Part shown: positions 1-64,000 of the stretch, piece by piece
How the letters are laid out: each line of letters starts with the position of its first letter
Numbering within the stretch: position 1 is the stretch's first letter
DNA from: an uncultured Methanosarcinales archaeon
GTDB lineage: Archaea > Nanobdellota > Nanobdellia > Woesearchaeales > ARS49
Assembly (NCBI GenBank): GCA_964637115.1
Contig: CAZWVL010000004.1
Span: 75,258 to 139,257 of the forward strand
Reading direction: 5' to 3'
Length of the DNA: 64,000 bases
Position numbers and translations under genes: made by a program
The notes under the pieces: model-generated
What the model was told of the DNA's origin: nothing
The model's database searches: none
What the model saw: only the letters and a program-made list of their open reading frames with translations

Positions 1-667
1 TTGCGTCAGCGCTTTCTTTCTTGAACGAATCATCAAGTGTTGTCGGCGCTATATTCAGGAATACGAATTTTGTGTGCTGGTATTCTTCGCTTTTAAGGGA
101 AGGAACTTTGTCTAAAGTAATATTTTCATAGCTGATTAACTGCGGAATGTTTTTTGTTAATTGTTTAAGGAATGAAATACTGCCTGATTCTTCTGTATAA
201 ACAAAGTAGTATTTGATGTTTGGATTTGTCAAATAAAGAAAGTTTGTAACACGATATGGCAGCTTTAATTCAAGTGCCCATACTGTTATGTCTTGATCTT
301 CAAGGAGTTCTGGCGCAAACATTGCTTTATCTCCAAATGGTTTTGGCGCGTTTTCTATTCTAAATCGGCAATTACACCCGGTTAAACATTCAAAGACGAT
401 GCCTTGCGGCGGAACAGGTAATCTCTGTGCTGTTCCTCTGCTCACTATCGCTCCTGTAAATATGTTTTCAATATCTGTTGCGAGAGTTAATTGTAGTTTT
501 TCCTGGCTGTATGCCCGTTGTTTGTACGCTACACTAAAGAAGAATGCTAAAATTAAAGCGCCTGCTATCAAAATGAAGATCCAGTGAAATTGTAACTCAA
601 ATCCCTTTTTGCTAAAAGGGTGCCGCAGTCCCCCGAAGGGGACTGCAGCGGTGCGGTCTATTGCCAT
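1..667 (-). CDS. Pilin-like protein with class III signal peptide-type N-terminus (3' end outside window)
   Basis: Absent from the ORF track because it runs off the window. My minus-strand translation from ATG 665-667 reads MAIDRTAAVPFGGLRHPFSKKG|FELQFHWIFILIAGALILAFFFSVAYKQ... and stays open to position 1. The start overlaps the stop (658-660) of the upstream gene. Confidence 0.55.
   Translation of the reverse strand, partial: MAIDRTAAVPFGGLRHPFSKKGFELQFHWIFILIAGALILAFFFSVAYKQRAYSQEKLQLTLATDIENIFTGAIVSRGTAQRLPVPPQGIVFECLTGCNCRFRIENAPKPFGDKAMFAPELLEDQDITVWALELKLPYRVTNFLYLTNPNIKYYFVYTEESGSISFLKQLTKNIPQLISYENITLDKVPSLKSEEYQHTKFVFLNIAPTTLDDSFKKESADA
625..646 (-). other. 9-bp hairpin with C(UUCG)G tetraloop on the mRNA strand
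   Basis: Plus strand GCAGTCCCC-CGAA-GGGGACTGC. On the minus strand the loop reads TTCG. It lies between the stop of the 180-aa gene and the pilin-type motif of the next gene. Confidence 0.65.
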
Positions 668-1200
668 TGTGATACTTTTGCCTTTTTGCCCGTTCCCTCT
701 AGGCGTACGGTAACTCCATTAACGTTTGGAATGCATACTGAGCCGTTGGCTACTTGCAAATCTGGGAAGTAAAAGTTTTCGAGTGCTCTTGGAACAACAA
801 ACACGTTTCCGCTTTTTACGGCGCAGGCGTCTTGTGCCCACGGAACTTTGATTTCTTGGTTTGGCAGCACGAGTTCTGGTGTTGTTGTTGAACAAGTCAT
901 TGGGTCGAGAAAGCATACGCCAAAGTATTTGCTGGGCAGTTTCAAAGTGACTTTTCTTACCGTGCCAAAATCTCTTTTGACGCTTTCAACTGCTGTTTCC
1001 AAGTCTGTTTTGAAATCTATTATTACGACTTGTTCTTGCCGCTCAATAAAAAACTTGACTGCCTTGTAGCCGTATGAAATTATTAGCACAAACACCAGTC
1101 CTGCGAGTATGTAGATGAAGACTTGTCCCATTATTTGGCCTCTTCTCTTATACCCGCCACGCGCTTTTACAATTAAATCAGCGTTTGTGCCTTTTCCCAT
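658..1200 (-). CDS. Small membrane-anchored pilin-like protein (class III signal peptide-type N-terminus)
   Basis: 180-aa ORF. N-terminus MGKGTNADLIVKARGGYKRRG|QIMGQVFIYILAGLVFVLIISYGY has basic residues plus Gly followed by a hydrophobic helix. It overlaps the upstream giant gene by 23 nt. Confidence 0.55.
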   Translation of the reverse strand: MGKGTNADLIVKARGGYKRRGQIMGQVFIYILAGLVFVLIISYGYKAVKFFIERQEQVVIIDFKTDLETAVESVKRDFGTVRKVTLKLPSKYFGVCFLDPMTCSTTTPELVLPNQEIKVPWAQDACAVKSGNVFVVPRALENFYFPDLQVANGSVCIPNVNGVTVRLEGTGKKAKVSQWQ

Positions 1201-4200
1201 AGTGTTCCAGTTCTTTTTCCAGTTCTTCTTTGTGTGTCTTGTAGTATTCTGCGGTTATCTTGAGTTTGTGGAACAGTTCTTCCATTTCTTCTTTTGATAG
1301 AAGTCCTGCTTTCAGAAGCTTGTATTTTACCAGCAGATCTTTCTGCTCGTCCTCGCCTAGTTCTTCGAGCATTGTGCGCAATTTCATTAATGGCGCTTCT
1401 GTTGTTGCTTTTTCTTTGTGTGCCATTTTGCGAAGTTGTTCGAGTGCTTCGTGGAATTTCTTTGGTGGAAGTGGTTTTTTCTTGATTTCTTTTTCCAGGG
1501 GAATCCAGTTTTTGTCTGGTAATTCTTCTTCTTTGGCGAACGTGCGCAGTTTTTCTATTTCGTCTTCAATGATTTTCTTTACTGGCTTTTCTTCTGCTTT
1601 TGCTGTTGGAACAACTGGTTTTCTTTTTTCTTTTTGTTGTAAAAGCACTATATAGCCCCCATATCCAATGCCTGTTATTGCCAGCAGTATGAATAACACT
1701 TTGAGGAATCCTAAAAATCCTGATGGCGGGTGGCTTGCGGGGTCTAGTGGGTCTGTTCCTTTTTCTACTTCAACACCGTCTTTCCATCCATCTCCATCCG
1801 TGTCTTTTTTAACCGGATTTGTTCCTAATTTGAATTCTTGTAAATTGGTTAGCTTGTCTTTGTCAGGGTCCGCGTCTTCAGCTGCTTCTGGGCAGTCGAT
1901 GCAGCCGAAATTGTCCATCCGCCACCTGTCGTTTATTTCGTCGCCGAGTGTAAAGGTTTGTGATGGCCCGCAGCCTCTTTCATCTATTTGCTCATCTGCC
2001 GGCGTGTTCAAACATTTGTCAACATCATCCGTTATTCCGTCAAGGTCTTCGTCTCCTGCTGGTTCTGAACTGCAAATTTTCAAGTCTAGCTTGCACCATA
2101 GTGGCGTTTCGCAGTCTATGTTTTCTTCGCAGTTCTTGCCTTCTTTGCATCTGTCGCATGGTCCTCCGCAGTCTATGTCTGTTTCGCCTGGGTCATTGAC
2201 TTTGTTTGCACAGGGCGGAGCATCAGTGCAAACACTTTTCAAAAGATCGCAGTATCCTGAATCACAGTCATCGTGTCTTATGCATCCTTTGTCGTTTTCG
2301 CATTTGTTGCATACTTGTCCACCGCAATCCACGTCTGATTCGAGACCGTTCATTACGCCGTCATCACATGCTGCAACTTTGCAAATGTTGTCTTGGCAGT
2401 AGTTTGTCGCGCAATCTTCGTTCGAAATGCACGCTGCTCCTTCAGGACAGCCGTCGCACTCTCCCCCACAGTCTACCCCTACTTCTCCAATACTCTTTTC
2501 GCCGTCTTGGCAAGGCTCTGGTTCTCTTGATATGTCCACTTTGACTCCATCACTTTCCATTGGCTCGCTGATCAAGCCAACTTGGCTTACTGCCTTGACT
2601 GAGAAGCTATAGCGTTTGTTGTTTTGCAGGGGTAATGGTGAACCGTTTTGTGTTCGCGAGATGTAGTGATACTCTCCATTCGTAACATTGCTTACTAAGT
2701 CTTTTATTACTATTTGTTTTTCCGGTAGTCCTTGTAATGTTACAAGGTAGTGTGATATATTGACATCTTCATCTTTTCCTTTGAACGCTACCCTTATCTT
2801 GCTCTTTGACCAAGTGATTTCTGGGTCGTCTTCAAACACTCCATCGTCCTTAACGTATTCCATTGTTGGCGGAGTTGTGTCTATCAGCACTGGTATTGTT
2901 ATGACGTCAGATTGTTCTCCTGACACGTGCATACACTTGACATAGTAGGTATAATCTCCTGGGTTGCTGACTGTTATAAACTGCCATTGTGTGTATCCTG
3001 AGGTGCACGCGCCCATACATCTTGTCGTATCATCTGGTCTTTCCCCAAAGTAGCAGAATACTCTTTTGTTTGCAACAACTCCAATGGTAAAGTTCAGAGT
3101 TCCAAATCCGATTGGCGTGCTGCTGGAAACATTTAATGGCAGGGATAAGTCAACCGTGAATGGCACGGATATTGGCTCCGAGACCAACTGATTTTTCCCT
3201 TTGCAGGTGATGTGGTAAGAATATGATTTTTTTTCTGTGACGTTTACCGGCGCTCCAAGGACTTGTTTTGGCAGTACGTCATATCCTGGAAACTTATTTT
3301 CCATTTGTGGGAAGTTGCTTGATATCAGTGAGTATTTGCAAAATCCTGGCTTGTCAAGCTGTACTTTGAGTGTTGTTGCGTAAATTTCTTTGGCCGGGAT
3401 GTATTGTTCTGCTATTACTGCGGGTTCTGCGTATGCTTTTACAATGTTTATCGGTTCTGTGTCTTGTGTGAGGTTGAATGTTCTTTGCACAATTCCGAAT
3501 TCTGCAAACTTGCAGTAGACGTGGATTGGATACTCGCGTTGTGCATTGAATGGTATCGCGACTTCTGTTGCCGTGTGGATTGTTCCTGTTCCTTCAAATG
3601 CTATGAAGATTTCAAAGTCTGATGGGTTTGGCGCTGTTGGAGTGTCGTATACGTATGCGCAGGTGCTTGGCAGTGGTGTTTCTATAGTCACGTTGAATAT
3701 TGAGAATGGTGTGACGCCAAATGCTGGTGCAAGCAGTCTGATACTTGGTTTTTTAGTCGCGATATAGAAGCTGCTTTGTTTGTAGATATCTAATCCATTG
3801 AAACCTTGCGCGTCTACTGCAATTGTAACTTTTCCTCCAACCACATTGTCTATTTTTGCAGTAAATGTTTGGTTGTTGGTTGTTTTGAATAATGTTGTAA
3901 TGTCTCTTGAGGTTTGTTTTGGAACATAAGGATCGTCAAATGCATCCGACAGCAATTGCACGGAATCGAGCGTGACTTGTTTGGTGAAATTTAATTCCAC
4001 GTCTACACTTGTTTTGTTGAAGTAGCTTCCATCTGGTGGAGTAATTGTTAAGCCGGCCAGTTCAGGGTCTACAACAAGTATGTAACTGATGCCTGGGGGA
4101 TCAACATAGATGTTTTTTGCGTTATGGCCATTGACGCTGAAATTGTACACTCCCAGCAAGTCTGATATTGGTACGAAGTTGTGCATTGCTGCCATTCCTG

Positions 4201-6277
4201 ATGTTTCTTGTTGCAGCGCAATGCCTTCTCCTGGTCGCGAAATATCTACATATGTTATTTGCGTTGGCTCGTCAAAGAGCATTGTGAATGTTGGCCGTTT
4301 TGCTGACGTGTAGATTGTCTTGCCGATTACTCTGCCTCCGGTGATATTGATTCCTAGCAGTCTTGGGCCGTTGCAGTTGTCGCAGCTGTAAATGTCAATG
4401 TGCTTGATTATTTCGAGATTGTTTGCCGCGTCTCTGCCGTAAAACCACAATGTGTTGTTTCCTGCAGAGAACTTGGCGACTGTTTTGTTGCCGTCTTTTA
4501 GTACCGTGTTCTTCAAGCTCAATCTTGTTGAGTTTGTCACAATGCTGTACGATTGCGCATTTAGGCAGGAATTGGTCGAATTTTGTACGCAAAGATATGC
4601 TTTGTATCCTGGCATGCCAGTATAGTCTTGCAGCGGGCTTGTTTTGTTTATCTTGTCAAACAATCTAATGTTGATGTAGTCTACTCTGTTTGCCTGGCCT
4701 GTTGGAATTAATGTTGACAGTGGAGGGAAGTAATCCATTTCGCAAGTTTTGTTTCCTGGCTTGCAGTCTTGGAATCCTGCTCCTGTGCTTCCGTCTGCGT
4801 TTTTGACACAGCCTACTGCCAGTCTGTATTCGCAAACTCCTATGCTGCAGATATCTGTGCTTTTTTGCGCTATGCTGTTATCTGGGTTTAGTCTGATTCC
4901 GTCAACTGGTGAGTTACATTGCAATGAAGTATAATCTGAACAGGATGCCTCATCACAGGTCTTGCTTACTTTTCTGTCCTTGTCAAAAAAGCACGGGTAG
5001 AGTGAGTTGCTTAGCGCGTTGCTTTTTTCTTCACGGCAGGCATCCCATATTAAGCTTGCTACGTCTGCATTTTCTATGCCTGTCGTGCCGTTTACGCTGC
5101 AGAGTTTGCAGTTGTTGTATCTTCTGTCGATGCACACTCCCACTCCTAAATCTTCGTATACATTGTTCCATTGGCATTCTCCTGCTCCGCAGTTGTCTTT
5201 CGCGCAGGCAGCTTTGCTTTTGTAGTCATAGCAAGTCATTTTAGGATCGCAGTTGTAGCACTTGTCTTTTACTGTGATGCTTTTATCATAGAAACAGTAA
5301 CGCGGGATATTTCCGAATAAATCGCAGGTTTGCGGAGTGGCATAAAGGCCGAATGGGTCAAATCCGTTGCTGCAGATTTCGCGGGTTGCACAGCGTGGTC
5401 CTTTTTCGTCTGAAATGCAAAACTCGTTCTTTCTGAAATCGCATTGCACTTTCGGACTTGGTTCTATCAGACGATTTTGGTCGTTGCAAAGCCAGGCCTT
5501 GTTTAGGCTTGTTGCGAATGTTACGTTAACATTTATTCCAAATGAAGAGGTGAATGCGAGTGCCTCTGTTCCTCCATAGCCGAATTTGGTCAGATAACTT
5601 CTGAATTGGTCATAGTAGAAGTAATTGACGCAGAAAGTGTTTTCTTGTTGGTGCCAGCATTCAATGTCTCCTGCATTGCCTGTTGCAGAGGCTGGATCGC
5701 TGTCTCCTGCAATGGTGTAGTGGGCTACAACAGAATACGTGTAATCCATATTAAATTCGAGGTCCACATCTTCATCTGTGAAAACTGTTGCTGAGGGCGT
5801 TATCGCAATGCTTTTGAAATTCTCACATCCTGTTCCCGCACAACGCGATATGTTCAGATAGTCTGCCGTGCATGGCAGGATGAACGTTAGTCTCAACGCT
5901 TTTTTTCCCTTGATTGATATTATGTTCAAATTTTCCGGTGCTGGTTTGTATGCGGGACTGCCGCATCCGGTGATGATTGGCGCGCAGTCTCCTGGACAGG
6001 CTGTTGCTGTTTCTCCTGGTTGGCAGACGCCGTCTCCGCAGAGTACCGCTCCGGGTGGAGCGAGTGTTGCGTTGCAGTGTTTGCTACACGTGATTGCAAT
6101 GCTCGGAGGCGGGCCGATAAATGTGAAACCCCGTTCTGCGCATTCTGCTGGTGTTGAGAAGCTGCCGTTCTTGACAACTGGGTCGCAGCAGCAGCCGACT
6201 TCTTGTGCGCTTGAGAAGAGCGGTATGGCTAGCAGAATTGCTGCAATAATTGTTGTTATGATTATCGCTCTTCGCAT
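1178..6277 (-). CDS. Giant (1699 aa) Cys-rich type I membrane surface protein, putative adhesin
   Basis: Sec-type signal MRRAIIITTIIAAILLAIPLFSSAQE and very many Cys. Three tandem DCGG-x-C modules. Asp-rich Ca-binding-type repeats (DTDGDGWKDGVEVEKGTDPLDP, DEDLDGITDDVDKC). One TM (FLGFLKVLFILLAITGIGYGGYIVLL) is followed by a 153-aa K/E-rich tail. Confidence 0.85.
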   Translation of the reverse strand: MRRAIIITTIIAAILLAIPLFSSAQEVGCCCDPVVKNGSFSTPAECAERGFTFIGPPPSIAITCSKHCNATLAPPGAVLCGDGVCQPGETATACPGDCAPIITGCGSPAYKPAPENLNIISIKGKKALRLTFILPCTADYLNISRCAGTGCENFKSIAITPSATVFTDEDVDLEFNMDYTYSVVAHYTIAGDSDPASATGNAGDIECWHQQENTFCVNYFYYDQFRSYLTKFGYGGTEALAFTSSFGINVNVTFATSLNKAWLCNDQNRLIEPSPKVQCDFRKNEFCISDEKGPRCATREICSNGFDPFGLYATPQTCDLFGNIPRYCFYDKSITVKDKCYNCDPKMTCYDYKSKAACAKDNCGAGECQWNNVYEDLGVGVCIDRRYNNCKLCSVNGTTGIENADVASLIWDACREEKSNALSNSLYPCFFDKDRKVSKTCDEASCSDYTSLQCNSPVDGIRLNPDNSIAQKSTDICSIGVCEYRLAVGCVKNADGSTGAGFQDCKPGNKTCEMDYFPPLSTLIPTGQANRVDYINIRLFDKINKTSPLQDYTGMPGYKAYLCVQNSTNSCLNAQSYSIVTNSTRLSLKNTVLKDGNKTVAKFSAGNNTLWFYGRDAANNLEIIKHIDIYSCDNCNGPRLLGINITGGRVIGKTIYTSAKRPTFTMLFDEPTQITYVDISRPGEGIALQQETSGMAAMHNFVPISDLLGVYNFSVNGHNAKNIYVDPPGISYILVVDPELAGLTITPPDGSYFNKTSVDVELNFTKQVTLDSVQLLSDAFDDPYVPKQTSRDITTLFKTTNNQTFTAKIDNVVGGKVTIAVDAQGFNGLDIYKQSSFYIATKKPSIRLLAPAFGVTPFSIFNVTIETPLPSTCAYVYDTPTAPNPSDFEIFIAFEGTGTIHTATEVAIPFNAQREYPIHVYCKFAEFGIVQRTFNLTQDTEPINIVKAYAEPAVIAEQYIPAKEIYATTLKVQLDKPGFCKYSLISSNFPQMENKFPGYDVLPKQVLGAPVNVTEKKSYSYHITCKGKNQLVSEPISVPFTVDLSLPLNVSSSTPIGFGTLNFTIGVVANKRVFCYFGERPDDTTRCMGACTSGYTQWQFITVSNPGDYTYYVKCMHVSGEQSDVITIPVLIDTTPPTMEYVKDDGVFEDDPEITWSKSKIRVAFKGKDEDVNISHYLVTLQGLPEKQIVIKDLVSNVTNGEYHYISRTQNGSPLPLQNNKRYSFSVKAVSQVGLISEPMESDGVKVDISREPEPCQDGEKSIGEVGVDCGGECDGCPEGAACISNEDCATNYCQDNICKVAACDDGVMNGLESDVDCGGQVCNKCENDKGCIRHDDCDSGYCDLLKSVCTDAPPCANKVNDPGETDIDCGGPCDRCKEGKNCEENIDCETPLWCKLDLKICSSEPAGDEDLDGITDDVDKCLNTPADEQIDERGCGPSQTFTLGDEINDRWRMDNFGCIDCPEAAEDADPDKDKLTNLQEFKLGTNPVKKDTDGDGWKDGVEVEKGTDPLDPASHPPSGFLGFLKVLFILLAITGIGYGGYIVLLQQKEKRKPVVPTAKAEEKPVKKIIEDEIEKLRTFAKEEELPDKNWIPLEKEIKKKPLPPKKFHEALEQLRKMAHKEKATTEAPLMKLRTMLEELGEDEQKDLLVKYKLLKAGLLSKEEMEELFHKLKITAEYYKTHKEELEKELEHYGKRHKR

Positions 6278-7734
6278 ATTGTTACCTGTAATGGGATTTC
6301 TTGCGAGTCATACCATTCATCCGGGTATGTGCTTCTGTCTTTTGCGTAGACTGTTATGCTGTAGGCAAAATTGGGTGCATCTTTGGAAATTTCATTTCCT
6401 CCGCTTGGCGGGAGGTGCACTGCATACGTGACCTTGTCTTCGTCCGGGTCTGATGCGTTCAATTGTATGAGATATGGATTCTGCACGTCTGCTTCTTGGC
6501 ACGGGTCATTGAATGACAGCACGTTATCCTGCACAGTAACTACCGTGCTTCTGCTTTCAGAAACGTGGAACGTTACATCTTTCAGTGGTGTTGTGTCTAT
6601 CTGCCATAATGCCGGTATTCTGTTTTTTCTGGGTATCCAGAATTCAAATGGCTTGTTTGCTACAACGCTTTGCGCGTCCTTTACTGAAACAAAGCTGTCT
6701 TCCCCGTATGGCAGGATGCCGACTGAGAATGCTCCGATGTTTTGCGGAGTGTAGGAAATGTCCGTGACATCAGAATCAATCATTTGCTTGACTGTATAGT
6801 AAATGGTTGCCAGTCTGACTGGTGCTTTGATTGCGAAGTCTGCAAGTAAGGTTTTATCTCCTCCTGGTGTTGTTACTTCAACTGGCCAGTCGAGTTCTAT
6901 TGTGATATATTGTTCTCCGGCGAATTGTTCTTGTCTTTGTGCAAAAATTAGCGTGGCTGTTGACTTTCCTCCAGTTATTGAGTATCCTTTTTCTTCAAAT
7001 GTTTTCCAGTCTACGCAGTTTGCTGTTTTTTTGGCAATAAATGTTTCAAGGTTTTCCTGTATCGAATTGCTTACGTATTCTCCTGTTTGTGCACTTACTT
7101 TGTACAACGATGGCATCGTGTTCTTGCCATAGTATCCTTTGAATAATGGAGTTGTTTCTCCTGGAGGATAGGGGAATCCAGGATACGGATATTCTGGCGG
7201 CTCTGAGAAAAATAGCGTGCTGACATTTCCTTCTGGCGGCAGGATTAGATATTGTACTTTTAGCTGTTCTGCCCTGTCAGGATCTGTGTACATTACAAAG
7301 CTTCCTGGTGCAGGTTCTGGTGTTATTCCTCCTTGGTTTTGATAAATTACTCCTCCTTGTCTGCCGATTAGCGAGAGTGCTTCAGTTGTTGCTAATGACA
7401 AACACGTTGTAATGTAGTCTTGTATTGGCTGTATGCCGAATTTTTCTGTGGTTTGCTGTGTTTGCTTTACTTCAATGCGCTGCTTCATTTTTGTGCCGAC
7501 ATATAGCGCGATTGAAAATGCGACGAGCACCAAGATTCCGATGATGATGAAGATTGTTATTTGTCCTCGTTTACGTGAAATCCTGGCCGCGCTGGTCTTA
7601 CGAACTGATTTTTCTCCCCCGTACTTGCAAGGGGGAGAAAAATCACCTCGACGCGGTCGAGGCACCGCGGCAAATATGTACAACAGTGATCTTATCACGG
7701 ACTCACCCTGAGCATTCCTACCACTTCTTCCCAC
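6262..7734 (-). CDS. Pilin-like surface protein with class III signal peptide-type motif (true start uncertain)
   Basis: 490-aa ORF. The motif SRKRG|QITIFIIIGILVLVAFSIALYVG begins at residue 53. The region before it contains two perfect hairpins. It overlaps both neighbours (16 nt and 40 nt). Confidence 0.7.
   Translation of the reverse strand: MGRSGRNAQGESVIRSLLYIFAAVPRPRRGDFSPPCKYGGEKSVRKTSAARISRKRGQITIFIIIGILVLVAFSIALYVGTKMKQRIEVKQTQQTTEKFGIQPIQDYITTCLSLATTEALSLIGRQGGVIYQNQGGITPEPAPGSFVMYTDPDRAEQLKVQYLILPPEGNVSTLFFSEPPEYPYPGFPYPPGETTPLFKGYYGKNTMPSLYKVSAQTGEYVSNSIQENLETFIAKKTANCVDWKTFEEKGYSITGGKSTATLIFAQRQEQFAGEQYITIELDWPVEVTTPGGDKTLLADFAIKAPVRLATIYYTVKQMIDSDVTDISYTPQNIGAFSVGILPYGEDSFVSVKDAQSVVANKPFEFWIPRKNRIPALWQIDTTPLKDVTFHVSESRSTVVTVQDNVLSFNDPCQEADVQNPYLIQLNASDPDEDKVTYAVHLPPSGGNEISKDAPNFAYSITVYAKDRSTYPDEWYDSQEIPLQVTICEER
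7607..7662 (-). other. Two adjacent perfect hairpins (14-bp and 7-bp stems) at an intercistronic junction
   Basis: GATTTTTCTCCCCC (7607-7620) pairs with GGGGGAGAAAAATC (7631-7644). CCTCGAC (7646-7652) pairs with GTCGAGG (7656-7662). Confidence 0.7.
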
Positions 7735-8819
7735 GCGTCTACAATGCTTTGTCTGATGTCAAACTTGTTGACTGGCGGATTCCTGTGCGCTGCAACGTAG
7801 AATTCTGACGCTGTTGGTTGTATTTCGCAGTTGGCTCTGCTGTCGTATCCTTTGATTATGTGGTCACAAGTGCCGTTTGGAAGGTTAATGTTTGAAAAGT
7901 ACCATCCTGCGTAATCAATTTGTGTTAGTGTAACGTTTTTTTGTCTAAAGCTGTAGACAAAGTCAAAGTCTTCTTTTGCAATGTAGATTTGCTTGAACGC
8001 TGGTGTTTGGTTGAAGAATGTGTAGTTGTATTGTGCTATGTCTGGATTGTACACGTGATCAAACACGTAATTTTTCAGTTTGTTGTATGGAGTCATGAAG
8101 AATTGTTCTGTTATTGGATTGACTGGTGGCAGGATTGCCGTGTGAGCGTAAATGATGCTTTTTGTGTCGTAGTTGTACCATACTCCGAACTCGCATAGGT
8201 CGTAGTCCTTGTCATTGTTGATCGCGTTGTCGCAGCTGTCTTCGCTCAAGTTCAGTGCGAGCAATGGGCTCTTTGAACCATCAATTTCTGTGTTTATGGC
8301 AGTTCCGAATGCTACATTGTTTCCGTGTCTTAAAACGCACACAGAGTTGACGCAGTTTCTTAATGCTCGGCCGCCTGTCGGCATGCAGAACTTTCCGAGG
8401 AAACTTATTACGGCGCCATAGTCTGTTCGGTATGAATACCGGTTGAATACTTTATCGTAATCGTCACAGTAGATGGAGAAGTTTGTCGGGCTCTGGTTGA
8501 GTGCAAGACTGATTAATTGTGTTGAAACAAGTTTTGTTCGTGAGCTCCACTGGCCCATGTCGCAGTAATTGTCTTCGATAAATTGCGTGTTGTTGATGCA
8601 TTTTGGCTTGTCTTCGTTGCTTTGTTCGCTCCAGTATCTGTCTGGGAAATTGTCCCATGCAGGATTAAATGCGTTGCTTACAAGGCATTGGCTTGTTTCT
8701 GTGCAGAATCCTATTGTTTTTCTGTCCCAATCTTGTCTTATGCTGACTTCAACCCAGTCTGCTGCTTGCACGAATGGTACTAGAATTAAGAACAGTAAAA
8801 CCAGATTTTTTACTGACAT
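7695..8819 (-). CDS. Secreted Cys-containing protein of unknown function
   Basis: 374-aa ORF with Sec-type signal MSVKNLVLLFLILVPFVQA|ADW. Many Cys and N-x-S/T sites. It overlaps the upstream gene by 10 nt. Confidence 0.7.
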   Translation of the reverse strand: MSVKNLVLLFLILVPFVQAADWVEVSIRQDWDRKTIGFCTETSQCLVSNAFNPAWDNFPDRYWSEQSNEDKPKCINNTQFIEDNYCDMGQWSSRTKLVSTQLISLALNQSPTNFSIYCDDYDKVFNRYSYRTDYGAVISFLGKFCMPTGGRALRNCVNSVCVLRHGNNVAFGTAINTEIDGSKSPLLALNLSEDSCDNAINNDKDYDLCEFGVWYNYDTKSIIYAHTAILPPVNPITEQFFMTPYNKLKNYVFDHVYNPDIAQYNYTFFNQTPAFKQIYIAKEDFDFVYSFRQKNVTLTQIDYAGWYFSNINLPNGTCDHIIKGYDSRANCEIQPTASEFYVAAHRNPPVNKFDIRQSIVDAWEEVVGMLRVSP

Positions 8820-10513
8820 AGGAATCCTCTCTGGCCAATAATGTAGTATTCGCCGATGTTTCTACAGTTTTTGCCGTCCCAGCATTGGTCTTCTGGGCAG
8901 CAGCCTTTTTGTTGTTCGTTTTCAAGAGGCGTCCATTTTGTTTGTTTTATGACAGTTGTTTCTATGTTGTTTGTAAAGTACCATTGACCTGATGGAATGC
9001 AGATTGAGTTGGGCTTGGTTCCAGTTAATAACGTGTTAAGGAGTGGAATTCCGCACGCCGGTTGTACTGTGATAGTTATGTCTGTGTCTTGCAGTATGGC
9101 CGTCATTGGTGTGTTAATGTCAGGATTGCATTTGTAATACTCGCCCCTGTGCGACAAAATCGTTTTTTGAGAATCTAGGAAAGTTCCGCTTGGAAGGAAT
9201 TCGTTGTTGTAGCATACTCCTGCTGTTCCAGTGCCCGCATACGGGTCTTCGTACGTGCGCAACGGATCGTCTGGTTCGCCGCAGCATTGTGTGCCTGTCC
9301 ATTTGAGTGCTGCATTTTCACAAGTGGCTCTGTCTTCAATTGACACGCTGAATATTCCGTTTGAATTGCAATAGTTTTTCTTTCCGTCAATGAGTATGTT
9401 CGCGCCCGGCTCTAATGCGGTCGGCGAATAGGGTGTTCCTCCGCCGCATTCAATGATGTTTTCTCCCTGGCAAATGTAATCGTGCTCCCCTATTTTGATA
9501 ATGCCGTTTAGCTGCTGGATTTTGTCTGCTGGGATAATGGTTTGCGGAATGTGTGTACACGTGTAGAATATGCTGCCATTGGATACAACTTTCATTACTG
9601 GGCAGCTTCCACTAAGCGGTGTGATTAATCCAATATCTCCAAGTGCTGCCCATTTCCAGAAGCTTTCTGCATCTTGACCGCAGACTGCTTGCTTGTCGGC
9701 ATACCATTGGCAACCGCTGGCCGGCAGGTAGCCTGCATCTCCGCAGCATTTTCCGTCAAACCAGTCCTTTCCTTCATCAAAGCAATCTTCTTCGTCGAAG
9801 TAGTCGCAGTGGGGATTACCATCAGCATCAGTATTAGAATCTGAGTTCAGACACGTATAAGTGATGTCGTTAAACCCTGATGTTTCTGTTCTGCTGGTTG
9901 AGCTCGAACCTGTTTGATCATCAAACCATATCGGTGCTTTTGTGGTTGAGCTGTACGCCTTTACTGTGCCATTAAAATTTGAAACATCGATTATTTCTCT
10001 TACTCGTTTCAGGTTTATGGCGTTTGTTCCTCTGAGAGAGAAAAGGTCTCGTACTATGGTTGCTGCTGCTCCTCCAACTTGCACAACTTTTGATATGGTT
10101 ATTTGTAAAGTCCCTGTATTGCGTGATCCTTCATATGAAAATACTACTGTGCTCACTGTCTTTCCATAAGTGAAGTTCACTGTTTGCGTTGGTATGTTTG
10201 CCAGATCTTTGCATATTTTTGAATCGTCTTGATTTTGTGCACATAACTTGACGGCCCCGCACTGATATGTCCTTCTAAAAATATTAAAACATATGGGCAG
10301 ATTTGCTACTGTTTGCAGTTGTTGAACAAATGGAGAATCCGGCAGGGTGAGCGTTGCGGTTGAAGGATAACTTGCTCCAATGATTGCAGTTGTTCCAAGG
10401 TTTGCAGTGAAATCCAGTTGCTTGCTTTCGTTGATTGAGATTGTGAAGATGGCATCTTCTGCAAGAACTGCTATGCTTAGTAATAGGAAAATGAATAGGT
10501 AAACAGACCGCAT
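8810..10513 (-). CDS. Secreted Cys-rich protein of unknown function (first gene of the surface operon)
   Basis: 567-aa ORF with signal MRSVYLFIFLLLSIAVLA|EDA. Recurrent CCG-type motifs (KCCGDAGY, TQCCGEPDD, KGCCPEDQCWDGKNC). An A/T-rich TATA-like stretch lies at ~10524-10535 just upstream. Confidence 0.75.
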   Translation of the reverse strand: MRSVYLFIFLLLSIAVLAEDAIFTISINESKQLDFTANLGTTAIIGASYPSTATLTLPDSPFVQQLQTVANLPICFNIFRRTYQCGAVKLCAQNQDDSKICKDLANIPTQTVNFTYGKTVSTVVFSYEGSRNTGTLQITISKVVQVGGAAATIVRDLFSLRGTNAINLKRVREIIDVSNFNGTVKAYSSTTKAPIWFDDQTGSSSTSRTETSGFNDITYTCLNSDSNTDADGNPHCDYFDEEDCFDEGKDWFDGKCCGDAGYLPASGCQWYADKQAVCGQDAESFWKWAALGDIGLITPLSGSCPVMKVVSNGSIFYTCTHIPQTIIPADKIQQLNGIIKIGEHDYICQGENIIECGGGTPYSPTALEPGANILIDGKKNYCNSNGIFSVSIEDRATCENAALKWTGTQCCGEPDDPLRTYEDPYAGTGTAGVCYNNEFLPSGTFLDSQKTILSHRGEYYKCNPDINTPMTAILQDTDITITVQPACGIPLLNTLLTGTKPNSICIPSGQWYFTNNIETTVIKQTKWTPLENEQQKGCCPEDQCWDGKNCRNIGEYYIIGQRGFLCQ

Positions 10514-10593
10514 TATCCCCCTCTTTTTATATAGTTAGAACTGGTTTTGCTTTATATATTTTCCTGACAGAATTCTGGGATAATGGCAGAATA

Positions 10594-11151
10594 CTATTTG
10601 AGGGCTTGCTGTGCTTGGTTTTCATCCATTCCCAGCTGAATAAAGAATGCTTTCAATTCTGCTGGCGCGCGCATTTCGTATGGGCTTATTGCAAAGCTGG
10701 CAATTTTTGTTGATGTTTTAAATTTTCTGCAGAAAGTTATATTTTGCATTATTCTGCCAAGCAGTTGCACTCTTTTTTGTCCATAAGTTTGCAGGATTGT
10801 TGAGAATGAAAATCCTATGCGTACTTTTTTCTCGGTTGCTAATTTGCACAATACCTGATTCATTCCTGATTCTCTGTAGTGTGTGTGGTCTTTTATTTCC
10901 TGCAGTTCAAACCCAACTACCATGTCTGCTCCTCTTTCAATTGCTTCCCTGCTTGCTGGGCAGATTGCGAGCACATCATTGTCCTTTGCTTTCTGAATGT
11001 GTTTTGGCTCAACAAGTAACGCATTGGCTACATCGCCTTCATAAAATTCTGATGGTTGTTTGTATGCAAATATTAGTCCTGAAATGCCGAGTTTTCTGGC
11101 CATTTCAATGAATTCGCTTTCATTCTTATTGGGAAACACAATGTCTATCAT
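10594..11151 (-). CDS. rnp3: RNase P protein component 3 (Rpp30 family)
   Basis: Protein ...MIDIVFPNKNESEFIEMARKLGISGLIF...GADMVVGFE...HYRESGMNQVLCKLATEKKVRIGFSFSTIL...FCRKFKTSTKIASFAISPYEMRAPAEL resembles the archaeal Rpp30 TIM-barrel pattern recalled from Pyrococcus. I start at the internal ATG (11149-11151) because the tracked start (11220) would overlap the divergent neighbour. Confidence 0.7.
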   Translation of the reverse strand: MIDIVFPNKNESEFIEMARKLGISGLIFAYKQPSEFYEGDVANALLVEPKHIQKAKDNDVLAICPASREAIERGADMVVGFELQEIKDHTHYRESGMNQVLCKLATEKKVRIGFSFSTILQTYGQKRVQLLGRIMQNITFCRKFKTSTKIASFAISPYEMRAPAELKAFFIQLGMDENQAQQALK

Positions 11152-11202
11152 GAAAATTTTTCTACGATAACTATTTAAAAGACTTTCGTCGATAAATGGA
11201 AT

Positions 11203-11895
11203 ATGCACGAACGTATTCAAAAGATTCTCGCACAGGCAGGCATTGCAAGCAGGCGCAAATGCGAAGATCTTATTGCAAAAGGCCGTGTTTTAGTAAATGG
11301 CAAAGTAGCTACGCTTGGGGAAAAAGCTGACGCAGAAAAGGATAAAATTGTTGTGAACGGAAAGCTGGTTGAAGTCCAAAAGAAAGTGTACATAATGTTG
11401 AACAAGCCCGGGGGCTACGTAACTACTGTCAGTGAAAAGCACTATATGAAAACAGTTATGGATCTTGTGAAGATTCCAGAAAGAATTTTTCCGGTTGGCA
11501 GGCTTGACAAGGATACCGAAGGATTATTGCTCCTGACTAACGACGGAGAATTGGCAAACAAATTAACTCATCCTCGTTATGAGGTTGAGAAAGAATATTT
11601 CGTTGTTGTTAACAGGCCTATTTCTGACAAGCACATGGAACTTCTGCAGAAAGGTATTGTGATTGATGGCAGAAGAGTGCAGATTCGCGGTATTGATGTT
11701 TGGGCTGCGAAAGCAATGATCCGGATTCACGAAGGAAGGAAACATATTGTTAGGAGGTTGTTTGAAAAAGTTGGTTTGACTGTTGTCCGCCTCTCGCGCA
11801 CGCGTGTTGGCAGGCTTGAAATTGGCAATTTGCAGCCCGGCAAATGGCGCCACCTTTCTGATGCGGAGCTTCGCAGGTTGCAGCACGTTAAATAA
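11203..11895 (+). CDS. Pseudouridine synthase, RsuA/RluB family (S4 domain + catalytic domain)
   Basis: N-terminal S4 motif RIQKILAQAGIASRRKCEDLIAKGRVLVNGK. Catalytic motif FPVGRLDKDTEGLLLLTNDGELANKLTHP. Confidence 0.9.
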   Translation: MHERIQKILAQAGIASRRKCEDLIAKGRVLVNGKVATLGEKADAEKDKIVVNGKLVEVQKKVYIMLNKPGGYVTTVSEKHYMKTVMDLVKIPERIFPVGRLDKDTEGLLLLTNDGELANKLTHPRYEVEKEYFVVVNRPISDKHMELLQKGIVIDGRRVQIRGIDVWAAKAMIRIHEGRKHIVRRLFEKVGLTVVRLSRTRVGRLEIGNLQPGKWRHLSDAELRRLQHVK

Positions 11896-11921
11896 GTCTA
11901 TTTAAATGGTTCTTCAGTAAG

Positions 11922-11930
11922 CTTTTTAAA
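11922..11930 (+). promoter_or_regulatory. TATA-box-like element upstream of eL34 gene
   Basis: CTTTTTAAA lies ~25 nt upstream of ATG 11954, a leaderless-type spacing. Confidence 0.4.
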
Positions 11931-11953
11931 CCCCCTCTTGTCCCCACGTCTAT

Positions 11954-12220
11954 ATGGTTACTGTTAGATATCGTTCAAGAACGTTCAGGCGTGTTTACTT
12001 AACTACGCCTGGCGGTACGAACAAGATACTGTACAAGCGGCGCAGAAAAGCTAAGCCGCAGTGTGCTCAATGCAGTGCTTTCCTTCCTGGTGTTGCTAGA
12101 GGCACGAAGACGCAAGTGCGTGCATTGCCGCGCAGTGCTCGCAGACCAGAACGCCCGTATGGCGGAATGTTGTGCAGTGCTTGCACTCGAAGAACGATTA
12201 TCGCAAAAGTTAGAGTTTAG
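11954..12220 (+). CDS. rpl34e: Ribosomal protein eL34
   Basis: MVTVRYRSRTFRRVYLTTPGGTNKILYKRRRKAKPQCAQCSAFLPGV... matches the typical L34e, including the Cys pairs. Confidence 0.9.
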   Translation: MVTVRYRSRTFRRVYLTTPGGTNKILYKRRRKAKPQCAQCSAFLPGVARGTKTQVRALPRSARRPERPYGGMLCSACTRRTIIAKVRV

Positions 12221-12247
12221 TTCCTGTAGTATCGGCGACGGCTACAG

Positions 12248-12628
12248 TTGATGGAGGAACAAAAAATGATTGAAATTGGAAGAGTTTGTGTGAAGATTGC
12301 TGGCAGAGATGCTGGCTTGAAGTGCGTTGTTGTTGAAGATCTTGGCAAGAATTTAGTTCTAATTGACGGCCAGACTAGAAGGCGCAAGTGTAATATTACT
12401 CATCTTGAGCCATTAGCTCAAAAGCTTGACATTGAAAAAGGCACATCTCACGAAAAAGTTGCTGCTGCTTTCAAGAAGGTTGAAGTTTCTATTGTTGAGC
12501 GCAAGTCAAAAGTAAAAGCTCCGGCGCAGAAAGTCACGCCAAGGGCTCAGGTCAAAGCAGCGCCGGCTGAAAAACCAAATGTTGCAAAACCAGCTGTGAA
12601 GAAAGTTCCTGAGAAGAAGGCTGAATAA
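12248..12628 (+). CDS. rpl14e: Ribosomal protein eL14 with K/A/P-rich C-terminal tail
   Basis: KOW-type core IEIGRVCVKIAGRDAGLKCVVVEDLGKNLVLIDG. Tail KAPAQKVTPRAQVKAAPAEKPNVAKPAVKKVPEKKAE. Confidence 0.85.
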   Translation: MMEEQKMIEIGRVCVKIAGRDAGLKCVVVEDLGKNLVLIDGQTRRRKCNITHLEPLAQKLDIEKGTSHEKVAAAFKKVEVSIVERKSKVKAPAQKVTPRAQVKAAPAEKPNVAKPAVKKVPEKKAE

Positions 12629-12700
12629 ATTCTCACACAATTAGTTTTGTTGTGATCATGAACCGAAACCTATAATACCTTTTATGCCTTCCCTAGGTCA

Positions 12701-12997
12701 ATGCAAGGATACTACGGGCCTGGCGGGGAAGCAATGCGGGATGTCTTTCTTGGCTCGTATCATCCGCTCTATCCGGAAAAAACCTCTTTCCACGATTTGA
12801 TGAAGCAGGGGCGTGCGCTGCGCAAGAAAGCCCATGAGGCGGTCAAGCCGGCCACAACCATAACTGCAGAGGATCTCCAGACGCGGCTTGATGCAACCGA
12901 CGCGCCTGTAATCGAAGTGCATCCCCAGTATGGTGCGCGCATCATCCCGGACGAAGAACGGAAGTTAAGAGATGACGCAGCACAAAAACGTTGCTGA
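12701..12997 (+). CDS. Hypothetical 98-aa protein inside a GC-rich island (coding status uncertain)
   Basis: ORF with atypical composition (my per-line counts give 53-60% GC) and codons rare elsewhere (CCG, GCG, CGC). ORFs are also open on the opposite strand (12698-12922, 12769-13017). I recognise no family. Confidence 0.3.
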   Translation: MQGYYGPGGEAMRDVFLGSYHPLYPEKTSFHDLMKQGRALRKKAHEAVKPATTITAEDLQTRLDATDAPVIEVHPQYGARIIPDEERKLRDDAAQKRC

Positions 12998-13035
12998 AAA
13001 GAAGGCTTAAATAGCAACGCTGGCTAAGTGCGCTC

Positions 13036-13923
13036 ATGGTTGCGACTTGGATTATTTACGCCCTATTGTTTCCTGCACTCATCGCATTTGTTAATGTTCT
13101 TGACAAATTCTTGATTGAAAAAAGAATACGTGATTATTTTTCACTGATGTTTGTTATTGGATTTATTTCGCTCGTTGTGGGATTATTGTTGACGTTCTTC
13201 ATATCGTGGCACGGAGCAAGTCTCAATCATGTGTTCCTGGGATTGTTTGCGGGAATGCTTATCGGAGTGAATTATTTCGTTTATTACAAAGCGTTAACGT
13301 TTGAGGAAGTGTCACGAGTGGTTTCAATTTATTACACAACGCCGATAATTGTTCTTTTCCTGGCTTCGATAATTCTTGGGGAATCTCTTCCCATTTGGAA
13401 ATATGGTGCAATCATACTAGCAACTCTCGGTGCAGTGCTCATTGGCATGGATCGCTTTGAGCGCATTCCTATTATGCGCAGGGGATTCTGGCTTATCGTA
13501 TTCAGTTGTGTCTTGATTGGGTTCATAAACATTAATGCAAAGTATCTGCTCAAGAACATATCACCTTGGAACGTGATTGCGTTGGAAACTCTTGGATTAT
13601 CGATTGTGCTGCTTATGCTGGTTTTTTCAAGGCGGGCACGGGTGAATTTAAAACAAACCATGAAGAATTTCCCGCTCATTTTAATATCAGAGTCCAGCAC
13701 GTATCTGTCGTGGCTATTCTTTAACATGGCTGCAGCATTGACTGAGGTTTCAAAAGTGAGCGCGATGGGGTCGTTGCAGCCGTTATACGTGCTCATCCTC
13801 ATGGTCTTGCTCAGTTCATTTATACCTCATATTTTGAAGGAAACATTTACGAAAAAGACGCTTGCGATTAAAGTAATCTCAATACTTATGATTGTTGTTG
13901 GAACATTCTTCGTAGCACTTTAG
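13036..13923 (+). CDS. EamA/DMT-family transporter
   Basis: 295 aa with about 10 hydrophobic segments in two similar halves, the typical drug/metabolite transporter architecture. Confidence 0.7.
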   Translation: MVATWIIYALLFPALIAFVNVLDKFLIEKRIRDYFSLMFVIGFISLVVGLLLTFFISWHGASLNHVFLGLFAGMLIGVNYFVYYKALTFEEVSRVVSIYYTTPIIVLFLASIILGESLPIWKYGAIILATLGAVLIGMDRFERIPIMRRGFWLIVFSCVLIGFININAKYLLKNISPWNVIALETLGLSIVLLMLVFSRRARVNLKQTMKNFPLILISESSTYLSWLFFNMAAALTEVSKVSAMGSLQPLYVLILMVLLSSFIPHILKETFTKKTLAIKVISILMIVVGTFFVAL

Positions 13924-15548
13924 AACAAAGCTGACAAATTAATCTCGCACGCAGCGACAGGCACTGTTAATCCAAATTTCTCGAGAACGATAGGGTGTAT
14001 TTCTCCTATGAAGCCGATTGGTCTTTTATTGACGAATATTCCTGCTGCCCTTCCTGGTATAAAGCAGTCTAGTTCGTATTCTTCGATTGAGTATTGAACT
14101 CCTGCATTTCGCAAAGTACTTTCTACTGCTTGTCGCATTTCAGTGAAAGTTGCACCTGAGTGTGCCGTTGCTGCTGCCAGGTGTTGTTCATCGTGTGTTT
14201 CTTTTTGCCGCACGGCGATGAGTCCTTGTTCAAAGATTTTTTGCGGATAATCAACGTGTTTGTTCTTTGACAAAACATCGAGCATTTGTGGCAGTATCAG
14301 CGTCCGAATGCAGCTATAAGTTTGTGAAATAAAGTTCTCTATCTCAACTGTGCCTGGATCATCAATATTCATCTTGTCGTAAAGAAGTTCTTTGTTGCAT
14401 AGCACTGGGCTCATTATTTCTTGGTAGCCGAGGCCTATCCAGAATACGCGTTGCGTGTCTATTTTCTGCTGCATTGCACTAGTGCTGCCTCGCGTGTATG
14501 AAGTTAGCGGCAGTGGTTTGAAGTTTTCATAACCGTGGGCAATACCAATGTCTTCTATGATATCGACTTCGCCCATGATGTCGTTGCGGTAGCTTGGTAT
14601 TGTTACAGTTCCAGAATTATAATTGTAGCCCGTTCTCATAAGTGCGTCTTTTATTTCGTTGCTTTTGAGCTGCAGGCCGAGCAATTTATCAACATTTTTC
14701 TCATTTAGTTTGATTGTCTTTGTATGTAGTGTTGGCGTAACAACTTTCTTGCCTGAATATTCGATAATGCACGGTTCTATCTTAAATCCTCTTTCAGAGA
14801 GCGCATACGCAAAAATGTTCGCAACCAACTGAACTGATTCTTCATCAGTTCCAGTCGTGTCGAAGAATATGCTGTCGTCTCCGGGCTTTACTTTTCCAGT
14901 CTGTTCGCTATTAATTATTGGAATTAAAGACATAATTTCTTTTTTCGCATCAACAAATACAGGATATACGCTTTCGTGTCGTATCAGATGTCCGTATTCT
15001 TTGCCTTTCGGGTGTTTTTCAAGTGCTTGTCTTAAGCTCATCGACTGGTGGAAATCTAATGGCGTGAATAATTCTGTAGGCGAAGCTGCTTTGCAGCTTA
15101 CTGGGAAAGTGATTGCTTTCAATGGATACACGCCAATGGAAATCTTCTGTCTTTTTCTGCCGAAGTTTTCAGCAAGTTTTTCTTGTAATTGTATGAGTTG
15201 TTTCAGCAAATAATCGTCTATTTTCTTGCCATAAGCTTTGAAGCAGGCGATGTGAGGTCTTATTTTGCTTAATCTTTTGTCATAGATGACTTTGTCTTTT
15301 GCCTTTTCAAGTTTAAGCATTGGAATGCCTTTTTGTTTGCCGAGCAATCCTCTGAACAATCGTGCAAGCCCTTCAACGCTCCATAAGTATGGCAGATTTG
15401 TGTCGTTGTACTTTACTGTCATTTCGTGGCCGAGCTTGGAATCTAGTTCTGCCTTTGCGCAGTCCAACAGTTGTATCAATTTCTTTTCGTCCAGCTTTTG
15501 CCCGACAAGTTTTTGTAAATCATCAGCTGAGAAAGTGATGGTTGGCAT
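13920..15548 (-). CDS. pheT: Phenylalanine--tRNA ligase beta subunit (archaeal type)
   Basis: MPTITFSADDLQKLVGQKLDEKKLIQLLDCAKAELD...YNDTNLPYLWSVEGLARLFRG matches the archaeal PheT N-terminus. It sits directly downstream of pheS. Confidence 0.92.
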   Translation of the reverse strand: MPTITFSADDLQKLVGQKLDEKKLIQLLDCAKAELDSKLGHEMTVKYNDTNLPYLWSVEGLARLFRGLLGKQKGIPMLKLEKAKDKVIYDKRLSKIRPHIACFKAYGKKIDDYLLKQLIQLQEKLAENFGRKRQKISIGVYPLKAITFPVSCKAASPTELFTPLDFHQSMSLRQALEKHPKGKEYGHLIRHESVYPVFVDAKKEIMSLIPIINSEQTGKVKPGDDSIFFDTTGTDEESVQLVANIFAYALSERGFKIEPCIIEYSGKKVVTPTLHTKTIKLNEKNVDKLLGLQLKSNEIKDALMRTGYNYNSGTVTIPSYRNDIMGEVDIIEDIGIAHGYENFKPLPLTSYTRGSTSAMQQKIDTQRVFWIGLGYQEIMSPVLCNKELLYDKMNIDDPGTVEIENFISQTYSCIRTLILPQMLDVLSKNKHVDYPQKIFEQGLIAVRQKETHDEQHLAAATAHSGATFTEMRQAVESTLRNAGVQYSIEEYELDCFIPGRAAGIFVNKRPIGFIGEIHPIVLEKFGLTVPVAACEINLSALF

Positions 15549-17069
15549 TTAGATCACCGGCGAGTTTCGTAAAAATGACAGGTCGTGCGAGAACAAATCA
15601 CGAATATCTTTGTATCCTAGTTTGAACATTCCTATTCTGTCTATTCCTAATCCCCAGGCGAGAACGCTGATATTTTTGCCAAGTAATGGTGCAACCACTT
15701 CTGGCCTGAAGATTCCTGCCCCGCCCAACTCTATCCACCCAAGTTGTGGGTGTTTTGCATATAGTTCTGCTGATGGTTCGGTGAATGGGAAATATCCCGG
15801 TACTATTCTGATTTCTTCTGCATCTGCAAATTCTTTTGCGAACATTTCTAACAGCCCGACTAAGTGTCTGAACGTTAGTCCTTCTTCTATGATGATTCCT
15901 TCTGTTTGGTTAAAATCTGGAAGATGTGTTGAGTCGATGACATCATGTCTGAATACTCGTGTAATGCCAAAGTACTTGCCAGGTGTTTTCAAATCTTTTG
16001 ATGCCAGCATGCGTGCTGAGCACGCAGTGCCTTGTGTTCTTAGGACGTGTCTGTGTGTTCTTTCAGCATCAAATGCGTACTTCCATCCCGTGCTTCCTGT
16101 AATGCCGTGTTCGTGTGCTGCTTGTACTTTTTTGACTAGTTTCTCGTCCAGCTTGCCGTATTTTGGCTCTGCAGTATAATACGCGTCGTGAATATCTCTT
16201 GCAGAATGGAATTGTGGCATATACAATGAATCCATGTTCCAAAATTCCGTTTCTACCAGTGGTCCGTCCATTTCTTGGAAGCCGAGTGCCACAAATTTTG
16301 CTCTGACCCATTCTAGGAATGCTCTGTATGGTTGTTTTTTTCCTCCAGAAACTTCTGGCACGTTTATCATAACATCATAGCGCCTGAACGTTTTGTTTTT
16401 CCACGTACCTTCGCGTAAAAGTTGCGGCGTTATAGTATCAACTATATTCTCGTCCCTTACTCCGACAGAAACCAGTTTTTTTCCTAAATCAGTGAGTTTT
16501 GCTTTTTTTATTCTTTTGATTTCCACTTGCACGAGGTCTTTTCTTTTTCTCAGTTGTTCGAGTGCTTGTTTTTCTTCTGCTTTAAATTCTGATATTTTTG
16601 CCGGGAAATGTTTTTTGAGGAACTTTTCTTCTAAAAATTCTGTGTTGAGAAGTCTTTTTCCGTTGTCTGTTATTTTTACAATCAAATCTTTTTCTTTAAT
16701 TAAAGTAATTGCGCCTTTTTGTCTCAGCAATCCAAGGCAGATGTTTACTTCTTCCTTGTTTAGTCCTGTTTTGTCGGCTAACTTTCCCAGCGGTATGTCT
16801 TTTTCTTTGATAGTTAGGAGAAATCTTCTCTCAGGCAGTCCTTTTTTCAGGTATTCTTGTCCGTTTTTGCCTAGAATCACGAGTTCCTGAGGTTCTGTTT
16901 CAATAGTTACTGCTTTTTTATTCTCGAGCCATTGCAGTGCTCGCATGGCTTCGACATCTTTCAGCCCTGCTGCAGAAGAAAGGTCTTCTAAGTATGGATG
17001 CCGTTCTAATTCTGGCAGCACTCGTCTCTCATACGGGTGCAGGCCTTGTATAAGTTTTTTGATGTCCAT
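15549..17069 (-). CDS. pheS: Phenylalanine--tRNA ligase alpha subunit
   Basis: Class II motifs FRHDVIDSTHLPDFNQTEG, PGYFPFTEPSAE and GGAGIFRPEVV...AWGLGIDRI. Confidence 0.95.
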   Translation of the reverse strand: MDIKKLIQGLHPYERRVLPELERHPYLEDLSSAAGLKDVEAMRALQWLENKKAVTIETEPQELVILGKNGQEYLKKGLPERRFLLTIKEKDIPLGKLADKTGLNKEEVNICLGLLRQKGAITLIKEKDLIVKITDNGKRLLNTEFLEEKFLKKHFPAKISEFKAEEKQALEQLRKRKDLVQVEIKRIKKAKLTDLGKKLVSVGVRDENIVDTITPQLLREGTWKNKTFRRYDVMINVPEVSGGKKQPYRAFLEWVRAKFVALGFQEMDGPLVETEFWNMDSLYMPQFHSARDIHDAYYTAEPKYGKLDEKLVKKVQAAHEHGITGSTGWKYAFDAERTHRHVLRTQGTACSARMLASKDLKTPGKYFGITRVFRHDVIDSTHLPDFNQTEGIIIEEGLTFRHLVGLLEMFAKEFADAEEIRIVPGYFPFTEPSAELYAKHPQLGWIELGGAGIFRPEVVAPLLGKNISVLAWGLGIDRIGMFKLGYKDIRDLFSHDLSFLRNSPVI

Positions 17070-17094
17070 AAAGAAGAAAAAATGAAAAAAAGAA

Positions 17095-17904
17095 TCACTT
17101 AAAAGACGGATCTTTCATGCCTTTCCAGGCGGTGTTGAACATTCCTTCCAGTGCCCCTGCAAAGAATGGTGTGTTGACCCAGATGCCGACATCGTAGGTT
17201 GGATGTACTTCCTGGTCGTCCATTATCATGAATACCAGTTCCTTTCCGTCGACGATGCAGAAACGCGCCTTGCTATCTGTATGCTTTACTTCTGCAACGC
17301 TCTGGATGTCTTGTACGGCGTTCTTTGTTTCTTTTGTTAATTGCGCAGCGATGCGGACTTTGACTCCCTTTTTCTTTAATTTTTCAAACACTGGTTTTAG
17401 TCCTTCAACTTTGCGCATGAAGCCTTGCGGTGTCGTCATGATTGTAACGCTTTTTTGCGCGTTGCGGATGACTAGTTCCAAATGTGAATACAAATTGTGC
17501 CGACCGCGTAAGCTTCCGGAAAGTTCTGTTGGCTCAACTAATTCTACGCCTTGTGTGTGCAGTGTGTTTAATTCTCCGAGAACATCTGTTTTCTTGAGGT
17601 CTTCGAGTCTTTTAACACGCTCGTTTGCTTCTTCACTTAAGTTCTTCTTGACTCTTTCAAGGACTTCTCCTGGAGCAACTGCAATGTACTTTATAGGCTT
17701 GCCAAGTTTCATTATGACGAAGCCTTTTCTTTCTAGTGATTCGAGAACATCGTAGCTTCTGCTTCTTGGGACGTTTGCAATGTCGGAAAGTTCGCCTGCT
17801 GTTGCAACGCCACGTGATAACAGTGCTGTCCAGATCTTGACTTCATATAAGTTCAGGACAAAGTAGCGCCTGAGCTTGCTTAAAAATTCTTCCTTGACTA
17901 TCAT
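17095..17904 (-). CDS. TrmB-family transcriptional regulator (paralog 1)
   Basis: wHTH segment LYEVKIWTALLSRGVATAGELSDIANVPRSRSYDVLESLERKGFVIMKLGKPIKYIAV. Strong SD (GGGGGGAGGT) 5 nt upstream of the ATG. Confidence 0.85.
   Translation of the reverse strand: MIVKEEFLSKLRRYFVLNLYEVKIWTALLSRGVATAGELSDIANVPRSRSYDVLESLERKGFVIMKLGKPIKYIAVAPGEVLERVKKNLSEEANERVKRLEDLKKTDVLGELNTLHTQGVELVEPTELSGSLRGRHNLYSHLELVIRNAQKSVTIMTTPQGFMRKVEGLKPVFEKLKKKGVKVRIAAQLTKETKNAVQDIQSVAEVKHTDSKARFCIVDGKELVFMIMDDQEVHPTYDVGIWVNTPFFAGALEGMFNTAWKGMKDPSFK
17650..17835. repeat. Dispersed ~185-bp paralogous block (TrmB wHTH-coding segment), copy 1
   Basis: By-eye alignment to 38243-38428 gives roughly 85% nucleotide identity. 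Differences are mostly synonymous, and 52 aa are identical. Confidence 0.8.
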
Positions 17905-17926
17905 TGATACCTCCCCCCTTTTTGCG

Positions 17927-17961
17927 ACGGGAAGACGGAATTTTCACTCCGGTTTTCCCGT
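17927..17961 (-). other. Hairpin in the leader region upstream of TrmB paralog 1
   Basis: ACGGGAA (17927-17933) pairs with TTCCCGT (17955-17961). An inner CGGA/TCCG stem is present. The hairpin lies just upstream of the SD. Confidence 0.4.
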
Positions 17962-18161
17962 AACACGTTTTTGTTATTCACTTGAGGTAAAACAATTCGG
18001 TATTAAAACTTTTTGGTCGTACTTTTGTAGTAGTCTCTATATTTTTACCCCAAACAGTTACTCCAGCAGGGGATTGCCACTCTGAAGTCACACTTCTGTG
18101 TGAGTGAAGGGATATTTAAGTTTTTAGTGTGTGTAAAAATACGTTTTAGAAGTAGTGATTG

Positions 18162-19217
18162 TTACTCATATGATAGCTTATAGCGTAACAGAGCCGCTAT
18201 TCCGCTTAGTCCGTCGAGTTTCTTGCCTCCTATGTGCTCGCCAGAGATGATTACAACTGTTCCTTTTTGCTTGTCTGTTGTCCTCATTATGCTGTCTACG
18301 CGTGCAAACATATTTTCCTGGCGTAATTTTTGTATTAAAGTGTCCGTAACCAATAACGTTGCTACTGCTCCTGAAATTGCTGCTTCTTCTGTTGCCTTCA
18401 CTCCATAGACTACTGCTCCTTTTTTCGAGATTTCTTCAAGGACCTTTTCTACTAATATCATTTCTTTTGACGCTCTTTCCTGCCGAAGTGCAGTTTGCAC
18501 TTCATCTCTTTTCAACACTTCATCGATTGCTCTTTCATCGACTGATGAACAGGTTGCTTGGATGATTTTTTTCCTGAGAACATCATTTTTCAGGACTTTG
18601 AAGAGTTCTTCTTTCCAGAATGCCGGGCTTGCTAGAATGATGAAATCTAATTTGTACCTCTCATCATATTGTTCAAGCATTTTAATTATCTCTTCGTAGA
18701 AACTTGTCTTCGCCTTAATGCCTGTTCTTTTTTTCTCAACTTCTCCTTCGATATGCGATAGCATTTCCGCGCCTGCTCTTTTCATGCGTGCAAAATATGC
18801 TTCTTCTCGGTCAAATATGCAGATAATGATTTTTGCTGGTTTTGTTTCTGCGGCTTCTGTTAACCTGTCTAACTGGTAGCCGTACCAGTGTTCTTTTTGT
18901 ATGGTTAACGTTGTTCCCGGCTCGATGGCAAAGGTGTGATAGCTGCCGTGCGGCACGTCTTCTGGCCCTTCCAGTATTTTGCCGCTTGCGCGAAGAGCAT
19001 TTGTTGTCTTTGAAAACTCTACTTTTTCAACAGTTAAGGCCATGTATACCATTCTTTTTGTTGCTTCTGCTTCTTCGCTTACTTTGATTTTGCGGGGCGT
19101 TTTGCCTTTTATGGTGTCTCCAAAATCTATCAGCTGTGATAAGTACCATACGTCTTCAGGTGTTTCTACATTCACCTTGACTTCTCCTTGTCTAAGATTT
19201 TTACTAAGTATCTTCAT
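18162..19217 (-). CDS. pelA: Pelota (Dom34-type mRNA surveillance / ribosome rescue factor)
   Basis: MKILSKNLRQGEVKVNVETPEDVWYLSQLIDFGDTIKGKT... and a C-terminal eRF1-like region ...GGKKLDGLSGIAALLRY. Confidence 0.92.
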   Translation of the reverse strand: MKILSKNLRQGEVKVNVETPEDVWYLSQLIDFGDTIKGKTPRKIKVSEEAEATKRMVYMALTVEKVEFSKTTNALRASGKILEGPEDVPHGSYHTFAIEPGTTLTIQKEHWYGYQLDRLTEAAETKPAKIIICIFDREEAYFARMKRAGAEMLSHIEGEVEKKRTGIKAKTSFYEEIIKMLEQYDERYKLDFIILASPAFWKEELFKVLKNDVLRKKIIQATCSSVDERAIDEVLKRDEVQTALRQERASKEMILVEKVLEEISKKGAVVYGVKATEEAAISGAVATLLVTDTLIQKLRQENMFARVDSIMRTTDKQKGTVVIISGEHIGGKKLDGLSGIAALLRYKLSYE

Positions 19218-19289
19218 AGAGAAGAAGGACGTGTAAAAACATTTAAATAGTATTCGATATGGCTATAGAATATCAAAAAAGGTGAATCC

Positions 19290-20447
19290 ATGAACAAGCG
19301 CGGTGATAGGGCACAGGGTGGCGGACCAGCTGCTGCGCTTATTGGAATTATCACCCTGTTGTTCATTTTCTACATATTGTTCCTTCCTCCTGAAGAACGC
19401 AGAGAGCTTTTGGAGGGCGATAACGCTACTTTTGACGAAGAAGGCGGGCTGCTTTTGGATGAAGCTCCTGGCACGCTGACTTTTACGGAAAAGGGCGTGT
19501 TTGACCATAGTATTTCCAATGTTTACCTTGTTGAAACAAAAAATGCCGTTGTCTTGGGTTCTGAAAATCCGTTTATTGTGAAAAAGGGCTGGTTTGGAGA
19601 GCAGACTAAGTCTATGGTTTTCGGCGTTTCTGATATGGAAAATACTGAAAACTTGATGTTGAGTTTCCAGGCGCCTGAAAGAAAGGGCAATCTTGTGATT
19701 GCATTGAATGGCCAGAAGATTTTTGAGAGTGAGGTTAAAGTGCAGAATCCTCCTCCTGTTTTGCTGCCAAAGCCTTTGTTGAAGCCAACAAACCAGCTGG
19801 ACTTTTCCGTTGCTGGAGGTTTCTTTTCGAAGAGGAAGTATTCGTTGTCTGATGTGAAAGTTGTTGGCGATATTACTGATGTTAAGAAGCAGGTTGCCCA
19901 AAATACTTTCACTATTTCTGATACTGAAAAGGAAAATCTTGATACTTCATTCCTTGACTTTTATCCGATTTGTGACCAGCGCACTGTTGGTGTTTTGACG
20001 CTCGAGTTGAATGGCAAAATTATCTTTTCCGCAGCTCCCGCATGTGACAGTTTAAACAGGCAGGACTTGTATGCTGAAGACTTGCGTTCTGGAAAGAACA
20101 CCGTTATTTTCAGGATTGACAGGGGAAGTTATCGTGTTGAGCAGATTCGCGTGAGAACTATTTTAGAACCTGTCAAGGCATACATTGATTTCTTCAATAT
20201 CAAAAGCAGTGTATACAATGACATCTTGGACAGGGAGCGTCAAGTTATTCTAAGGATGGAATTTGTTGATGATGAAAAACAGAAAAGGGCTGAATTAAAT
20301 TTGAACGGCAGAAAGGATGCTATTGACCAGCGTGATAATGTTTATGAGCGCGATGTTAGTTCTTGGATTAAAGAGGGTAGCAACTATATCGAGATTAAAC
20401 CGCTGACTGAGCTTGACGTTGTCAGGCTGGAAGTCCGCGCGGATTAA
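19290..20447 (+). CDS. N-terminally anchored envelope protein with three LNG-type beta-rich repeats (unknown family)
   Basis: 385 aa. Anchor MNKRGDRAQGGGPAAALIGIITLLFIFYILFLPP. Recurring segments LVIALNGQKIF, LTLELNGKIIF and AELNLNGRKDAI. First gene of a five-gene operon. Confidence 0.7.
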   Translation: MNKRGDRAQGGGPAAALIGIITLLFIFYILFLPPEERRELLEGDNATFDEEGGLLLDEAPGTLTFTEKGVFDHSISNVYLVETKNAVVLGSENPFIVKKGWFGEQTKSMVFGVSDMENTENLMLSFQAPERKGNLVIALNGQKIFESEVKVQNPPPVLLPKPLLKPTNQLDFSVAGGFFSKRKYSLSDVKVVGDITDVKKQVAQNTFTISDTEKENLDTSFLDFYPICDQRTVGVLTLELNGKIIFSAAPACDSLNRQDLYAEDLRSGKNTVIFRIDRGSYRVEQIRVRTILEPVKAYIDFFNIKSSVYNDILDRERQVILRMEFVDDEKQKRAELNLNGRKDAIDQRDNVYERDVSSWIKEGSNYIEIKPLTELDVVRLEVRAD

Positions 20448-20449
20448 AG

Positions 20450-22210
20450 ATGCCAAATTGGAAAGCATGGGCCGCTAATCTGGTTGCTCCAGGTTCTGGA
20501 TTTCTTGTAAAGATGGCTGACAAGTTTAAGAAAAAACCTATGATGACTGCTGCAGCGGCTGGTGCTGCCGGCGGCGTTGCTGTGGGTGCAGCTGCTGTTT
20601 ATGCGCGTCCAGAACCGGCTCCTGCGCCTCAACAAGCTCCGGTTTATGCCGCGCCTTCAGGACCGGGCATTACAAGTAAAATTGTTGGTGGCACGTGGCT
20701 CGCATTAAAAGGATTGTTTGGCTCTGTGCTTCCCGAAACTGCTGGCAGGAACATTCTTCGTGCTGTTTTGATTTTAGGTGCTGCTTTGGCGTTTTATGTT
20801 TTGTTGAAAAGATTGGGAATTAGAACTCCGTTTAATGTTTCTTTCATTGTGATTTTCGGCATTGCTGCAGCTGTTTACGAGCTCGCGCCAGAGCCGATTG
20901 GGAAATTATTCAAGTGGGCTTCATTGATTTTCGGAGGATTTGTCGGTTTTTGGGCTTTAGCTATCGGTCCTTTCAGCCCTTCAATTGCAAAATGGGCCAC
21001 ACTCTCGTGGCTCATATTGTATACTGTGCTGTTTTTCTCTATTCTTAGATTCAAGAAAGGAATGATTGTGCTCACGTTCAACGCACTCATTTTTGGCTTG
21101 TTGTTCACGAATTTTTACAATGGCGTGTACGAGGCTGGAACTCCCTTGCATACTGCGTTGCAGGGCCAGCAAAGCGCGTGGAGGGAGTTGTATAGGGATA
21201 TCTCAGGAGCAGGTAAGGAAGCGTATGCTGGATTGGGACGGCAGCTTTATTTTTTCAAACCAGACAGTTATGATCTTGGTGTTGAAGAAAATGCTGCGCG
21301 TCCTTTGGGTGTTTATTTGAAGGATATTGGCGTTACTTCAAAGACAATTTTAATTGATGATAATGTAAATGTGTTTGCCACTTTGAAATCTTTGTCTTTC
21401 AAGACTGATGCTGAACTGAAAATTGATGTTGCTTGTTACGAGGAAGGATTTGAGGATATGCCTGATAAGCGCGGCATTATTACGCCGCTCGCTTCTGTCC
21501 CCTTGAGGGAGGATGAAGAGCAGCCTGTTGATTGCAACATTGATGCTGCCAATCTTGGTATTGGAAGTCATAACATTGCTATTGAGGCAACATTTGGTTT
21601 CCCAACAAGCGCTTATCTGAAAAGCTACTTTATGCTGCAAGATCAGATACGCGCTTACAAAAAACAGCATCCTGAGGAAGAAGCAAATCCATTGGATGCC
21701 TTCGAAATTACTGATAAAAACCCGATTGCGAAGTATACTGGCGGGCCTTTGTACATTGGTATGGGTGCTGGCCAACAGCCGATTCCCCTGCCTTCAGAGA
21801 ATTTTGGCCCGACCTTGACTATAACTCTTGACCGCAATTCTGGCTGGGATGGAGATCTTATAAGTGTGAAAAAGATTACGATTGCTGTTCCTCCTGGTTT
21901 GAAAGTTTCTAAGATTAGCGGCAGGAGTGTGGAGAAGTATTGCCAGATTGTTTCAGAAGAGGATACTTGTGTTCTTGACAAGCCTGAAATTCTTGACAGG
22001 TTATTTCCCCCCGCTGAGAAACCTGTCCACTTGGAGAAGAAGATTCGCGTTGAGACTTTGATTACTGATAAAGCAAAGCTTATGGCAAATGCTCCGCTCG
22101 CGATCAGAAGCTTTAAAGTAACAGCTGATTATGTGTTCCGTATTAAGAAGACATCAGAAAGTATAACTGTGCAGGCGCCAAAAGTGCCTAAGACTGGAGG
22201 CATTGCGTGA
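20450..22210 (+). CDS. Polytopic membrane protein with C-terminal ectodomain related to the downstream lipobox proteins
   Basis: 586 aa. Ala/Gly/Pro-rich N-terminus, about 5 hydrophobic segments (residues ~95-250), then a ~300-aa soluble part. That part has motifs paralleling the paralogs (VACYEEG, GMGAGQQPIPL, TADYVFR). It starts 2 nt after the upstream stop. Confidence 0.75.
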   Translation: MPNWKAWAANLVAPGSGFLVKMADKFKKKPMMTAAAAGAAGGVAVGAAAVYARPEPAPAPQQAPVYAAPSGPGITSKIVGGTWLALKGLFGSVLPETAGRNILRAVLILGAALAFYVLLKRLGIRTPFNVSFIVIFGIAAAVYELAPEPIGKLFKWASLIFGGFVGFWALAIGPFSPSIAKWATLSWLILYTVLFFSILRFKKGMIVLTFNALIFGLLFTNFYNGVYEAGTPLHTALQGQQSAWRELYRDISGAGKEAYAGLGRQLYFFKPDSYDLGVEENAARPLGVYLKDIGVTSKTILIDDNVNVFATLKSLSFKTDAELKIDVACYEEGFEDMPDKRGIITPLASVPLREDEEQPVDCNIDAANLGIGSHNIAIEATFGFPTSAYLKSYFMLQDQIRAYKKQHPEEEANPLDAFEITDKNPIAKYTGGPLYIGMGAGQQPIPLPSENFGPTLTITLDRNSGWDGDLISVKKITIAVPPGLKVSKISGRSVEKYCQIVSEEDTCVLDKPEILDRLFPPAEKPVHLEKKIRVETLITDKAKLMANAPLAIRSFKVTADYVFRIKKTSESITVQAPKVPKTGGIA

Positions 22211-23127
22211 AAAAATTAATTTTACTGCTATTATTACTTGCTGCCTGTCAGTTCCAAGTTCCCACAAAAACAAAGTTTCCTCAGGAAATCCCCGTTTTTA
22301 CAGGAACTACCGCTCTTGAAGCTGCTTTTAATCCTGCTTCGATGAGCAACATTATCATGTGTCAGCAGGCTGATGTTTATGTTGATGTTAAGAATACTGG
22401 CGCATCCAATATTGTTGATGGCACGTTAACTTTCATTACTGAAGATCAGTATTTGATGCCTTTGTCTGAGCGTGTTAGAAAGTTTTCTTTACTTGGAAAA
22501 TCTCAGTTTAATCCTAAAGGTGGTTTTGACCAGGTGAATTTTAAGGTTAAGAATATTGGCATCTTGCCGCAGTTTGAAAGCTATCAGTCCGATCTTATCT
22601 TCCGTGCTTGTTACAAGTACGATACTATTGCTGCTGCGCAGGTTTGTATTGATCCTGATGTCGCTAATTTGAATCCTCGTAAGACTTGTCGTGCAACACC
22701 TGTTGTCTTGCCTGGGGGCCAGGGCGCTCCTGTTGCAGTTACGCGTGTTGAGCCTTTGATGGTTCCTGAGGGCGACCAAATTCATCCTGTGTTCGTGGTT
22801 TATGTTCAACAGCTTGGAAGAGGCGATGTGGTTAAGCCAGAGGGCTCGGAGCTTGCTTGCACTGGTGGTGGCGGGCCTCTTTTGGCAAGTTATGCTTCTG
22901 TACGCGCCTCAATTCAGAACAGGGAATTGAAGTGTGAGCCCAACCCTGTGAGAATTGAGCCTGGCCAGGAATCCAGGTTTATTTGCGAGCGCCAGGACAT
23001 GTTGTTTGGCCCTACTTCAGGCACGTTTAGCACCATTTTGTCAGTTCAGCTTGATTACGGTTACGTAACGAGTGCGTTATTGCCGATGACCATTACAAGG
23101 CTTCCGGGACAGGCGCCATGCAAATAG
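22207..23127 (+). CDS. Lipobox envelope protein, paralog A (unknown family)
   Basis: GTG start in a GTGA overlap with the upstream stop. N-terminus MKKLILLLLLLAAC. Motifs ACYKYDTIAAAQVCIDPD, GGQGAPVAVTRVE, QLGRGDVV and LDYGY are shared with paralogs B and C. Confidence 0.75.
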   Translation: MKKLILLLLLLAACQFQVPTKTKFPQEIPVFTGTTALEAAFNPASMSNIIMCQQADVYVDVKNTGASNIVDGTLTFITEDQYLMPLSERVRKFSLLGKSQFNPKGGFDQVNFKVKNIGILPQFESYQSDLIFRACYKYDTIAAAQVCIDPDVANLNPRKTCRATPVVLPGGQGAPVAVTRVEPLMVPEGDQIHPVFVVYVQQLGRGDVVKPEGSELACTGGGGPLLASYASVRASIQNRELKCEPNPVRIEPGQESRFICERQDMLFGPTSGTFSTILSVQLDYGYVTSALLPMTITRLPGQAPCK

Positions 23128-23160
23128 TTACCAAAAAGTATTTATAAGGTAGTGATTGGA

Positions 23161-24102
23161 ATGACATATATGAAAAAGAGTCTGATGATTATATTTTTGC
23201 TAGTGTTCTTGATTGCCTGTGCGAGGATTGGAAAGAAGGGTGAGCAGCCGCAGCCTCAGGAGTTTCGTTCTGGTACGCAGGGAATTTACATGCAGTTTGT
23301 TCCAAACCTGCCTCCACCTAAAGTGTTTGACCGGGAGCCGTTGAACGTTATGATTCAGATTGAGAACAGGGGTACTGCTATGGTTGGCTCTGTTGGCCTT
23401 GACAAGGTTTACCTTTCTGGTTTTGATAACAATATCATCACTGGTATTCCGATGGATGGTGTTGACATTCCTCAAATGGAGGGTCGTGGTCCTTATATGC
23501 CGCAGGGCGGAATTGATACTGTCAGCTTCAGGGGAATTATCCAACCTTTGGGTGCAAAGAGGATTGACAAGTATCAGCCTACTTTGCTGGCTACTGCCTG
23601 TTATCATTATGAGACAATCGCTAGTGCTCAAGTGTGCATTGATCCTAATCCTTATGCGCCGACAAACATTGTAAAGGTGTGCACGCCTTCCACTGTCGGT
23701 CTTGGCAGCCAGGGCGCGCCGATTGCAGTTACTAGTGTTGAAGTTGTCCCATCGCCTGAGAAAACAAGATTCAAGATTAGCATTTCAAATGTTGGTGGCG
23801 GTGATGTGTTTAGGTCGCGTTACTTAAACGCGTGCAGTCCGTATAGCGGCGGTCTTGGCTTTAATGAAGTTGATTTTGTGAGAGTTGATAACGTCGTTAT
23901 TTCTGGACAAACCATAAAGGATACTTGTAAGCCGTTTAGTGACCGTGAGTTTATTCGTTTGACAAATGGCCAGGCCCAGTTATTCTGCGAGTTTAATGCT
24001 CCTCCTGGTCAGAGTGCGTTCTTGACTCCTTTGGAAATTTGGCTTGATTATGGCTATCGTTCGAGCATTTTCAGGCAGCTCGACATTAGACCTGTTTCGT
24101 AA
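23161..24102 (+). CDS. Lipobox envelope protein, paralog B (unknown family)
   Basis: N-terminus (MTY)MKKSLMIIFLLVFLIAC. Motifs ACYHYETIASAQVCIDPN, GSQGAPIAVTSVE, NVGGGDVF and LDYGY. The track starts at GTG 23152; ATG 23161 or 23170 is more likely. Confidence 0.75.
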   Translation: MTYMKKSLMIIFLLVFLIACARIGKKGEQPQPQEFRSGTQGIYMQFVPNLPPPKVFDREPLNVMIQIENRGTAMVGSVGLDKVYLSGFDNNIITGIPMDGVDIPQMEGRGPYMPQGGIDTVSFRGIIQPLGAKRIDKYQPTLLATACYHYETIASAQVCIDPNPYAPTNIVKVCTPSTVGLGSQGAPIAVTSVEVVPSPEKTRFKISISNVGGGDVFRSRYLNACSPYSGGLGFNEVDFVRVDNVVISGQTIKDTCKPFSDREFIRLTNGQAQLFCEFNAPPGQSAFLTPLEIWLDYGYRSSIFRQLDIRPVS

Positions 24103-24137
24103 CATTTAAATAAGTACATTCTTGATTAAGTTCAAAA

Positions 24138-25082
24138 ATGAGGCGATTGATTGTTATATTGATGTTGGCACTTCTTGTAATTGCTTGTAAGCAGGGCGCT
24201 AAGAAGCAAGTTGACCTTGAAGCTCCATTCTTGGGCGGCTCGCAAGGACTGGCCATAGATTTCCAGGATTTGCGAAAAGACGTTTTTGACGGGGGACAGG
24301 ACCCGTTTGACGTGATTGTCAAGCTTGAAAACAAAGGAGAGGCTTTAGTCAAGAAGGAGAACGTTCAGGTGAAGATTTCAGGCATTAATCCTGTCGAATT
24401 CGGCAAGAGCGAACTTGACTTGGTTAAGAACGCGCCTGATGATGCTATTGAAATGAGAAAAGATCCTCAAGGCGGCACGCTTCCAGGACAACAAGTTTTT
24501 GTAGAATTTGTCGGCTTAAACCATAACGGCCTTATTGCAGGAGCGTCTGCACAATTCCCCTTAAGAGCTGATGTTTGCTATTTGTACCGCACAAGAACAG
24601 TTAGCGAGCTGTGCGTGAGGGAAAATTTGCTGACTCCGAGAGTGGGCGGCATTTGTGAACTCAATGAGGATAAAAAGTTCTTCAACAGTGGTGCGCCTGT
24701 TCAAGTGGTGAACTTCAGGGAATCAACACGCGCCAAAGACAAGATCGGTTTCAGTTTTGAAATTAAGAACATCGGAACAGGCAACGTTTTCCAGAGAAAC
24801 TCGATGTGTGATAGGACTGAGCGCAAGAATGAAAACAGAGTGTTTGTTATCGTTGAAACAGGCCTGAGCGGCTTGCAGTGCACGGGTTTGGAGACTGCTG
24901 GAAGGGGAGCTGAAGGTTTTGTTACATTATATGGCGGCTCTAAGATTGTTTCTTGCTCACAGTCCATCTCATCACGTTCTGATTATGAACAATTGGTAAA
25001 CATCGAAACTATTTATGATTACGAGCAATCAATCCAGTCAACAATTGCGGTGAAGAGTTCTGGTGAAGGAACTTCTGGCTAA
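24138..25082 (+). CDS. Lipobox envelope protein, paralog C (divergent)
   Basis: N-terminus MRRLIVILMLALLVIAC. Motifs DVCYLYRTRTVSELCVREN, NSGAPVQVVNFRE, NIGTGNVF and IYDYE. TATA-like CATTTAAATAAG lies ~25 nt upstream. Confidence 0.75.
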   Translation: MRRLIVILMLALLVIACKQGAKKQVDLEAPFLGGSQGLAIDFQDLRKDVFDGGQDPFDVIVKLENKGEALVKKENVQVKISGINPVEFGKSELDLVKNAPDDAIEMRKDPQGGTLPGQQVFVEFVGLNHNGLIAGASAQFPLRADVCYLYRTRTVSELCVRENLLTPRVGGICELNEDKKFFNSGAPVQVVNFRESTRAKDKIGFSFEIKNIGTGNVFQRNSMCDRTERKNENRVFVIVETGLSGLQCTGLETAGRGAEGFVTLYGGSKIVSCSQSISSRSDYEQLVNIETIYDYEQSIQSTIAVKSSGEGTSG

Positions 25083-25514
25083 ATGCACCGCGATGTTGCA
25101 CTGATTATTTTCTATAAAGATAATAAGATTTTGATACAGGATCGCCGTGATATGAGTAAATTTGGTGAAGAATATGGCTACTTTGGTGGCAGTATTGACG
25201 CTGGTGAAACTCCGGAAGAGGCAGTTATTCGTGAGACAAGGGAGGAATTGTCTTTTGAGTTGAAGGAATTTGATTTTTTCAGAAAGTTTCATCACAAAGT
25301 TCAGGATTTCACTTTAACATTATATGTTTTTGTAGCACCATGCCCATCACTGTCTGCATTCAAACAAAAAGAGGGTCAAGGCATGATTCTAGTTACGGAA
25401 AAGGAAGGTCAGCAGTTGAAAATGCCTTCGCATGCTGAGAAAAATGGCGGAGATTATGAGATAATGCGGGAAGTTTTTACTTGGTTACGCGCCAGCAAGA
25501 ACAAACTGCGCTAA
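25083..25514 (+). CDS. Nudix hydrolase
   Basis: Nudix box GGSIDAGETPEEAVIRETREELSFE. The start is fused to the upstream stop (TAAATG). Confidence 0.85.
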   Translation: MHRDVALIIFYKDNKILIQDRRDMSKFGEEYGYFGGSIDAGETPEEAVIRETREELSFELKEFDFFRKFHHKVQDFTLTLYVFVAPCPSLSAFKQKEGQGMILVTEKEGQQLKMPSHAEKNGGDYEIMREVFTWLRASKNKLR

Positions 25515-26444
25515 TAAAGCTTCCAACTGAATAAACTCATCTGAGCCTTCCACCAGTCTGAACTCTATTTCTCCGCACTTGTCTATCAAACTGACTTTTT
25601 TCCTGCCTTCTATTTCTAAGTTCCAGATTTCGCTTTGTATTTGTTTTATCGCATCGAGGCCTGATAGGCCGTACCTTAACATGACATCAAGCAATTTCTC
25701 TCGCGCTTTTATAAAGTCTCCTTTCATCGCTGTTATTAGGACTTCTTTGACTTCTGCTGGCTCGGCTACTGATGCGAGAGAATAAACAGTTTCTGGAGTG
25801 ATATTTTTTGCCACCGCTGCACAGCTTTGTAGAATATTTACAACTCTTCTGCAGTCTCCTTCCGCAACTGTTACTAATGCGTTTTTTGCCTCTGTTGTCA
25901 TGGCTAGTTTTTCTCCTGAAATCACATTGTCAATGAGCGCGATTACGTGTTCTTTTGCTAGGGGCTTGAATCTGAATACTGCGCATCTGCTTTGTATTGG
26001 ATCAATTATCTTGCTGCTGTAGTTTGCCGCCATAATGAACCTGCATGTTGAGGTGTAGTTTTCCATTGTTCTGCGCAATGCTTGCTGTGCTTCTTTTGTA
26101 AGAGCGTCACATTCGTCTAGGAAGATTATCTTGAATGGCACGTTGCCGATGGCTTTTGTCCTAGCAAAGTCTTTAACTTTGCTTCGCACTATATCGATGC
26201 CTCTTTCATCGCTTGCATTGAGCTCAAGGAAATTTTCCCTATAGGATTCTCCAAAGAATGCTCGTGCAAGAACGAGTGCGAGGGTGCTTTTTCCTACACC
26301 TGCTGGACCTGAAAATAAAAGATGTGGGAGGTTTTTCTGCCTGACGAACGCCTCTAATTTTTCCACTATTTCTTCTTGGCCTTTCAGGTCATCGAACTTT
26401 TTAGGGCGGTATTTCTCTGTCCAGATAGTTGATGAATCCCCCAT
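25485..26444 (-). CDS. rfcS: Replication factor C small subunit
   Basis: WTEKYRPKKFDDLKGQEEIV, Walker A GPAGVGKST, IIFLDECDALT and SRC motif IIDPIQSRC. Confidence 0.95.
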   Translation of the reverse strand: MGDSSTIWTEKYRPKKFDDLKGQEEIVEKLEAFVRQKNLPHLLFSGPAGVGKSTLALVLARAFFGESYRENFLELNASDERGIDIVRSKVKDFARTKAIGNVPFKIIFLDECDALTKEAQQALRRTMENYTSTCRFIMAANYSSKIIDPIQSRCAVFRFKPLAKEHVIALIDNVISGEKLAMTTEAKNALVTVAEGDCRRVVNILQSCAAVAKNITPETVYSLASVAEPAEVKEVLITAMKGDFIKAREKLLDVMLRYGLSGLDAIKQIQSEIWNLEIEGRKKVSLIDKCGEIEFRLVEGSDEFIQLEALLAQFVLAGA

Positions 26445-26492
26445 AGTAAAACGACTAACGTAAGATTATAAAAAGATTGTTGTAGCTAAGAA

Positions 26493-26768
26493 TCAAACAA
26501 TGTCTTCTTCAGAAATGACTAGGAAGTCACCCATGGCTATTACTGCGCTGAATGGGATGAGTAATTCTCCTGACTTGCCTTTCTCGAGCTCGAGTTTCTC
26601 AGTATATTGTGTCGGATTCTTGAGAATAACGTGGATGAGCTCGCCTGATTTGGTTTCAAAGGCTATGTCTCCTACTTCTCCGAATCTTTTGCCGCTCTTG
26701 CTCACTACTGTTTTGCCGATGAGTTGCTTTGAGAATTTTTTTGCTTGATCGTCCATATGGCGTATCAC
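26493..26768 (-). CDS. PRC-barrel domain protein
   Basis: 91 aa. LIGKTVVSKSGKRFGEVGDIAFETKSGELIHVIL...LIPFSAVIAMGDFLVI matches the archaeal PRC-barrel pattern. Confidence 0.65.
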   Translation of the reverse strand: MIRHMDDQAKKFSKQLIGKTVVSKSGKRFGEVGDIAFETKSGELIHVILKNPTQYTEKLELEKGKSGELLIPFSAVIAMGDFLVISEEDIV

Positions 26769-26840
26769 CTTTCTTGAATGATAACACTTCCGAGAGTGAG
26801 ATTGTATTTAAAGCTTTCTGTTGAGGTTTTTGAGCAATTG

Positions 26841-26884
26841 TCAAGAACCACCAAGCATTAGATAATAATTGTGGTGGTTCTTGA
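26841..26884. other. Perfect 13-bp-stem hairpin in divergent intergenic region
   Basis: TCAAGAACCACCA (26841-26853) pairs with TGGTGGTTCTTGA (26872-26884). The loop is 18 nt and AT-rich. Confidence 0.7.
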
Positions 26885-26890
26885 GCATGC

Positions 26891-26930
26891 TCGGAAACCT
26901 CTCAATGGTTTCCGTGCAGGAGGTTTCCGA
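26891..26930. other. Hairpin with two alternative 3' arms
   Basis: TCGGAAACCTC (26891-26901) pairs with GAGGTTTCCGA (26920-26930). Alternatively CGGAAACC pairs with the nearer GGTTTCCG (26907-26914). Confidence 0.65.
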
Positions 26931-26990
26931 CATATAACTGGCTCTGGACGAAAATTTTACAGTGCTGTCTGTGAGCTTTAGTGCAAAACA

Positions 26991-27000
26991 TTTATAAAAA
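26991..27000 (+). promoter_or_regulatory. TATA-box-like element upstream of tyrS
   Basis: TTTATAAAAA lies ~25 nt upstream of ATG 27021. Confidence 0.45.
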
Positions 27001-27020
27001 GGGATACGGGTGTTGTTGAC

Positions 27021-28055
27021 ATGGACTTGGATGAAAGGTTTGAGCTTGTAAAGAGGAATACCCAGGAAATTATAACTGAGGAAGAACTGAAGGACTTGTT
27101 AAAAAAGAAAAAGCAGCCGGTTGTCTATTTGGGAACTTCCGTTACTGGCATGCCGCACATTGGTTATTTTGTCTGGGCTACCAAGATGGCCGATTTTATC
27201 AGGGCTGGTTTTAAGGTTAAAGTGTTGCTTGCGGATATTCATGGTGCGCTTGACAAAACTCCCTGGGAATTGCTTGAGAAAAGGTATGAATACTACAAGA
27301 TTGTTATTCCTGCATTGTTCGATTCAATTGGCGCGGATACAAAGAAAGTGGAAATTGTAAAGGGTAGTGATTTCCAGCTGAAGAAAGAGTTTATGTTTGA
27401 CGTGTTGAAGATGTCTACGTATGTTACCGTGCACGATTGCACAAAGGCCGCTTCTGAAGTTGTGAAGATGGAAGATAGCCCTAAATTGTCTGGTTTGATT
27501 TACCCAATCATGCAGAGTATTGACGAGGAATATCTGGATGTTGATATTCAATATGGGGGCATTGACCAGAGAAAGATTTTAGTTTTTGCGCGGGAAAATA
27601 TGCCTAAGCTTGGCTACAAAAGACGTGTTGAGATAATGACTGCTCTCGTGCCTGGCCTGACTCCTGGTGGCAAGATGTCAAGTTCTGAGAAGGCTTCAAA
27701 GATTGATTTGTTGGACAGCGAGAAAATAGTGAATGAAAAGATGAACGCTGCATTCTGCGAGCCGGGGATTGTTGAAAACAATGGTGTGCTTGCGTTTTTG
27801 AGATACGTTATTATGGTGCACAAGCAGGACAAGAAAGATGTATTTGTGATTGAACGTCCTGAGAAGTTTGGCGGCAAGTTGGAATACAAAACGTATGATG
27901 CTGTTGAAAATGATTATACTGCGAAGAAGCTTCATCCTATGGATTTGAAGAAGGCAGTTGCGAAGGAAATCAATAAACTCCTTGAGCCTGTTAGGAAAAA
28001 AATGAAAAGCAAGGAAAAGCTTGTGAAGGAAGCGTACCCTGATCATGTTTGGTAG
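27021..28055 (+). CDS. tyrS: Tyrosine--tRNA ligase (archaeal type)
   Basis: Close parallel to recalled M. jannaschii TyrRS: ...LVKRNTQEIITEEELKDLL..., HIGH-like MPHIGY, KMSSS, RPEKFGG...LHPMDLKKAVAKEINKLLEPVRK. Confidence 0.95.
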   Translation: MDLDERFELVKRNTQEIITEEELKDLLKKKKQPVVYLGTSVTGMPHIGYFVWATKMADFIRAGFKVKVLLADIHGALDKTPWELLEKRYEYYKIVIPALFDSIGADTKKVEIVKGSDFQLKKEFMFDVLKMSTYVTVHDCTKAASEVVKMEDSPKLSGLIYPIMQSIDEEYLDVDIQYGGIDQRKILVFARENMPKLGYKRRVEIMTALVPGLTPGGKMSSSEKASKIDLLDSEKIVNEKMNAAFCEPGIVENNGVLAFLRYVIMVHKQDKKDVFVIERPEKFGGKLEYKTYDAVENDYTAKKLHPMDLKKAVAKEINKLLEPVRKKMKSKEKLVKEAYPDHVW

Positions 28056-29058
28056 GTTGCAGAGAATTCTTCAGAATGAAAACATAGGCTTGGCGTTATT
28101 CTTCAACTCCGACGCGAATATAGCATATTTTGCCGGCGTGAAGCCCGATACAGCATGCTTGGCTATACCTTTGTCCGGAAAACCGGTGTTGTTTGTTCCG
28201 GGTTTTGAGGCGCCAAGGATGGCTAAGACCTCAACTATTGAAGTGGTGCAGGTTGGCAGGGATTTTCTAAAAACAGTGCACGGCCAGTTTCCTGCAGGAA
28301 AGATTGGCATTATGCCTGCTTCTATCAGTTATGACATTGCTCTAAAAGTGAAAAATGAATGGTCTGCTGAGCTTGTGAGCATCGAGGATTCGTGCCGTGA
28401 TTTGAGATTGGTAAAGACAAGGGAAGAAATTAAACGCATTACTAAAGCGTGTGCTATAACTGATGTGTTATTTGAAGAACTTTGCCAGAGTATGCACGAA
28501 TTCAAAACTGAGCGTGACGTTTCAGTTTTCTTGAACACGCGGATAAGTCAGTTTGGATTCGAGCCGAGCTTTCCGGCTATTGTAGCATCTGGCAGGAATG
28601 GAGCAACGCCTCATCACGTTCCCTCAAAGAGCAAATTACAGGACTTCACAGTCCTTGATTTTGGTATTATCTACAAAAATTATTGTTCTGACATTACACG
28701 AACTGTCTTTATCGGCACGCCAACAAAAAAAGACAGGAAAGTGTACGGCAATCTGTTAAGTATACAAAAGAAATGTGTTGCAAGAGTTAAGCCGGGCATA
28801 ACTTTGGAAGAAATCGATGAACTTGCTCACAAAGAAATTGGCCCTTCAATGAGTCACAGATTGGGACATTCTGTTGGCATTGAAGTGCACGACGTGCAGC
28901 CGAGGCCTTGGACTTTACAGCCCGGAAACATTGTAACGATTGAGCCTGGCACGTATACCAATTTTGGAATCCGTATTGAGGACGATATTTTAGTGGCTGA
29001 AAAAGGGCCTGTTTTATTGACGAGAGCATCGAAAGAATTGAGAGTCTTTAGACGATAG
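28045..29058 (+). CDS. M24-family Xaa-Pro peptidase
   Basis: Pita-bread fold motifs DFGIIYKNYCSDITRT, HRLGHSVGIEVHD and IEPGTYT..FGIRIEDDILV. Confidence 0.88.
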   Translation: MFGRLQRILQNENIGLALFFNSDANIAYFAGVKPDTACLAIPLSGKPVLFVPGFEAPRMAKTSTIEVVQVGRDFLKTVHGQFPAGKIGIMPASISYDIALKVKNEWSAELVSIEDSCRDLRLVKTREEIKRITKACAITDVLFEELCQSMHEFKTERDVSVFLNTRISQFGFEPSFPAIVASGRNGATPHHVPSKSKLQDFTVLDFGIIYKNYCSDITRTVFIGTPTKKDRKVYGNLLSIQKKCVARVKPGITLEEIDELAHKEIGPSMSHRLGHSVGIEVHDVQPRPWTLQPGNIVTIEPGTYTNFGIRIEDDILVAEKGPVLLTRASKELRVFRR

Positions 29059-29092
29059 CTTTAAATACCTTCATTCTTGTTGTTTTCAAAAG

Positions 29093-30250
29093 ATGACTGA
29101 GAAAGAATCTACTACAAAGGAAAGCACAGCGAAAGACAGCGTGTCATTCAGCTATCAGGCAGATATGTCTGGTTTGGAAGAGGAAAATCGTTTCTTAAGG
29201 GAAAGTGTCGAGAATCTTGAGCGTGAATTGGAAAAGTTCAGGCGCACTCCTTTGATTGCGTGTGAAGTGCGTGATTTTATTGACAGCAAAGCGCTTATCA
29301 GATTACCAAATGGCAATGAGTTCTTGGTTGATATCATGGATGGCTGCGATAAACTTGCAGTTGGAGACATGGTTTTGGCAGAGCAGAAGAACCTGACTAT
29401 CGTGCGCAAGATGCTACAGCTGAGAAGATTTGATGCTGATAAATTTGTCATTATAGAAAAACCAACAATTTCCTGGGAGCAGGTTGGCGGTTTGAAGGAT
29501 CAGGAGAATGAAATAAAGGAAGTTATTGAACTGCCTTTGATGAAGCCGGAATTGTTCAAGAAAGTCGGAATTGAGCCTCCAAAAGGTATTTTGTTGTACG
29601 GCCCGCCAGGAACTGGAAAGACTTTACTGGCAAAAGCAGTTGCTGCTTCTACCAAAAGCACGTTCATTGAAGTTGTTGGTAGCGAATTAGTTCAGAAATT
29701 TATTGGTGAGGGCGCGAAGTTGGTTAAGGAGATTTTCCAGCTTGCAAGAGAAAAAGCCCCAAGCATCATTTTCATTGATGAAATGGACGCGATCGCGGCA
29801 GTGCGTATGGACATTGGCACTTCCGGAGAGCGTGAAGTGCAGAGAACTTTTATGCAATTGTTGGCAGAGATCGACGGCTTTGACCCATTGGATAACGTGA
29901 AAATTATCGGCTGTACTAACAGAAAAGATATTTTGGATCCCGCAATCGTCCGCCCAGGACGTTTGGACAGGCTGATTCATGTTCCCATTCCAAACGAAGA
30001 AGCGAGAAAAGAAATTTTCAAGATTCATACGAAAAGAATGACCTTGGGCAAATTAAACACGGAAAAGCTTATCAAGATGCTGGAAGGCTTCAGTGGAGCT
30101 GAGATTAAGGCAGTTGCGACTGAGGCGGGTTACTTTGCCATTCGTGATAATAGAGTAAAAATTAAGGAAGCGGACTTTTTCGAAGCTGTCCAAAAGGTTT
30201 CTGCAGAAGTTGACATTGAAGGCGATGATTATCTTAGAATGTTCGGATGA
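29093..30250 (+). CDS. pan: Proteasome-activating nucleotidase (AAA ATPase)
   Basis: N-terminal coiled coil (LEEENRFLRESVENLERELEKF), OB region, Walker A GPPGTGKT, IIFIDEMDA. Confidence 0.92.
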   Translation: MTEKESTTKESTAKDSVSFSYQADMSGLEEENRFLRESVENLERELEKFRRTPLIACEVRDFIDSKALIRLPNGNEFLVDIMDGCDKLAVGDMVLAEQKNLTIVRKMLQLRRFDADKFVIIEKPTISWEQVGGLKDQENEIKEVIELPLMKPELFKKVGIEPPKGILLYGPPGTGKTLLAKAVAASTKSTFIEVVGSELVQKFIGEGAKLVKEIFQLAREKAPSIIFIDEMDAIAAVRMDIGTSGEREVQRTFMQLLAEIDGFDPLDNVKIIGCTNRKDILDPAIVRPGRLDRLIHVPIPNEEARKEIFKIHTKRMTLGKLNTEKLIKMLEGFSGAEIKAVATEAGYFAIRDNRVKIKEADFFEAVQKVSAEVDIEGDDYLRMFG

Positions 30251-31031
30251 CTTTCGCATCAATACAAATACGATATCTTCTTACGCCAACTTGTTGTGTT
30301 CTTACTACCCTTAATATTTTGCAGTTTTTCATCTTTCGCGCAGGTTCCTCAAGATTTTCCTCAGGTGCGAAATCATAAATATGCAGAATTGTTCCTTTTT
30401 TGGCGAATTTCATTAATGTTGAAAGTAATTTTACTCCTTCGTGTGGGATTGCAGAGATTATCCTGTCAAACTTTGCCAGTTTTATTTTTCTGATGTCTCC
30501 TTTTACACAAATAATCTTGTTTGACATTTTGTTGAGCTGCACATTCTTAATTGCATACTTGTGAGCAATTGGATTTGCTTCAACAGCAATTATTTGCTTT
30601 GCGGGAGAGTGTTTTGCAAGAACTAACGGATAAGGAGCAACACCTGAACCAACAACAAGGACCGTTTCTCCTTTCTTTACTTGTTTTGCAATTCTAATGC
30701 GTTCAGATCCTAGTCGTGGTGAGAAATAGCATTGCGCCGTATCTAATTTCATTAGCAATCCACTTTCTTTTTGTGTTGTTTCGTATCGTTTTTCTCCTGC
30801 AATGATGCGGAGTTTTTGTTTTCTGTACTTGCCTGTGTGCTCTCCGGCTGCTGCAACGACTTTGATGTTGCTGAAAAGTGTTAGAATTATTTTGCCGATT
30901 AGTTTTTCTTTCTTTTTGAGTTCTTTTGGTATTTCGATGATTAAAATATCTCCTATTATGTCAAAACTGGTCTTGAGTGCCTTCAATTCTTTGGCAGAAA
31001 GCTTGTTTTTGAGCGCTTCGCGCAAGTTCAT
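30234..31031 (-). CDS. trm5: tRNA (guanine37-N1)-methyltransferase Trm5/TYW2 family
   Basis: Met-10-type motifs CYFSPRLGSERIRI, GETVLVVGSGVAPYPLVLAK and IIAVEANPIAHKYAIKNVQLN. Confidence 0.8.
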   Translation of the reverse strand: MNLREALKNKLSAKELKALKTSFDIIGDILIIEIPKELKKKEKLIGKIILTLFSNIKVVAAAGEHTGKYRKQKLRIIAGEKRYETTQKESGLLMKLDTAQCYFSPRLGSERIRIAKQVKKGETVLVVGSGVAPYPLVLAKHSPAKQIIAVEANPIAHKYAIKNVQLNKMSNKIICVKGDIRKIKLAKFDRIISAIPHEGVKLLSTLMKFAKKGTILHIYDFAPEENLEEPARKMKNCKILRVVRTQQVGVRRYRICIDAKVIRTF

Positions 31032-32038
31032 GCAAAATCTCCTAATCCTTTTTGGTGTTTTGCCGGCGCAATGGCGTCAAGTGCCTTGTCAACTCTTTCT
31101 GCGCTGAAGTCGTGCTGTTCGACGAGGAAGTGATAAAGGCGTTTTCTATCGACAGGCTTCCATTCAAGTGAGTAATTGTCAGTCACCGGTATTTTTTTGA
31201 ATACGGTGAGGACTTCTTTCCAGTCAAACTCTGGCTTTAATGGCTCAAAGACCGCTTCTGGTGTTTCGTGCTGTCTTACAAGTGCAAGTCCTTTCTTTGG
31301 CCCGATACCCTTTACCCCGCCAGGAGCGTAGTCTGTTCCTGTGAGAATGGCTAGCCACATTAATTTTTCTTGAGTTATTCCAAGCGCCGTTAAATTTTCC
31401 TTAAGGTCGATAAGTGTCGGCTCTACAGTTGTAAACGCGAGCTTTCCTGGTACTTTTCTTCTTCCTTCTATCGATAGGTTCTGTAGGAGAATTGGTGTGC
31501 CGTGAAGAAGTGAATCGTAGTCTTGTGATGAGACTGCCCAGCCGTGGCCTTTCTTGACCATGTGCGCTGCTTGTGCTTCTCCTTCGCTTGGTGCTTGCAC
31601 CCATGGAATGCCAAGTCCTGTCAATAATTCTTGTGCCTGTGCGACCATGTCGCGGGTTAGTCGGGAAGTTCGTGCTGCATATTTTCGCATGGCTTCCGTG
31701 TCTTCTGTAGCGAGTGCGTGTTCATATTTCTGCGCGGCTTCTTTTTTTAATTCTGCTCTTTTTGCTAGTTCTTTGTGTTTTAATTCTGGAACTTGTCCGT
31801 CGAAGACAAATGCCAGTTTGATTCTTTTCTGCATTAAATTTGTGACGCGTGAAAATAGTCCTATTAAATGGCTGGTGACGTGGCCGTGGTGGTCTGTAAA
31901 CAAGCTGCCATCTCTGCCTCGAATGTTGCTGAGAAATTGGTACAGCATATTGTACCCGTCTACAATCAGTATCTTGCCGGCTAAGTCTTCAAATGTGACT
32001 GGATGTCTTATAATTATGTCTTTCAAATTGACTCCCAT
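31028..32038 (-). CDS. fen: Flap endonuclease 1
   Basis: MGVNLKDII...LAGKILIVDGYNMLYQFLSNIRGRDGSLFTD..GHVTSHL. C-terminal PIP-like QKGLGDFA. Confidence 0.95.
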   Translation of the reverse strand: MGVNLKDIIIRHPVTFEDLAGKILIVDGYNMLYQFLSNIRGRDGSLFTDHHGHVTSHLIGLFSRVTNLMQKRIKLAFVFDGQVPELKHKELAKRAELKKEAAQKYEHALATEDTEAMRKYAARTSRLTRDMVAQAQELLTGLGIPWVQAPSEGEAQAAHMVKKGHGWAVSSQDYDSLLHGTPILLQNLSIEGRRKVPGKLAFTTVEPTLIDLKENLTALGITQEKLMWLAILTGTDYAPGGVKGIGPKKGLALVRQHETPEAVFEPLKPEFDWKEVLTVFKKIPVTDNYSLEWKPVDRKRLYHFLVEQHDFSAERVDKALDAIAPAKHQKGLGDFA

Positions 32039-32039
32039 T

Positions 32040-32885
32040 TTAGACTTTTTTCACCGTTATTCCTTTTAATTGTGCGAGAACTGTTTGTGCTTGTTTCGTT
32101 AGCTCGCCGTCTGTCAGGAAAATGACAGGGAGTTTTTTGATTTGTCCTTGGACGTATGCCGCGCTGATGTCAGCATCTGTTATTTTTTTCTTGCTGCGCG
32201 CTTTGCAATAATAAGAGAGTATTCCTACTGGTGATGGAATCTCCACAATAAGGTCAAAATCTGTTTTCTTTTTCACGGTTGTTTTTTCGTGCAGTGTGAT
32301 GTTGTTTTGCGTGAAGAATCCGTGTAATTTGTCCCAGAAGTCTCCGCTTGGCGCCGTTGTTTTTGGCGCGAGTGTTTCCTGTACTGGTTTTGGCTTTGTT
32401 TCTTGTTTTGGCTCTGTTTGTAATTTTTGTGGCTGCAGGGCTTTTGGCGGCTCTAATCTCTCCCTAATAACTGCTTCTGCTTGTTTGTCATCCAGCTCAA
32501 ACCATTTCCAGAAGGTTTCTTGTCCATTCTCGTGCTGAACAATGAGTGGTTTTGCGAAGTCCTTGACTACTTGTAGTGAAACTCGTGTTAATGGGTCTGC
32601 TTCATTTTCGCGTATGATTTTTTCTTCCTGTAATAGTAAAACTGTCCTTCTGTCTTTTTCGTTTAGGCTGCTGATGTGGTTTAGCAGTTGTGCCTCTTTT
32701 CCTGGCACGTAATAGAGTGGTGATCCTCCTACCTTGAGCGTGGATGTTTTTAGCAGTCCTTTGGAGCACATTTCTGAGAGCATTGCTCCTGCAAGTATGC
32801 TGTTTGTGCTGAGTGCTTTTGCAACGCCAGTAGGCAGTAAGGGGGCATTTTGTGCTAACCCAAGTATTTTGTCTCTGTATTCCAT
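32040..32885 (-). CDS. Hypothetical protein: N-terminal winged-helix-like region, P/Q/K linker, C-terminal nuclease-fold-like region
   Basis: 281 aa. No family recognised. The domain guess rests only on sequence patterns (GVAKALSTNSILAGAMLSEMCSKGLL; DFDLIVEIPS...YYCKARSKKK). Confidence 0.55.
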   Translation of the reverse strand: MEYRDKILGLAQNAPLLPTGVAKALSTNSILAGAMLSEMCSKGLLKTSTLKVGGSPLYYVPGKEAQLLNHISSLNEKDRRTVLLLQEEKIIRENEADPLTRVSLQVVKDFAKPLIVQHENGQETFWKWFELDDKQAEAVIRERLEPPKALQPQKLQTEPKQETKPKPVQETLAPKTTAPSGDFWDKLHGFFTQNNITLHEKTTVKKKTDFDLIVEIPSPVGILSYYCKARSKKKITDADISAAYVQGQIKKLPVIFLTDGELTKQAQTVLAQLKGITVKKV

Positions 32886-32918
32886 AAGAAAAATTCAAAT
32901 GTCTGGCTATTTAAGTTT

Positions 32919-33446
32919 TTAGGGACGGAGCCATCTGGCTTCCCAGTAGCTGACATCTCCTTCGTCATCTACAACTGCTATCAAGAGGCGTTTTTTTGTG
33001 CTGTGCGCTACTCTGTTTTTTGCTGCAAAGTCCTGCCAGGTCATTTTTTGTGATTCTTTGACTGGGTAGACTATCCATTTTGCGTGGTCTTGTCCTGGCT
33101 TGACTCCTCTTTCGTATATTCTGAAGTCTGCGCCGAACTTTAATGCTGTCTTGATGACGTATCCTCTGTTTCTAAAATCTTTGAATACTGCGTATCTTGT
33201 CCAGAAATCGTGCTCTAATTTTGCTGCTTTTTTGCCGAGCTTGTCAGAATTTATTGACTTGCTTCTGCCGTCAAGAACGTTTATTCTTTTCTTTTCAGCA
33301 AGGTAGACTGCTTCCAAAAGAGAGAGCTTTACTCTGCCATCTGCAAGCTGAGTGCCATAACTGTTTTTTTCGAATAATTCTCTGGCTTCCGGGCTGTTTT
33401 CAGTTACAACGGCTTCTTTTATGAGCAATGTTTTTATTTCTTGCAT
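32919..33446 (-). CDS. endA: tRNA-splicing endonuclease
   Basis: LSLLEAVYL..., YAVFKDFRNRGYVIKTALKFGADFRIYERG...HAKWIV matches the homotetramer-type EndA pattern. Confidence 0.9.
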   Translation of the reverse strand: MQEIKTLLIKEAVVTENSPEARELFEKNSYGTQLADGRVKLSLLEAVYLAEKKRINVLDGRSKSINSDKLGKKAAKLEHDFWTRYAVFKDFRNRGYVIKTALKFGADFRIYERGVKPGQDHAKWIVYPVKESQKMTWQDFAAKNRVAHSTKKRLLIAVVDDEGDVSYWEARWLRP

Positions 33447-33489
33447 AATATTGCCTCCAGTATATAGGTTTAAAAACCTTTGCCATACC

Positions 33490-33496
33490 TTTATAA
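33490..33496 (+). promoter_or_regulatory. TATA-box-like element upstream of rnz
   Basis: TTTATAA is centred ~27 nt upstream of ATG 33520. Confidence 0.45.
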
Positions 33497-33519
33497 GTAT
33501 AGAGGAGAAAATTCAGCAA

Positions 33520-34410
33520 ATGCAAATTACGTTTTTGGGCACATCGTGTATGATGCCGACAAAGGAAAGAAACCCAAGCGCGGTCTTTATGCAGTTTAAG
33601 TCAGATGGCATTCTATTTGATTGCGGCGAGGGCACTCAAAGACAGATGAAAATAGCAGGTATTCCTTTGTCTAAGGTTACAAGGATTTGCATTTCTCACT
33701 GGCACGGCGACCATATTTTAGGCTTGCCAGGTATGCTTCTGACAATTGCATCTTTGGATCTTAGCAGGAGTGTTGAAATTTATGGTCCCAGGGGAAGCAA
33801 GAAGGCGTTTCAGGCTTTGTTTGGTGGTATTGAGTTTGAGACTAAGTTTAACATCAAGATTACTGAAGTGCACGAGGGAATGTTTTTTGAGGATGAGGAT
33901 TTTGCTTTGGAAAGTTTGCCGATGAAGCATCCCGTGCCTTGCGTTGCTTTTGCGTTCATCGAGAAGGATAGGAGAAGAATCAAGGTTGATTATGTGAAAA
34001 AACTGGACATTCCAGACGGCCCATTATTGGGAAAGTTACAACGGGGAGAAAATGTTGAGTTCAAGGGAAAGAAAGTTTTGGCAGATGACGCTACCACATT
34101 GATTAAGGGAAGGAAGATTGTTTTCATGACTGATACGCTCATTAATGATAATTGTTTCAAATTGGCTGCGAATGCCGATATGTTGATTATTGACAGCACT
34201 TATTCCAGTAAATTAAAGGATAAAGCTATCGAACACGGTCACTTGACTGCATTAGAAGCCGGCCAGATTGCATCACGTTCAGGTGTAAAGAAATTAGTTC
34301 TTACTCATTTCAGCGCCCGCTACAAAAACACTTCTGAATTGGAAGAAGATGCAAGAACTGCATTTGATAATGTGATTTGCGCTCACGATTTTATGCGAAT
34401 TACGCCGTAG
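33520..34410 (+). CDS. rnz: Ribonuclease Z (tRNA 3' endonuclease)
   Basis: MQITFLGTSCMMPTKERN...FDCGEGTQRQM...SHWHGDHILGLPGML. The tracked ORF starts at 33421, but the conserved N-terminus and TATA spacing favour 33520. Confidence 0.9.
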   Translation: MQITFLGTSCMMPTKERNPSAVFMQFKSDGILFDCGEGTQRQMKIAGIPLSKVTRICISHWHGDHILGLPGMLLTIASLDLSRSVEIYGPRGSKKAFQALFGGIEFETKFNIKITEVHEGMFFEDEDFALESLPMKHPVPCVAFAFIEKDRRRIKVDYVKKLDIPDGPLLGKLQRGENVEFKGKKVLADDATTLIKGRKIVFMTDTLINDNCFKLAANADMLIIDSTYSSKLKDKAIEHGHLTALEAGQIASRSGVKKLVLTHFSARYKNTSELEEDARTAFDNVICAHDFMRITP

Positions 34411-34467
34411 ACCATACAAAAAGGTAGAGGATTTGGGAAGACTAGGAAACCTTGAGCAGATTTGGGT

Positions 34468-34821
34468 TTAAGATTTCTTTATGGACAACTTACCAATATA
34501 TCCTGCCACGAAGAACACTATTAAAAAGATTAGAAACGCGAGCCCTAATTCTTCTATCCCTCCCCTGATACTGTTTATTGCTCCCGTTGTTGCAAGAACG
34601 ACTAAGCCAATTGTTGCACCTGATTTAAACGATGCAAGCTGAGGATATTTTCTTGAAAAAACAATCACTGAAGCCAGCACAAGTGCTGCAAGCAAAATTA
34701 GGTGATACAAACCATTGGTGGTAATTAGCCCTAGCAAGTAAAACAGAATCGAAGTAATAATCACATTTCCAATAGACCAACTAAATAAATCAACTTCCAT
34801 AGTTTCTCCAACAGAATCCAT
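34468..34821 (-). CDS. Small integral membrane protein (3-4 TM), unknown function
   Basis: 117 aa, almost entirely hydrophobic segments. Confidence 0.5.
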   Translation of the reverse strand: MDSVGETMEVDLFSWSIGNVIITSILFYLLGLITTNGLYHLILLAALVLASVIVFSRKYPQLASFKSGATIGLVVLATTGAINSIRGGIEELGLAFLIFLIVFFVAGYIGKLSIKKS

Positions 34822-34887
34822 CTATTTAACTTTTATGGTTGAAATTCAAAAATCTCACGTTTTCCTGCGGTTTAAATCAATATTAAT

Positions 34888-35211
34888 TCAAATTCCTATT
34901 TCAATCTTCCATTTCATTGGAATAAATGTTAGATTGATAAGGTGTTTAAACTCGCTTTTCTTTTTCCAGTGCGATAATTGAGATTTTATTTCTTCCACAA
35001 GCGCATCTTCGTCTTTAATCTTGTGTGCGCTCATTTGGATGAAAATCTCTATTGGCGCAATTTTTATTTTGATTTGTGAGCTGTTTGCGTATACAAAGAC
35101 GTCTTCTATGTTTGTTGCATCAGAAACGATTTTTTGTATTGCTATAGATAACGCCGTAACTTCTTTCTTCCCTACTTTTTCATCATCGTAATCTATGCGA
35201 ATGACTGGCAT
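34888..35211 (-). CDS. Hypothetical protein (MP- N-terminus, possible tautomerase-like fold)
   Basis: 107 aa starting MPVIRIDYDD. The function call is only a guess from the Pro-2 N-terminus and beta-alpha-beta-like pattern. Confidence 0.45.
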   Translation of the reverse strand: MPVIRIDYDDEKVGKKEVTALSIAIQKIVSDATNIEDVFVYANSSQIKIKIAPIEIFIQMSAHKIKDEDALVEEIKSQLSHWKKKSEFKHLINLTFIPMKWKIEIGI

Positions 35212-35220
35212 TTTGCTTGC

Positions 35221-35439
35221 TCACTTCTTCACAGCGAGCTTGATATCTCCTGCCTTGATTGTTTTCCTGCCAGCGTGTAATGCAAACTTTACTGCATCAG
35301 CAGCAACTGTTTTGCCGTATTCTTCAAGAACTTCCTTAAGTGCTGCTTTTGCCTTGTCTGAAACTCGCTCTGCGCCTGCCTGTTTCATTAATTGCTCCAT
35401 TGCTGCGAGCGGTATGAGTCTTTTTGAGTTTACTACCAT
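35221..35439 (-). CDS. Archaeal histone (HMf family)
   Basis: LIPLAAMEQLMKQAGAERVSDKAKAALKEVLEEYGKTVAADAVKFALHAGRKTIKAGDIKLAVKK. I start at the internal ATG 35437-35439, which is preceded by GAGGTGG. Confidence 0.93.
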   Translation of the reverse strand: MVVNSKRLIPLAAMEQLMKQAGAERVSDKAKAALKEVLEEYGKTVAADAVKFALHAGRKTIKAGDIKLAVKK

Positions 35440-35510
35440 CGTTAACCACCTCAAAAAGCCCAAAACAGCCTTGTTTATTTAAAATTTGCCATTTTCGTTC
35501 TTTTTTAATA

Positions 35511-35566
35511 ATTTCCGACGAACAAGCCCGACTGAACGGAGTTCAGAGGGCATTGTGAGGAGTGTT
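35511..35566. repeat. Conserved ~56-nt structured intergenic element, copy A (candidate small RNA or cis-element)
   Basis: ATTTCCGACGAACAAGCCCGACTGAACGGAGTTCAGAGGGCATTGTGAGGAGTGTT. A second copy lies at 51223-51277. All stem differences between the copies are compensatory. Confidence 0.7.
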
Positions 35567-35606
35567 TTAGAAAGTAATTTATGCTGCGAATTGTCTTGCT
35601 GTTGTT

Positions 35607-36002
35607 ATGAAAGCTAAGCTAAAGGGCTCTAATGCAGAAAGAGAATTGATTCATTTGTTCTGGGCTACTAAAGAGTGGACTGCTTGCAGGGTTGCTGGCA
35701 GCGGCAGTATGAAGTATCCTGCTCCTGATATTATTGCAAATAAAGCAGGAATCAACTTGGCAATTGAGTGCAAGTCAACTGGCAGTGATTATCAGTATTT
35801 GGAAAAACGTGAAGTTGAAGAACTGGCAGCATATGCAAAACTTGCTGGCGCCAGGCCTTTGATTGCTGTTCGTTTTAATAGAATGCCGTGGCGTTTTCTT
35901 AATTTGGATGATTTGAATGCCACTGAACGGAATTTTGTTATTACGCCTGAAATGGCTGAATTAAAGGGCTTGACATTTGAACAGCTGGCGAAACATTTAT
36001 AA
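35607..36002 (+). CDS. hjc: Holliday junction resolvase Hjc
   Basis: KGSNAERELIHLFW...ACRVAGSG...PDIIANKAG..LAIECKST...PLIAVRF parallels recalled Pyrococcus Hjc. Confidence 0.9.
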   Translation: MKAKLKGSNAERELIHLFWATKEWTACRVAGSGSMKYPAPDIIANKAGINLAIECKSTGSDYQYLEKREVEELAAYAKLAGARPLIAVRFNRMPWRFLNLDDLNATERNFVITPEMAELKGLTFEQLAKHL

Positions 36003-36025
36003 ATGCCTCCCGTCGGAAAAAGACC

Positions 36026-36622
36026 GTGCCACAGAATCATAAAATTACAAGCAAGATTGTCGAAGAAATCGTTTCTGAAGTTGCTGGCGAGGATGTTTTG
36101 CCTTTGGTTAAGGCATTAAGAAACAAGAGCAATGTGTCGGAATTTAAGCTTGCTGACAGCATTAAGAAGGAGATTAATCTCACCAGAAACATGCTTTACA
36201 GGTTGTATGATAACAATCTCGTCAGCTTTATAAGGAAAAAGGACAAGAAAAAGGGCTGGTACATCTACTATTGGACTTTTAATCAGAAGCGCATTAAGGA
36301 CTTGGCAAGCGATATCAAGAAGCGCAAGGTTGAGCGTTTGAATGAGCGTTTGCAGCGTGAAAAAACAACCCAGTTCTACATTTGTGCAAATAAATGTGTA
36401 CGATTGGACTTTGAACAGAGCCACGATTTCAATTTTAAATGTCCTGAATGCGGCCAATTGTTGGACCTTGAGGATAACTCAAAGAAGATTAAGGAATTGG
36501 AAACCGATCTGGAAAGATTGGAGAAGGAATTGAGGCCGGTCGTAAAGGTGGCTGTGGTTGTAAAGGCGAAACCGGCAAAGCCTGTGAAGGCGAAGAAATC
36601 ATCCAAGAAAAAGCGGAAGTGA
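36026..36622 (+). CDS. tfe: Transcription factor E (TFE alpha) with K-rich tail
   Basis: Winged helix (LPLVKALRNKSNVSEFKLADSIKKEINLTRNMLYRLYDNNLVSF) plus Zn-ribbon (FYICANKCVRLDF...FKCPECG). Tail KAKPAKPVKAKKSSKKKRK. Confidence 0.85.
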   Translation: MPQNHKITSKIVEEIVSEVAGEDVLPLVKALRNKSNVSEFKLADSIKKEINLTRNMLYRLYDNNLVSFIRKKDKKKGWYIYYWTFNQKRIKDLASDIKKRKVERLNERLQREKTTQFYICANKCVRLDFEQSHDFNFKCPECGQLLDLEDNSKKIKELETDLERLEKELRPVVKVAVVVKAKPAKPVKAKKSSKKKRK

Positions 36623-37127
36623 TTTCTTTTTCTAAGTGTTCTGGTGAATAAATTCCGAGTTCCGTGACCATTCTGTGAACAGATGCTATGTCGTGTGTTG
36701 CTGGCCTTTCTTTTGTGAATTGCAGTACACTTCCTACGGCAATTATTTCTTTATGTGGCAGGTCGCGTGCTTCTTTTGGCAGAAATAACGCTCCGTCTGA
36801 ACTTAGTCCATCCGGTTCTGCGAGGAATACGTCTGCTTCAGAGGGCTTGTAATTTGAAAGTACGCCTGCTTTGAGAAAGTTCTCAATGGCTTCTTTAGAG
36901 CCTTGTATACTGATAATTTTGCAATTTTTAGATTTAGCTATTTGTGGAAGAACATTCGCAAGTATTCCTTTTGGATGATACGCGCAAACAATGCTGCCTT
37001 TTGGGACAACTTTCTCAAGATGATATGAAATTGCGCTTAGCGCATTTTCAAAATGTCGCAATAATCTGCCGCGGTGTTGTGTCTTGCTGACTTTGTCAAT
37101 CAGAAATGAAGAAGAAAACGTTTTCAT
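36489..37127 (-). CDS. eIF-2B alpha/beta/delta-family-like protein (short form)
   Basis: From MKTFSSSF...: GSIVCAYHPKGILANVLPQIAKSKNCKIISIQGSKEAIENFLKAGV...ADVFLAEPDGLSSDGALF...VTELGIYSP resembles the IF-2B family pattern. ATG 37125-37127 forms an ATGA overlap with the upstream small ORF. The 39-aa P/S-rich tail is antisense to the tfe 3' end. Confidence 0.55.
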   Translation of the reverse strand: MKTFSSSFLIDKVSKTQHRGRLLRHFENALSAISYHLEKVVPKGSIVCAYHPKGILANVLPQIAKSKNCKIISIQGSKEAIENFLKAGVLSNYKPSEADVFLAEPDGLSSDGALFLPKEARDLPHKEIIAVGSVLQFTKERPATHDIASVHRMVTELGIYSPEHLEKEITSAFSWMISSPSQALPVSPLQPQPPLRPASIPSPIFPDRFPIP

Positions 37128-37318
37128 CTCTTGCGTTTCATTCCGTGTTCTATGCGGATTTCTTCCTGGAGCACTTTGTGCATGATTGTATCCATGTGTT
37201 CTTCTATGCGTGCCACTCTTCTTTCCATTAGAACTAGCACTCTCATGCAATACACTATTCCGAATAATACTCCTACTATGACTGCAAGAACAATTCTGAT
37301 GACTGCATCTTCTGCCAT
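37124..37318 (-). CDS. Small single-TM protein
   Basis: 64 aa: MAEDAVIRIVLAVIVGVLFGIVYCMRVLVLMERRVARIEEHMD... Its stop overlaps the start of the downstream gene (ATGA). Confidence 0.45.
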   Translation of the reverse strand: MAEDAVIRIVLAVIVGVLFGIVYCMRVLVLMERRVARIEEHMDTIMHKVLQEEIRIEHGMKRKR

Positions 37319-37388
37319 GATGATACACCTCTCTTTTCTAATAGTTATTTATAAGTAAAGAGTATAAAAAGGTTTGGGTGTTTAAATA

Positions 37389-37709
37389 TTAAACAGCCAA
37401 AGATTTGATGATTATCGCGGGATTTATTTTCTCTTCTTTAGAAGTGAGCTCGACCAGTTTTTCTAAATTTTGCTTATGACGAGTGCAGGCGCCGATTGAA
37501 ACACTTGCATCGCAGGGCATTGTTGCATCGTATGACAGTTCTGCATGCAGCCAAAAATTTCTGAACATTTTAAGAACGTTTTCTCCGGTGACGACATTAT
37601 GAACTTGTCCTTTTGCGCGTGGTTGCAGAAATGGCTCAGTTGTATTACAAATATAGCAAGGCCTATTTCCTTCATCTATTCGCTCAACGCGATATAACTC
37701 TTCGCTCAT
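37389..37709 (-). CDS. Hypothetical Cys-containing protein
   Basis: 106 aa. CxxC (CYIC) plus distal C/C/H (CDAS..GACTRH) suggest possible metal binding. It lies 5 nt downstream of TrmB paralog 2. Confidence 0.5.
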   Translation of the reverse strand: MSEELYRVERIDEGNRPCYICNTTEPFLQPRAKGQVHNVVTGENVLKMFRNFWLHAELSYDATMPCDASVSIGACTRHKQNLEKLVELTSKEEKINPAIIIKSLAV

Positions 37710-37714
37710 AGAAC

Positions 37715-38509
37715 TTAGTTCTTGTCCCAGATCATGTTGAACATGTTTTCGAATGATTTGGCGAAGTTTGCCGCGCTGACCCAGACGCCGAAGTCGTAGT
37801 TCGGGTGTATATCTGCATCGTCAAGAACCATAAAAGTAACCTGTTTGCCGTCTACAACGCAGAAGCGTGCTGGCAACGCATCAACATTCTTTATCTGTGC
37901 GAACTGCGCAAGCACTTTTGATTGTGCTTTTGTTGGCACGAGAATCTTTATGCGCACTCCTCTTTCTTTTGCTTTTTGGAATACGTTTTTAAAAGCCTCT
38001 GTTTTTCTGTTCAATCCAGATTCAGTTGTCATCAAGCAAACGGTTTTTTCTGCGCTTTTGATTGTTGAAGCAAGATGGTTGTAAAGGTTGGTTCTTCCCC
38101 TTACTGCGCCTGTTAAATCGGCGGGTTCAACAAGTTCAATACCTTGTTTGTGGAGAACGTTTAATTCTCCCAAAACTTCGCTTTTCTTCAGGCTTTCTAT
38201 TAGGTCTGCTTGTTTGTCAGCATCATCCTTGATTGCCTTTTTGACTCTTTCAAGGACTTCTGCTGGAGGAACTGCGATATATTTTATTGGTTTGCCAAGC
38301 TTCATTATGACAAATCCTTTTCGTTCTAATGATTCGAGAACATCATAACTTCTGCTTCTAGGAACGTTTGCAATATCAGAAAGTTCGCCTGCTGTTGCAA
38401 CACCACGTGATAATAGTGCTGTCCAAAGCTTTGCTTCGTAGCTGTTCAATCCAAAATCCTTGAGCTTATTCAAAAAATCCTTTTGAACTATCATTGTGGT
38501 GTACCCCAA
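37715..38509 (-). CDS. TrmB-family transcriptional regulator (paralog 2)
   Basis: Its wHTH matches paralog 1 over 52 identical residues (WTALLSRGVATAGELSDIANVPRSRSYDVLESLERKGFVIMKLGKPIKYIAV). The C-terminal domain is diverged. Confidence 0.85.
   Translation of the reverse strand: MGYTTMIVQKDFLNKLKDFGLNSYEAKLWTALLSRGVATAGELSDIANVPRSRSYDVLESLERKGFVIMKLGKPIKYIAVPPAEVLERVKKAIKDDADKQADLIESLKKSEVLGELNVLHKQGIELVEPADLTGAVRGRTNLYNHLASTIKSAEKTVCLMTTESGLNRKTEAFKNVFQKAKERGVRIKILVPTKAQSKVLAQFAQIKNVDALPARFCVVDGKQVTFMVLDDADIHPNYDFGVWVSAANFAKSFENMFNMIWDKN
38243..38428. repeat. Dispersed ~185-bp paralogous block (TrmB wHTH-coding segment), copy 2
   Basis: See 17650-17835. Confidence 0.8.
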
Positions 38510-38611
38510 TATTCATGTTGTTACTCATCCGTAGGTATAACCCATATATAAATGTTTCCGTTTTTCACCCTTCATTAGTAATAAAAACACGGCTTTTAAA
38601 GGAATGATAGT

Positions 38612-38637
38612 CACCCTCCCCTATTTCCTATGCAAAT
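38612..38637 (-). repeat. ORB-like box (inverted, shorter spacer)
   Basis: The reverse complement reads ATTTGCATAGGAAATAGGGGAGGGTG: a TGCA-TAG-GAAA core plus a G-run, with 2 nt between GAAA and GGGG instead of 4. Confidence 0.45.
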
Positions 38638-38777
38638 CGCCTTATTGTTATTCTGATGATTCTTCTTTATTATTATATTATATCTATATAGAAAATAATT
38701 ATAATAACAATCACTCTCTTCACAACTCACTCTTAAAAACAAACAAAACAATAAAACACCCTTTTCCCTTCACTACC

Positions 38778-38798
38778 GTTCCATACGAAACCAAGGGG
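38778..38798 (+). repeat. ORB-like box with G-string
   Basis: GTTCCATACGAAACCAAGGGG follows the pattern TCCA-N3-GAAA-YC-N2-GGGG. The box at 51163-51184 shares this pattern. Confidence 0.6.
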
Positions 38799-38837
38799 TG
38801 TCTCCTCTCCAAAAGTTTATATATAACTATCGCTGCT

Positions 38838-38858
38838 GGTTCCATACGCAAAAAAGCC
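38838..38858 (+). repeat. Mini-ORB-like box (core only)
   Basis: GGTTCCATACGCAAAAAAGCC repeats the GTTCCATACG core of 38778-38787 but has no G-string. Confidence 0.45.
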
Positions 38859-38892
38859 AAAAAGGAGGTTTTTTTGTAAAGTTGGTGATTTC

Positions 38893-40110
38893 ATGAAGGA
38901 AAAGGGGTTGGTTGACTTTTTTGAGAAGTTCTTAGAAAAGAAACCGGTTTTCAAGGATAAAACGATTTTGCAGTCAAATTATAGTCCAAGTACAATCTTG
39001 CACAGAGATGAACAAATGCAACAATTGGCAAACATGCTTGCTCCAGCGTTAAGATTGGAAAAGCCCTCTAATGTTTTCGTTTATGGAAAGACAGGAACAG
39101 GCAAAACACTAACCGTAAAATACACAGCTCAACAATTGTCAGAAATTGCAGCACAAAAAAAGCTCCCACTCAAAGTCATTTATCTTAATTGTAAGCTGAA
39201 AAAACTTGCAGATACTGAGTATCGTTTGGTCGCTCAGCTTTTGCGCGAATATGGAAAGAACATTCCTACAACAGGCCTGCCGACTGATGAAGTTTATCAT
39301 ATTTTTTATAGGATAATTGACAAGGAAAAGCACATTCTGTTGCTGATTTTGGACGAAATTGATCAGCTGATTGGCAAGGCCGGTGACGAACTGCTGTACA
39401 ATCTTACCCGAATCAACGCTGAGCTGAAAAACACGCAGATTACGCTTGTCGGAATTTCAAATGATCTAGTTTTTACTGACTCGCTTGATCCAAGAGTAAA
39501 GAGTTCGCTGAGTGAAGAAGATTTGGTTTTTCCTCCTTATAATGCTGAGCAGATTCAGAACATTTTGCAACAGCGCGCCAAGTTGGCCTTCAGTCCTGGG
39601 ATTGTTGAAGATGGTGTGTTGGAAAAGTGTGCCGCTTTTGCTGCCAGGGAGCACGGTGACGCACGACGCGCGTTGGAATTGCTCAGAGTTTCTGGCGAAC
39701 TGGCAGAGCGCCAGAACGAAAGCAAAATAAGCATTGCGCATCTTGACCAGGCTGAGGAAAAAATCGAGCGTGATAGGATTCTTGATCTGGTTTCAACACA
39801 GCCTAAACAGTATCAGGTCACCTTATTCTCAATTTTGAACGCCTGCAACCAAAAACAGGGTGTTTTTACCGGTGAGATTTATTCATTGTACGAGCGCTGC
39901 TGTTCGCAGACCGGCTTGCGTCCGTTGACTCAGCGCCGCGTGAGCGACATTATTGCTGAATTGGATATGCTGGGCATCATTAATGCCAAGGTCATCAGCA
40001 AGGGTAGGTATGGGCGTACAAGGGAAATCAGCATCGGCACAAATGACGGCATTACTCAGAAAATCAGGGGTATTTTGAATGAAGAGCTTGGGTTGTCATG
40101 GAGCAGTTAG
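38893..40110 (+). CDS. cdc6: Orc1/Cdc6 replication initiator
   Basis: AAA+ Walker A VFVYGKTGTGKT, Walker B LLILDEIDQL and a C-terminal winged helix (RRVSDIIAELDMLGIINAKVISKGRYGRT). Confidence 0.95.
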   Translation: MKEKGLVDFFEKFLEKKPVFKDKTILQSNYSPSTILHRDEQMQQLANMLAPALRLEKPSNVFVYGKTGTGKTLTVKYTAQQLSEIAAQKKLPLKVIYLNCKLKKLADTEYRLVAQLLREYGKNIPTTGLPTDEVYHIFYRIIDKEKHILLLILDEIDQLIGKAGDELLYNLTRINAELKNTQITLVGISNDLVFTDSLDPRVKSSLSEEDLVFPPYNAEQIQNILQQRAKLAFSPGIVEDGVLEKCAAFAAREHGDARRALELLRVSGELAERQNESKISIAHLDQAEEKIERDRILDLVSTQPKQYQVTLFSILNACNQKQGVFTGEIYSLYERCCSQTGLRPLTQRRVSDIIAELDMLGIINAKVISKGRYGRTREISIGTNDGITQKIRGILNEELGLSWSS

Positions 40111-41531
40111 TCAAGAAAAAGGAAATCGTTAGCGCATTTTTGAAAGGTAATGTTTTAGTCAGCAAACAAGTACTTGAGAGGCTTAGTCAGCCTGAAGTTG
40201 TTGAGCAATGGCATAATGCTTTGGCGCAGGGAGTGCATCCTTCTGAATTGCTCGGCCCGGAGAAATCTCCAGGTTCTTCAGTGCGTATTGTTTGGGAGTA
40301 TGATGACAAGCCTAAAAAGAGGACTGTTCAGGATTTTGTTGATTATTTTAACGCGCGTTATCGTGCTTTGGAAAAGCTGCTCCACAATCGCCAGGAATTG
40401 CAGAATCTTACTTCAATCGGGCGTTTGAGGGGAAAGAAAGATCGTGAGCAAGTTTCAATTATTGGAATAATATTTGAGAAGTATAAGACGAAGAATGAGC
40501 ACTGGATGTTGAAGTTGGAAGACACTACTGGTACTATCAACGTGCTTATTTCAAAATCAAAGCAGGATCAGCACATTCTCGCAGCAGATATTGTTCTTGA
40601 TGAAGTTATTGGAGTTAGAGGGGTTTTAGGAGACGGCGTAATCTTCGCCGACACATTCGTTATTCCGGATGTTCCCATTTTAGAATCAAAAAAAACTCCT
40701 GATGAGGTCTATGCGGCGGTATTATCATGCATTCACGTTGGTTCTGGAAGGTTTGAGCACGAAAAATTCAATAACTTCTTGGAATGGGTGAACGGCAATT
40801 ATGGCACGCCCGAACAAAAAGAAATTTCAAGCAAGTTGAAATACGTGTTTATCTGCGGGGATTTGGTTGACGGCGTTGGTATTTACCCTCAGCAGGAGAA
40901 AGAACTTTCAATTACCGATATTCGTGAGCAGTATCGCGAGTGCGCGCAGTTATTGTCGAGAATACGTAAGGACGTGCAGGTTATCATCGGTCCCGGCAAT
41001 CACGACGTTGGCAGGATAAGTGAGCCGCAGCCAAAACTGTTAAAGGATTATACAAAACCATTGTGGGACTTGCCCAATGTAACAATGGTTTGCAATCCTT
41101 GCATGACTAATATTCACGCTTCTCCGGAATTTGGAGGTCTTGACATACTCACCTATCATGGCTACAGTTTTGATGACTATGGTGAAATTGTGCCCAGCAT
41201 TAAGAATTCAGGCAAGCACATTTCTGATCGTGCGCCGCTGATTATGCGCTTCTTGCTGCAGCGCCGTCATCTTGCTCCGCAGCATACTTCCACATTGTAT
41301 ATTCCTGATGCAAGAATGGATCCTTTGGTCATAGAGAAAGTTCCTGACTTGTTTTTTGCGGGTCATATCCATAAGGCCGGTGCGTTGCAATATCGTGGCA
41401 TTACTTTGGTTTCTGCAAGTTGCTTCCAGGGGAAAACTGATTTTCAGGAAAAAGTTGGTCATGACCCCGATCCTGGCGTTGTTCCTGTGGTCAATCTGCA
41501 GACACGGCAAATATCAATGATGAGGTTCTGA
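40098..41531 (+). CDS. polB: DNA polymerase II (PolD) small subunit DP1
   Basis: OB region plus calcineurin-like phosphoesterase motifs (FICGDLVDGVGIY, GPGNHD, TYHGYSFDD, FFAGHIH). It overlaps cdc6 by 13 nt. Confidence 0.9.
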   Translation: MEQLVKKKEIVSAFLKGNVLVSKQVLERLSQPEVVEQWHNALAQGVHPSELLGPEKSPGSSVRIVWEYDDKPKKRTVQDFVDYFNARYRALEKLLHNRQELQNLTSIGRLRGKKDREQVSIIGIIFEKYKTKNEHWMLKLEDTTGTINVLISKSKQDQHILAADIVLDEVIGVRGVLGDGVIFADTFVIPDVPILESKKTPDEVYAAVLSCIHVGSGRFEHEKFNNFLEWVNGNYGTPEQKEISSKLKYVFICGDLVDGVGIYPQQEKELSITDIREQYRECAQLLSRIRKDVQVIIGPGNHDVGRISEPQPKLLKDYTKPLWDLPNVTMVCNPCMTNIHASPEFGGLDILTYHGYSFDDYGEIVPSIKNSGKHISDRAPLIMRFLLQRRHLAPQHTSTLYIPDARMDPLVIEKVPDLFFAGHIHKAGALQYRGITLVSASCFQGKTDFQEKVGHDPDPGVVPVVNLQTRQISMMRF

Positions 41532-44500
41532 ATGGTAAGCGCATCTCCTGAGATGAACAAGTATTTTGAACAGTTGAAGGCAGAAGTTGCCAGACTGCAC
41601 GGTGTTGCATCACGGGCGCGTTCAAAGAGCCGCGACCCAGAACTCGTTGTTGAAGTATCTCTTGCCGAGAATATGGCTCAGCGTGTTGTCGGCTTGATTT
41701 CTGTCATCGCTCCGCAAATCGTGAATTCTGGAGTTGTCGAGCGTATTATTGAGTTGGAAAAGCAGTATGGTTCTCTTGACTGGCGCGTCGCGCTAAAAAT
41801 ATCAGAAGAGGTCGCATTAGAGAAATTCTGTAAGTTTACTGACAAGAAAGAAGCAATGGAAATAGGCATACGTACTGGTTTTGCGTACGTGACAGTCGGA
41901 GTTGTAAGCTCGCCGTTGGACGGTATTGTCAATATCGAAATCAAGAAGCGCATGGACGGCAGGGGAGAGTATTTGTGTGTTAATTTCGCCGGTCCGATTA
42001 GAAATGCAGGAGGAACGGCCGCCGCCATCAGTGTCATCATCACTGATTACGTCCGTAAGTGCATGGGCTATGATGTTTATGACGCAACTGCGGATGAATG
42101 CAGGCGTGCCGTGACAGAACTGCAGGATTACCATGAACGTGTTACCAATTTGCAATACTTTCCTAGCGATAGGGAGGTTGATTTCTTGCTCAAGCACTTG
42201 CCTGTTGAGGTGGGAGGGGATGCGAGCGAACAGATTGAAGTATCCAATTATAAGGACCTGCCACGTGTTCCCACCAACAAGATCAGGAGCGGGTATTGTT
42301 TGGTTCTTTCAAGTTGTATTCCTTTGAAGGCACCGAAATTATGGCAGAAATTAGGCGCGTGGGGCAAGGATTTCGGTCTTGATGCGTGGAACTTCCTGGA
42401 GGAATTCTTGCATATTCAGAAGAAGGCAAAGGCTGGGAAGTCTTCTGTTTCTGCAGGCCAGAAAATCACGCCTGATTACACGTACATTTCTGACTTGGTG
42501 GCCGGCAGGCCTGTGCTTGGTTATCCGCTTCGTGCCGGCGGCTTTAGGTTGCGGTATGGCCGTTCTCGTACTTCTGGTTTAAGCGCGCAGGGCATGCATC
42601 CGGCAACTATGTATATTCTCAATCAGTATATTGCAACCGGCACGCAGCTGAAGACCGAACGTCCGGGGAAAGCTGCGAGTATGACTTCATGTGATTTGAT
42701 TGAAGGTCCGATTGTGTGCATGGCAGATGGTTCTGTGCTTCAGCTTCGTTCACTGGATGATGCTAAGCGTGCGCATCCGTTTGTTAAGGAAATTTTGTTT
42801 TTAGGTGACATTTTGGTTGCGTATGGCGATTTTTTCAACCGTGCGCACGTGCTTGCCCCTGCTGGTTATTGTCCTGAATGGTGGGCGCAGGAGGTTGAGA
42901 AGGCCGTTCAAAATGTGGAACTTGATGCTCGGCTGAAGGAGTTATTGGCGGACCCGTTAAGAAACATTCCAACAGCGTTGGAGGCTATTCAGATTGCGCG
43001 CACCACCCAGACTCCGCTGCATCCCGAATTTTCATTGTATTGGAACACGATTTCTCTTGACGAGTTTAGGGGTTTGTTGGACTGGTTTGATCACGCAAAA
43101 GTTCATACAACTGAGCATGGAGTCCTCAAGATTGTTTTGCCAAAGAGTGATGCCAAGCGTGCTCTCGAGCTTATCGGCTGCCCTCATTCTTTTGTGAATA
43201 ACGAGTTTGTCGTCATTGATAGGGATTTCGCTACAGTTCTTTCAGCGTTGCTGCATTTGTTGGAAGAAAAGCCCAGTACGCTCAAGAAATACATAGCGTC
43301 AGAGAAATCTGTTCTCGATGCTGTTAACCAGTTTGCTCCTTTTGCAGTCCGAGATAAGGCAGGAACTTTTATTGGTACGCGTATGGGTCGTCCTGAGAAG
43401 GCAAAGCAGCGTGAGCTTACAGGAAGTCCACACGTGTTGTTTCCGGTCGGAGAAGAAGGCGGGCGATTGCGCAGTTTCCAGAGTGCATTGGTGTCTGGAA
43501 AAGTCACTGCAGATTTTCCATTCTTTTATTGTCAGAAGTGCAATGCCGAGACTGTGTTGAGTGCGTGTGAGGTGTGCGGTTCTCCGGCACAGCAGAAGTG
43601 GAAATGTGTCCGTTGCGGTCTGATTGGAGAAAAAATTTGCAAAATTCATGGTGATGCTGAGAAGAGTTCTGAGCGTTCCATTCCGCTCAAACATTATTTT
43701 GATTGTATTCTCAAGCAGTTGAACATTAGACAATATCCTGAGCTTATCAAGGGCGTGCGTGGCACGAGCAACAAAGAACACATCCCTGAGCATTTGGGCA
43801 AGGGCATTTTACGCGCGCGGTATGATATTCACGTGTATAAGGATGGCACTACACGGTATGACATGACTCAGTTGCCCTTGACTCACTTTAAGCCGTGCGA
43901 GATTGGCACGCCTGTTTTGCGTTTGCGTGAGCTTGGCTACGTGAAAGACATTCACGGCAATGATTTAGTCAGCGATGATCAGATTCTTGAGATTAAGCCG
44001 CAGGATATTATTTTGCCGAGCTGTGATGAAAGTCCTGATGATGGCGCTGACAAGGTGTTGTTGAACATCGCTCGTTTTATCGATGATGAATTGGAATATC
44101 TTTATGGGTTGCCTAGGTTGTACAGCACGAATACAACCCTTGATCTTGTAGGACATCTTGTCATTGCGCTTGCTCCGCACACAAGTGCGGGAACATTGTC
44201 GCGTATTATTGGCTTTAGCAAGACACAGGGGCTGTTTGCGCATCCATTATTGCACGCTGCCACCAGAAGAGACTGTGATGGAGATGAGGCCTGTGTTATT
44301 TTGTTGATGGACGCATTTCTTAATTTTAGTAAGAAATACTTGCCTGGAAGTCGCGGTTCTACTATGGATACGCCGCTTGTGCTTACCAGCGTCTTAACTC
44401 CATCCGAAGTTGATGACATGGCATTTGACGTGGATATCGCTTGGAAATATCCGCTTGAGTTGTACGAAGCAAGTTTGCAGTATAAAATGCCTTGGGAAGT

Positions 44501-45023
44501 GAAGATTCCTCAGATTAAAAGTTGCCTCGGCAGGCCTGAGCAGTATGAAAAAATGGGTTTTACGCATGATATTACGAATCTGAACAAGGCAGTTCCGTGC
44601 AGTGCTTACAAAACCTTGCCTTCCATGGAAGAGAAGCTGAAAGGTCAGATGGACATTGCTGAAAAGTTGAGGAGTGTTGATGTTTCTGATGTTGCGCGTC
44701 TTGTTATTGAAAAGCATTTTCTGAAGGATACTAAGGGCAATTTGAGAAAGTTTTCTATGCAGGAATTTAGGTGTGTTCATTGTAATGAAAAATTCCGTCG
44801 CCCTCCATTGGTCGGCAAGTGCACTGAGTGCAATGGCAAGATTGTATTTACAATCAGCGAGGGTTCGATTGCGAAATATTTGGAGCCAACTATCTCTCTT
44901 GCAAAGAAGTATAATGTCTCTCCATACTTGCAGCAAACGATAGAATTACTGCGTGTCAGGATGGAGGCTGTCTTCGGAAAAGAGCCCGACAAGCAGGTCG
45001 GCCTTGGAGCGTGGTTTGGGTGA
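41532..45023 (+). CDS. polC: DNA polymerase II (PolD) large subunit DP2
   Basis: 1163 aa. Conserved segments GRPVLGYPLRAGGFRLRYGRSRTSGL, TRMGRPEKA, Cys clusters (CQKCNAE...CEVCGS; CVHCNEKFRRPPLVGKCTECNG), LFAHPLLHAATRRDCDGDE. No intein-sized insertion. Confidence 0.95.
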   Translation: MVSASPEMNKYFEQLKAEVARLHGVASRARSKSRDPELVVEVSLAENMAQRVVGLISVIAPQIVNSGVVERIIELEKQYGSLDWRVALKISEEVALEKFCKFTDKKEAMEIGIRTGFAYVTVGVVSSPLDGIVNIEIKKRMDGRGEYLCVNFAGPIRNAGGTAAAISVIITDYVRKCMGYDVYDATADECRRAVTELQDYHERVTNLQYFPSDREVDFLLKHLPVEVGGDASEQIEVSNYKDLPRVPTNKIRSGYCLVLSSCIPLKAPKLWQKLGAWGKDFGLDAWNFLEEFLHIQKKAKAGKSSVSAGQKITPDYTYISDLVAGRPVLGYPLRAGGFRLRYGRSRTSGLSAQGMHPATMYILNQYIATGTQLKTERPGKAASMTSCDLIEGPIVCMADGSVLQLRSLDDAKRAHPFVKEILFLGDILVAYGDFFNRAHVLAPAGYCPEWWAQEVEKAVQNVELDARLKELLADPLRNIPTALEAIQIARTTQTPLHPEFSLYWNTISLDEFRGLLDWFDHAKVHTTEHGVLKIVLPKSDAKRALELIGCPHSFVNNEFVVIDRDFATVLSALLHLLEEKPSTLKKYIASEKSVLDAVNQFAPFAVRDKAGTFIGTRMGRPEKAKQRELTGSPHVLFPVGEEGGRLRSFQSALVSGKVTADFPFFYCQKCNAETVLSACEVCGSPAQQKWKCVRCGLIGEKICKIHGDAEKSSERSIPLKHYFDCILKQLNIRQYPELIKGVRGTSNKEHIPEHLGKGILRARYDIHVYKDGTTRYDMTQLPLTHFKPCEIGTPVLRLRELGYVKDIHGNDLVSDDQILEIKPQDIILPSCDESPDDGADKVLLNIARFIDDELEYLYGLPRLYSTNTTLDLVGHLVIALAPHTSAGTLSRIIGFSKTQGLFAHPLLHAATRRDCDGDEACVILLMDAFLNFSKKYLPGSRGSTMDTPLVLTSVLTPSEVDDMAFDVDIAWKYPLELYEASLQYKMPWEVKIPQIKSCLGRPEQYEKMGFTHDITNLNKAVPCSAYKTLPSMEEKLKGQMDIAEKLRSVDVSDVARLVIEKHFLKDTKGNLRKFSMQEFRCVHCNEKFRRPPLVGKCTECNGKIVFTISEGSIAKYLEPTISLAKKYNVSPYLQQTIELLRVRMEAVFGKEPDKQVGLGAWFG

Positions 45024-45042
45024 GGACCGCGGGGTTCCAGAA

Positions 45043-45063
45043 GGGGCCGGCGGTTGAGGCCCC
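45043..45063 (+). other. GC-rich hairpin just downstream of the DP2 stop
   Basis: GGGGCC (45043-45048) pairs with GGCCCC (45058-45063). The loop is 9 nt. Confidence 0.5.
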
Positions 45064-45088
45064 TTCGATATCAAATGCGCAGCCTAAA

Positions 45089-45484
45089 ATGCGCCCCGGC
45101 GTCGGCGTTGGCGTCTTTGTTAGGAAGGACGGATTGATTTTATTGCAAAAACGTGTTGGTGCTCATGGAACTGGAACCTGGTCTCTGCCAGGCGGTCATC
45201 TGGAATATGGCGAAACTCCTGAGCAGACTGCAATAAGAGAAACCAAAGAAGAAGTTAATGTTGATATTAAAAATGTGAAAGTCATCGGATTGACAAATGA
45301 TATTCATCGTGAGGAAAACAAGCATTATATCACGATTTTTGTTGAAGCTGAGTATGCAGGTGGTGAGCCAAAAGCAAATGAGCCAGATTCCACAACAGAT
45401 GTTCGCTGGTGCTCGCCTGGTGAATTGCCTGAGCCTTTGTTTTTACCGGTCAAGAATTTCGTCGAAAACCGGAGGCTGTTATGA
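45089..45484 (+). CDS. Nudix hydrolase
   Basis: Nudix box GGHLEYGETPEQTAIRETKEEVNVD. The tracked GTG start (45011) would overlap DP2 and span the hairpin, so ATG 45089 is preferred. Confidence 0.85.
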   Translation: MRPGVGVGVFVRKDGLILLQKRVGAHGTGTWSLPGGHLEYGETPEQTAIRETKEEVNVDIKNVKVIGLTNDIHREENKHYITIFVEAEYAGGEPKANEPDSTTDVRWCSPGELPEPLFLPVKNFVENRRLL

Positions 45485-45765
45485 AACTTATTCGAAACAA
45501 CGTGCCCGAAATTATGAAAGCAAAAGGCGAAATTCCTAAAACGCATATTGCTGATGAGGAAGAATACAAGCGTTTGCTCATCGCTAAATTGGTGGAAGAA
45601 GCGCACGAATATCGCTTAAAGCCATCAGCTGAAGAATTGGGAGACGTCCTTGAAGTTGTGCACGCATTGGCAGAACAGTATGGCGGTTTTAACAAAGTTG
45701 ATGAAGTCAGGAAGAAGAAAACTGCTGAGCGTGGCAATTTTTCTAAAAAGATAGTCTTAGATTAA
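45481..45765 (+). CDS. MazG-like all-alpha NTP pyrophosphohydrolase (PRA-PH-like house-cleaning enzyme)
   Basis: MKLIRNNVPEIMKAKGE...EEEYKRLLIAKLVEEAHEY...EELGDVLEVVHALAEQYG...KKKTAERGNFSKKIVL matches the recalled family pattern. ATGA overlap with the Nudix gene. Confidence 0.7.
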   Translation: MKLIRNNVPEIMKAKGEIPKTHIADEEEYKRLLIAKLVEEAHEYRLKPSAEELGDVLEVVHALAEQYGGFNKVDEVRKKKTAERGNFSKKIVLD

Positions 45766-46065
45766 TTATTCGTGTATTAAGGCCGCTTGTGCGTGCGGTA
45801 TTCCTTTTATTTTTATAACGTGTTCTTTGTCAATTACATCTTCCTGGAGGCCGAGTGCAATGGCTTCGTCTCCGACTAAATTCACGCCATCCGCGTTCCT
45901 GATTAAATCTCCAATCTCCTGCACGCTTCTTTCTTCTCCTTTGTAGAAGTCTCCGCGCAGGTCGAGTTGCTTTCCATTTTCTTCAAATACTTGCCCGAGA
46001 AGTTCTTTGTCGCATACCGAGACAATAGTCCGGTGTTCTTTTCTGTGCAGTTTGACTAGCATCAT
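45766..46065 (-). CDS. DUF424-family protein
   Basis: MMLVKLHRKEHRTIVSVCDKELLGQVFEENGKQLDL..FYKGEE...IKGIPHAQAALI. ATGA overlap with the aIF2-beta stop. Confidence 0.6.
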   Translation of the reverse strand: MMLVKLHRKEHRTIVSVCDKELLGQVFEENGKQLDLRGDFYKGEERSVQEIGDLIRNADGVNLVGDEAIALGLQEDVIDKEHVIKIKGIPHAQAALIHE

Positions 46066-46472
46066 ATTTTGGACTTTACCGGGTGTTTGCTGCCGCACGC
46101 ACTGCACTTCAGGAAGCTGAAGTCGCCTTCTTTCTTGATTTCAGTATCTGGCTTGCCGCAGTCTGGGCATAAAACAAATTCGTGTGCGTATTGTTTTATC
46201 TTGTCGTTGATTCTGCTTGCAGCGATTTTTGCTCCCAGTACAAGCGAGCCCGATTTGTAAATCTCGCCTGGTGTTGCCAGTTCTTTCAAAACATATTTTA
46301 GCAAATGGTCTGCTTGCCTTCGCAGTGTGCTGGCTATCTGTAAGAAATTAGTAATGACGGTTTTATTGCCCTCAAGATGGCCGCGCACTTTTGGTATTTC
46401 AAAGCGTTCTTTTTCAAAGACGCTTTGCGGTAGTCGTTCCCTTGCGCGCTGTAATAGCTTGTCATATTCCAT
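46062..46472 (-). CDS. eif2b: Translation initiation factor aIF-2 beta subunit
   Basis: MEYDKLLQRARERLPQSV...FEIPKV...GNKTVITNF..IA..L.R...HLLKYVLKELAT and Zn-ribbon CPDCGKPDT...CSACGS. I start at the internal ATG 46470-46472. Confidence 0.93.
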   Translation of the reverse strand: MEYDKLLQRARERLPQSVFEKERFEIPKVRGHLEGNKTVITNFLQIASTLRRQADHLLKYVLKELATPGEIYKSGSLVLGAKIAASRINDKIKQYAHEFVLCPDCGKPDTEIKKEGDFSFLKCSACGSKHPVKSKI

Positions 46473-46495
46473 TCGGCAAAAAAGCATCGAAATCA

Positions 46496-46503
46496 TATAT
46501 AAA
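46496..46503 (-). promoter_or_regulatory. TATA-box-like element upstream of aIF2-beta
   Basis: Minus strand TTTATATA lies ~26 nt upstream of ATG 46472. Confidence 0.4.
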
Positions 46504-46566
46504 TCTTTGCTGTGCTGTCAACCAAAAGTATATATAGGCATATGTGCGAATAATGGAAGAAAAAGA

Positions 46567-47415
46567 ATGGTGCTGGAATCAATTTTTAATCCCCCAAGCG
46601 CAGAAAGACATCCGCTTGCAGTGTTTGGTCTTGGGTTTGTTTATGCAACGATTGCTATTTTCCTGGCGCTCTGGATTTTTGAGGAGCAGAGCAGCATGGT
46701 GATGGTGTTTTTGTCATCGCTCGCAGCTCTGCCGTTGATGTTTCACACGATGCGTTTTGAGGAGAACAAGGATTTGGTGGTGCAGGAACATCAATCAATG
46801 CTGCGCCAGCACGCTCCTGCATTGTTGTTTTATCTTACATTGTTTTGCGGTATGGCGGTTGCGTTTTCATTTTGGTATATTGCGCTTCCTGCAGACACCT
46901 CTTCAGGCCTGTTTCGCGTTCAAGCCCAAACCATTTCCAATCTGAACCAGCACGTTACCGGGAAAATTACGCAGTCAGCTTTGTTGAGTAAGATCTTTCT
47001 TAATAACATTAAAGTAGTTATTTTCTGTATTATGTTCAGTTTCTTGTACAGTTCTGGCGCGATTTTCATTTTGGCGTGGAACGCAAGCGTGATTGGAGCG
47101 GCTGTGGGGAACTTTGTTCGTTCGCATATGGCAAAGTTTGCTGGTGCAGAAGGAATGCCTCTTGTGGGCGCATATTTTTACGTTAGCTCTTTAAGCGTTC
47201 TGCGTTATGCTATTCACGGCATTCCGGAAATTTTTGCTTATATTGTTGCAGGCCTTGCAGGTGGTATTCTATCAATTGCAATTGTGAAGCACGATTTCGG
47301 AACGGGTAAGTTTGAGAAAGTGTTGCTGGACGTGTCTGATTTGGTTTTGTTGTCAGTTCTTATTTTATTCATCGCAGCAATTATAGAAGTGTTTGTTACG
47401 CCCGCTCTATTCTAA
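46567..47415 (+). CDS. SpoIIM-like (DUF95) membrane protein
   Basis: From MVLESIFNPPSAERHPLAVFGLGFVYATIAIF... The family-typical motif is HGIPEIFAYIVAGLAGG. The tracked start 46327 overlaps aIF2-beta and is rejected. Confidence 0.7.
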   Translation: MVLESIFNPPSAERHPLAVFGLGFVYATIAIFLALWIFEEQSSMVMVFLSSLAALPLMFHTMRFEENKDLVVQEHQSMLRQHAPALLFYLTLFCGMAVAFSFWYIALPADTSSGLFRVQAQTISNLNQHVTGKITQSALLSKIFLNNIKVVIFCIMFSFLYSSGAIFILAWNASVIGAAVGNFVRSHMAKFAGAEGMPLVGAYFYVSSLSVLRYAIHGIPEIFAYIVAGLAGGILSIAIVKHDFGTGKFEKVLLDVSDLVLLSVLILFIAAIIEVFVTPALF

Positions 47416-47925
47416 CACTTTCAGCTTTCCCGGCCGCGTTTCAAATAATTCTCCTACTGCAAGCAAGTGCACGATCTTTTCTTCATTGTTGCCGATTTTT
47501 GCCAGGACTGCATTGTAATCCGCTCCTTCGCCGGTATCAAGCGCTCTGACGATTGAGAGCACATCTGTTTGTTGCGTTTTAGTTGGCGCTGTTTTCTTTC
47601 TTAATTCCAGCCATTTTGGGTCAATTTTTTTTACGATTTCGCCTAGAACGTATTGTTGGTCGTTGTATACGCGCGGTCTTCCAATTACGAGCACTGGGTC
47701 GCCGATATTAACCGCAACCGGCGTTTCAAAACTTCTGACCAGAATGCTTCCCGTGCCATCATCGATTACTAAATCATTTGTGGATACAGCTATGCCGTAG
47801 ATTCTTAGCCTTTCCAAGGAAGTTCCATTTGAAAGAACGACTTGTACGGGAGTGTCTTCGTTTTGCTGGAAGCTTCCGCTAAGGAGTTCTGCTATCCATA
47901 TTGCAACTGCTGGTTTCCGCTCCAC
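47407..47925 (-). CDS. OB-fold plus winged-helix protein (RPA32 / RPA-associated-like)
   Basis: KPAVAIWIAELLSG...RLRIYGIAV...VIDDGTGSILVRSF...GDPVLVIGRPRVY is an OB pattern. The C-terminal part (VLSIVRALDTGEGADYNAVLAKIG) is wH-like. Assignment is by pattern only. Confidence 0.5.
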   Translation of the reverse strand: MERKPAVAIWIAELLSGSFQQNEDTPVQVVLSNGTSLERLRIYGIAVSTNDLVIDDGTGSILVRSFETPVAVNIGDPVLVIGRPRVYNDQQYVLGEIVKKIDPKWLELRKKTAPTKTQQTDVLSIVRALDTGEGADYNAVLAKIGNNEEKIVHLLAVGELFETRPGKLKVLE

Positions 47926-48014
47926 CCGTGAAAGGGCATATTGGTCTGCTATTTATTTTTATCGTGCTGTACATAAAGATTTAAATAGCTTCATAAGAGT
48001 GTTAGAATGAAAAA

Positions 48015-49094
48015 ATGGTGCAGCAAAGTTTGATTGAATACATTCAGAAACTCCTTAAGTTAGGTTATGATGCCGGCACTATCCGGACGACTTTGTTGAA
48101 TGCAGGCTATTCTCCTTATGATATTGATACGGCTCTTAGGATTGCAGGTGCGCCTGAACGTAAAATTGGAACAAAAACTCTTATTATTGCTTTTGTTGCA
48201 TTGTTGGTGCTTAGTGTTGCAGTTCTTTTAATGCTTAAGGCTTTGCAGAAGCCTCCCGTTCAATTGAGTTTTAATGTTGATTTGTTCAGCACTCAGGTTG
48301 AACCTGGCAGGGATTTGGTTATCAATGCCGCTATTGTCAATCCGAGTGGCAGCAAAACATCAGGTTTGATTGATTACGAAGTTGCCGGTCCTACGGGAGT
48401 GGTTGCAACAAAGACAGTGAGTTTTTCAGTTACGACTCAGTCTAGCGTTCCAACAGTTATTTCTATTCCTGTAACCGCTCCGTTAGGCACTTATTCTGTT
48501 GTTGCTAAGATGTCTTATGGTGCCAAGTTTGTTCAATTGTCGCGTAGTTTTGAAGTTGTGTCAAGGGCAGAAGTTCAAGTTCCTGGTGAAGTGTTAGTGC
48601 AAAAGAAGGAAGAACGGGCAAGAGAATTGCAATTGGCTTGTCCTGGCGGTTGTGATGATTTGAACTTTTGTACTGTTGATAAATGTGAGCTTGGAACTTG
48701 CGTTTATACTCCTATTGTGCCGTGCTGTGGCAACCGTCAGTGCGAAGAAGGAGAGTCTCCTTCCGCTTGCGCTCTTGACTGCAGTGAAAAGCCTATTAGT
48801 GTTGATGATATTACAAAGAAAGCTGTTGAGGCAGCAGCTGCTGATGTCGGCAGGGCTTCGGAGATTTGTGATAAGTTGGCCCAGCGCGTCTTTATTGATA
48901 CGTGTTTGATTGACGTGTCTGAAGCTGCCAAGTCAAAGGAGCCGTGCTCTTCTATAGTTGATTCTGAGAAGCGTGATGCTTGTTTGATCCCATTTGCATA
49001 TCAGGGCGACTACTCTGTATGCGCTGATATCACAAACAAGTACATGAAGAATTCGTGTTTGTCGTTGGCGCAGATGTCTCAGTTGAAAGTTTAA
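48015..49094 (+). CDS. Membrane-anchored Cys-rich surface protein
   Basis: Cytoplasmic helical N-domain (IEYIQKLLKLGYDAGTIRTTLLNAGYSPYDIDTALRIA), one TM, a beta-rich region, then the Cys cluster CPGGCDDLNFCTVDKCELGTCVYTPIVPCCGNRQCEEGESPSACALDC. Confidence 0.7.
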   Translation: MVQQSLIEYIQKLLKLGYDAGTIRTTLLNAGYSPYDIDTALRIAGAPERKIGTKTLIIAFVALLVLSVAVLLMLKALQKPPVQLSFNVDLFSTQVEPGRDLVINAAIVNPSGSKTSGLIDYEVAGPTGVVATKTVSFSVTTQSSVPTVISIPVTAPLGTYSVVAKMSYGAKFVQLSRSFEVVSRAEVQVPGEVLVQKKEERARELQLACPGGCDDLNFCTVDKCELGTCVYTPIVPCCGNRQCEEGESPSACALDCSEKPISVDDITKKAVEAAAADVGRASEICDKLAQRVFIDTCLIDVSEAAKSKEPCSSIVDSEKRDACLIPFAYQGDYSVCADITNKYMKNSCLSLAQMSQLKV

Positions 49095-51100
49095 ATTCTA
49101 CTGATGAATCCTCTTCTGGGCTCGAAGATGTCTCCTGCGCGCTTTAGTTTTTGAAGGATTTCTTCTGCTTCGGCTTCAGTGATATTCTTTTCCAATGCGG
49201 TTTTGATTATTTCTTCAACTTGTATGGCCTTGCCGACTTTTGCTTCGAGTTCGTGTATGATTTCTTTCATGACGACGAGCTTGTTTCTTGTGCTGGCCGG
49301 CGTTTCTGATAGCCTGTCAACGTCAAACGTTCCTGTTTTCTCATCATATGCAACTTGTCTGAGGCAGAAATCCATAAGTTCGACTGCCTTTCTTGCGTCC
49401 TTCTTGGTTACCTTATCGCTTAATCTTAATCTCGCGCTCGCTTCTGACAATCTTACGAGTCCTTCTAGTTGTCTTGCTGAGATTGGGACCGCCTTGAACC
49501 CCTCGCCGCTTGAACTCGCCCTCATTTTCAGATAGTAATCGCGCAGTTCTTCGATGGCTGCATCAGTTAGTTTTGGAAAGATGTTTTGTCTGGAAAATGC
49601 AAAGTATTTGCGCAGAGTTTTTGTGTCAATTTCCGGTTTTTCAACATTGTTTTTGTGCAGTTCAAGGATGAACTGTGCCATCTTTTCATCTTTGGCTTGA
49701 TCAGGAATATCCTTGATTGGAAAGATTAGGTCAAATCTGTTAATCAGGGTTGGCGCGAGATTGATCTGGTTTGCAACGGTGTCGTACGGGTCAAATCTTC
49801 CGAATTTTGGGTTTGCCGCTGCTAGCACGGTTGTCTCACAGCGTAATGATGCTTGGATGTTTGCTTTGCTGATCGTTACGCTTTGTTGTTCCAACGCTTC
49901 GTGCATTGCCCATCCGTCCTCCTTGCTCATCTTGTCCATTTCATCAATGCAGCAGAGGCCTCTGTTTGCTAATACTAATGCTCCTGCTTCAAGGCTCCAG
50001 CCTTGCAGGAATTCGTCCTTTACAACTGCCGCTGAAAGTCCTGCGCCACTTGAGCCGCGTCCGGTTACATACCGGGCCTTAGGAGCAACAAATTGCATTC
50101 TTTTGAGTAATTGTGATTTTGCAGCGCCCGGGTCTCCAACGAGCAGAACATGGATATCTCCTCTAGTGATCACACCATCATCTCTTTTCTTTCTCACGCC
50201 TCCTGCTAGTTGTAATGCAAGTGCCTCTTTTGTTTTTTCATGTCCGTAAATGCTTGGCGCCATGGAGTTGACGATTTTCTTCATTAATTGTGGGTCTTTT
50301 GCCAAATCCTTGATTTGTTTCAGATCTTCCGGAGAAATATTTATTTCACTGTAATCTTCATCGACTGCCTCGATTTGGTTTGCTTCTATGAACAGGTCAA
50401 ATTTTGTGCTTTGTCCTCCTGTTTTGAGAAAGATTGGAACTTCTTTGACCTGTCCCACCACTTGGACGCGCGCGCCAGGGTTGGTGCGTTTTTCCGTTAG
50501 TGGTGAGACTAGGTCGTTTCTGAGCAGGACGTTCATTCTTTTTGGTTGTTCTCCGCCTTCCAATTGCTCTGGCATTTCTTCCAGGACCATCATCTGCGCA
50601 TCATTCAGTTCTTTGCTCATCATTCTGAATTTTCCTTTTCTTCCACAGCTGCATCTTGTTGGTTCTTGGAATTTGCTGTCAAGCTGTAAAATGTTGAATA
50701 CGTTTCCGCAGCTTGGGCATTCGAATCTTGCTGAAGCAACTTGCGGTCTTATCTCTGATTTATTTCTGACAACACCGTCAAATGTGAGCATTTTATTGAG
50801 ATTCTTGCTTCTGATCTCTCTGACCATTATTCTGGCGCTTACAGGCAGTGCTCTGAAGCGCAGTACAAACCCTTTGACTTCCTTGCCAAGATTTAGCTGC
50901 TCAACTGCCAGTTCTCCTGCTTTGAGGATTTCTTCTGGCTGGTCTAAAAATAAGTCTGCCAGCTCCGGGTCAAAAACAGCAAGCGCGGCAAATTCTAGCG
51001 TTATGCTTTTTTCTCCTTTTCGTACGCGTTCTAAGAGCTGGTCATAGTATGTTTTCTCTAGAAATTCCTGCATCTTTGAAATAAGTGTTGCCGCGTCCAT
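49091..51100 (-). CDS. mcm: MCM replicative helicase
   Basis: Zn motif CPSCGN...CSCG, Walker A IHVLLVGDPGAAKSQLL, Walker B CCIDEMDKM, arginine finger region SVLAAANP. No intein. Confidence 0.95.
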   Translation of the reverse strand: MDAATLISKMQEFLEKTYYDQLLERVRKGEKSITLEFAALAVFDPELADLFLDQPEEILKAGELAVEQLNLGKEVKGFVLRFRALPVSARIMVREIRSKNLNKMLTFDGVVRNKSEIRPQVASARFECPSCGNVFNILQLDSKFQEPTRCSCGRKGKFRMMSKELNDAQMMVLEEMPEQLEGGEQPKRMNVLLRNDLVSPLTEKRTNPGARVQVVGQVKEVPIFLKTGGQSTKFDLFIEANQIEAVDEDYSEINISPEDLKQIKDLAKDPQLMKKIVNSMAPSIYGHEKTKEALALQLAGGVRKKRDDGVITRGDIHVLLVGDPGAAKSQLLKRMQFVAPKARYVTGRGSSGAGLSAAVVKDEFLQGWSLEAGALVLANRGLCCIDEMDKMSKEDGWAMHEALEQQSVTISKANIQASLRCETTVLAAANPKFGRFDPYDTVANQINLAPTLINRFDLIFPIKDIPDQAKDEKMAQFILELHKNNVEKPEIDTKTLRKYFAFSRQNIFPKLTDAAIEELRDYYLKMRASSSGEGFKAVPISARQLEGLVRLSEASARLRLSDKVTKKDARKAVELMDFCLRQVAYDEKTGTFDVDRLSETPASTRNKLVVMKEIIHELEAKVGKAIQVEEIIKTALEKNITEAEAEEILQKLKRAGDIFEPRRGFISRI

Positions 51101-51162
51101 TTACCAACCCCGTGTGTGCGAGAATATCGTCAATTAAAAAGGTTTATGGTGCTGGAGTTATT

Positions 51163-51184
51163 AACCCCACGATTTCCACTGGAG
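51163..51184 (-). repeat. ORB-like box with G-string upstream of mcm
   Basis: The reverse complement CTCCAGTGGAAATCGTGGGGTT is the classical archaeal ORB core (TCCAGTGGAAA) plus a G-run. It has the same spacing as the origin box at 38778-38798. Confidence 0.6.
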
Positions 51185-51222
51185 TTTATCGACGAGAAAA
51201 TGCAAAGGTTTGTAATTTAATT

Positions 51223-51277
51223 ATTTCGACGAACAAGCGCGACATAACGGAGTTATGAGCGCATTGTGAGAAGTGTT
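51223..51277. repeat. Conserved ~56-nt structured intergenic element, copy B
   Basis: ATTTCGACGAACAAGCGCGACATAACGGAGTTATGAGCGCATTGTGAGAAGTGTT. See copy A at 35511-35566. Confidence 0.7.
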
Positions 51278-51300
51278 AATGTCCGAAGGACCAATATGCA

Positions 51301-51318
51301 GAATAAAAGAAAATAATT
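51301..51318 (-). terminator. T-rich tract downstream of tbp
   Basis: Minus strand reads CAGCAATTATTTTCTTTTATTC immediately after the tbp stop (51323-51325). Archaeal termination typically uses oligo-T. Confidence 0.35.
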
Positions 51319-51322
51319 GCTG

Positions 51323-51904
51323 TTACTTCTGCTTTATCTTTTTCAGATTCTCAATGAGCTTGTCTAGTGCACGGTTAACTTCTTCTTCTGATTTTGTTCC
51401 GGTGCAGACAACCTTGCCGTTCGAGAAAAGCAAAAAGGTTGCTTTCAATTCTGGCAGCTTGTAGACAAGTCCTGGGAATTGTTCTGGTTCGTATTCTGTG
51501 TTCTCAAGCTTCATTGCAAGAATGTTCAGGTTCAAGTCCATTCCTACTGATCCAGACGCAACTATGTTTTGTATCTTGACTTCTGGGAAGTCCTTGATTT
51601 TGACGTTGATTTTTTCAAGTGATTTGATTATTTTGCGGATGCTTTCGTGCACGTTTGCCATTGTGCGGGCTCCTGTGCAGACAATCTTGCCTGAGCTGAA
51701 AATCAAAGCGCTTGTTTTTGGTTCTTTGATTCTTATTACCAGTCCTGGGAATTGTTCAGGGTTGTATTCTGTGTTAGAAAGCGTTGCTGCCATCTTTTCC
51801 AGCGGTATATCGTGTCCTAATGATGCGCTGACAACGATGTTCACAACTCTTATTTCGCGCTTGCCCGAATTCTTTTCAGCTTTTGCCATGTGAATAACCC
51901 CCAA
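51323..51904 (-). CDS. tbp: TATA-box binding protein
   Basis: Two direct repeats: NIVVSASLGHDIPLEKMA...EYNPEQFPGLVIRIKEPKTSALIFSSGKIVCTGA and NIVASGSVGMDLNLNILA...EYEPEQFPGLVYKLPELKATFLLFSNGKVVCTG. Confidence 0.95.
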   Translation of the reverse strand: MGVIHMAKAEKNSGKREIRVVNIVVSASLGHDIPLEKMAATLSNTEYNPEQFPGLVIRIKEPKTSALIFSSGKIVCTGARTMANVHESIRKIIKSLEKINVKIKDFPEVKIQNIVASGSVGMDLNLNILAMKLENTEYEPEQFPGLVYKLPELKATFLLFSNGKVVCTGTKSEEEVNRALDKLIENLKKIKQK

Positions 51905-52019
51905 ATACCAATATTTGCTTTAAAAAGGGACTTTGTTTAAATACCTTTTGATTTATATATGAAAAGGCGTTTATCGACGCTGGCAATTAATTATTTTCTA
52001 TATGGAAATTTATAAGATT

Positions 52020-52655
52020 TTACTTCTTTTCCAACAATACATAGTAGGCGGGAATTTGGAGGTCTGGTTTTTGAGGAACCCTGATTATTTTTTTCTCTAC
52101 CACGTTGAAATTTGGTGAACAAATATGCAACATATCATCGATTGTAGCAAAGTATAAAATAATCCCCGTTGGTGATGTTCTAAATTTTCCTGTTCCCCAA
52201 TAATCAAATTCTCCGCTGAAGGCGACTGAAAGATATTTTCCTTCTTTGTCAAGTAATCGTGCAATATTTTGAACATATTCTCGTCTCTCTTTTTCATCGG
52301 TTATTTCGTGCAAAAATCTCCAGTCGAAAATAAAATCAAACGTGCCGGAAAATTTATACAAATCACGATAATCTTTTACTAAGAATTCCACTTCTACATT
52401 GGCCTCTTTCGCATGTTGTTTTGCATAGCGAATAGCAAGCGGTGATCGGTCAAGTGCCGTAACTTTAAATCCAGAAGATGCTAAGAAGATTGAGTGATAT
52501 CCTTCTCCACAGGCTATTTCGAGAACTTTACAACCCGCAGGAATTTTCTGTTTATTGACTAAATCCACCAATTCAGGATGAGGTTCCTTGAATGTCCAGG
52601 GAGCTTCCTCGGGGTTTTTGTAGATTTTTTCAAATTCTTGTGCGAAGTCTTGCAT
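52020..52655 (-). CDS. Class I SAM-dependent methyltransferase
   Basis: Motif I VLEIACGEGYHSIFLASSGFKVTALDRSPLAI. Confidence 0.8.
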   Translation of the reverse strand: MQDFAQEFEKIYKNPEEAPWTFKEPHPELVDLVNKQKIPAGCKVLEIACGEGYHSIFLASSGFKVTALDRSPLAIRYAKQHAKEANVEVEFLVKDYRDLYKFSGTFDFIFDWRFLHEITDEKERREYVQNIARLLDKEGKYLSVAFSGEFDYWGTGKFRTSPTGIILYFATIDDMLHICSPNFNVVEKKIIRVPQKPDLQIPAYYVLLEKK

Positions 52656-52656
52656 C

Positions 52657-53397
52657 TTAGTATATTTTCATCAATTTTCTTAACACAGTACTAAACACAA
52701 TTGCAAATATGATGTATGCCCATATCCAGCTTAGTTTCCAGAATACTTTCAATGTTTTGTTGCCAAGTGAGACCATCTTGAATACGTCGCTTTTGTACGT
52801 CTCTGAGACTGTTGCGTATTTTCTTCCTGTTGTTATCAGCACTCTTTTGTCAACTTCTTGCCCGTTGCTGGCTAGTGTTACAAAGTAATCTCCTTCATTT
52901 CCCTTGAGCGAGAACGTGGCCATTTTATTTTCAATTTGTTTTGTTGAGTCTCCAACAATCTGTAATCCTTCTGGCGCAGTTATGCTTGCATTTCCAGTCA
53001 TTTCTTTTTCAAAAGTTGTCGTAATTGTAAATTCCTCATTCGGCATTAAAGGTTGGTATGCAAAGTTTGAGTTCATCCATCCGAAAATCAGCAGTATTGG
53101 AATGAAAGTGATGAATGTTGACTTCATGCTTTTGGCCATGTATTGCATGTTTACGCTCATCGCTTGTTTCTGCACCTGCATCATTTTCTCCGGGTGTTCC
53201 TTCAATTCCTTCATTTTTTTCTGGTGCTCTTTGAGCTCTTCTTTCAGCCTTTTCATTTCTTCTTGGTTGGTAGTCCATTTGTAGATCAAAGTGATAAGAA
53301 GTGAGATTATGAACGATAGTATTGCTATGGCAAGCAGCGGATTCCAGTTGAGCATAAATCCGAACGCAGTGTCAAAGAATGGGTCTAGAAATGACAT
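52657..53397 (-). CDS. DUF106 / EMC3-like archaeal YidC/Oxa1-type membrane protein with inserted ectodomain
   Basis: LLAIAILSFIISLLITLIYKWTTNQEEMKRLKEELKEHQKKMKELKEHPEKMMQVQKQAMSVNMQYMAKSMKSTFITFIPILLIFGWM is the family pattern. It sits directly downstream of secY. Confidence 0.7.
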   Translation of the reverse strand: MSFLDPFFDTAFGFMLNWNPLLAIAILSFIISLLITLIYKWTTNQEEMKRLKEELKEHQKKMKELKEHPEKMMQVQKQAMSVNMQYMAKSMKSTFITFIPILLIFGWMNSNFAYQPLMPNEEFTITTTFEKEMTGNASITAPEGLQIVGDSTKQIENKMATFSLKGNEGDYFVTLASNGQEVDKRVLITTGRKYATVSETYKSDVFKMVSLGNKTLKVFWKLSWIWAYIIFAIVFSTVLRKLMKIY

Positions 53398-54789
53398 TTA
53401 TCCTCCCATGAATTTGCGGAGCATAGGGTTCATATCCATCATGTGTTGTCTTGCAATGTCTTCGTACATTCTGTATATGATCATGACGCTCAAAAGCAGT
53501 GAAGTTCCATTGGTTAGTGCTCCGCTGATGTCTGCTATTCCTGATAGTATGCCTACAACTATTGCGCCCATGATAGTTAGTGGGCCGATATACCTCTGCA
53601 GTAGTCTTTCCAGCACTCTTTCGTCTTTTCTGAATCCTGGAATTTGCAATCCTGATGACATGATTTGTTTTGCTTGTGAACGTGCATCCATTCCTGAGGT
53701 TTGCACCCAGAACCATGAGAATACAACCGCTCCAATAGTCAGTATGACTGCGTACATGATGCCTTGGAATACGGTTCCAAGAGTCAAGCCTCCTTTAATC
53801 GCTCCTCCGACAAGGTCTGGCGGCGTTACCCAGGATACTAATCCTGTTGCAGGGCTATTTCCTGCAAATGTTCCAAGTATCGGCAATCCCCAGTTTTGCA
53901 ATAATCTTGCCCATAGCTGTATATTTGCCAATAGAGCGCTCATTAATATGATAGGAATGTTGGAAGTATAGATGAAGTGTAATGGCCATCTTATGCCGTG
54001 TCCTCTTACTCTTCCAAATGATAATGGAATCTCAACTTTCATTGCTTGTGCATAGACTGCTACTGCAAATACCGCTACTGTTGATAATATTCCTGCGAGC
54101 ATTAAGAATGCAGTTTGCGGATCTCCTGCAGCTAAACTCTGGAATAACGCGGGAATAGCTCCCGTTGCTACACCAGGGTTGGTAGGAGATGGTAATGGCG
54201 AAAGCAGTCTGATAAACAACGATTGTGAAACTCCTGCAACAATAAATAGGCTAATTCCTGATCCAAATCCCCATTTTTGAACTACTTCGTCCATGAACAT
54301 TATCAATAGTCCGCCTAGGCATAATTGGAATACGAGTAATAATTCAAGTTGGAAATACAATGCAGTTCCTACTGCTGCTTCTGGTGGCGCTAGTCCTCCC
54401 ATGAAGACGTAAATTGCCGCTTCAAATATTACGAAGAACATTGACAATAATTTCTGTATTCCTGTGAATCTTTGTTTTCCTGTTTTTGTTGTCAAATCAA
54501 ACTTTACCAGTCCTGAGCCATTCAGTAATTGCAAGACAATGCTTGCCGTGACAATTGGACCAATACCTAATGATATGATGCTTCCAAAGCTTGCTCCTAG
54601 AATGACTGAAAGTAATTCAAATCTTTGCAGTGCGTTTTGTCCTAATCCAAAAAGAGGCACAAGTCCAAGAATGAAAAAGAGCACCAGCATGATGCCGGTC
54701 CATTTGAGTTTTTCTTTGAATGAGAGTTTTTTCTGCGTTGGAGGAGCAACTTCCGGCAGATTCATTAGTATGCTGTCTAAAAATGCCAT
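53398..54789 (-). CDS. secY: Preprotein translocase subunit SecY
   Basis: 463 aa with 10 TM. Typical N-terminus ...PEVAPPTQKKLSFKEKLKWTGIMLVLFFILG. Position after uL15. Confidence 0.95.
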   Translation of the reverse strand: MAFLDSILMNLPEVAPPTQKKLSFKEKLKWTGIMLVLFFILGLVPLFGLGQNALQRFELLSVILGASFGSIISLGIGPIVTASIVLQLLNGSGLVKFDLTTKTGKQRFTGIQKLLSMFFVIFEAAIYVFMGGLAPPEAAVGTALYFQLELLLVFQLCLGGLLIMFMDEVVQKWGFGSGISLFIVAGVSQSLFIRLLSPLPSPTNPGVATGAIPALFQSLAAGDPQTAFLMLAGILSTVAVFAVAVYAQAMKVEIPLSFGRVRGHGIRWPLHFIYTSNIPIILMSALLANIQLWARLLQNWGLPILGTFAGNSPATGLVSWVTPPDLVGGAIKGGLTLGTVFQGIMYAVILTIGAVVFSWFWVQTSGMDARSQAKQIMSSGLQIPGFRKDERVLERLLQRYIGPLTIMGAIVVGILSGIADISGALTNGTSLLLSVMIIYRMYEDIARQHMMDMNPMLRKFMGG

Positions 54790-55227
54790 TTACTTAGCCA
54801 CAACCTCGCCGCCAGCTGCTTTGATTTTTTCTGCAGCGCCTGCAGCTGCTGTTGGTATGGTAATCTTGAGTTTTTTAGTAACTTTGCCAGTTCCCAATAA
54901 CTTGGTGTAACCCAAAGCTCCTAAATTCACGGCAATTATGCCTGCTTCTTGTTTTGCGTGTTTTTGTTCAATAAATGCCGGTAGTTTGTCTTCGAGATCT
55001 TTTATTGATATTACGCAGTCTTGTGTTATTTGTCCTTTGCTTACAAAGCCATGCTTACCAAAATAATCAGTTTTCGTACCCCAAATGGAAGGCTTTTTGT
55101 TATCAGACTTCTTGCCAGTGCCCGCATTACCGTAGCCGCCTCTTTGTCCTGAGTTTCTGTGTTTGTTTCTTCCCCAGCCGTGCGTTCCATGGCTTCTGCT
55201 TGATTTCTTGCGCTTGTTGACTGTCAT
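54790..55227 (-). CDS. rpl15: Ribosomal protein uL15
   Basis: RSHGTHGWGRNKHRNSGQRGGYGNAGTGKK. Cluster position. Confidence 0.9.
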   Translation of the reverse strand: MTVNKRKKSSRSHGTHGWGRNKHRNSGQRGGYGNAGTGKKSDNKKPSIWGTKTDYFGKHGFVSKGQITQDCVISIKDLEDKLPAFIEQKHAKQEAGIIAVNLGALGYTKLLGTGKVTKKLKITIPTAAAGAAEKIKAAGGEVVAK

Positions 55228-55228
55228 C

Positions 55229-55570
55229 TTAAATCATCCTCATTAGTAAATCATTGATTTTTTCCTTTCTGTCGCCTGTTGCGCCACCCATTTTGAACGG
55301 CATCTTTACTCCTTTTCTGCCGTATCCTTTGCGCGGAGGGTTTAATTTGAATACCTTGTCGCCTTTCTTCTTGAGTGCTGCTAGTGTTTTCTCATCAACT
55401 GGCCCCCAAGTTGCAAATGGCGTGATTGGCTTGAGCATGCCTTTTATGTGCGGAGCATCTTCTACAACAACACAATGGTTTTTCTTGTTCAGTCCGAGCA
55501 TTACAAAAGTGCCGCGTACTTTAAAACCAATGCGTACGTCTCCTCTAACACGAACGATTGCGAGCTTCAT
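55229..55570 (-). CDS. rpl30: Ribosomal protein uL30
   Basis: MKLAIVRVRGDVRIGFKVRGTFVMLGLNKKNHCVVV. ATGA overlap with the uS5 stop. The tracked N-terminal extension is rejected. Confidence 0.88.
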   Translation of the reverse strand: MKLAIVRVRGDVRIGFKVRGTFVMLGLNKKNHCVVVEDAPHIKGMLKPITPFATWGPVDEKTLAALKKKGDKVFKLNPPRKGYGRKGVKMPFKMGGATGDRKEKINDLLMRMI

Positions 55571-56367
55571 CTTTTTCTGCCCTCTATCATATACACGTTT
55601 TTGACGTGTGCTGGTCTTGGTTTGAATGTGTTTAACTGTTTCAAAGCAGCAATGCACGCCACAATCACGTTTACTTTTGAGCGTGTCTGGCCGAACGCTT
55701 TGCTGTAAACGTTTTCAATGCCTGCCAGTTTCAAAACTTTTGCGCATTCTTGTTCTATAATTAGGCCTTGGCCTTTTGGTGCCGGCATTAATCTCATGCG
55801 AACTGATCCGCACTTGCCTTCTACTTGCCACGGGATGCTGTGCGGTTCGCTGGTAGCGTCTTCCCAACTGCCTGCCCCTCTTCTGATCTTGAATATCGAT
55901 ATTTTTGCATTTCTGATTGCCTTTTCTCGTGCAGGAACTGTGTCCTTGCTTTTTCCATAACCAATGCCGACGTATCCATCCGAGTTTCCAACTACTGCCA
56001 TGCATGCAAAGCTTGGCTTATTTCCTTCCGGTGTTTTCTTTTGTGTTTGTCTGAAGATTCTTTTTGAACCTCCACCGAACTTTCCTTTGCTTTGTCCTAT
56101 CATTAGCAGTTCTGACTGCACGTTTGGCATCAGGATATCAACTATTTGTTCTTCTAGGATTGGTATTCCGTTGTTCAAAATCTCATCAATGTCCTTGATC
56201 TCTCCGCTCTTGACTTTCTTGCCAACTGAGGTTTTTGGCTGCCATCCTTCGACATCTATCTTGATTTCCGGCTTGGTTTCTTTTTCTATTTCAGGAAGTT
56301 CAGTGATTACGTCTTTTTCAACTTCAAGTTTTTCTTCTTCCTCTGTTGCTTTTTCTTCCGGTTTCAT
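55567..56367 (-). CDS. rps5: Ribosomal protein uS5 (E/K-rich N-terminal extension)
   Basis: FACMAVVGNSDGYVGIGYGKSKDTVPAREKAIRNAK...GSWEDA...PHSIPWQVEGKCGSVRMRLMPAPKGQGLI. Confidence 0.92.
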   Translation of the reverse strand: MKPEEKATEEEEKLEVEKDVITELPEIEKETKPEIKIDVEGWQPKTSVGKKVKSGEIKDIDEILNNGIPILEEQIVDILMPNVQSELLMIGQSKGKFGGGSKRIFRQTQKKTPEGNKPSFACMAVVGNSDGYVGIGYGKSKDTVPAREKAIRNAKISIFKIRRGAGSWEDATSEPHSIPWQVEGKCGSVRMRLMPAPKGQGLIIEQECAKVLKLAGIENVYSKAFGQTRSKVNVIVACIAALKQLNTFKPRPAHVKNVYMIEGRKR

Positions 56368-56939
56368 TGTGCACCTATTGTTTTCTTGACTTGGTCAAAG
56401 TGTGTTGGCAGTGTTTCTGGGTCTACGTTTGCTTTCAGGTAAGCACTAAATTGTTTCTGATATTTTTCCTTGTTTGCTTTCAGTTGTTTGGCGTATGCTG
56501 CTACCTGTTCTCCTCTTATTCTGTTCATGCTTGGTGCGATTTCTTTCGCAAATGGCACTTGTAATCCTCCGTCAGCTGCTCCCTGTGCTGCTGCGTAAAG
56601 GATGCATCCTTTGACGCTGGTATACTGGCCTATGTCAAGCACGCATACTATTTTCTGTTTTGCTTTCTTTGCTAGCAGTAATCCGGTCAGATATGCCGCA
56701 CTCGTGTTTCCAGTTCCTGCCTTCCAGCCGTGTTTGTTGAGTTCTTTTGAGTGTGCGCTTGCTATTACTTTGTCTCCTGTCTGGTTGAATTCAATTAATT
56801 GCAGGCTTATGTGTTTTAGGCTCTTTCGTACGACAAGTCTCGGCTTTCTGCCTAGCAGCAGTTTCAAACGCTTCTTGTAATCTGTTCTTCCTTCCCGTTT
56901 TCTGCGGTACGCTACTGTGTAAACTCTGTGTGTTGCCAT
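56364..56939 (-). CDS. rpl18: Ribosomal protein uL18
   Basis: YRRKREGRTDYKKRLKLLLGRKPRLVVRKSLKHISLQLIE. Confidence 0.92.
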   Translation of the reverse strand: MATHRVYTVAYRRKREGRTDYKKRLKLLLGRKPRLVVRKSLKHISLQLIEFNQTGDKVIASAHSKELNKHGWKAGTGNTSAAYLTGLLLAKKAKQKIVCVLDIGQYTSVKGCILYAAAQGAADGGLQVPFAKEIAPSMNRIRGEQVAAYAKQLKANKEKYQKQFSAYLKANVDPETLPTHFDQVKKTIGAQ

Positions 56940-56940
56940 T

Positions 56941-57387
56941 TTACTTTTTCCTTATCATTTCTTGTTCTTGTATGTAGATTTTGACGTGTTTTGTGCTTCT
57001 GAAAAATCCGCCCTTGATTTTCGCATAAATTGATTTGAATGCTTCGTTGTCGATGATTTTGTTTTCCTTCAATTTCTTTGCGAGGGCGCGTTGTGAGCGT
57101 ACGTTTGAAATCCAGTGTGTTTTTGGATTCAATCGTGCAGTTGCTTTTCCTTTTCTGCTGCCGTGTCCTGAGCGTCTGCCTTTTTTCTTTTGTGCTGAAA
57201 TGTGTTTTGCTCGCGCTCTGCTTATTCCTTGTTTTTGGACTTTGTAGACCGTGCCTTTGTTGATTAGCCTGAGTACGTCAAACTTGGTGATGGCTTCCTT
57301 GATCTCGCTTAGCTTTGAAGGGTCAAATTTGACTCTGCCTAGTCCGCAGTTCAGTACTTGGGATGCGAGGCGTTTCTGGAGTTTCAT
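56941..57387 (-). CDS. rpl19e: Ribosomal protein eL19
   Basis: MKLQKRLASQVLNCGLGRVKFDP...RRSGHGSRKGKATAR. Confidence 0.95.
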   Translation of the reverse strand: MKLQKRLASQVLNCGLGRVKFDPSKLSEIKEAITKFDVLRLINKGTVYKVQKQGISRARAKHISAQKKKGRRSGHGSRKGKATARLNPKTHWISNVRSQRALAKKLKENKIIDNEAFKSIYAKIKGGFFRSTKHVKIYIQEQEMIRKK

Positions 57388-57388
57388 C

Positions 57389-57946
57389 TTATGCCTCCTT
57401 CTGCGTCAAAACTTTTTCCATGTCTTTTCTTTCCTGTTCTTTTGTAACCGGCTCTTGCTTTGCTTCTTTCTTTGGTGCTGCTTTTGTTGTTGTTTGTTTT
57501 TTCTGTTGTCTTTGTTTTTTCTCTTCTTTTCGTGCACTTACTTTGCCGGTAAGATTCTTGATTTCTTCGTCGATGTTTTTTACATTGAAGACCGTGATGT
57601 TTTTTTGTTTGCACGCAGTTAGCAGTTCCGTTTTTCTTTTGCCGCCTACGCTGGCAAGTACGACGCCCTGTGTTTTTGGGTCAATGACTGAGAGTTCGGT
57701 GAGCGTATTTATCAGAACTGATGCCAGTCCTGATGCGTGGAGTCCTCTGACTTCAGCTGGCCCCCTGTAGCCAGTATTTACGCTTGCTGGCCTTCCCCAC
57801 ACGCCGTGTCGCATTTTGCTGTGCATTCCTTTTGGTTTGCGCCATCTTCTTTGTGTTTCAGGGCGTTTGTGATGGTCCTGCATAACAAATTCTGGGCGCC
57901 TTTTGCTTATTTCTTTTCTTAGTATGAGGAGTTTTTTGGTTGTCAT
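57389..57946 (-). CDS. rpl32e: Ribosomal protein eL32 with K-rich C-terminal extension
   Basis: RRWRKPKGMHSKMR....GYRGPAEVRGLHASG. Tail KKQRQQKKQTTTKAAPKKEAKQEPV. Confidence 0.9.
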   Translation of the reverse strand: MTTKKLLILRKEISKRRPEFVMQDHHKRPETQRRWRKPKGMHSKMRHGVWGRPASVNTGYRGPAEVRGLHASGLASVLINTLTELSVIDPKTQGVVLASVGGKRKTELLTACKQKNITVFNVKNIDEEIKNLTGKVSARKEEKKQRQQKKQTTTKAAPKKEAKQEPVTKEQERKDMEKVLTQKEA

Positions 57947-58491
57947 GCTTCTGTTACCTTCTTTCCTGCCTTTTCAGTCATGTATATTCCGTCTTGGAAT
58001 ACTCTCAAGTCCCTGTTGCTCTTTGACGTTAACAGTTCAATGTCGCTTGCCTGTTGTCCTGCCAAATCCTTGTCGCAGCTTTCTACTGATATCTGGTCGC
58101 CTTCGACCTTTACGCTTACTCCTTTCTTGAGTTTTAGTGTTCTTGGGCTTTTTTCTCCCAAAAAGTTCTTGACTATGAATTGTTCTCCTTGGATTGAGAC
58201 GTTCATTGGGAAGTGTCCGCTGCATATTTTGAGTCGGTACTGGTATGGTGCCTGCACTCCCAACATCATGTTTTTCAGGTGTGCTGTGAATGTGTTGATG
58301 ATTCTTTTCTGTCTTTTTGTATCCGTGGCTGCTGAGATTGAAACTATGTTGCCATCTGCTTTTATTTTGATCATGGGGTCTTTCATTGACTTGGCAACTT
58401 CTCCTTTAGGGCCCTTGACAGTAACTATGCCGTTAGCAACTGTTGCCGTCACTCCATTCGGCAGTTCTGTTTTTTCTTCAAGTTTTGCCAT
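57943..58491 (-). CDS. rpl6: Ribosomal protein uL6
   Basis: PNGVTATVANGIVTVKGPKGEV...YQYRLKICSGHFPMNVSIQGEQFIVKNFLGEK. Confidence 0.92.
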   Translation of the reverse strand: MAKLEEKTELPNGVTATVANGIVTVKGPKGEVAKSMKDPMIKIKADGNIVSISAATDTKRQKRIINTFTAHLKNMMLGVQAPYQYRLKICSGHFPMNVSIQGEQFIVKNFLGEKSPRTLKLKKGVSVKVEGDQISVESCDKDLAGQQASDIELLTSKSNRDLRVFQDGIYMTEKAGKKVTEA

Positions 58492-58881
58492 TTAGTAGCA
58501 GTACGCAATCAAGCGTCCTCCAATGCCTTTTTCACGGGCTTGTTCGTGTGTCATTAGTCCGTGTGGTGTGCTGAGTATCAGTATACCAACACCATTTGCT
58601 GGCAGGTATCGCTTCTCAAACTTTTGGAATTCTTGGTTCTTTAATGAAAATCTTGGCTTGATGACTCCGCACTTGTTTACGTTGCTCATCAAATGCAATT
58701 TTGCAAAGCCCCCTCTGCCTTCGCTCATTTCTTCCAGCTGGCCAACATAGCCGTGCTCTTGCATGATTGATAATACTCGTCTGATTATTTTGCTGACTGG
58801 GTGGATGAGGAGTTCTCGTTTTCCAGTTCCTTCATACGTGAGAATTGCCGACATCACGTTTGCTAATGGGTCGTTTAACAT
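58492..58881 (-). CDS. rps8: Ribosomal protein uS8
   Basis: MLNDPLANVMSAILTYEGTGKRELLIHPVSKIIRRVLSIMQEHGYVG...GILILSTPHGLMTHEQAREKGIGGRLIAYCY. The tracked 84-aa N-terminal extension overlaps uS14 and is rejected. Confidence 0.92.
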   Translation of the reverse strand: MLNDPLANVMSAILTYEGTGKRELLIHPVSKIIRRVLSIMQEHGYVGQLEEMSEGRGGFAKLHLMSNVNKCGVIKPRFSLKNQEFQKFEKRYLPANGVGILILSTPHGLMTHEQAREKGIGGRLIAYCY

Positions 58882-58889
58882 TTTTCCTC

Positions 58890-59120
58890 CTAACTGTACT
58901 TCTTGAATCCGATTTTGGTTGCGACTTCTCTGAAGCAGCACCGGCATAATCCGATTCCGTATTTGCCGATGTGTGCTCCAAATCTTCCGCATCTGCCGCA
59001 GCGCTTTAATGCTTGTCCTGTCGCGCGTACTTTCGGCGAGTTGTGTTTGATGTACTTCTTCAGCTTGATTGGTTTCGCTTTCAGTTGCTTGAATGCTTTT
59101 TTCCAGTCGCTTGTTGTCAT
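58890..59120 (-). CDS. rps14: Ribosomal protein uS14 (Zn-ribbon type)
   Basis: [26 protein letters not shown]. Cluster position. Confidence 0.9.
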
Positions 59121-59632
59121 GCTTTCTCACCAATCGTTATGCCAAAGGTCTTTTGCATGAATGTCATCGCTTCTGCTTTGCTGACCATGTGTTTCTTTGG
59201 TATGTTTTTCTGTTCGAGTTTGCGTCGCTTTATTCTGTATCCTGGTTTTTCTAGGGTGACGCACACTTGTAATCCTAATACTCCGATTTTCGGGTCGTAC
59301 GTGACTCCTGGTATATCGATGTATTCGTGAATGCCGAAGCTGATATTTCCTGTTTCGTCAAACTGGCTGTCGCGCAGGCGTTTTTCTTTTGCATCCAATA
59401 ATCGCTTCAATATTTCAGTGGCCCTGTTCTTTCTTAGTGTGAGCTTGCAGCCGATTGGCAGTCCCGGTCTTAATCCCCATGTCGGGATTCTTTTCATCGT
59501 GACTGTTTTTATGGGGCTTATTCCTGTTATCATCTTAAGCACGACCACTCCTTTTTCTAATCGGTTCTGGTCTTTTCCTGCTCCTATGTTGAGCGTGATT
59601 TTCTCTATCCTTGGTGTTTGCATTGGGTTCAT
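59117..59632 (-). CDS. rpl5: Ribosomal protein uL5
   Basis: [14 protein letters not shown]...[31 protein letters not shown]. Confidence 0.92.
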
Positions 59633-60306
59633 AGTTTCACTGCTGGTTTATCCTTGCCTACGACAAACGCGACTTGTTTGAGTGTTTCGAATTTTTCTTT
59701 TCCTTTGGTGAACCATAATCGGTCTCCTTGGATGTCATCGATGACTGCTATTGTGCCCGTATGTTTTCCGCTTGTCATGAATGCCGTATTTCCTTTTGCA
59801 AGTGGGAAGTGGCCGATTATTTTCTGGCTCGGGACTTCAATGAGCAGGCTGTCGCCGGTTGCGTACGTTCCCTTATCTGCCAGAATGTTTCTTCCGCTTG
59901 ACAGGTTGAGCTGAACTTTGTTTCCTTTGACTATTCTTTTGCCAATGACTCTGCAGATTTTCTTGCTCATGTCTGCATCGCTTGTTTCAATGAACTTGAG
60001 TCTTCCTTTGTCGTTAAGCGTGCATCTGAGATTGATATTTGGTTTGAGGTGTATGGCATCCATGAAGCCCGTGCTGTAACTAGGTTCTCTGACAACGCTG
60101 CCGTCTACCATGACAACTTTTTCATTCAGTATTTTCTTGATTTCTCTGCCGGTTTTTGCAAAACCGAGCTGTTTTAACAGCAAAGCTATTGGCAGTGAAC
60201 GCTCGAATGGATGAGCTCCCGCTTGCGGTCTGATTATCCACTTTGTTGTTTTTCTGAGGATTGTCCAGCTTTTTGGCGCATTGTATGCTTTGAGATGGTT
60301 GCTCAT
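59629..60306 (-). CDS. rps4e: Ribosomal protein eS4
   Basis: HLKAYNAPKSW.I.RKTTKWIIRPQAGAHPFERSLPIALLL. Confidence 0.95.
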   Translation of the reverse strand: MSNHLKAYNAPKSWTILRKTTKWIIRPQAGAHPFERSLPIALLLKQLGFAKTGREIKKILNEKVVMVDGSVVREPSYSTGFMDAIHLKPNINLRCTLNDKGRLKFIETSDADMSKKICRVIGKRIVKGNKVQLNLSSGRNILADKGTYATGDSLLIEVPSQKIIGHFPLAKGNTAFMTSGKHTGTIAVIDDIQGDRLWFTKGKEKFETLKQVAFVVGKDKPAVKL

Positions 60307-60677
60307 TTCTTTTCACCTTCGGGCGATAGTCTTCGTTTGTCTGTTTGTAATTCTTGGATTAGCAATTGTGAAGGATGTATTGCGTAGAGTGACTTGCTGC
60401 CGTCTTTTTTGACCATCTCGATACCTGTTATGAATACTTTCATGCGCGTTGTATTGACTCTGTCAACTGTCCCCGTTTTGCCTTTGTGTTGGCCGCGCAT
60501 AACCTTCACTTTATCTCCTTTTCTAACTCTTAGCGATCTTTTTTTGAGTTTTTGTCTGAGGTCTTTTGACAAATGGCTGCCCAGTAACGTGCTTCTGATG
60601 TGCAATGGCGCATTGCGTACGTACATGCGCTGTTTGCCTGGTTTCACGCTTCCGCTAAACGATGCGTTCCATTTCAT
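60303..60677 (-). CDS. rpl24: Ribosomal protein uL24
   Basis: KOW segment RVRKGDKVKVMRGQHKGKTGTVDRV. Confidence 0.9.
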   Translation of the reverse strand: MKWNASFSGSVKPGKQRMYVRNAPLHIRSTLLGSHLSKDLRQKLKKRSLRVRKGDKVKVMRGQHKGKTGTVDRVNTTRMKVFITGIEMVKKDGSKSLYAIHPSQLLIQELQTDKRRLSPEGEKK

Positions 60678-61075
60678 ACGACTGTGCTCGCGATTTTAGC
60701 CACCATTGGCCATTTGTCTGCCGCTTCTTTCGCTATTGGTCCCTTGATCATTGTGCCTTTTGGGTTGCCCATTTCGTCCTTGAGCACAACTGCCGCGTTG
60801 TCTTCAAAGCGTACGTGCGTGCCGTCAAGGCGCCGGTATGGCATGCGCTGTCTGACAATGATTGCTGCTACAACTTGTTTTCTCATTTCAGGTTTGCCTT
60901 CAACAACTGAGCACATTACATAGTCTCCTATTGTTGCTGAAGGTTTTCTGCCTTTGACGGTTTTTGCGTTTTTCACGCTAATAATTCTGAGTATTCTTGC
61001 TCCGCTGTTGTCGCACGCGAGCACGTTTGCCGTGTGCGGGAGTCCTCTTGTGAGTCGTGCTTTAACTGCTTTCAT
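60674..61075 (-). CDS. rpl14: Ribosomal protein uL14
   Basis: LACDNSGARILRIISV...GDYVMCSVVEGKPEMRKQVVAAIIVRQR. Confidence 0.95.
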   Translation of the reverse strand: MKAVKARLTRGLPHTANVLACDNSGARILRIISVKNAKTVKGRKPSATIGDYVMCSVVEGKPEMRKQVVAAIIVRQRMPYRRLDGTHVRFEDNAAVVLKDEMGNPKGTMIKGPIAKEAADKWPMVAKIASTVV

Positions 61076-61397
61076 CTTCCTTCTTCTCCTGTTTTACTTT
61101 TGCTTCTTCCATCAGTTCTTGTTTTGCCGCGAACAGCTTTTCATAGCCGACTTTCTCTACTATGATGAAGTGTTTGGTTTTGCTGATTGGTCTGCATTCG
61201 ATTAGTTTGACAATGTCTCCTTTCTTTGCATCGATACTTTGTGGATTGTGAGCTTTGACCCTTGTTCTGCTGGTCATGTAACGCTCGTACTTGCTTACGT
61301 ATTTTCGTCTAGGCCATTCTACTGTTGCCGTGGATTGCATTTTGGCATCTACAACGACGCCGGTAAATGTTCTTCCTCTGGTTCTGATTGTTTCCAT
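61062..61397 (-). CDS. rps17: Ribosomal protein uS17
   Basis: GRTFTGVVVDAKMQSTATVEW...KAHNPQSIDAKKGDIVKLIECRPISKTKHF. Confidence 0.9.
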   Translation of the reverse strand: METIRTRGRTFTGVVVDAKMQSTATVEWPRRKYVSKYERYMTSRTRVKAHNPQSIDAKKGDIVKLIECRPISKTKHFIIVEKVGYEKLFAAKQELMEEAKVKQEKKEDESS

Positions 61398-61652
61398 TTA
61401 GTTCACCTTGATCTTGACGCGTTCTTCCGGTGCTGCGAGGACGTCATCCCCCGCAATCTCCTGGCCGTCGATTTCAAACACGCTTCCGTGTTTCTGCACG
61501 CGCTTCACTCCCCTTGCGGTTTCCACCACTATTGTGTTGCGTGTTTCATCGACGACAATTCCCTCAACTTTCTGGCTTGGGTTTGATGCCGTGATGACGC
61601 AAATGTGTTTGCCTATCCATTCTGCATGAATAACGTGTGTACTCATGCTCAC
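61398..61652 (-). CDS. rnp1: RNase P protein component 1 (Rpp29/Pop4)
   Basis: WIGKHICVITASNPSQKVEGIVVDETRNTIVVETARGVKRVQKHGSVFEI. Conserved position between SUI1 and uS17. Confidence 0.85.
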   Translation of the reverse strand: MSMSTHVIHAEWIGKHICVITASNPSQKVEGIVVDETRNTIVVETARGVKRVQKHGSVFEIDGQEIAGDDVLAAPEERVKIKVN

Positions 61653-61954
61653 TTGACTATGATTGTTTCTGGTGCAAATCCTGCCTCGATGAGGATTTGT
61701 TTTGCTTTTTGTTTGTGTTCGCCCTGCAGCTCGATCTTGCCTTCTTTGATTGTGCCGCCGCAGGCCAGTTTTGCCTTCAGTTTCTTGGCAAGTTGGTCGA
61801 GGTCGATTTCTTTGGAATCGATTCCCTCTATGATTGTATACATCTTGTTGAATTTTTTTGCCTCGGTTCGCACGATAATTTTCTGGCTTTCCTTGGCAAT
61901 GCTTTCACACACGCAGAGCTCTTTTGGGAGCCCGCACGTTACGCATACAGTCAT
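61649..61954 (-). CDS. sui1: Translation initiation factor SUI1 (aIF1)
   Basis: CVTCGLPKELCVCE...IIVRTEAKKFNKMYTIIEGI...LAKKLKAKLACGGTIKEGKIELQGEH. Confidence 0.9.
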   Translation of the reverse strand: MTVCVTCGLPKELCVCESIAKESQKIIVRTEAKKFNKMYTIIEGIDSKEIDLDQLAKKLKAKLACGGTIKEGKIELQGEHKQKAKQILIEAGFAPETIIVK

Positions 61955-62235
61955 ATTTTTTTCGCTGCCTCCGAGTCTTTTGACGAGGAGACTCGACGAA
62001 CGTTGTTCGTCGCTGCCTCCTTAGAGACGCCGCCAACTTTGGTTGGCGAAGCCTTTTGTGCGAGTATTGTGTGGATGCGTGCTATTGTTTTCTTTGCAAG
62101 TCTGAGCTTGCCCGGATTTTTCGGTATTGTGCCCGTGGCAACTTGCGCGTTATCTTTCATGAGTTCTTTGTGCAGCTCAAGGATTTTTTGCTTGAGGTCT
62201 GCTTCTCCCAGTACGCGCAGTTCCTTGATCTTCAT
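61951..62235 (-). CDS. rpl29: Ribosomal protein uL29 with ~30-aa C-terminal extension
   Basis: MKIKELRVLGEADLKQKILELHKELMKDNAQVATG. The extension is encoded by a hairpin-rich segment (61972-62048). Confidence 0.9.
   Translation of the reverse strand: MKIKELRVLGEADLKQKILELHKELMKDNAQVATGTIPKNPGKLRLAKKTIARIHTILAQKASPTKVGGVSKEAATNNVRRVSSSKDSEAAKKI
61972..62048 (-). other. Three consecutive hairpins flanked by an 11-nt direct repeat inside the uL29 3' extension
   Basis: CGAGTC/GACTCG (61972-61977 / 61990-61995). GACGAAC/GTTCGTC (61995-62001 / 62005-62011). CGCCAAC/GTTGGCG (62031-62037 / 62042-62048). TCGCTGCCTCC occurs at 61962-61972 and 62010-62020. Confidence 0.6.
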
Positions 62236-62891
62236 GTTTTCTCCTCAATCTTTTCAGTTTTTGCCTGCTTCTCTGTTGTTTTTTCTATCGGCACGTCTTT
62301 CTTGACTTCAATGTCGTCAGGCAGCTTGACGTCCGGCGTCATTATCGCTACTTGTATTCCGATTTCTCCTGTTTTCATGATAGAGACTGCTTGTGCTCGT
62401 TTGACTCCTTCTACTGCAATGTTGCCGCACTTTTTGAGGTAGCCTGAGTAGAATCGCCAGGTTTTTGCTCGTTGTGATGGCACTTTGCCTGAAATCAAAA
62501 CTTCAATTCCTAACGCCCCTGCTCCCATGACATCCATCATTGTCTTGTGTCCTATTGCTTTGAACTTGTTGATTCCAAATCTTTCTATTGTGCTCGCGAT
62601 TCTTTCTGCTACAATTTGAGCGTCCAGGTTTGGATTCTCGACTTCCGCTATCTCAATCTGCGGGTTTTCAAGGTTGAATTTCTTCTTGAGCGTGTTTGTA
62701 AGCTTCTTGATGTTCTCTCCTTTTCTGCCGACGACCAATCCTGGTCTGCTTGCGTAGATGACTACCTTTTCCCCGAGTGGAGTTCTTACTAATTTGGTGT
62801 GTGAGTGGCCTACATTTTTCAGCGTCTGTGAGATAAACTCCTGGATTTGGAATTCTTTCAGTCTTTCTGCGATGAATTTGCGTTCAATCAT
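62232..62891 (-). CDS. rps3: Ribosomal protein uS3
   Basis: KH domain ...VRTPLGEKVVIYASRPGLVVGRKGENIKKL. Confidence 0.95.
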   Translation of the reverse strand: MIERKFIAERLKEFQIQEFISQTLKNVGHSHTKLVRTPLGEKVVIYASRPGLVVGRKGENIKKLTNTLKKKFNLENPQIEIAEVENPNLDAQIVAERIASTIERFGINKFKAIGHKTMMDVMGAGALGIEVLISGKVPSQRAKTWRFYSGYLKKCGNIAVEGVKRAQAVSIMKTGEIGIQVAIMTPDVKLPDDIEVKKDVPIEKTTEKQAKTEKIEEKT

Positions 62892-63358
62892 TTTTTAGCC
62901 ACCTGAACTTTTTTCACTTCAACATCTTGTTTCTTGATCTCTTCAACTATCAGTTCGATGTGTGTTCTTTTTGCTTTTGCCCGTTGTCTTCCGTTGTGCA
63001 TTACTGTTGGTCCTTTTTGTGCGCTCGCGTGCGTGATTATCAGGTTTCCTGTGCTTAATCCTTTGAATTGGGCGTTTGCTTCTGCGTTTTTCAGAATCTT
63101 GAGTATCTGGTCGCACGTTGTTGGTGCGTAGCTTCCAGGTCCCATTCCTGCCTTGTGTCCGGTGTTTCTGTTGTATTTTTTCATTTCTATTGGTCTTTTG
63201 AGCGCCATGGCATCTTCAAGCAGTTTCTTCGCTTTCTGCAAGTTCAATCCCCTTATTGCCGAGCATACTTGTGTGCTTTGTTTGCGGGAGATTGGTAGTG
63301 CTAATCCTACTGCTTTTGCGCTGTTTTCCGTTATTTTTGTTGAGTATGCGTATGCCAT
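62888..63358 (-). CDS. rpl22: Ribosomal protein uL22
   Basis: AKAVGLALPISRKQSTQVCSAIRGLNLQKAKKLLEDA...ITHASAQKGPTVMHNGRQRAKAKRTHIELIV. Confidence 0.92.
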   Translation of the reverse strand: MAYAYSTKITENSAKAVGLALPISRKQSTQVCSAIRGLNLQKAKKLLEDAMALKRPIEMKKYNRNTGHKAGMGPGSYAPTTCDQILKILKNAEANAQFKGLSTGNLIITHASAQKGPTVMHNGRQRAKAKRTHIELIVEEIKKQDVEVKKVQVAKK

Positions 63359-63359
63359 T

Positions 63360-63749
63360 TTATCTCACCGAGAGTGATGCGCTGCTTCTTGTTGCTCCGA
63401 TACCTGGTGCGCTGTGCCTGACTTGTCTTCGAGTCTGTGCGAATTCTCCGAGTCTGTGGGCAAGCATTTCCGGCTCGAGCTGTAGCATTATCCATTCTTT
63501 GCCGTTGTGGACTTTAACCACTTTACCGACCATTTCTGGGATGATTATCATGTCTCTGCAGTGTGCTTTGATGTCTTTCTCGTTTGCTTTAATGCTGGCG
63601 AGGAATTTTTTTTCTACTTCAGTGAATCCTCTCTTTATTTTTCTGCGCTCGCGTGCTGGGACGAGTTTTGCGAACTCTTCTAGGCTGAGCTTCTGTATTT
63701 CCTGTATGTTTTTTCCGCGATAGAGGAATTCTTTAGCCATAGAAATCAC
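63360..63749 (-). CDS. rps19: Ribosomal protein uS19
   Basis: IIIPEMVGKVVKVHNGKEWIMLQLEPEMLAHRLGEFAQTR..VRHSAPGIGATRSS. Confidence 0.95.
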   Translation of the reverse strand: MISMAKEFLYRGKNIQEIQKLSLEEFAKLVPARERRKIKRGFTEVEKKFLASIKANEKDIKAHCRDMIIIPEMVGKVVKVHNGKEWIMLQLEPEMLAHRLGEFAQTRRQVRHSAPGIGATRSSASLSVR

Positions 63750-63801
63750 CTCTGGCGGTTTCTGGGGTTTCGGAAAACTTGTTTTCAGTTACCATTTTTT
63801 A

Positions 63802-64000
63802 TCACTTCTTCCTTCCAGTTTGTCTTGGCCACAATTTTCCAACCTTTCTGCCAGGTGGTGCGAAGTGGCCGACTGACTTGTTCTTTGCTTTTCTGCTCGT
63901 ACGCTTGTTTCCGTACGGGTGGTCAACTGCGTTTTGTGCTGCAGCGCTTGGGTTTGGCCAGCGCTTGTTGGTCATTCTCTTTCTGAAATGCTTGACTCCT
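63802..64000 (-). CDS. rpl2: Ribosomal protein uL2 (C-terminal part; 5' end outside window)
   Basis: Not in the ORF track. My minus-strand translation gives ...NAVDHPYGNKRTSRKAKNKSVGHFAPPGRKVGKLWPRQTGRKK* with the stop at 63802-63804. Confidence 0.85.
   Translation of the reverse strand, partial: GVKHFRKRMTNKRWPNPSAAAQNAVDHPYGNKRTSRKAKNKSVGHFAPPGRKVGKLWPRQTGRKK

Follow-up and report, generated by a model that had tools for sequence, protein, structure and literature searches.

The window (the 64,000-nucleotide stretch of DNA that was analysed) begins with six minus-strand genes, g1 to g6. The features read across this region are given below from g1 onwards, ↓ marking the predicted cleavage position.

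10514..10593 (minus strand): intergenic stretch ahead of g1, read from the sequence as its putative promoter and ribosome-binding region
~10550-10562: second A/T box aaaatatataaag, TATA-like, upstream of g1
~10525-10536: A/T box ctatataaaaag, TATA-like, upstream of g1
8810-10513 (minus strand): g1, 567 aa with 28 Cys, secreted, Sec-type signal
7695-8819 (minus strand): g2, 374 aa with 12 Cys, secreted, Sec-type signal
7609..7662 (minus strand): pair of adjacent RNA hairpins, lying after the g2 stop and before the g3 class III motif, from folding energy
6262-7734 (minus strand): g3, 490 aa from GTG, large pilin-like protein, site ...SRKRG↓QITIFIIIGILVLVAF, Gln +1 codon at 7563-7561
1178-6277 (minus strand): g4, 1699 aa, type I membrane glycoprotein
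658-1200 (minus strand): g5, 180 aa, pilin-like protein, site ...YKRRG↓QIMGQVFIYILAGLVFVLII
622..649 (minus strand): 12-bp GC-rich hairpin at the g5/g6 junction, within the leader-coding part of g6
1..667 (minus strand): g6 from the ATG at 667, first 222 codons of 371 aa, large pilin-like protein, site ...FSKKG↓FELQFHWIFILIAGALILAFFF

The overlaps reported in the preliminary description are real: neighbouring reading frames share 10, 40, 16, 23 and 10 nt from g1 to g6, the 40-nt overlap holding only with a GTG start for g3. A GAGGGGG stands 4 nt ahead of the g1 ATG. The operon was also said to run on past position 1, and an identical contig (L001) completes g6 and adds g7 (191 aa) and g8 (164 aa), whose N-termini are of the same class III kind as those of g3, g5 and g6. 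The view that the locus forms one transcription unit stood in so far as the genes are co-oriented and overlapping in one operon, but this operon has eight genes, of which the window covers the first six, and strong RNA hairpins at two junctions mean that one continuous, unprocessed transcript cannot be taken for granted. Those between g2 and g3 have stems of 6 bp and 15 bp, the longer one GC-rich (-41.8 kcal/mol, z = -6.9 vs shuffles), and the one between g5 and g6 reaches -26.8 kcal/mol (z = -4.8). Where g3 starts is uncertain: a GTG at 7734 implies a 57-aa leader running through the hairpins, an ATT at 7581-7579 would instead leave a leader of 6 aa, a typical length, and the gene caller placed the start inside the helix, leaving 422 aa.

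Gene order, which the preliminary description had proposed to compare among relatives, proved to be conserved. The order g1-g8 is kept in ~80 species-level Woesearchaeota/Nanoarchaeia genomes, and synteny persists down to ~26-30% identity. These data support the locus being a conserved surface apparatus. After g8 comes a second array of at least 11 class-III-type proteins, which directly adjoins g8 in divergent genomes and lies 7 kb off in this strain. Three of them are Cys-containing pilin candidates of ~90-120 aa (~80-100 aa when mature) with near-identical N-termini; some of the others bear peptidoglycan-hydrolase heads (Amidase_3, VanY/M15). The region at positions 1-10513 is the front (upstream) module of a large gene island that Woesearchaeales have conserved.

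N-terminal signals and heads of the pilin-like proteins

Three products had been described as pilin-type; the three N-termini quoted were exact, but the total is five (g3, g5, g6, g7 and g8). Across relatives, the site in all five reads [KR][KR]-[G/A/S]↓Q and is followed by ~20 hydrophobic residues, with K/R at -2 and G/A/S at -1. Gln occupies +1 in 36/42 sequences of g3, 56/58 of g5, 68/78 of g7 and 76/76 of g8, and an invariant Glu lies near the mature N-terminus in g6 (+2), g8 (+3) and g7 (+6). Position-by-position conservation of the motif across dozens of genomes and five protein families shows that it is not a product of chance. The experimentally defined EppA sites of the Methanococcus maripaludis Epd pilins are KG↓QI, KG↓QV and RA↓QI, and EppA requires a +1 Gln (PMC4371748). 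The N-termini of g3 and g5-g8 match these sites and are predicted to be archaeal class III signals of the EppA type, in agreement with the prepilin-type reading first given to them. EppA substrates typically have Glu at +5; in these proteins it is out of register, which counts against the pilin reading.

The heads are unrelated between the pilin-like families while the N-termini are alike, a combination that is usual among pilins. Models of g5 and g6 share a lollipop architecture, with a 56-residue N-terminal helix and a globular head. In the AlphaFold model of g5 (pLDDT 93, pTM 0.80), a disordered leader (residues 1-19) precedes helix 20-75 and a beta-rich head, which has one conserved Cys pair. 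The g6 model (pLDDT 88, pTM 0.80) comprises helix 20-75, a beta domain and a C-terminal helical bundle; Gln +4 and Trp +7 are invariant in this protein, as are 6 Cys in its head. Neither modelled head resembled any solved pilin. For g5, no structural or sequence relative was found in PDB or Pfam, and Foldseek returned no PDB match to the g6 model (best E 0.025). The best PDB sequence match of g3, to an archaeal pilin (6w8u) in its N-terminal helix, is not significant (E = 0.62), and none of the proteins reached a curated pilin model in Pfam or NCBIfam. The g5 family counts 826 clusters at 50% identity, and every one of the 195 g6 homologs is a 'hypothetical' Woesearchaeota protein. The homologs did not prove to be ordinary N-anchored enzymes, the contrary case envisaged at the outset; Pfam, NCBIfam and PDB contain no relatives of them. 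The many pilin-like and Cys-rich surface proteins of the island are without relatives in curated databases.

The Cys-rich proteins g1, g2 and g4

The three non-pilin products of the window are Sec-exported and Cys-rich, as had been noted: Cys makes up 4.9% of g1, 3.2% of g2 and 4.8% of g4 vs 1.2% of 14 housekeeping proteins in the same window. In g2, 11 of the 12 Cys are invariant; the protein has no relative in Pfam or PDB, and a VanY match was found only below threshold (E 0.052). The most variable component is g1 (24-67% identity among homologs), its conserved core being the C-terminal Cys-rich part, and fusions with g2 (850-1100 aa) occur in some genomes. An N-terminal LamG/ConA lectin domain is present in g1 of 5/31 genomes (Laminin_G_3, best E 1.6e-26); the window's own copy gave no Pfam match. 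Being variable, and lectin-bearing in some genomes, g1 is a better adhesin candidate than g4, and we consider it a candidate adhesin/recognition subunit.

From its N-terminus, g4 contains a Sec signal, a Cys-rich N-terminal third, Ig-like and FN3 domains (BIg-like at 671-833, E 5e-5; FN3 at ~1157-1238, E 5e-15), three ~50-aa Cys-rich modules, TSP3-type Ca-binding repeats (TSP3_bac, 29 bits vs a cut-off of 25), a transmembrane helix and a ~170-aa conserved cytoplasmic tail rich in K and E. It carries 82 Cys and 24 N-glycosylation sequons. Its relatives have at least 50 invariant or nearly invariant Cys and the tail motif EELFxKL..T..YY..HK, and the protein is conserved over its whole length (28-81% identity), as well as the pilin-like subunits are. 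Given its own C-terminal transmembrane helix, its cytoplasmic tail and this full-length conservation, g4 looks like a membrane-anchored conserved scaffold or stalk. The preliminary description had a pilus- or fibre-associated apparatus displaying the 1699-aa protein as a giant adhesin, which would sit at the tip or on the shaft of a pilus, and Ig-like, FN3 and Ca-binding TSP3 modules are indeed typical of adhesins. This arrangement is already disfavoured and we regard it as highly improbable, since g4 has a C-terminal membrane helix and conserved tail but no class III signal, and has kept its length and sequence throughout the order instead of diversifying. Because g4 is held by its own helix, the system is not carried entirely on a filament.

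A proposed type IV filament-like apparatus and its alternatives

As first reported, the window holds no pilus ATPase, PilC-like platform or prepilin peptidase. Its only P-loop proteins are Orc1/Cdc6, PAN and RFC, with no secretion ATPase among them, and a GxGD motif was found in no polytopic protein of the window, which has neither a class III peptidase nor a TadC/PilC platform. The idea that pilB, pilC and prepilin peptidase genes might follow beyond position 1 was not borne out: none was found within ±10 kb of the operon in at least 88 loci, or at any point of the whole island in the three genomes where it was traced to its end. Genes for a TFF ATPase, TadC, EppA and FlaK have been reported from several DPANN lineages, and an Epd-type (EppA-dependent, clade 1) system has been reported in DPANN; one preprint states that DPANN genomes lack type IV pilus components (10.1101/2020.05.14.094862).

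We favour, with a probability of roughly 0.55, the reading that the island codes for the extracellular subunits of a surface apparatus akin to a type IV filament (TFF). The leaders would be cleaved ahead of Gln by a prepilin peptidase whose gene would lie elsewhere, and the mature hydrophobic N-termini would bundle the subunits into a short filament, or a tip/priming complex, with g3 and g5-g8 in the part of minor pilins and the small proteins from downstream as major subunits. Binding would come from the Cys-rich secreted g1/g2, lectin-bearing in some lineages, and g4, as stalk or scaffold in the membrane, would couple the structure to the cell. Published models of other archaeal type IV pilus loci have at least five minor pilins, or large adhesin/S-layer-like Cys-rich proteins (PMC4858521).

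Several known systems resemble the island in part. The M. maripaludis Epd pilus (archaeal TFF 'System 1'/clade 1) has the same [KR][G/A]↓Q site and hydrophobic helix, several minor pilin-like proteins per operon, large secreted putative adhesins and a small major pilin. However, its locus holds the ATPase EpdL, two TadC-like proteins and the peptidase EppA, which the Woesearchaeal island lacks within it or nearby, and the island proteins show no sequence similarity to it past the N-terminus, no DUF361 or DUF2341 match and no Glu at +5. Thermoproteales type IV pilus loci of subclades 4B and 4E (Makarova, Koonin, Albers 2016) likewise combine a small minor-pilin-like set with one large S-layer-like protein having a C-terminal transmembrane helix and conserved cysteines and one large secreted adhesin/minor pilin, nearly all components being Cys-rich. 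They differ in being defined by their ATPase and TadC genes and in belonging to another phylum. Modular type IV pilins, among them Streptococcus sanguinis PilB and PilC, and the substrates of the Sulfolobus bindosome carry functional modules after a class III signal and helix. The downstream array, g3 and g6 are built in a similar way, with modules that are lectin-like, amidase-like and carboxypeptidase-like. No function can be recognised in the heads of g3 and g5-g8. The bacterial fimU-pilVWXY1E operon and the T2SS GspHIJK tip complex, with 4-5 size-graded pilin-like proteins and a large Ca-binding protein thought to prime and cap the filament, are similar on paper and by analogy only: the island has no PilY1 or DUF2341 domain, its large protein is membrane-anchored, its signal is archaeal, and the g5/g6 heads have no structural match to solved minor pilins.

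The same genes might instead encode a non-filamentous membrane-anchored surface complex, for which the class-III-like N-termini, cleaved or not, would be mere N-terminal anchors that keep a fixed set of ectodomains, along with g4, at the cell surface. It would resemble a bindosome or an envelope/S-layer-associated scaffold, with enzymes and binding modules displayed by the membrane. In favour of such a complex, none of the genomes examined has assembly machinery linked to the island, g4 has an anchor and a tail of its own, and each family occurs once per locus, conserved like the parts of a stoichiometric complex. Enzyme-type heads (Amidase_3, VanY) behind the same N-terminus point the same way and have a parallel in Sulfolobus sugar-binding proteins, which carry class III signals yet are not pilins (PMC4371748); the g7 N-terminus is also faintly like bindosome BasB (E 0.006, far below cut-off). 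The known bindosome, however, still requires a PilB/PilC-type pair, a mere anchor would need neither the strict EppA-type motif nor the conserved Glu or Gln within the hydrophobic segment, and the three very small Cys-containing island proteins with near-identical N-termini look like filament subunits. We hold this alternative to be possible but doubtful.

A pseudopilus serving transport, not adhesion, appears improbable. It would be T2SS- or competence (Com)-like, with five minor pseudopilins, and would serve a symbiont of reduced metabolism by exporting hydrolases or importing DNA or fragments of cell wall. GspG-K and ComGC-GG are size-graded pseudopilin sets, and the five pilin-like proteins parallel them in their graded sizes; hydrolase-headed proteins lie within the same island. 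DNA uptake via pili, proposed for other DPANN lineages (PMC7414124), lends this role further support, but the island is without an ATPase, a platform protein, a ComEC-like channel or a nuclease, and its large Cys-rich and lectin-bearing proteins indicate binding rather than transport.

Returning to the filament-like apparatus, we infer that the locus is a variant of the archaeal type IV filament pilin/adhesin module. The island probably builds a pilus-type structure, whose likely purpose would be contact with partner cells, and the murein-hydrolase heads encoded in the same island suggest that these partners are bacteria.

An eight-gene surface operon and its conservation

The preliminary description had placed here an operon of six overlapping minus-strand genes, three of them coding for pilin-type proteins, that continued past position 1. 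All six ORFs, g1 to g6, were recovered between 10513 and 1, with neighbours overlapping by 10, 40, 16, 23 and 10 nt, in that order, and A/T boxes are present upstream of g1. A public-assembly contig identical to the window strain (L001) does carry the operon past position 1: it completes g6, which is 371 aa long there, and adds g7 and g8. The genes beyond g8 on L001 are convergent, and the unit therefore comprises eight genes, five of whose products have a pilin-type N-terminus. The earlier observation of a co-oriented, overlapping operon is confirmed and enlarged, its six genes and three pilin-type proteins giving way to eight and five.

Genes of the operon (coordinates in the window unless stated; a slash marks the predicted prepilin-type cleavage point)
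8810-10513, minus strand: g1, 567-aa ORF, Sec-exported Cys-rich protein
7695-8819, minus strand: g2, 374-aa ORF, Sec-exported Cys-rich protein
6262-7734, minus strand: g3, 490 aa counted from GTG, pilin-like protein
1178-6277, minus strand: g4, 1699-aa ORF, Sec-exported Cys-rich protein
658-1200, minus strand: g5, 180-aa ORF, pilin-like protein
ATG at 667, leaving the window at position 1, minus strand: g6, partial ORF, pilin-like protein
L001, after g6, same strand: g7, 191 aa, pilin-like protein, N-terminus ...NPRG/QIKMFETVGVLIVFFF
L001, after g7, same strand: g8, 164 aa, pilin-like protein, N-terminus MYNKG/QTEIFGLVIIVIL

The window is archaeal chromosome, carrying genes for PheRS alpha and beta, eRF1, a TrmB regulator, RFC, PolD DP1 and DP2, MCM, TBP and SecY as well as a long ribosomal-protein operon; no tRNA genes or Rfam matches were found in it. 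Two GC-rich, very stable hairpins lie on the minus strand at gene junctions, one at 7609-7662 (g2/g3; -41.8 kcal/mol, z -6.9) and one at 622-649 (g5/g6; -26.8 kcal/mol, z -4.8). Both fall within the would-be leader-coding parts of g3 and g6, and relatives that lack them have leaders of 3-6 residues. For g3, there is no ATG from the g2 stop to the KRG/Q site, the candidate starts being GTG 7734 or ATT 7581-7579.

Relatives were present in 178 genomes in a scan of one genome per species, under record titles that include Woesearchaeota, Nanoarchaeia and Nanoarchaeota, plus many "uncultured Methanosarcinales". The g6 homologs (n = 195) are all unnamed or "hypothetical", every named one being from Candidatus Woesearchaeota. 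Titles reading "uncultured Methanosarcinales archaeon" on operon-bearing species-representative MAGs (L010, L012-L015, L018 and others) look mislabelled or mis-binned, as does one operon-bearing record titled "Candidatus Binatia bacterium" (L039). Gene order in related genomes, a check proposed at the outset, proved to be kept: phmmer searches with eight queries recovered the order g1-g2-g3-g4-g5-g6-g7-g8 in 80 fetched loci, down to ~26-30% identity, wherever the contig was long enough and the upstream genes were detectable by phmmer. The least conserved component is g1, which is fused to g2 in ~10 genomes. One divergent clade has g6-g8 with no g1-g5 immediately upstream, and g1-g5 and g6-g8 are therefore separable modules. 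The g5 family comprises 826 clusters at 50% identity, and a distant g5 paralog was found by locus look-up to be a stand-alone gene. Together with a second array downstream of g8, the operon forms an island that is conserved across Woesearchaeales and encodes only exported proteins, from families that have no entry in Pfam, NCBIfam or PDB. A literature search found no paper on this operon, nor any that deals specifically with type IV pili of Woesearchaeota.

Class III signals and pilin-like architecture

The FlaFind-type rule attributed to Szabo et al. 2007 reportedly calls for a short basic leader ending in [KR]-[G/A], followed by ~20 hydrophobic residues. The three N-termini singled out in the preliminary description were all found and follow this rule (g3 KRG/QI, g5 RRG/QI, g6 KKG/FE), as do g7 (PRG/QI) and g8 (NKG/QT) beyond the window; g6 misses the strict core rule solely through Glu at +2. 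Among relatives, the core pattern [KR][GA][ALIFQMVED][ILMVTAS] fits most members of the g3 (25/42), g5 (48/58), g7 (46/78) and g8 (54/76) families, and a relaxed pattern permitting Ser at -1 fits 36/42, 56/58, 66/78 and 75/76, respectively, both sets of counts being lowered by some off-by-one pattern registrations. When aligned on the hydrophobic segment, the five families share a short leader, often M-x-K-K, whose last two positions are K/R (-2) and G/A/S (-1). A chance motif was ruled out by this conservation in five families.

Residues at the predicted mature N-terminus of the five pilin-like families
g3: Gln at +1 in 36/42; no other conserved residue noted near the mature N-terminus
g5: Gln at +1 in 56/58; Gln at +5
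g6: Gln at +1 in none (F/I/L/V); Glu at +2, Gln at +4, Trp at +7
g7: Gln at +1 in 68/78; Glu at +6
g8: Gln at +1 in 76/76; Glu at +3

The experimentally defined processing sites of the Methanococcus maripaludis Epd pilins are RA/QI, KG/QV, KG/QL and KG/QI; their peptidase, EppA, needs Gln at +1, and EppA-dependent pilins conserve Gln at +1 and Glu at +5 (PMC4371748). Positions -2, -1 and +1 of the g3, g5, g7 and g8 families match the Epd pilins exactly, whereas Glu +5 is out of register here, with Glu at +2 in g6, +3 in g8 and +6 in g7, and Gln at +5 in g5. The window strain encodes 16 proteins with EppA-type (class-III-type) N-termini in ~27 kb, so that this one island holds about the number predicted for the whole M. 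maripaludis genome, where 14 EppA substrates were predicted among 16 FlaFind positives (PMC4371748). Judged by their sequences, g3 and g5-g8 begin with class III signals, probably of the EppA type, with cleavage predicted at the sites listed here.

Type IV pilins have a lollipop layout, and AlphaFold2 models of g5 and g6 share it, each showing a long N-terminal helix, hydrophobic in its first half, and a globular head. The g5 model, built on an alignment of 86 relatives (pLDDT 93.2, pTM 0.80), has a disordered leader (1-19), a single helix (20-75) and a beta-rich head; that of g6 (pLDDT 88.4, pTM 0.80) has a 56-residue helix (20-75), then a beta domain, and ends in a helical bundle. Modelling of the ectodomains, another check suggested earlier, returned a helix and head in g5 and g6 and no similarity to solved pilins: Foldseek against the PDB gave no relative (lowest E-values 0.69 with the g5 model and 0.025 with that of g6, TM <0.25, no pilin among the matches). 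Profile searches against PDB sequences returned nothing for g2, g5, g7, g8 or the small pilin candidates of the downstream array, and for g3 the top-ranked sequence, an archaeal pilin (6w8u) matched in its N-terminal helix, was not significant (E = 0.62). Curated pilin and archaellin models of Pfam and NCBIfam (e.g. Class_IIIsignal, Pilin_N) gave no match at E <= 0.1-1 for g3-g8, nor did 86 g5 homologs, 48 small downstream pilin candidates or the proteins of the downstream array (operon B) match any curated pilin model. In profile-profile comparison, the likeness among g5, g7 and g8 was confined to their N-termini, the heads being unrelated. The possibility that these are ordinary N-anchored enzymes was rejected, no enzyme domains being present in g1-g8. 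At the level of signal and modelled architecture, the pilin-type interpretation is supported.

Cys-rich proteins, the downstream array and the search for assembly machinery

The other three products of the first six genes had been described as Sec-exported and extremely Cys-rich. This holds: g1, g2 and g4 start with Sec-type signals and contain 4.9%, 3.2% and 4.8% Cys, compared with 1.2% in 14 housekeeping proteins of the window. In g4, the signal peptide and a Cys-rich N-terminal third come first. Next are a BIg-like region at 671-833 (E 5e-5 to SiiE-type domains) and, at ~1157-1238, an FN3 domain (E 5e-15), then three ~50-aa Cys-rich modules and Ca-binding repeats of the TSP3 type (Pfam, 29 bits; cut-off 25). 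A transmembrane helix follows, and the protein ends in a cytoplasmic tail of ~170 aa, rich in K/E, in which the motif EELFxKL..T..YY..HK is conserved. The TSP3_bac match was the sole one in Pfam and NCBIfam for all eight g1-g8 proteins. Most of g4 is unique Cys-rich sequence. The protein is conserved over its full length (28-81% identity over ~1500-1800 aligned residues), and at least 50 of its Cys are invariant or nearly so; its length is 1523-1724 aa in the large majority of genomes, a few relatives ranging from 1342 to 3090 aa.

The transmembrane helix, the conserved cytoplasmic tail and the full-length conservation led us to abandon the earlier idea that g4 is a giant adhesin borne on a pilus. 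SiiE/Bap-like giant adhesins have long tandem arrays of Ig-like domains in variable number and are released or displayed without a C-terminal membrane anchor of their own, whereas g4 has one BIg-like region, one FN3 domain, a stable length and a C-terminal anchor with a tail. With this many invariant or nearly invariant Cys and a mostly stable length, g4 looks like a structural, membrane-anchored scaffold, unlike a fast-evolving pilus-displayed adhesin. Neither the PilY1/PilC beta-propeller nor DUF2341 (PilY1-type tip adhesins) matched g1, g2 or g4 in Pfam at E <= 1. The conserved part of g1 is a C-terminal Cys-rich core; its N-terminal part is a LamG/ConA-type lectin domain in 5/31 genomes (best E 1.6e-26), a kind of domain for which a role as an adhesion module has been put forward in other DPANN (PMC7414124). 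The g2 protein has 11 invariant Cys and no relatives in Pfam/NCBIfam or in a PDB profile search.

Further genes for membrane or envelope-type proteins occur elsewhere in the window. A 359-aa membrane protein (48015-49094, plus strand) has a Cys-rich module, CCGNRQCEEGESPSACALDC, resembling the CGDGVCQPGETATACPGDC module near the g4 N-terminus. A second cluster (19290-25082, plus strand) consists of five unannotated envelope-type genes without Pfam matches, namely a 385-aa N-anchored protein (MNKRGDRAQGGG...), a 586-aa protein in which 5-6 transmembrane helices are combined with a soluble domain of ~340 aa at the C-terminus, and three paralogs of 306, 316 and 314 aa with lipobox-like signals.

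The second conserved array, downstream of g8, encodes proteins with the same kind of N-terminus as g3 and g5-g8. It holds two or three tiny proteins of ~90-120 aa (N-terminus KK[AG]Q-G-[LI]-[PS]-[IL]-x-T-I-I-I-A-A-L, 4-6 Cys), a protein of ~330-390 aa, several of 150-190 aa and, in some genomes, one of ~1000 aa. The array starts within 50-100 nt of g8 in divergent genomes. Two homolog searches, combined with look-ups of contigs, led to the end of the island in three genomes (L089, L094, L095): in L094 and L095 everything from g4 through the array end is contiguous and stops before an RPA-like gene, and in the window strain the array has 11 genes, with the RPA-like gene next (L002, L089). In the window's clade, regulatory-type genes sit between g8 and the array (an AbrB-PhoU protein, an APH-like kinase and an AsnC regulator). 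This insert, at L001 12707-17162 and L002 3505-9304, comprises a 300-aa AbrB/MazE-PhoU-like protein, an APH-like kinase-fold protein of ~590 aa, the AsnC-type gene and small unknowns.

Some array members have enzyme-like heads. The window-strain gene at L089 3340-4362 encodes an Amidase_3 domain (E 4.8e-8, 33.7 bits versus a cut-off of 27) whose first zinc ligand is Lys, whereas some 50% of relatives retain His there. VanY/Peptidase_M15 heads are found on two further members in other clades, and some relatives have Amidase_2 or Peptidase_M15_3 heads instead. Peptidoglycan-hydrolase domains behind class-III-type N-termini, as encoded at this L089 locus, at L079 17426-18487 and at L094 10001-11041, are unexpected for an archaeon. 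Three array genes (L089 2-85, 4349-4432 and 5348-5431) share a leader peptide, KQRK(C)TAFSS(F/L)(E/K)KLRFS(R/K)R(A/G), for which a small DNA repeat able to form a hairpin codes. Related genomes have this peptide in their g3 and g5 leaders; the window yielded no copy.

In type IV filament (TFF) systems, a PilB/VirB11-type ATPase and a PilC/TadC platform protein assemble the subunits. Inspection of P-loop and GxGD motifs bore out the reported absence of a pilus ATPase, platform and prepilin peptidase from the window: its sole P-loop proteins are Orc1/Cdc6, PAN and RFC, and none of its polytopic proteins has a GxGD motif. Extending the contig past position 1 to look for these genes had been suggested; searches of the window, of ±10 kb around 88 loci and of the whole island, through to its end, in L089, L094 and L095 turned up no T2SSE-type ATPase, T2SSF/TadC platform or A24 peptidase. 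Beyond the far end of the window there were only ribosomal protein genes and no T2SSE, TadC or A24, and neither the window nor the island in those three genomes contained a prepilin peptidase candidate (PibD, FlaK, EppA). A motif scan of 5027 ORFs in the 88 loci gave two P-loop matches. One has an LSGGQ-type motif and is an ABC ATPase; the other, a small 291-aa P-loop protein, is unlike a secretion ATPase, and both were set aside.

The literature on TFF machinery in DPANN conflicts. Archaeon GW2011_AR4, which we take to be a Woesearchaeon, is listed by NCBI as unclassified. The Undinarchaeota study reported VirB11, TadC, EppA and FlaK in several DPANN lineages, with FlaK in GW2011_AR4, and a 2026 preprint placed TFF "System 1" and "4A" in some DPANN; an earlier preprint (10.1101/2020.05.14.094862) described type IV pilus components as missing from DPANN. 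If Woesearchaeal genomes truly lack assembly genes, how archaeal pilin-like proteins are processed and assembled would become an open question.

A candidate contact apparatus

On the best-supported reading, g3 and g5-g8 supply minor-pilin-like subunits to an apparatus of the type IV filament kind, filament assembly itself being putative. The small proteins of the downstream array would then be the likely major subunits, g1 and g2 would supply binding, and g4 would act as the scaffold in the membrane. The main rival, a non-filamentous, bindosome-like surface complex, strikes us as less likely but compatible with the data. In its set of components the island resembles the locus models for Methanococcus clade 1, with at least five minor pilins and large adhesins, and for Thermoproteales systems, where small minor pilins accompany two large proteins, one secreted and the other Cys-rich with a transmembrane helix at its C-terminus (PMC4858521). 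Unlike those models, it lacks linked machinery as well as relatives in sequence or fold. On this reading it is a type IV filament-like system made of protein families absent from curated resources and conserved across an uncultured lineage.

Peptidoglycan-hydrolase heads encoded in the same island suggest that the partners may be bacterial rather than archaeal; in the window strain the amidase-like head has lost one metal ligand. We tentatively propose, at a probability of roughly 0.3, that g1-g8 and the array form a 19-25-gene host-contact organelle of Woesearchaeales. Its pilin-like proteins, with their EppA-type signals, would make up a scaffold or short filament bearing lectin and peptidoglycan-hydrolase heads, and a 1700-aa transmembrane tether would end in a cytoplasmic signalling tail. 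With such an organelle the cells would fasten onto bacterial partners and break through their walls; its assembly machinery would be unlinked, highly divergent or new.

Woesearchaeota are among the most widespread uncultured archaea and are assumed to be symbionts. The island is a concrete candidate for their contact apparatus, and its families can be used as markers, and antibody, cryo-ET and enrichment work can be aimed at them. If the host-contact reading is true, it would give a first molecular entry point into the way uncultured Woesearchaeota live and the hosts they live on.

Follow-up and report, generated by a model that had tools for sequence, protein, structure and literature searches.

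We checked the open reading frames of the 64-kb window (the whole stretch of DNA analysed here) and found five plus-strand genes, g1 to g5, at 19290-25082, with the sizes given by an earlier sequence-only reading (Table 1). The tight same-strand linkage described in that reading held, with 2 nt between g1 and g2, a GTGA overlap (-4 nt) between g2 and g3, and 35 nt between g4 and g5. The g3-g4 gap was 24-42 nt, varying with the choice of g4 start (23152 gives 316 aa and 23161 gives 313 aa), and a NUDIX gene starts at 25083, abutting the g5 stop. The 4-nt g2/g3 overlap was kept in 36 of 59 loci, and therefore translational coupling of g3 with g2 is suggested. As for the operon that had been proposed, g1-g2-g3 were tightly coupled, but g4 and g5 lay behind 30-55-nt spacers, usually with TATA-like boxes. 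Of 51 orthologous loci, 57% had such an element at -45 to -15 relative to g1; for g4 the share was 73% of 81 loci, compared with 4% for g2 and g3, and for g5 it was 56% of 77 loci. The box upstream of g1 is a candidate promoter for the g1-g2-g3 unit, that before g4 does no more than suggest an internal promoter, as AT-rich spacers weaken TATA counts, and that before g5 is a possible internal promoter.

Table 1. Features of the five-gene cluster and its upstream region in the window.
Feature	Position	Strand	Basis
TATA-like box TTTAAATA, 5' of g1	19242..19249	+	sequence, consensus match only
GGTGA Shine-Dalgarno-like element, 5' of g1	19281-19285	+	sequence
g1, 385-aa N-anchored protein	19290-20447	+	ORF
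g1 residues 1-35: basic motif, one hydrophobic helix, conserved PPxER	19290-19394	+	alignment
g1 beta-rich repeat R1	19461-19835	+	alignment
g1 beta-rich repeat R2	19836-20165	+	alignment
g1 beta-rich repeat R3	20166-20444	+	alignment
g2, 586-aa polytopic membrane protein	20450-22210	+	ORF, AF2 model, alignments
g2 disordered, variable N-terminal region, residues 1-95	20450-20734	+	model/alignment
g2 hydrophobic helical region, residues 96-267	20735-21250	+	AF2 model
g2 beta-sandwich D1, residues 284-400	21299-21649	+	AF2 model/alignment
g2 beta-sandwich D2, residues 420-579	21707-22186	+	AF2 model/alignment
g3, 306-aa lipoprotein paralogue, GTG start overlapping g2 stop	22207-23127	+	ORF
g3 signal peptide MKKLILLLLLLAAC, lipobox Cys codon	22246-22248	+	sequence
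TATA-like box TTTATAA, g3-g4 spacer, 23 nt before g4 ATG	23141..23147	+	sequence
g4, 310-aa lipoprotein paralogue from ATG of MKKSL	23170-24102	+	ORF
g4 signal peptide MKKSLMIIFLLVFLIAC, lipobox Cys codon	23218-23220	+	sequence
TATA-like box TTTAAATA, g4-g5 spacer, 25 nt before g5 ATG	24105..24112	+	sequence
g5, 314-aa lipoprotein paralogue	24138-25082	+	ORF
g5 signal peptide MRRLIVILMLALLVIAC, lipobox Cys codon	24186-24188	+	sequence

The last three genes encode paralogues, as had been claimed from ordered motifs, all of which we found in the translations. BLASTP related g3 to g4 over the full length (8.7e-26), g4 to g5 (2.6e-15), and g3 to g5 (0.02), and family profiles compared by hhalign gave 9e-71, 4e-39, and 5e-31 for the same pairs. 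The lipobox Cys was conserved throughout the g3, g4, and g5 families (Cys17 of the g4 alignment at least 90% conserved), the strict motif [LVI][ASTVI][GAS]C occurring in 62/73, 48/84, and 53/78 members and a relaxed form in 69/73, 61/84, and 71/78, respectively. The AF2 model of g4 (pLDDT 92, pTM 0.83) has two tandem CARDB-like beta-sandwich domains, with six conserved Cys in the alignment. Foldseek returned only generic tandem Ig-like matches and a DUF11 protein for it, at a TM of about 0.2, and CARDB matches, all sub-threshold, were obtained for 16 of 67 lipoprotein family members; the CARDB/Ig-like beta-sandwich reading of the lipoproteins was borne out by these results.

The model of g2 (pLDDT 75-83 in the helices, 80-94 in the ectodomain) agreed with a polytopic protein as previously read, the count of about five TM segments becoming 4-6 helices in the hydrophobic region. 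D1 and D2 were detected in nearly all g2 orthologues, the ectodomain having two conserved Cys pairs and the TM region being divergent between lineages. The ectomodule said to be common to g2 and the lipoproteins stood as a two-sandwich layout with a colinear profile, but not as statistically established homology. Against the lipoprotein family profiles, g2 gave a colinear alignment (E 0.001-0.014, probability 3-22%) with the signal confined to domain 2 (0.0022, versus 0.1 for domain 1). Against 236 lipoproteins, the g2 ectodomain HMM gave 141 matches at E<10 (best 2e-4) and the control g1 HMM gave 18 (best 0.63); the Foldseek match lists of the g2 ectodomain and g4, both two-sandwich layouts, overlapped. 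Of the motif counterparts proposed in g2, GMGAGQQPIPL and TADYVFR aligned, whereas VACYEEG was not positionally equivalent to the lipoprotein 'ACYxYET'. Because the E values were only of this size, we consider the weak but colinear homology plausible, not proven.

The alignment showed a single N-terminal hydrophobic helix in g1, as expected from its description as N-anchored, preceded by [KR][KR][GA]Q in 25 of 38 orthologues. The 'LNG' Asn is conserved in every g1 repeat, as is one Cys pair in R2; of the three LNG-type repeats that had been described, R1 and R2 were related (hhalign 6.5e-10), but R3 was not significantly so (0.03-0.05). In 9 of 38 members, CBM families of the galactose-binding-domain-like type recurred as weak, sub-threshold matches; together with an NCBIfam jelly-roll match (E 0.069), these hint weakly at carbohydrate-binding jelly rolls in g1. 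The g1 family was confined to Woesearchaeota, every member being annotated 'hypothetical'.

None of the five proteins had an above-threshold match in Pfam, NCBIfam, PDB sequences, PHROGs, or PADLOC, and fold searches gave no characterised family either, as the sequence-only reading had anticipated. All relatives were 'hypothetical protein' from Woesearchaeota and were spread over 266 species-level genomes (for g4, 2920 cluster representatives at E<=1e-3); the named ones were Candidatus Woesearchaeota or Nanoarchaeota, in line with the source being a small-genome DPANN archaeon. The order g1-g2-g3-g4-g5 was present in almost every fetched locus with enough flank and persisted down to about 30% identity, with the housekeeping genes PheRS, TrmB, Pelota, and RFC flanking the cluster. 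Absent paralogy, a known-family match, and an unconserved gene order had been named as signs against the earlier interpretation; with gene order this strongly conserved, therefore, none of them was found. Across 20 loci, the median identity was 57% for g5, the most conserved of the five, 52% for g4, 47% for g1, and 63% for Pelota, and such strong constraint on g4, g5, and g1 would fit obligate protein-protein contacts. The five genes thus appear to form an uncharacterised, lineage-wide Woesearchaeal surface cluster with no described family match.

In g2 orthologues from a deep-branching subset of the loci we found a peptidoglycan hydrolase domain C-terminal to D2: at least 16 carried SLT, glucosaminidase, or Amidase_2 at this place, and one M15 peptidase ORF occupied the g2 position. 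The catalytic motifs ES, GLMQ, and AYNxG were intact in the SLT domains, and among the fetched loci SLT-like domains occurred only in g2-position ORFs. For SLT-domain proteins found only in Woese- and Pacearchaeota, attachment to the walls of bacteria has been proposed (PMC8204110), and Woesearchaeal SLT proteins have been read as attacking or attaching to such walls (PMC8204110, PMC10936187). These fusions lend independent support to the 'host-contact device' that was among the options of the sequence-only reading. In the window itself, g2 lacks a hydrolase domain and SLT-like sequence is absent from the entire 64 kb, so that the muralytic link comes by way of remote orthologues (g4+g5 identity 30-42%); of the fetched lineages, about three quarters, that of the window among them, have a g2 without hydrolase.

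Given the lineage-wide conservation, the lack of a described family, and the wall-cutting enzymes in some relatives, we therefore propose the cluster as a candidate host-contact machine. In our favoured explanation, which we think quite possible though short of probable, the five proteins would, throughout Woesearchaeota, form a heteromeric complex at the cell surface, anchored by lipids and helices to the outside of the cytoplasmic membrane, that engages wall glycans of a partner cell. Extracytoplasmic tethering is supported by the lipoboxes, the g1 helix, and the g2 helices followed by an all-beta ectodomain, and conserved Cys pairs are present in every ectodomain. The integral-membrane core, g2, would display its two beta-sandwich domains outside; g3, g4, and g5 would be exported by Sec and lipid-anchored through the lipobox Cys, presumably via the AliA-type pathway of archaea (both AliA and lipoproteins being widespread in DPANN, PMC12462473), each adding a similar two-domain CARDB-like module; and g1 would be held by its one N-terminal helix and bear jelly-roll repeats resembling carbohydrate-binding modules. 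In a large subset of Woesearchaeota, a lytic transglycosylase, glucosaminidase, or amidase at the distal end of g2 would cleave the peptidoglycan of bacteria where the two cells meet, and in the lineage of the window the complex may serve as an adhesion/scaffold module only or be partnered with an enzyme encoded elsewhere.

The high conservation of g4 and g5 and the fixed position among housekeeping genes are atypical for host-specific adhesins and accord no less well with a housekeeping function in the envelope. The main rival is a constitutive outer protein layer of Woesearchaeal cells, an S-layer-like lattice, or a pseudo-periplasmic support, built from g1 and the four two-domain modules, with the g2 hydrolases of some lineages as secondary add-ons, for feeding or defence, on an exposed display platform; we judge it possible, if on the doubtful side. 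Surface layers of archaea are typically built from Ig-like and CARDB-like domains, and tandem beta-sandwich folds were predicted here. The cluster is universal, single-copy, and fixed in position, its g4, g5, and g1 conservation approaches that of Pelota, and separate g4 and g5 promoters, if present, would permit higher subunit copy numbers. However, subunits of ~30 kDa with two domains and an N-terminal lipid anchor are not a known S-layer format, sequence searches showed no similarity to any known S-layer family, and several hydrolase types on g2, as well as the CBM-like g1, would be left unexplained.

In bacteria, hydrolases are controlled by a membrane protein with a cytoplasmic tail and an ectodomain, together with partner lipoproteins and the peptidoglycan hydrolases, as in FtsEX-EnvC-amidase and with the lipoprotein regulators NlpD and LpoA/B. 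The parts list of the cluster matches such complexes, the hydrolase fusions are located on g2, and the genomic context is that of housekeeping genes, so that the complex could position or regulate hydrolases for growth and division in Woesearchaeota with a murein-like wall. We think this improbable: archaea are normally without murein, the published reading of Woesearchaeal SLT proteins has bacterial walls as the target (PMC8204110, PMC10936187), and most fetched lineages have no hydrolase on g2. Moreover, sequence searches related none of the cluster proteins to FtsX, EnvC, NlpD, or Lpo proteins.

Lipoproteins adjoining a polytopic membrane protein, as in this cluster, are also the usual layout of binding-protein-dependent transporters. 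DPANN archaea rely on imported metabolites (PMC11420986, PMC8204110), and the lipoproteins might capture host-derived glycans, muropeptides, or lipids for import by the g2 membrane domain. Little likelihood attaches to this, as the lipoproteins are all-beta tandem sandwiches whereas substrate-binding proteins have an alpha/beta fold, neither an ATPase nor a known permease family is encoded in the cluster, and the g2 TM region diverges fast between lineages, the ectodomains being the conserved part. We gave hardly any credence to a type-IV-filament-related role, in which g1 would have a class III (prepilin-like) signal peptide and lie on or prime a pilus-like fibre with g2-g5 as accessory parts, since the basic motif of g1 and the KRGQ-plus-hydrophobic N-termini of window proteins at 658-1200 and 6262-7734 (minus strand) are outweighed by the 6-10 polar residues between motif and helix in most orthologues and in the window, an atypical prepilin peptidase site, and by the finding that in no locus did an assembly ATPase or a platform protein lie within or next to the cluster.

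We also compared the cluster with known systems. In VirB1 (type IV secretion), FlgJ (flagella), EtgA (type III secretion), phage tail lysins, and FtsEX-EnvC-amidase, a muralytic domain is likewise tethered to a membrane-anchored apparatus for spatially confined cleavage, and SLT, glucosaminidase, and amidase are families common to such envelope machines and g2 orthologues. In contrast, the core subunits showed no sequence or fold relationship to those machines in sequence and Foldseek searches, the producer is an archaeon without known murein, and the enzyme is missing in many lineages. Tandem beta-sandwiches resemble integrin alpha calf-thigh, complement MG, MSCRAMM adhesins, RbmA, and archaeal Ig-domain S-layer proteins; Foldseek probabilities with tandem Ig-like/CARDB/DUF11 proteins were up to 0.99, but TM-scores were ~0.2, identity was 7-13%, and no Pfam threshold was reached, so that this likeness concerns fold class only, without functional assignment. 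The lipoproteins share the charged n-region, hydrophobic core, and [LVI][ASTVI][GAS]C of Haloferax volcanii lipobox lipoproteins (PMC12462473, PMC13631571). AliA (arCOG02177) is present in DPANN, where lipobox lipoproteins are predicted to be prevalent (PMC12462473, PMC13631571), lipidation there being a prediction; characterised haloarchaeal lipoproteins are mostly substrate-binding and redox proteins, whereas a tandem Ig-like paralogue set occurs here. Nanobdellota ectosymbionts (YN1, Nanobdella) have an attachment organelle with protein components stated to be unknown (PMC11420986), a host-contact apparatus of the envelope in related small-genome archaea and an analogy only, and their hosts are archaea without murein. 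The nearest described proteins are the large extracellular SLT proteins of Woesearchaeota and Pacearchaeota (fam00969, module 98, Castelle et al. 2021, PMC8204110), which agree in lineage, extracellular location, SLT domain, and proposed binding or degrading of bacterial walls. The g2 of the window differs in having no SLT domain, and that study does not mention the conserved core of TM region and two sandwiches, nor the five-gene cluster with its g1 and three lipoprotein paralogues; the SLT-bearing g2 orthologues may belong to or overlap fam00969.

All five plus-strand ORFs were found exactly where the sequence-only reading had placed them as an envelope operon, and every motif that it quoted was present in the translations. 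These genes encode an N-anchored protein (g1), a polytopic membrane protein (g2) and three lipoprotein paralogues (g3, g4 and g5). Between g1 and g2 lie 2 nt, g2 and g3 share a GTGA start-stop overlap, and the spacers before g4 and g5 measure 24-42 nt and 35 nt. For g4 we used the ATG that agrees with the orthologue N-termini, and alternative upstream starts lie at 23152 (316 aa) and 23161 (313 aa). The sequence-only reading had left conservation of the gene order to be checked, and the one-strand order g1-g2-g3-g4-g5 was indeed kept wherever the contig sufficed: it was complete in 46 of the 85 orthologous loci fetched (L numbers), while contig ends cut the cluster in the remaining ones. All named relatives of the five proteins belonged to Candidatus Woesearchaeota or Nanoarchaeota metagenome bins, which assigned the window to a Woesearchaeon and agreed with the small-genome DPANN archaeon proposed earlier. 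When each GTDB species was represented by one genome, 266 genomes held a relative of g4, and a g4 profile search returned 2920 representatives at E<=1e-3 among 1.8 billion cluster representatives. Contigs carrying the cluster (L038, L085, L035 and many "uncultured Methanosarcinales" records) are also filed as Binatia bacterium, Aminicenantes bacterium, Aenigmatarchaeota or Methanosarcinales, names foreign to the lineage, probably owing to mis-binning or placeholder taxonomy.

Features of the window, with median identities to the window proteins computed over the 20 loci holding all genes
Feature	Position	Strand	Length (aa)	Median identity (%)	Remark
Second putative surface-protein cluster	658-10513	-
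Prepilin-like N-terminus protein	658-1200	-			N-terminus ...KRRGQIMGQVFIYILAGLVFVL
Cys-rich secreted protein	1178-6277	-	1699		bacterial TSP3 repeat
Prepilin-like N-terminus protein	6262-7734	-			N-terminus ...RKRGQITIFIIIGILVLVAF
Signal-peptide protein	7695-8819	-
Signal-peptide protein	8810-10513	-
Pelota				63	upstream flank
g1	19290-20447	+	385	47
g1 N-terminus (with basic motif)	19290-19394
g2	20450-22210	+	586	30
g2 residues 1-27	20450-20530				cytoplasmic N-terminus
g3	22207-23127	+	306	34	GTG start
TATA-like box before g4	23141-23147
g4	23170-24102	+	310	52	ATG start
TATA-like box before g5	24105-24112
g5	24138-25082	+	314	57
NUDIX hydrolase	25083-25514	+			Pfam NUDIX, E 1e-12
RFC small subunit				73	downstream flank
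Replication gene cluster	38510-51100
18-nt direct repeat	38778-38795, 38839-38856				5' of cdc6
Orc1/Cdc6	38893-40110
PolD small subunit	40098-41531
PolD large subunit	41532-45023
MCM	49091-51100

The cluster is flanked upstream, on the opposite strand, by genes for PheRS alpha, a TrmB-type regulator and Pelota (archaeal housekeeping genes), and downstream by genes for the RFC small subunit, a PRC-barrel protein and TyrRS; these housekeeping neighbours were likewise conserved across loci. Two of the surface proteins almost match a translation factor in constraint, since their median identities are close to that of Pelota. A phage or defence origin was rejected, as PHROGs and PADLOC returned no matches and the genes sit in this conserved housekeeping context. 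A NUDIX hydrolase gene begins 1 base past the g5 stop and may be co-transcribed with g5; it probably lies outside the conserved module, because L001 and L002 have it at this position and L003 and L005 lack it. In L044 (2731-6835), L062 (5836-6885) and L085 (3240-5042), extra genes of 349-853 aa without a Pfam family stand between the g3 and g4 positions and could encode lineage-specific accessory subunits. Elsewhere in the window, a second putative surface-protein cluster yielded a single TSP3 repeat as its only Pfam match (four large proteins scanned), and a replication gene cluster contains an AT-rich intergenic region 5' of cdc6, with a direct repeat and inverted repeats, that may be a replication origin.

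The module may be transcribed as three units (g1-g2-g3, g4 and g5) instead of a single operon, because TATA-like boxes recur before g4 and g5 (73% and 56% of loci, respectively, and 4% before g2 and g3). In the window these boxes lie 23-25 nt 5' of the g4 and g5 start codons, a distance compatible with leaderless or short-leader transcripts, and the spacers before g4 and g5 measured about 42 and 52 nt across related loci. The g1-g2 gap was 1-3 nt, and the 4-nt overlap of g2 and g3 was retained in 36 of 59 loci.

The proposed paralogy of the three lipobox proteins was borne out by pairwise and profile alignments. BLASTP gave 8.7e-26 for g3-g4 (full length), 2.6e-15 for g4-g5 and 0.02 for g3-g5, and profiles built from 73-85 orthologues each gave E values of 9e-71, 4e-39 and 5e-31; by sequence, g3, g4 and g5 are true paralogues. 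Their N-termini have a basic n-region and a hydrophobic core followed by the predicted lipoboxes LAAC (g3, Cys14), LIAC (g4, Cys17) and VIAC (g5, Cys17), and thus conform to the SPII-type pattern ([LVI][ASTVI][GAS]C within about 15-25 residues, after a basic n-region and a hydrophobic h-region). The lipobox was retained across all three families (73, 84 and 78 orthologues), conservation of Cys17 among the aligned g4 sequences was 90% or higher, and the Pfam lipid-attachment-site model LPAM_1 gave sub-threshold matches in 9 of 67 relatives. Besides the lipobox Cys, six more cysteines were invariant or near-invariant in g4, as expected of a putative exported, disulfide-bonded protein. Lipoproteins in the window organism are plausible because lipobox proteins and the lipidation enzyme AliA (arCOG02177) are reportedly prevalent in DPANN, with gaps in the occurrence of AliA (PMC12462473). 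As a conserved case from outside the halophiles, the cluster lends itself to tests of how archaeal lipoproteins are made. Longer lipoprotein relatives (400-770 aa) proved to be lipoproteins enlarged by insertions, or extended at the C-terminus by an fn3 or Cys-rich tail, and did not resemble g2.

In the AlphaFold2 model of g4 (67 input sequences; mean pLDDT 92, pTM 0.83), a short linker joins the signal helix to two all-beta domains, and residues 138-157 and 284-303 form the long strands that close them. An internal duplication linking the two domains of the lipoprotein was rejected, with an hhalign value (0.072) below significance. The g2 model (overall pLDDT 74) divides into three: the N-terminal residues 1-95 are disordered and poorly conserved, residues 96-267 form a helical hydrophobic region (pLDDT 75-83), and the all-beta C-terminal half (287-575, pLDDT 80-94) comprises two domains, here D1 and D2, with long closing strands at 376-396 and 551-568. 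Hydropathy indicated five membrane segments, two of which AlphaFold2 fused into a single long helix, and the positive-inside rule was not cleanly met under either count. Within the predicted disordered cytoplasmic N-terminus of g2, residues 1-27 carry the motif AANLVAPGSG (AATFIPGAQ in other relatives), of which Ala9 and Gly15 were invariant in the 17 sequences of the alignment of g2 relatives (A2), and through this motif g2 may dock a partner in the cytoplasm.

Both g4 and the g2 ectodomain are thus predicted to be modules of two beta-sandwich (Ig-like) domains. Foldseek searches of the two models against PDB returned generic tandem Ig-like matches only (TM about 0.2, identity 7-13%), among them integrin alpha calf/thigh, complement MG, transglutaminase C-terminal barrels, MSCRAMM adhesins and RbmA, and no functional homologue among these solved structures; the best match in the viral library BFVD was a DUF11 protein. 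The CARDB/Ig-like beta-sandwich proposed earlier therefore stood as a fold class (AlphaFold2, Foldseek) but not as a family. Sub-threshold CARDB (PF07705) matches came from 16 of 67 lipoprotein relatives (best E 6.4e-4), no CARDB/DUF11 match exceeded a curated threshold, and the window proteins gave no Pfam match at E<=1.

The sequence-only reading had also held that g2 shares the ectomodule of the lipoproteins. Pairwise BLAST of g2 with g3-g5 detected no significant similarity, and the profile of the g2 C-terminal half matched those of g3, g4 and g5 at E 0.012, 0.014 and 0.001 (probabilities 3-22%). The profile alignment was colinear over 155 columns and paired the long closing strands of domain 1, GMGAGQQPIPL with GLGSQGAPIAVT, TLTITLDRNSGWDGD with RFKISISNVGGGD, and the closing-strand motifs DYVFR and DYGYR; VACYEEG and ACYxYET, matched in that reading, did not occupy equivalent positions. 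An HMM of the g2 ectodomain recovered 141 of 236 lipoproteins at E<10 (best 2e-4), compared with 18 (best 0.63) for a control g1 HMM, and the per-domain signal came from D2 only (0.0022 vs 0.1 for D1). A two-sandwich architecture common to g2 and the lipoproteins is shown, and common ancestry, at homology E values of only 0.001-0.014, is plausible for at least D2. Kinship of g1 to g2 or to the lipoproteins was rejected (hhalign and hmmsearch at background level).

Members of the g1 family are highly uniform in length (380-415 aa). Their N-terminus combines a basic motif [KR][KR][GA]Q (25 of 38 orthologues) with a single hydrophobic helix and the conserved sequence PPxER. Of the three LNG-type repeats described earlier, repeats 1 and 2 proved homologous (hhalign 6.5e-10), but no relation of repeat 3 to either was demonstrable by hhalign. 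Sub-threshold Pfam matches occurred in 9 of 38 members (CBM-like 4, CBM_35 3, GH2 N-terminal 2), the NCBIfam glycoside-hydrolase jelly-roll domain matched g1 at a sub-threshold E of 0.069, and the sole match in a PDB profile search was a GH26 mannanase entry (E 0.27). These weak but recurrent jelly-roll matches are suggestive of carbohydrate binding by g1 through galactose-binding-domain-like jelly rolls.

Orthologues of g2 ranged from about 490 to 1245 aa. D1 and D2 were found in nearly all of them while the TM region diverged, and the added length sits after D2 and is often a peptidoglycan hydrolase. Pfam SLT was detected in eight orthologues (E 1e-4 to 1e-13; PF01464 in L067, L068, L070, L074, L076, L077, L078 and L085, among others) with the catalytic motifs Glu-Ser, GLMQ and AYNxG intact, Amidase_2 in one alongside SLT (1e-27), and glucosaminidase in one strongly (2e-16) and two weakly; at one locus the ORF standing in the g2 position contained an M15 peptidase. 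An HMM trained on the SLT tails added five further members, its matches being confined to g2-position ORFs in the fetched loci. Hydrolase-bearing g2 clustered among the loci farthest from the window (30-42% identity in g4+g5): in the most distant loci almost every g2 had a hydrolase tail, another group had an fn3-like tail, and the window clade had none. The window g2 stops right after D2, and the SLT-tail HMM found no SLT-like sequence in the window. Judged by these sequences, varied wall-cutting enzymes have been attached to the distal end of g2 or exchanged there.

What was observed agrees with a heteromeric complex at the external side of the membrane, in which g2 would be the core and would be joined by the three lipid-anchored two-domain modules of g3-g5 and by helix-anchored g1 with its CBM-like repeats. 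We infer its export, lipidation, assembly, glycan binding and role in host contact. Because wall-cutting enzymes occur at the distal end of g2 and g1 has the look of a glycan binder, we tentatively favour, at somewhat less than even chance, a device engaging the cell-wall glycans of partner cells. In the window lineage, which lacks the enzyme, the complex would be adhesive or structural, or would be served by an enzyme encoded elsewhere; alternatively, the partner may have no murein. A constitutive envelope scaffold or S-layer-like lattice, which we consider rather unlikely, would explain the universality, housekeeping context and strong conservation at least as well, but the hydrolase fusions and CBM-like g1 less well. 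Known S-layer proteins, sought by sequence and structure as the sequence-only reading had advised, had no match in Pfam, NCBIfam or PDB profile searches and were not among the top Foldseek matches. Even as a housekeeping layer of the envelope, the cluster would define how the cell surface is basically built in a major lineage of archaea. A machine controlling hydrolases on the cell's own wall, resembling FtsEX-EnvC-amidase, is improbable, as it needs murein in archaea for which none is known. An uptake system is more improbable still: the lipoproteins are all-beta, no ATPase or permease family is present, and the g2 TM region evolves fast. ABC substrate-binding lipoproteins, named earlier as an example of a well-characterised family, were likewise rejected, given the all-beta fold in place of an alpha/beta two-lobe one and no match to SBP, permease or ATPase families in the cluster or flanks. 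Least probable is a type-IV-filament-related g1, for which the sole basis is the [KR][GA]Q motif (as [KRS][GA]Q in 25 of 38 orthologues). This motif recalls the class III site of prepilin peptidase ([KR][GA], then about 20 hydrophobic residues), but usually stands 6-10 polar residues from the helix (contiguous in few lineages), and no TFF ATPase, platform protein or prepilin peptidase was found in or beside the cluster in annotated loci.

Woesearchaeota are among the most widespread uncultured archaea, and we know of no account of their hosts, envelope or mode of contact. The cluster recurs, its gene order fixed, across hundreds of species-level genomes, all five families are unannotated, and it supplies concrete proteins to seek in metaproteomes and tomograms. 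The partner-glycan device that we favour would make the g2 tail a sequence-readable marker for the host-contact biology of this lineage, and the link of the g2 core to four peptidoglycan hydrolase classes gives a testable entry to the long-standing question whether Woesearchaeota attach to bacteria and feed on them. Further, in what we regard as an unlikely extension, the cluster would be the core of an undescribed host-contact organelle common to all Woesearchaeota, a membrane-anchored ring or stack of four homologous two-domain modules with a glycan-binding subunit. Its core subunit would bear exchangeable "warheads" (SLT, glucosaminidase, amidase, peptidase, fn3 or none) fitted to the partner wall. 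If so, the g2 C-terminal domain would predict from sequence a bacterial or an archaeal partner, and the five families would supply the first candidates for parts of an attachment apparatus in DPANN, the components of which are explicitly described as unknown (PMC11420986).

The earlier statement that no characterised family has this architecture was upheld: scans of the five window proteins with Pfam, NCBIfam, PHROGs and PADLOC gave no significant match, single-sequence and profile searches of PDB with g1, g2 and g4 gave nothing below E 0.02, the public copies checked among cluster members were all annotated "hypothetical protein", and literature searches on Woesearchaeota with lipoproteins, lipobox or surface clusters turned up no account of the cluster. 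The folds are ordinary, the architecture of the system is without a characterised counterpart, and its function is one that we infer. Surveys have recorded large SLT proteins, extracellular and confined to Woese- and Pacearchaeota, and suggested that they attach to bacterial walls (PMC8204110, PMC10936187). The SLT-bearing g2 orthologues may overlap with them (fam00969, module 98 of Castelle et al. 2021; PMC8204110), and neither the conserved g2 core nor the five-gene cluster is described in these surveys.
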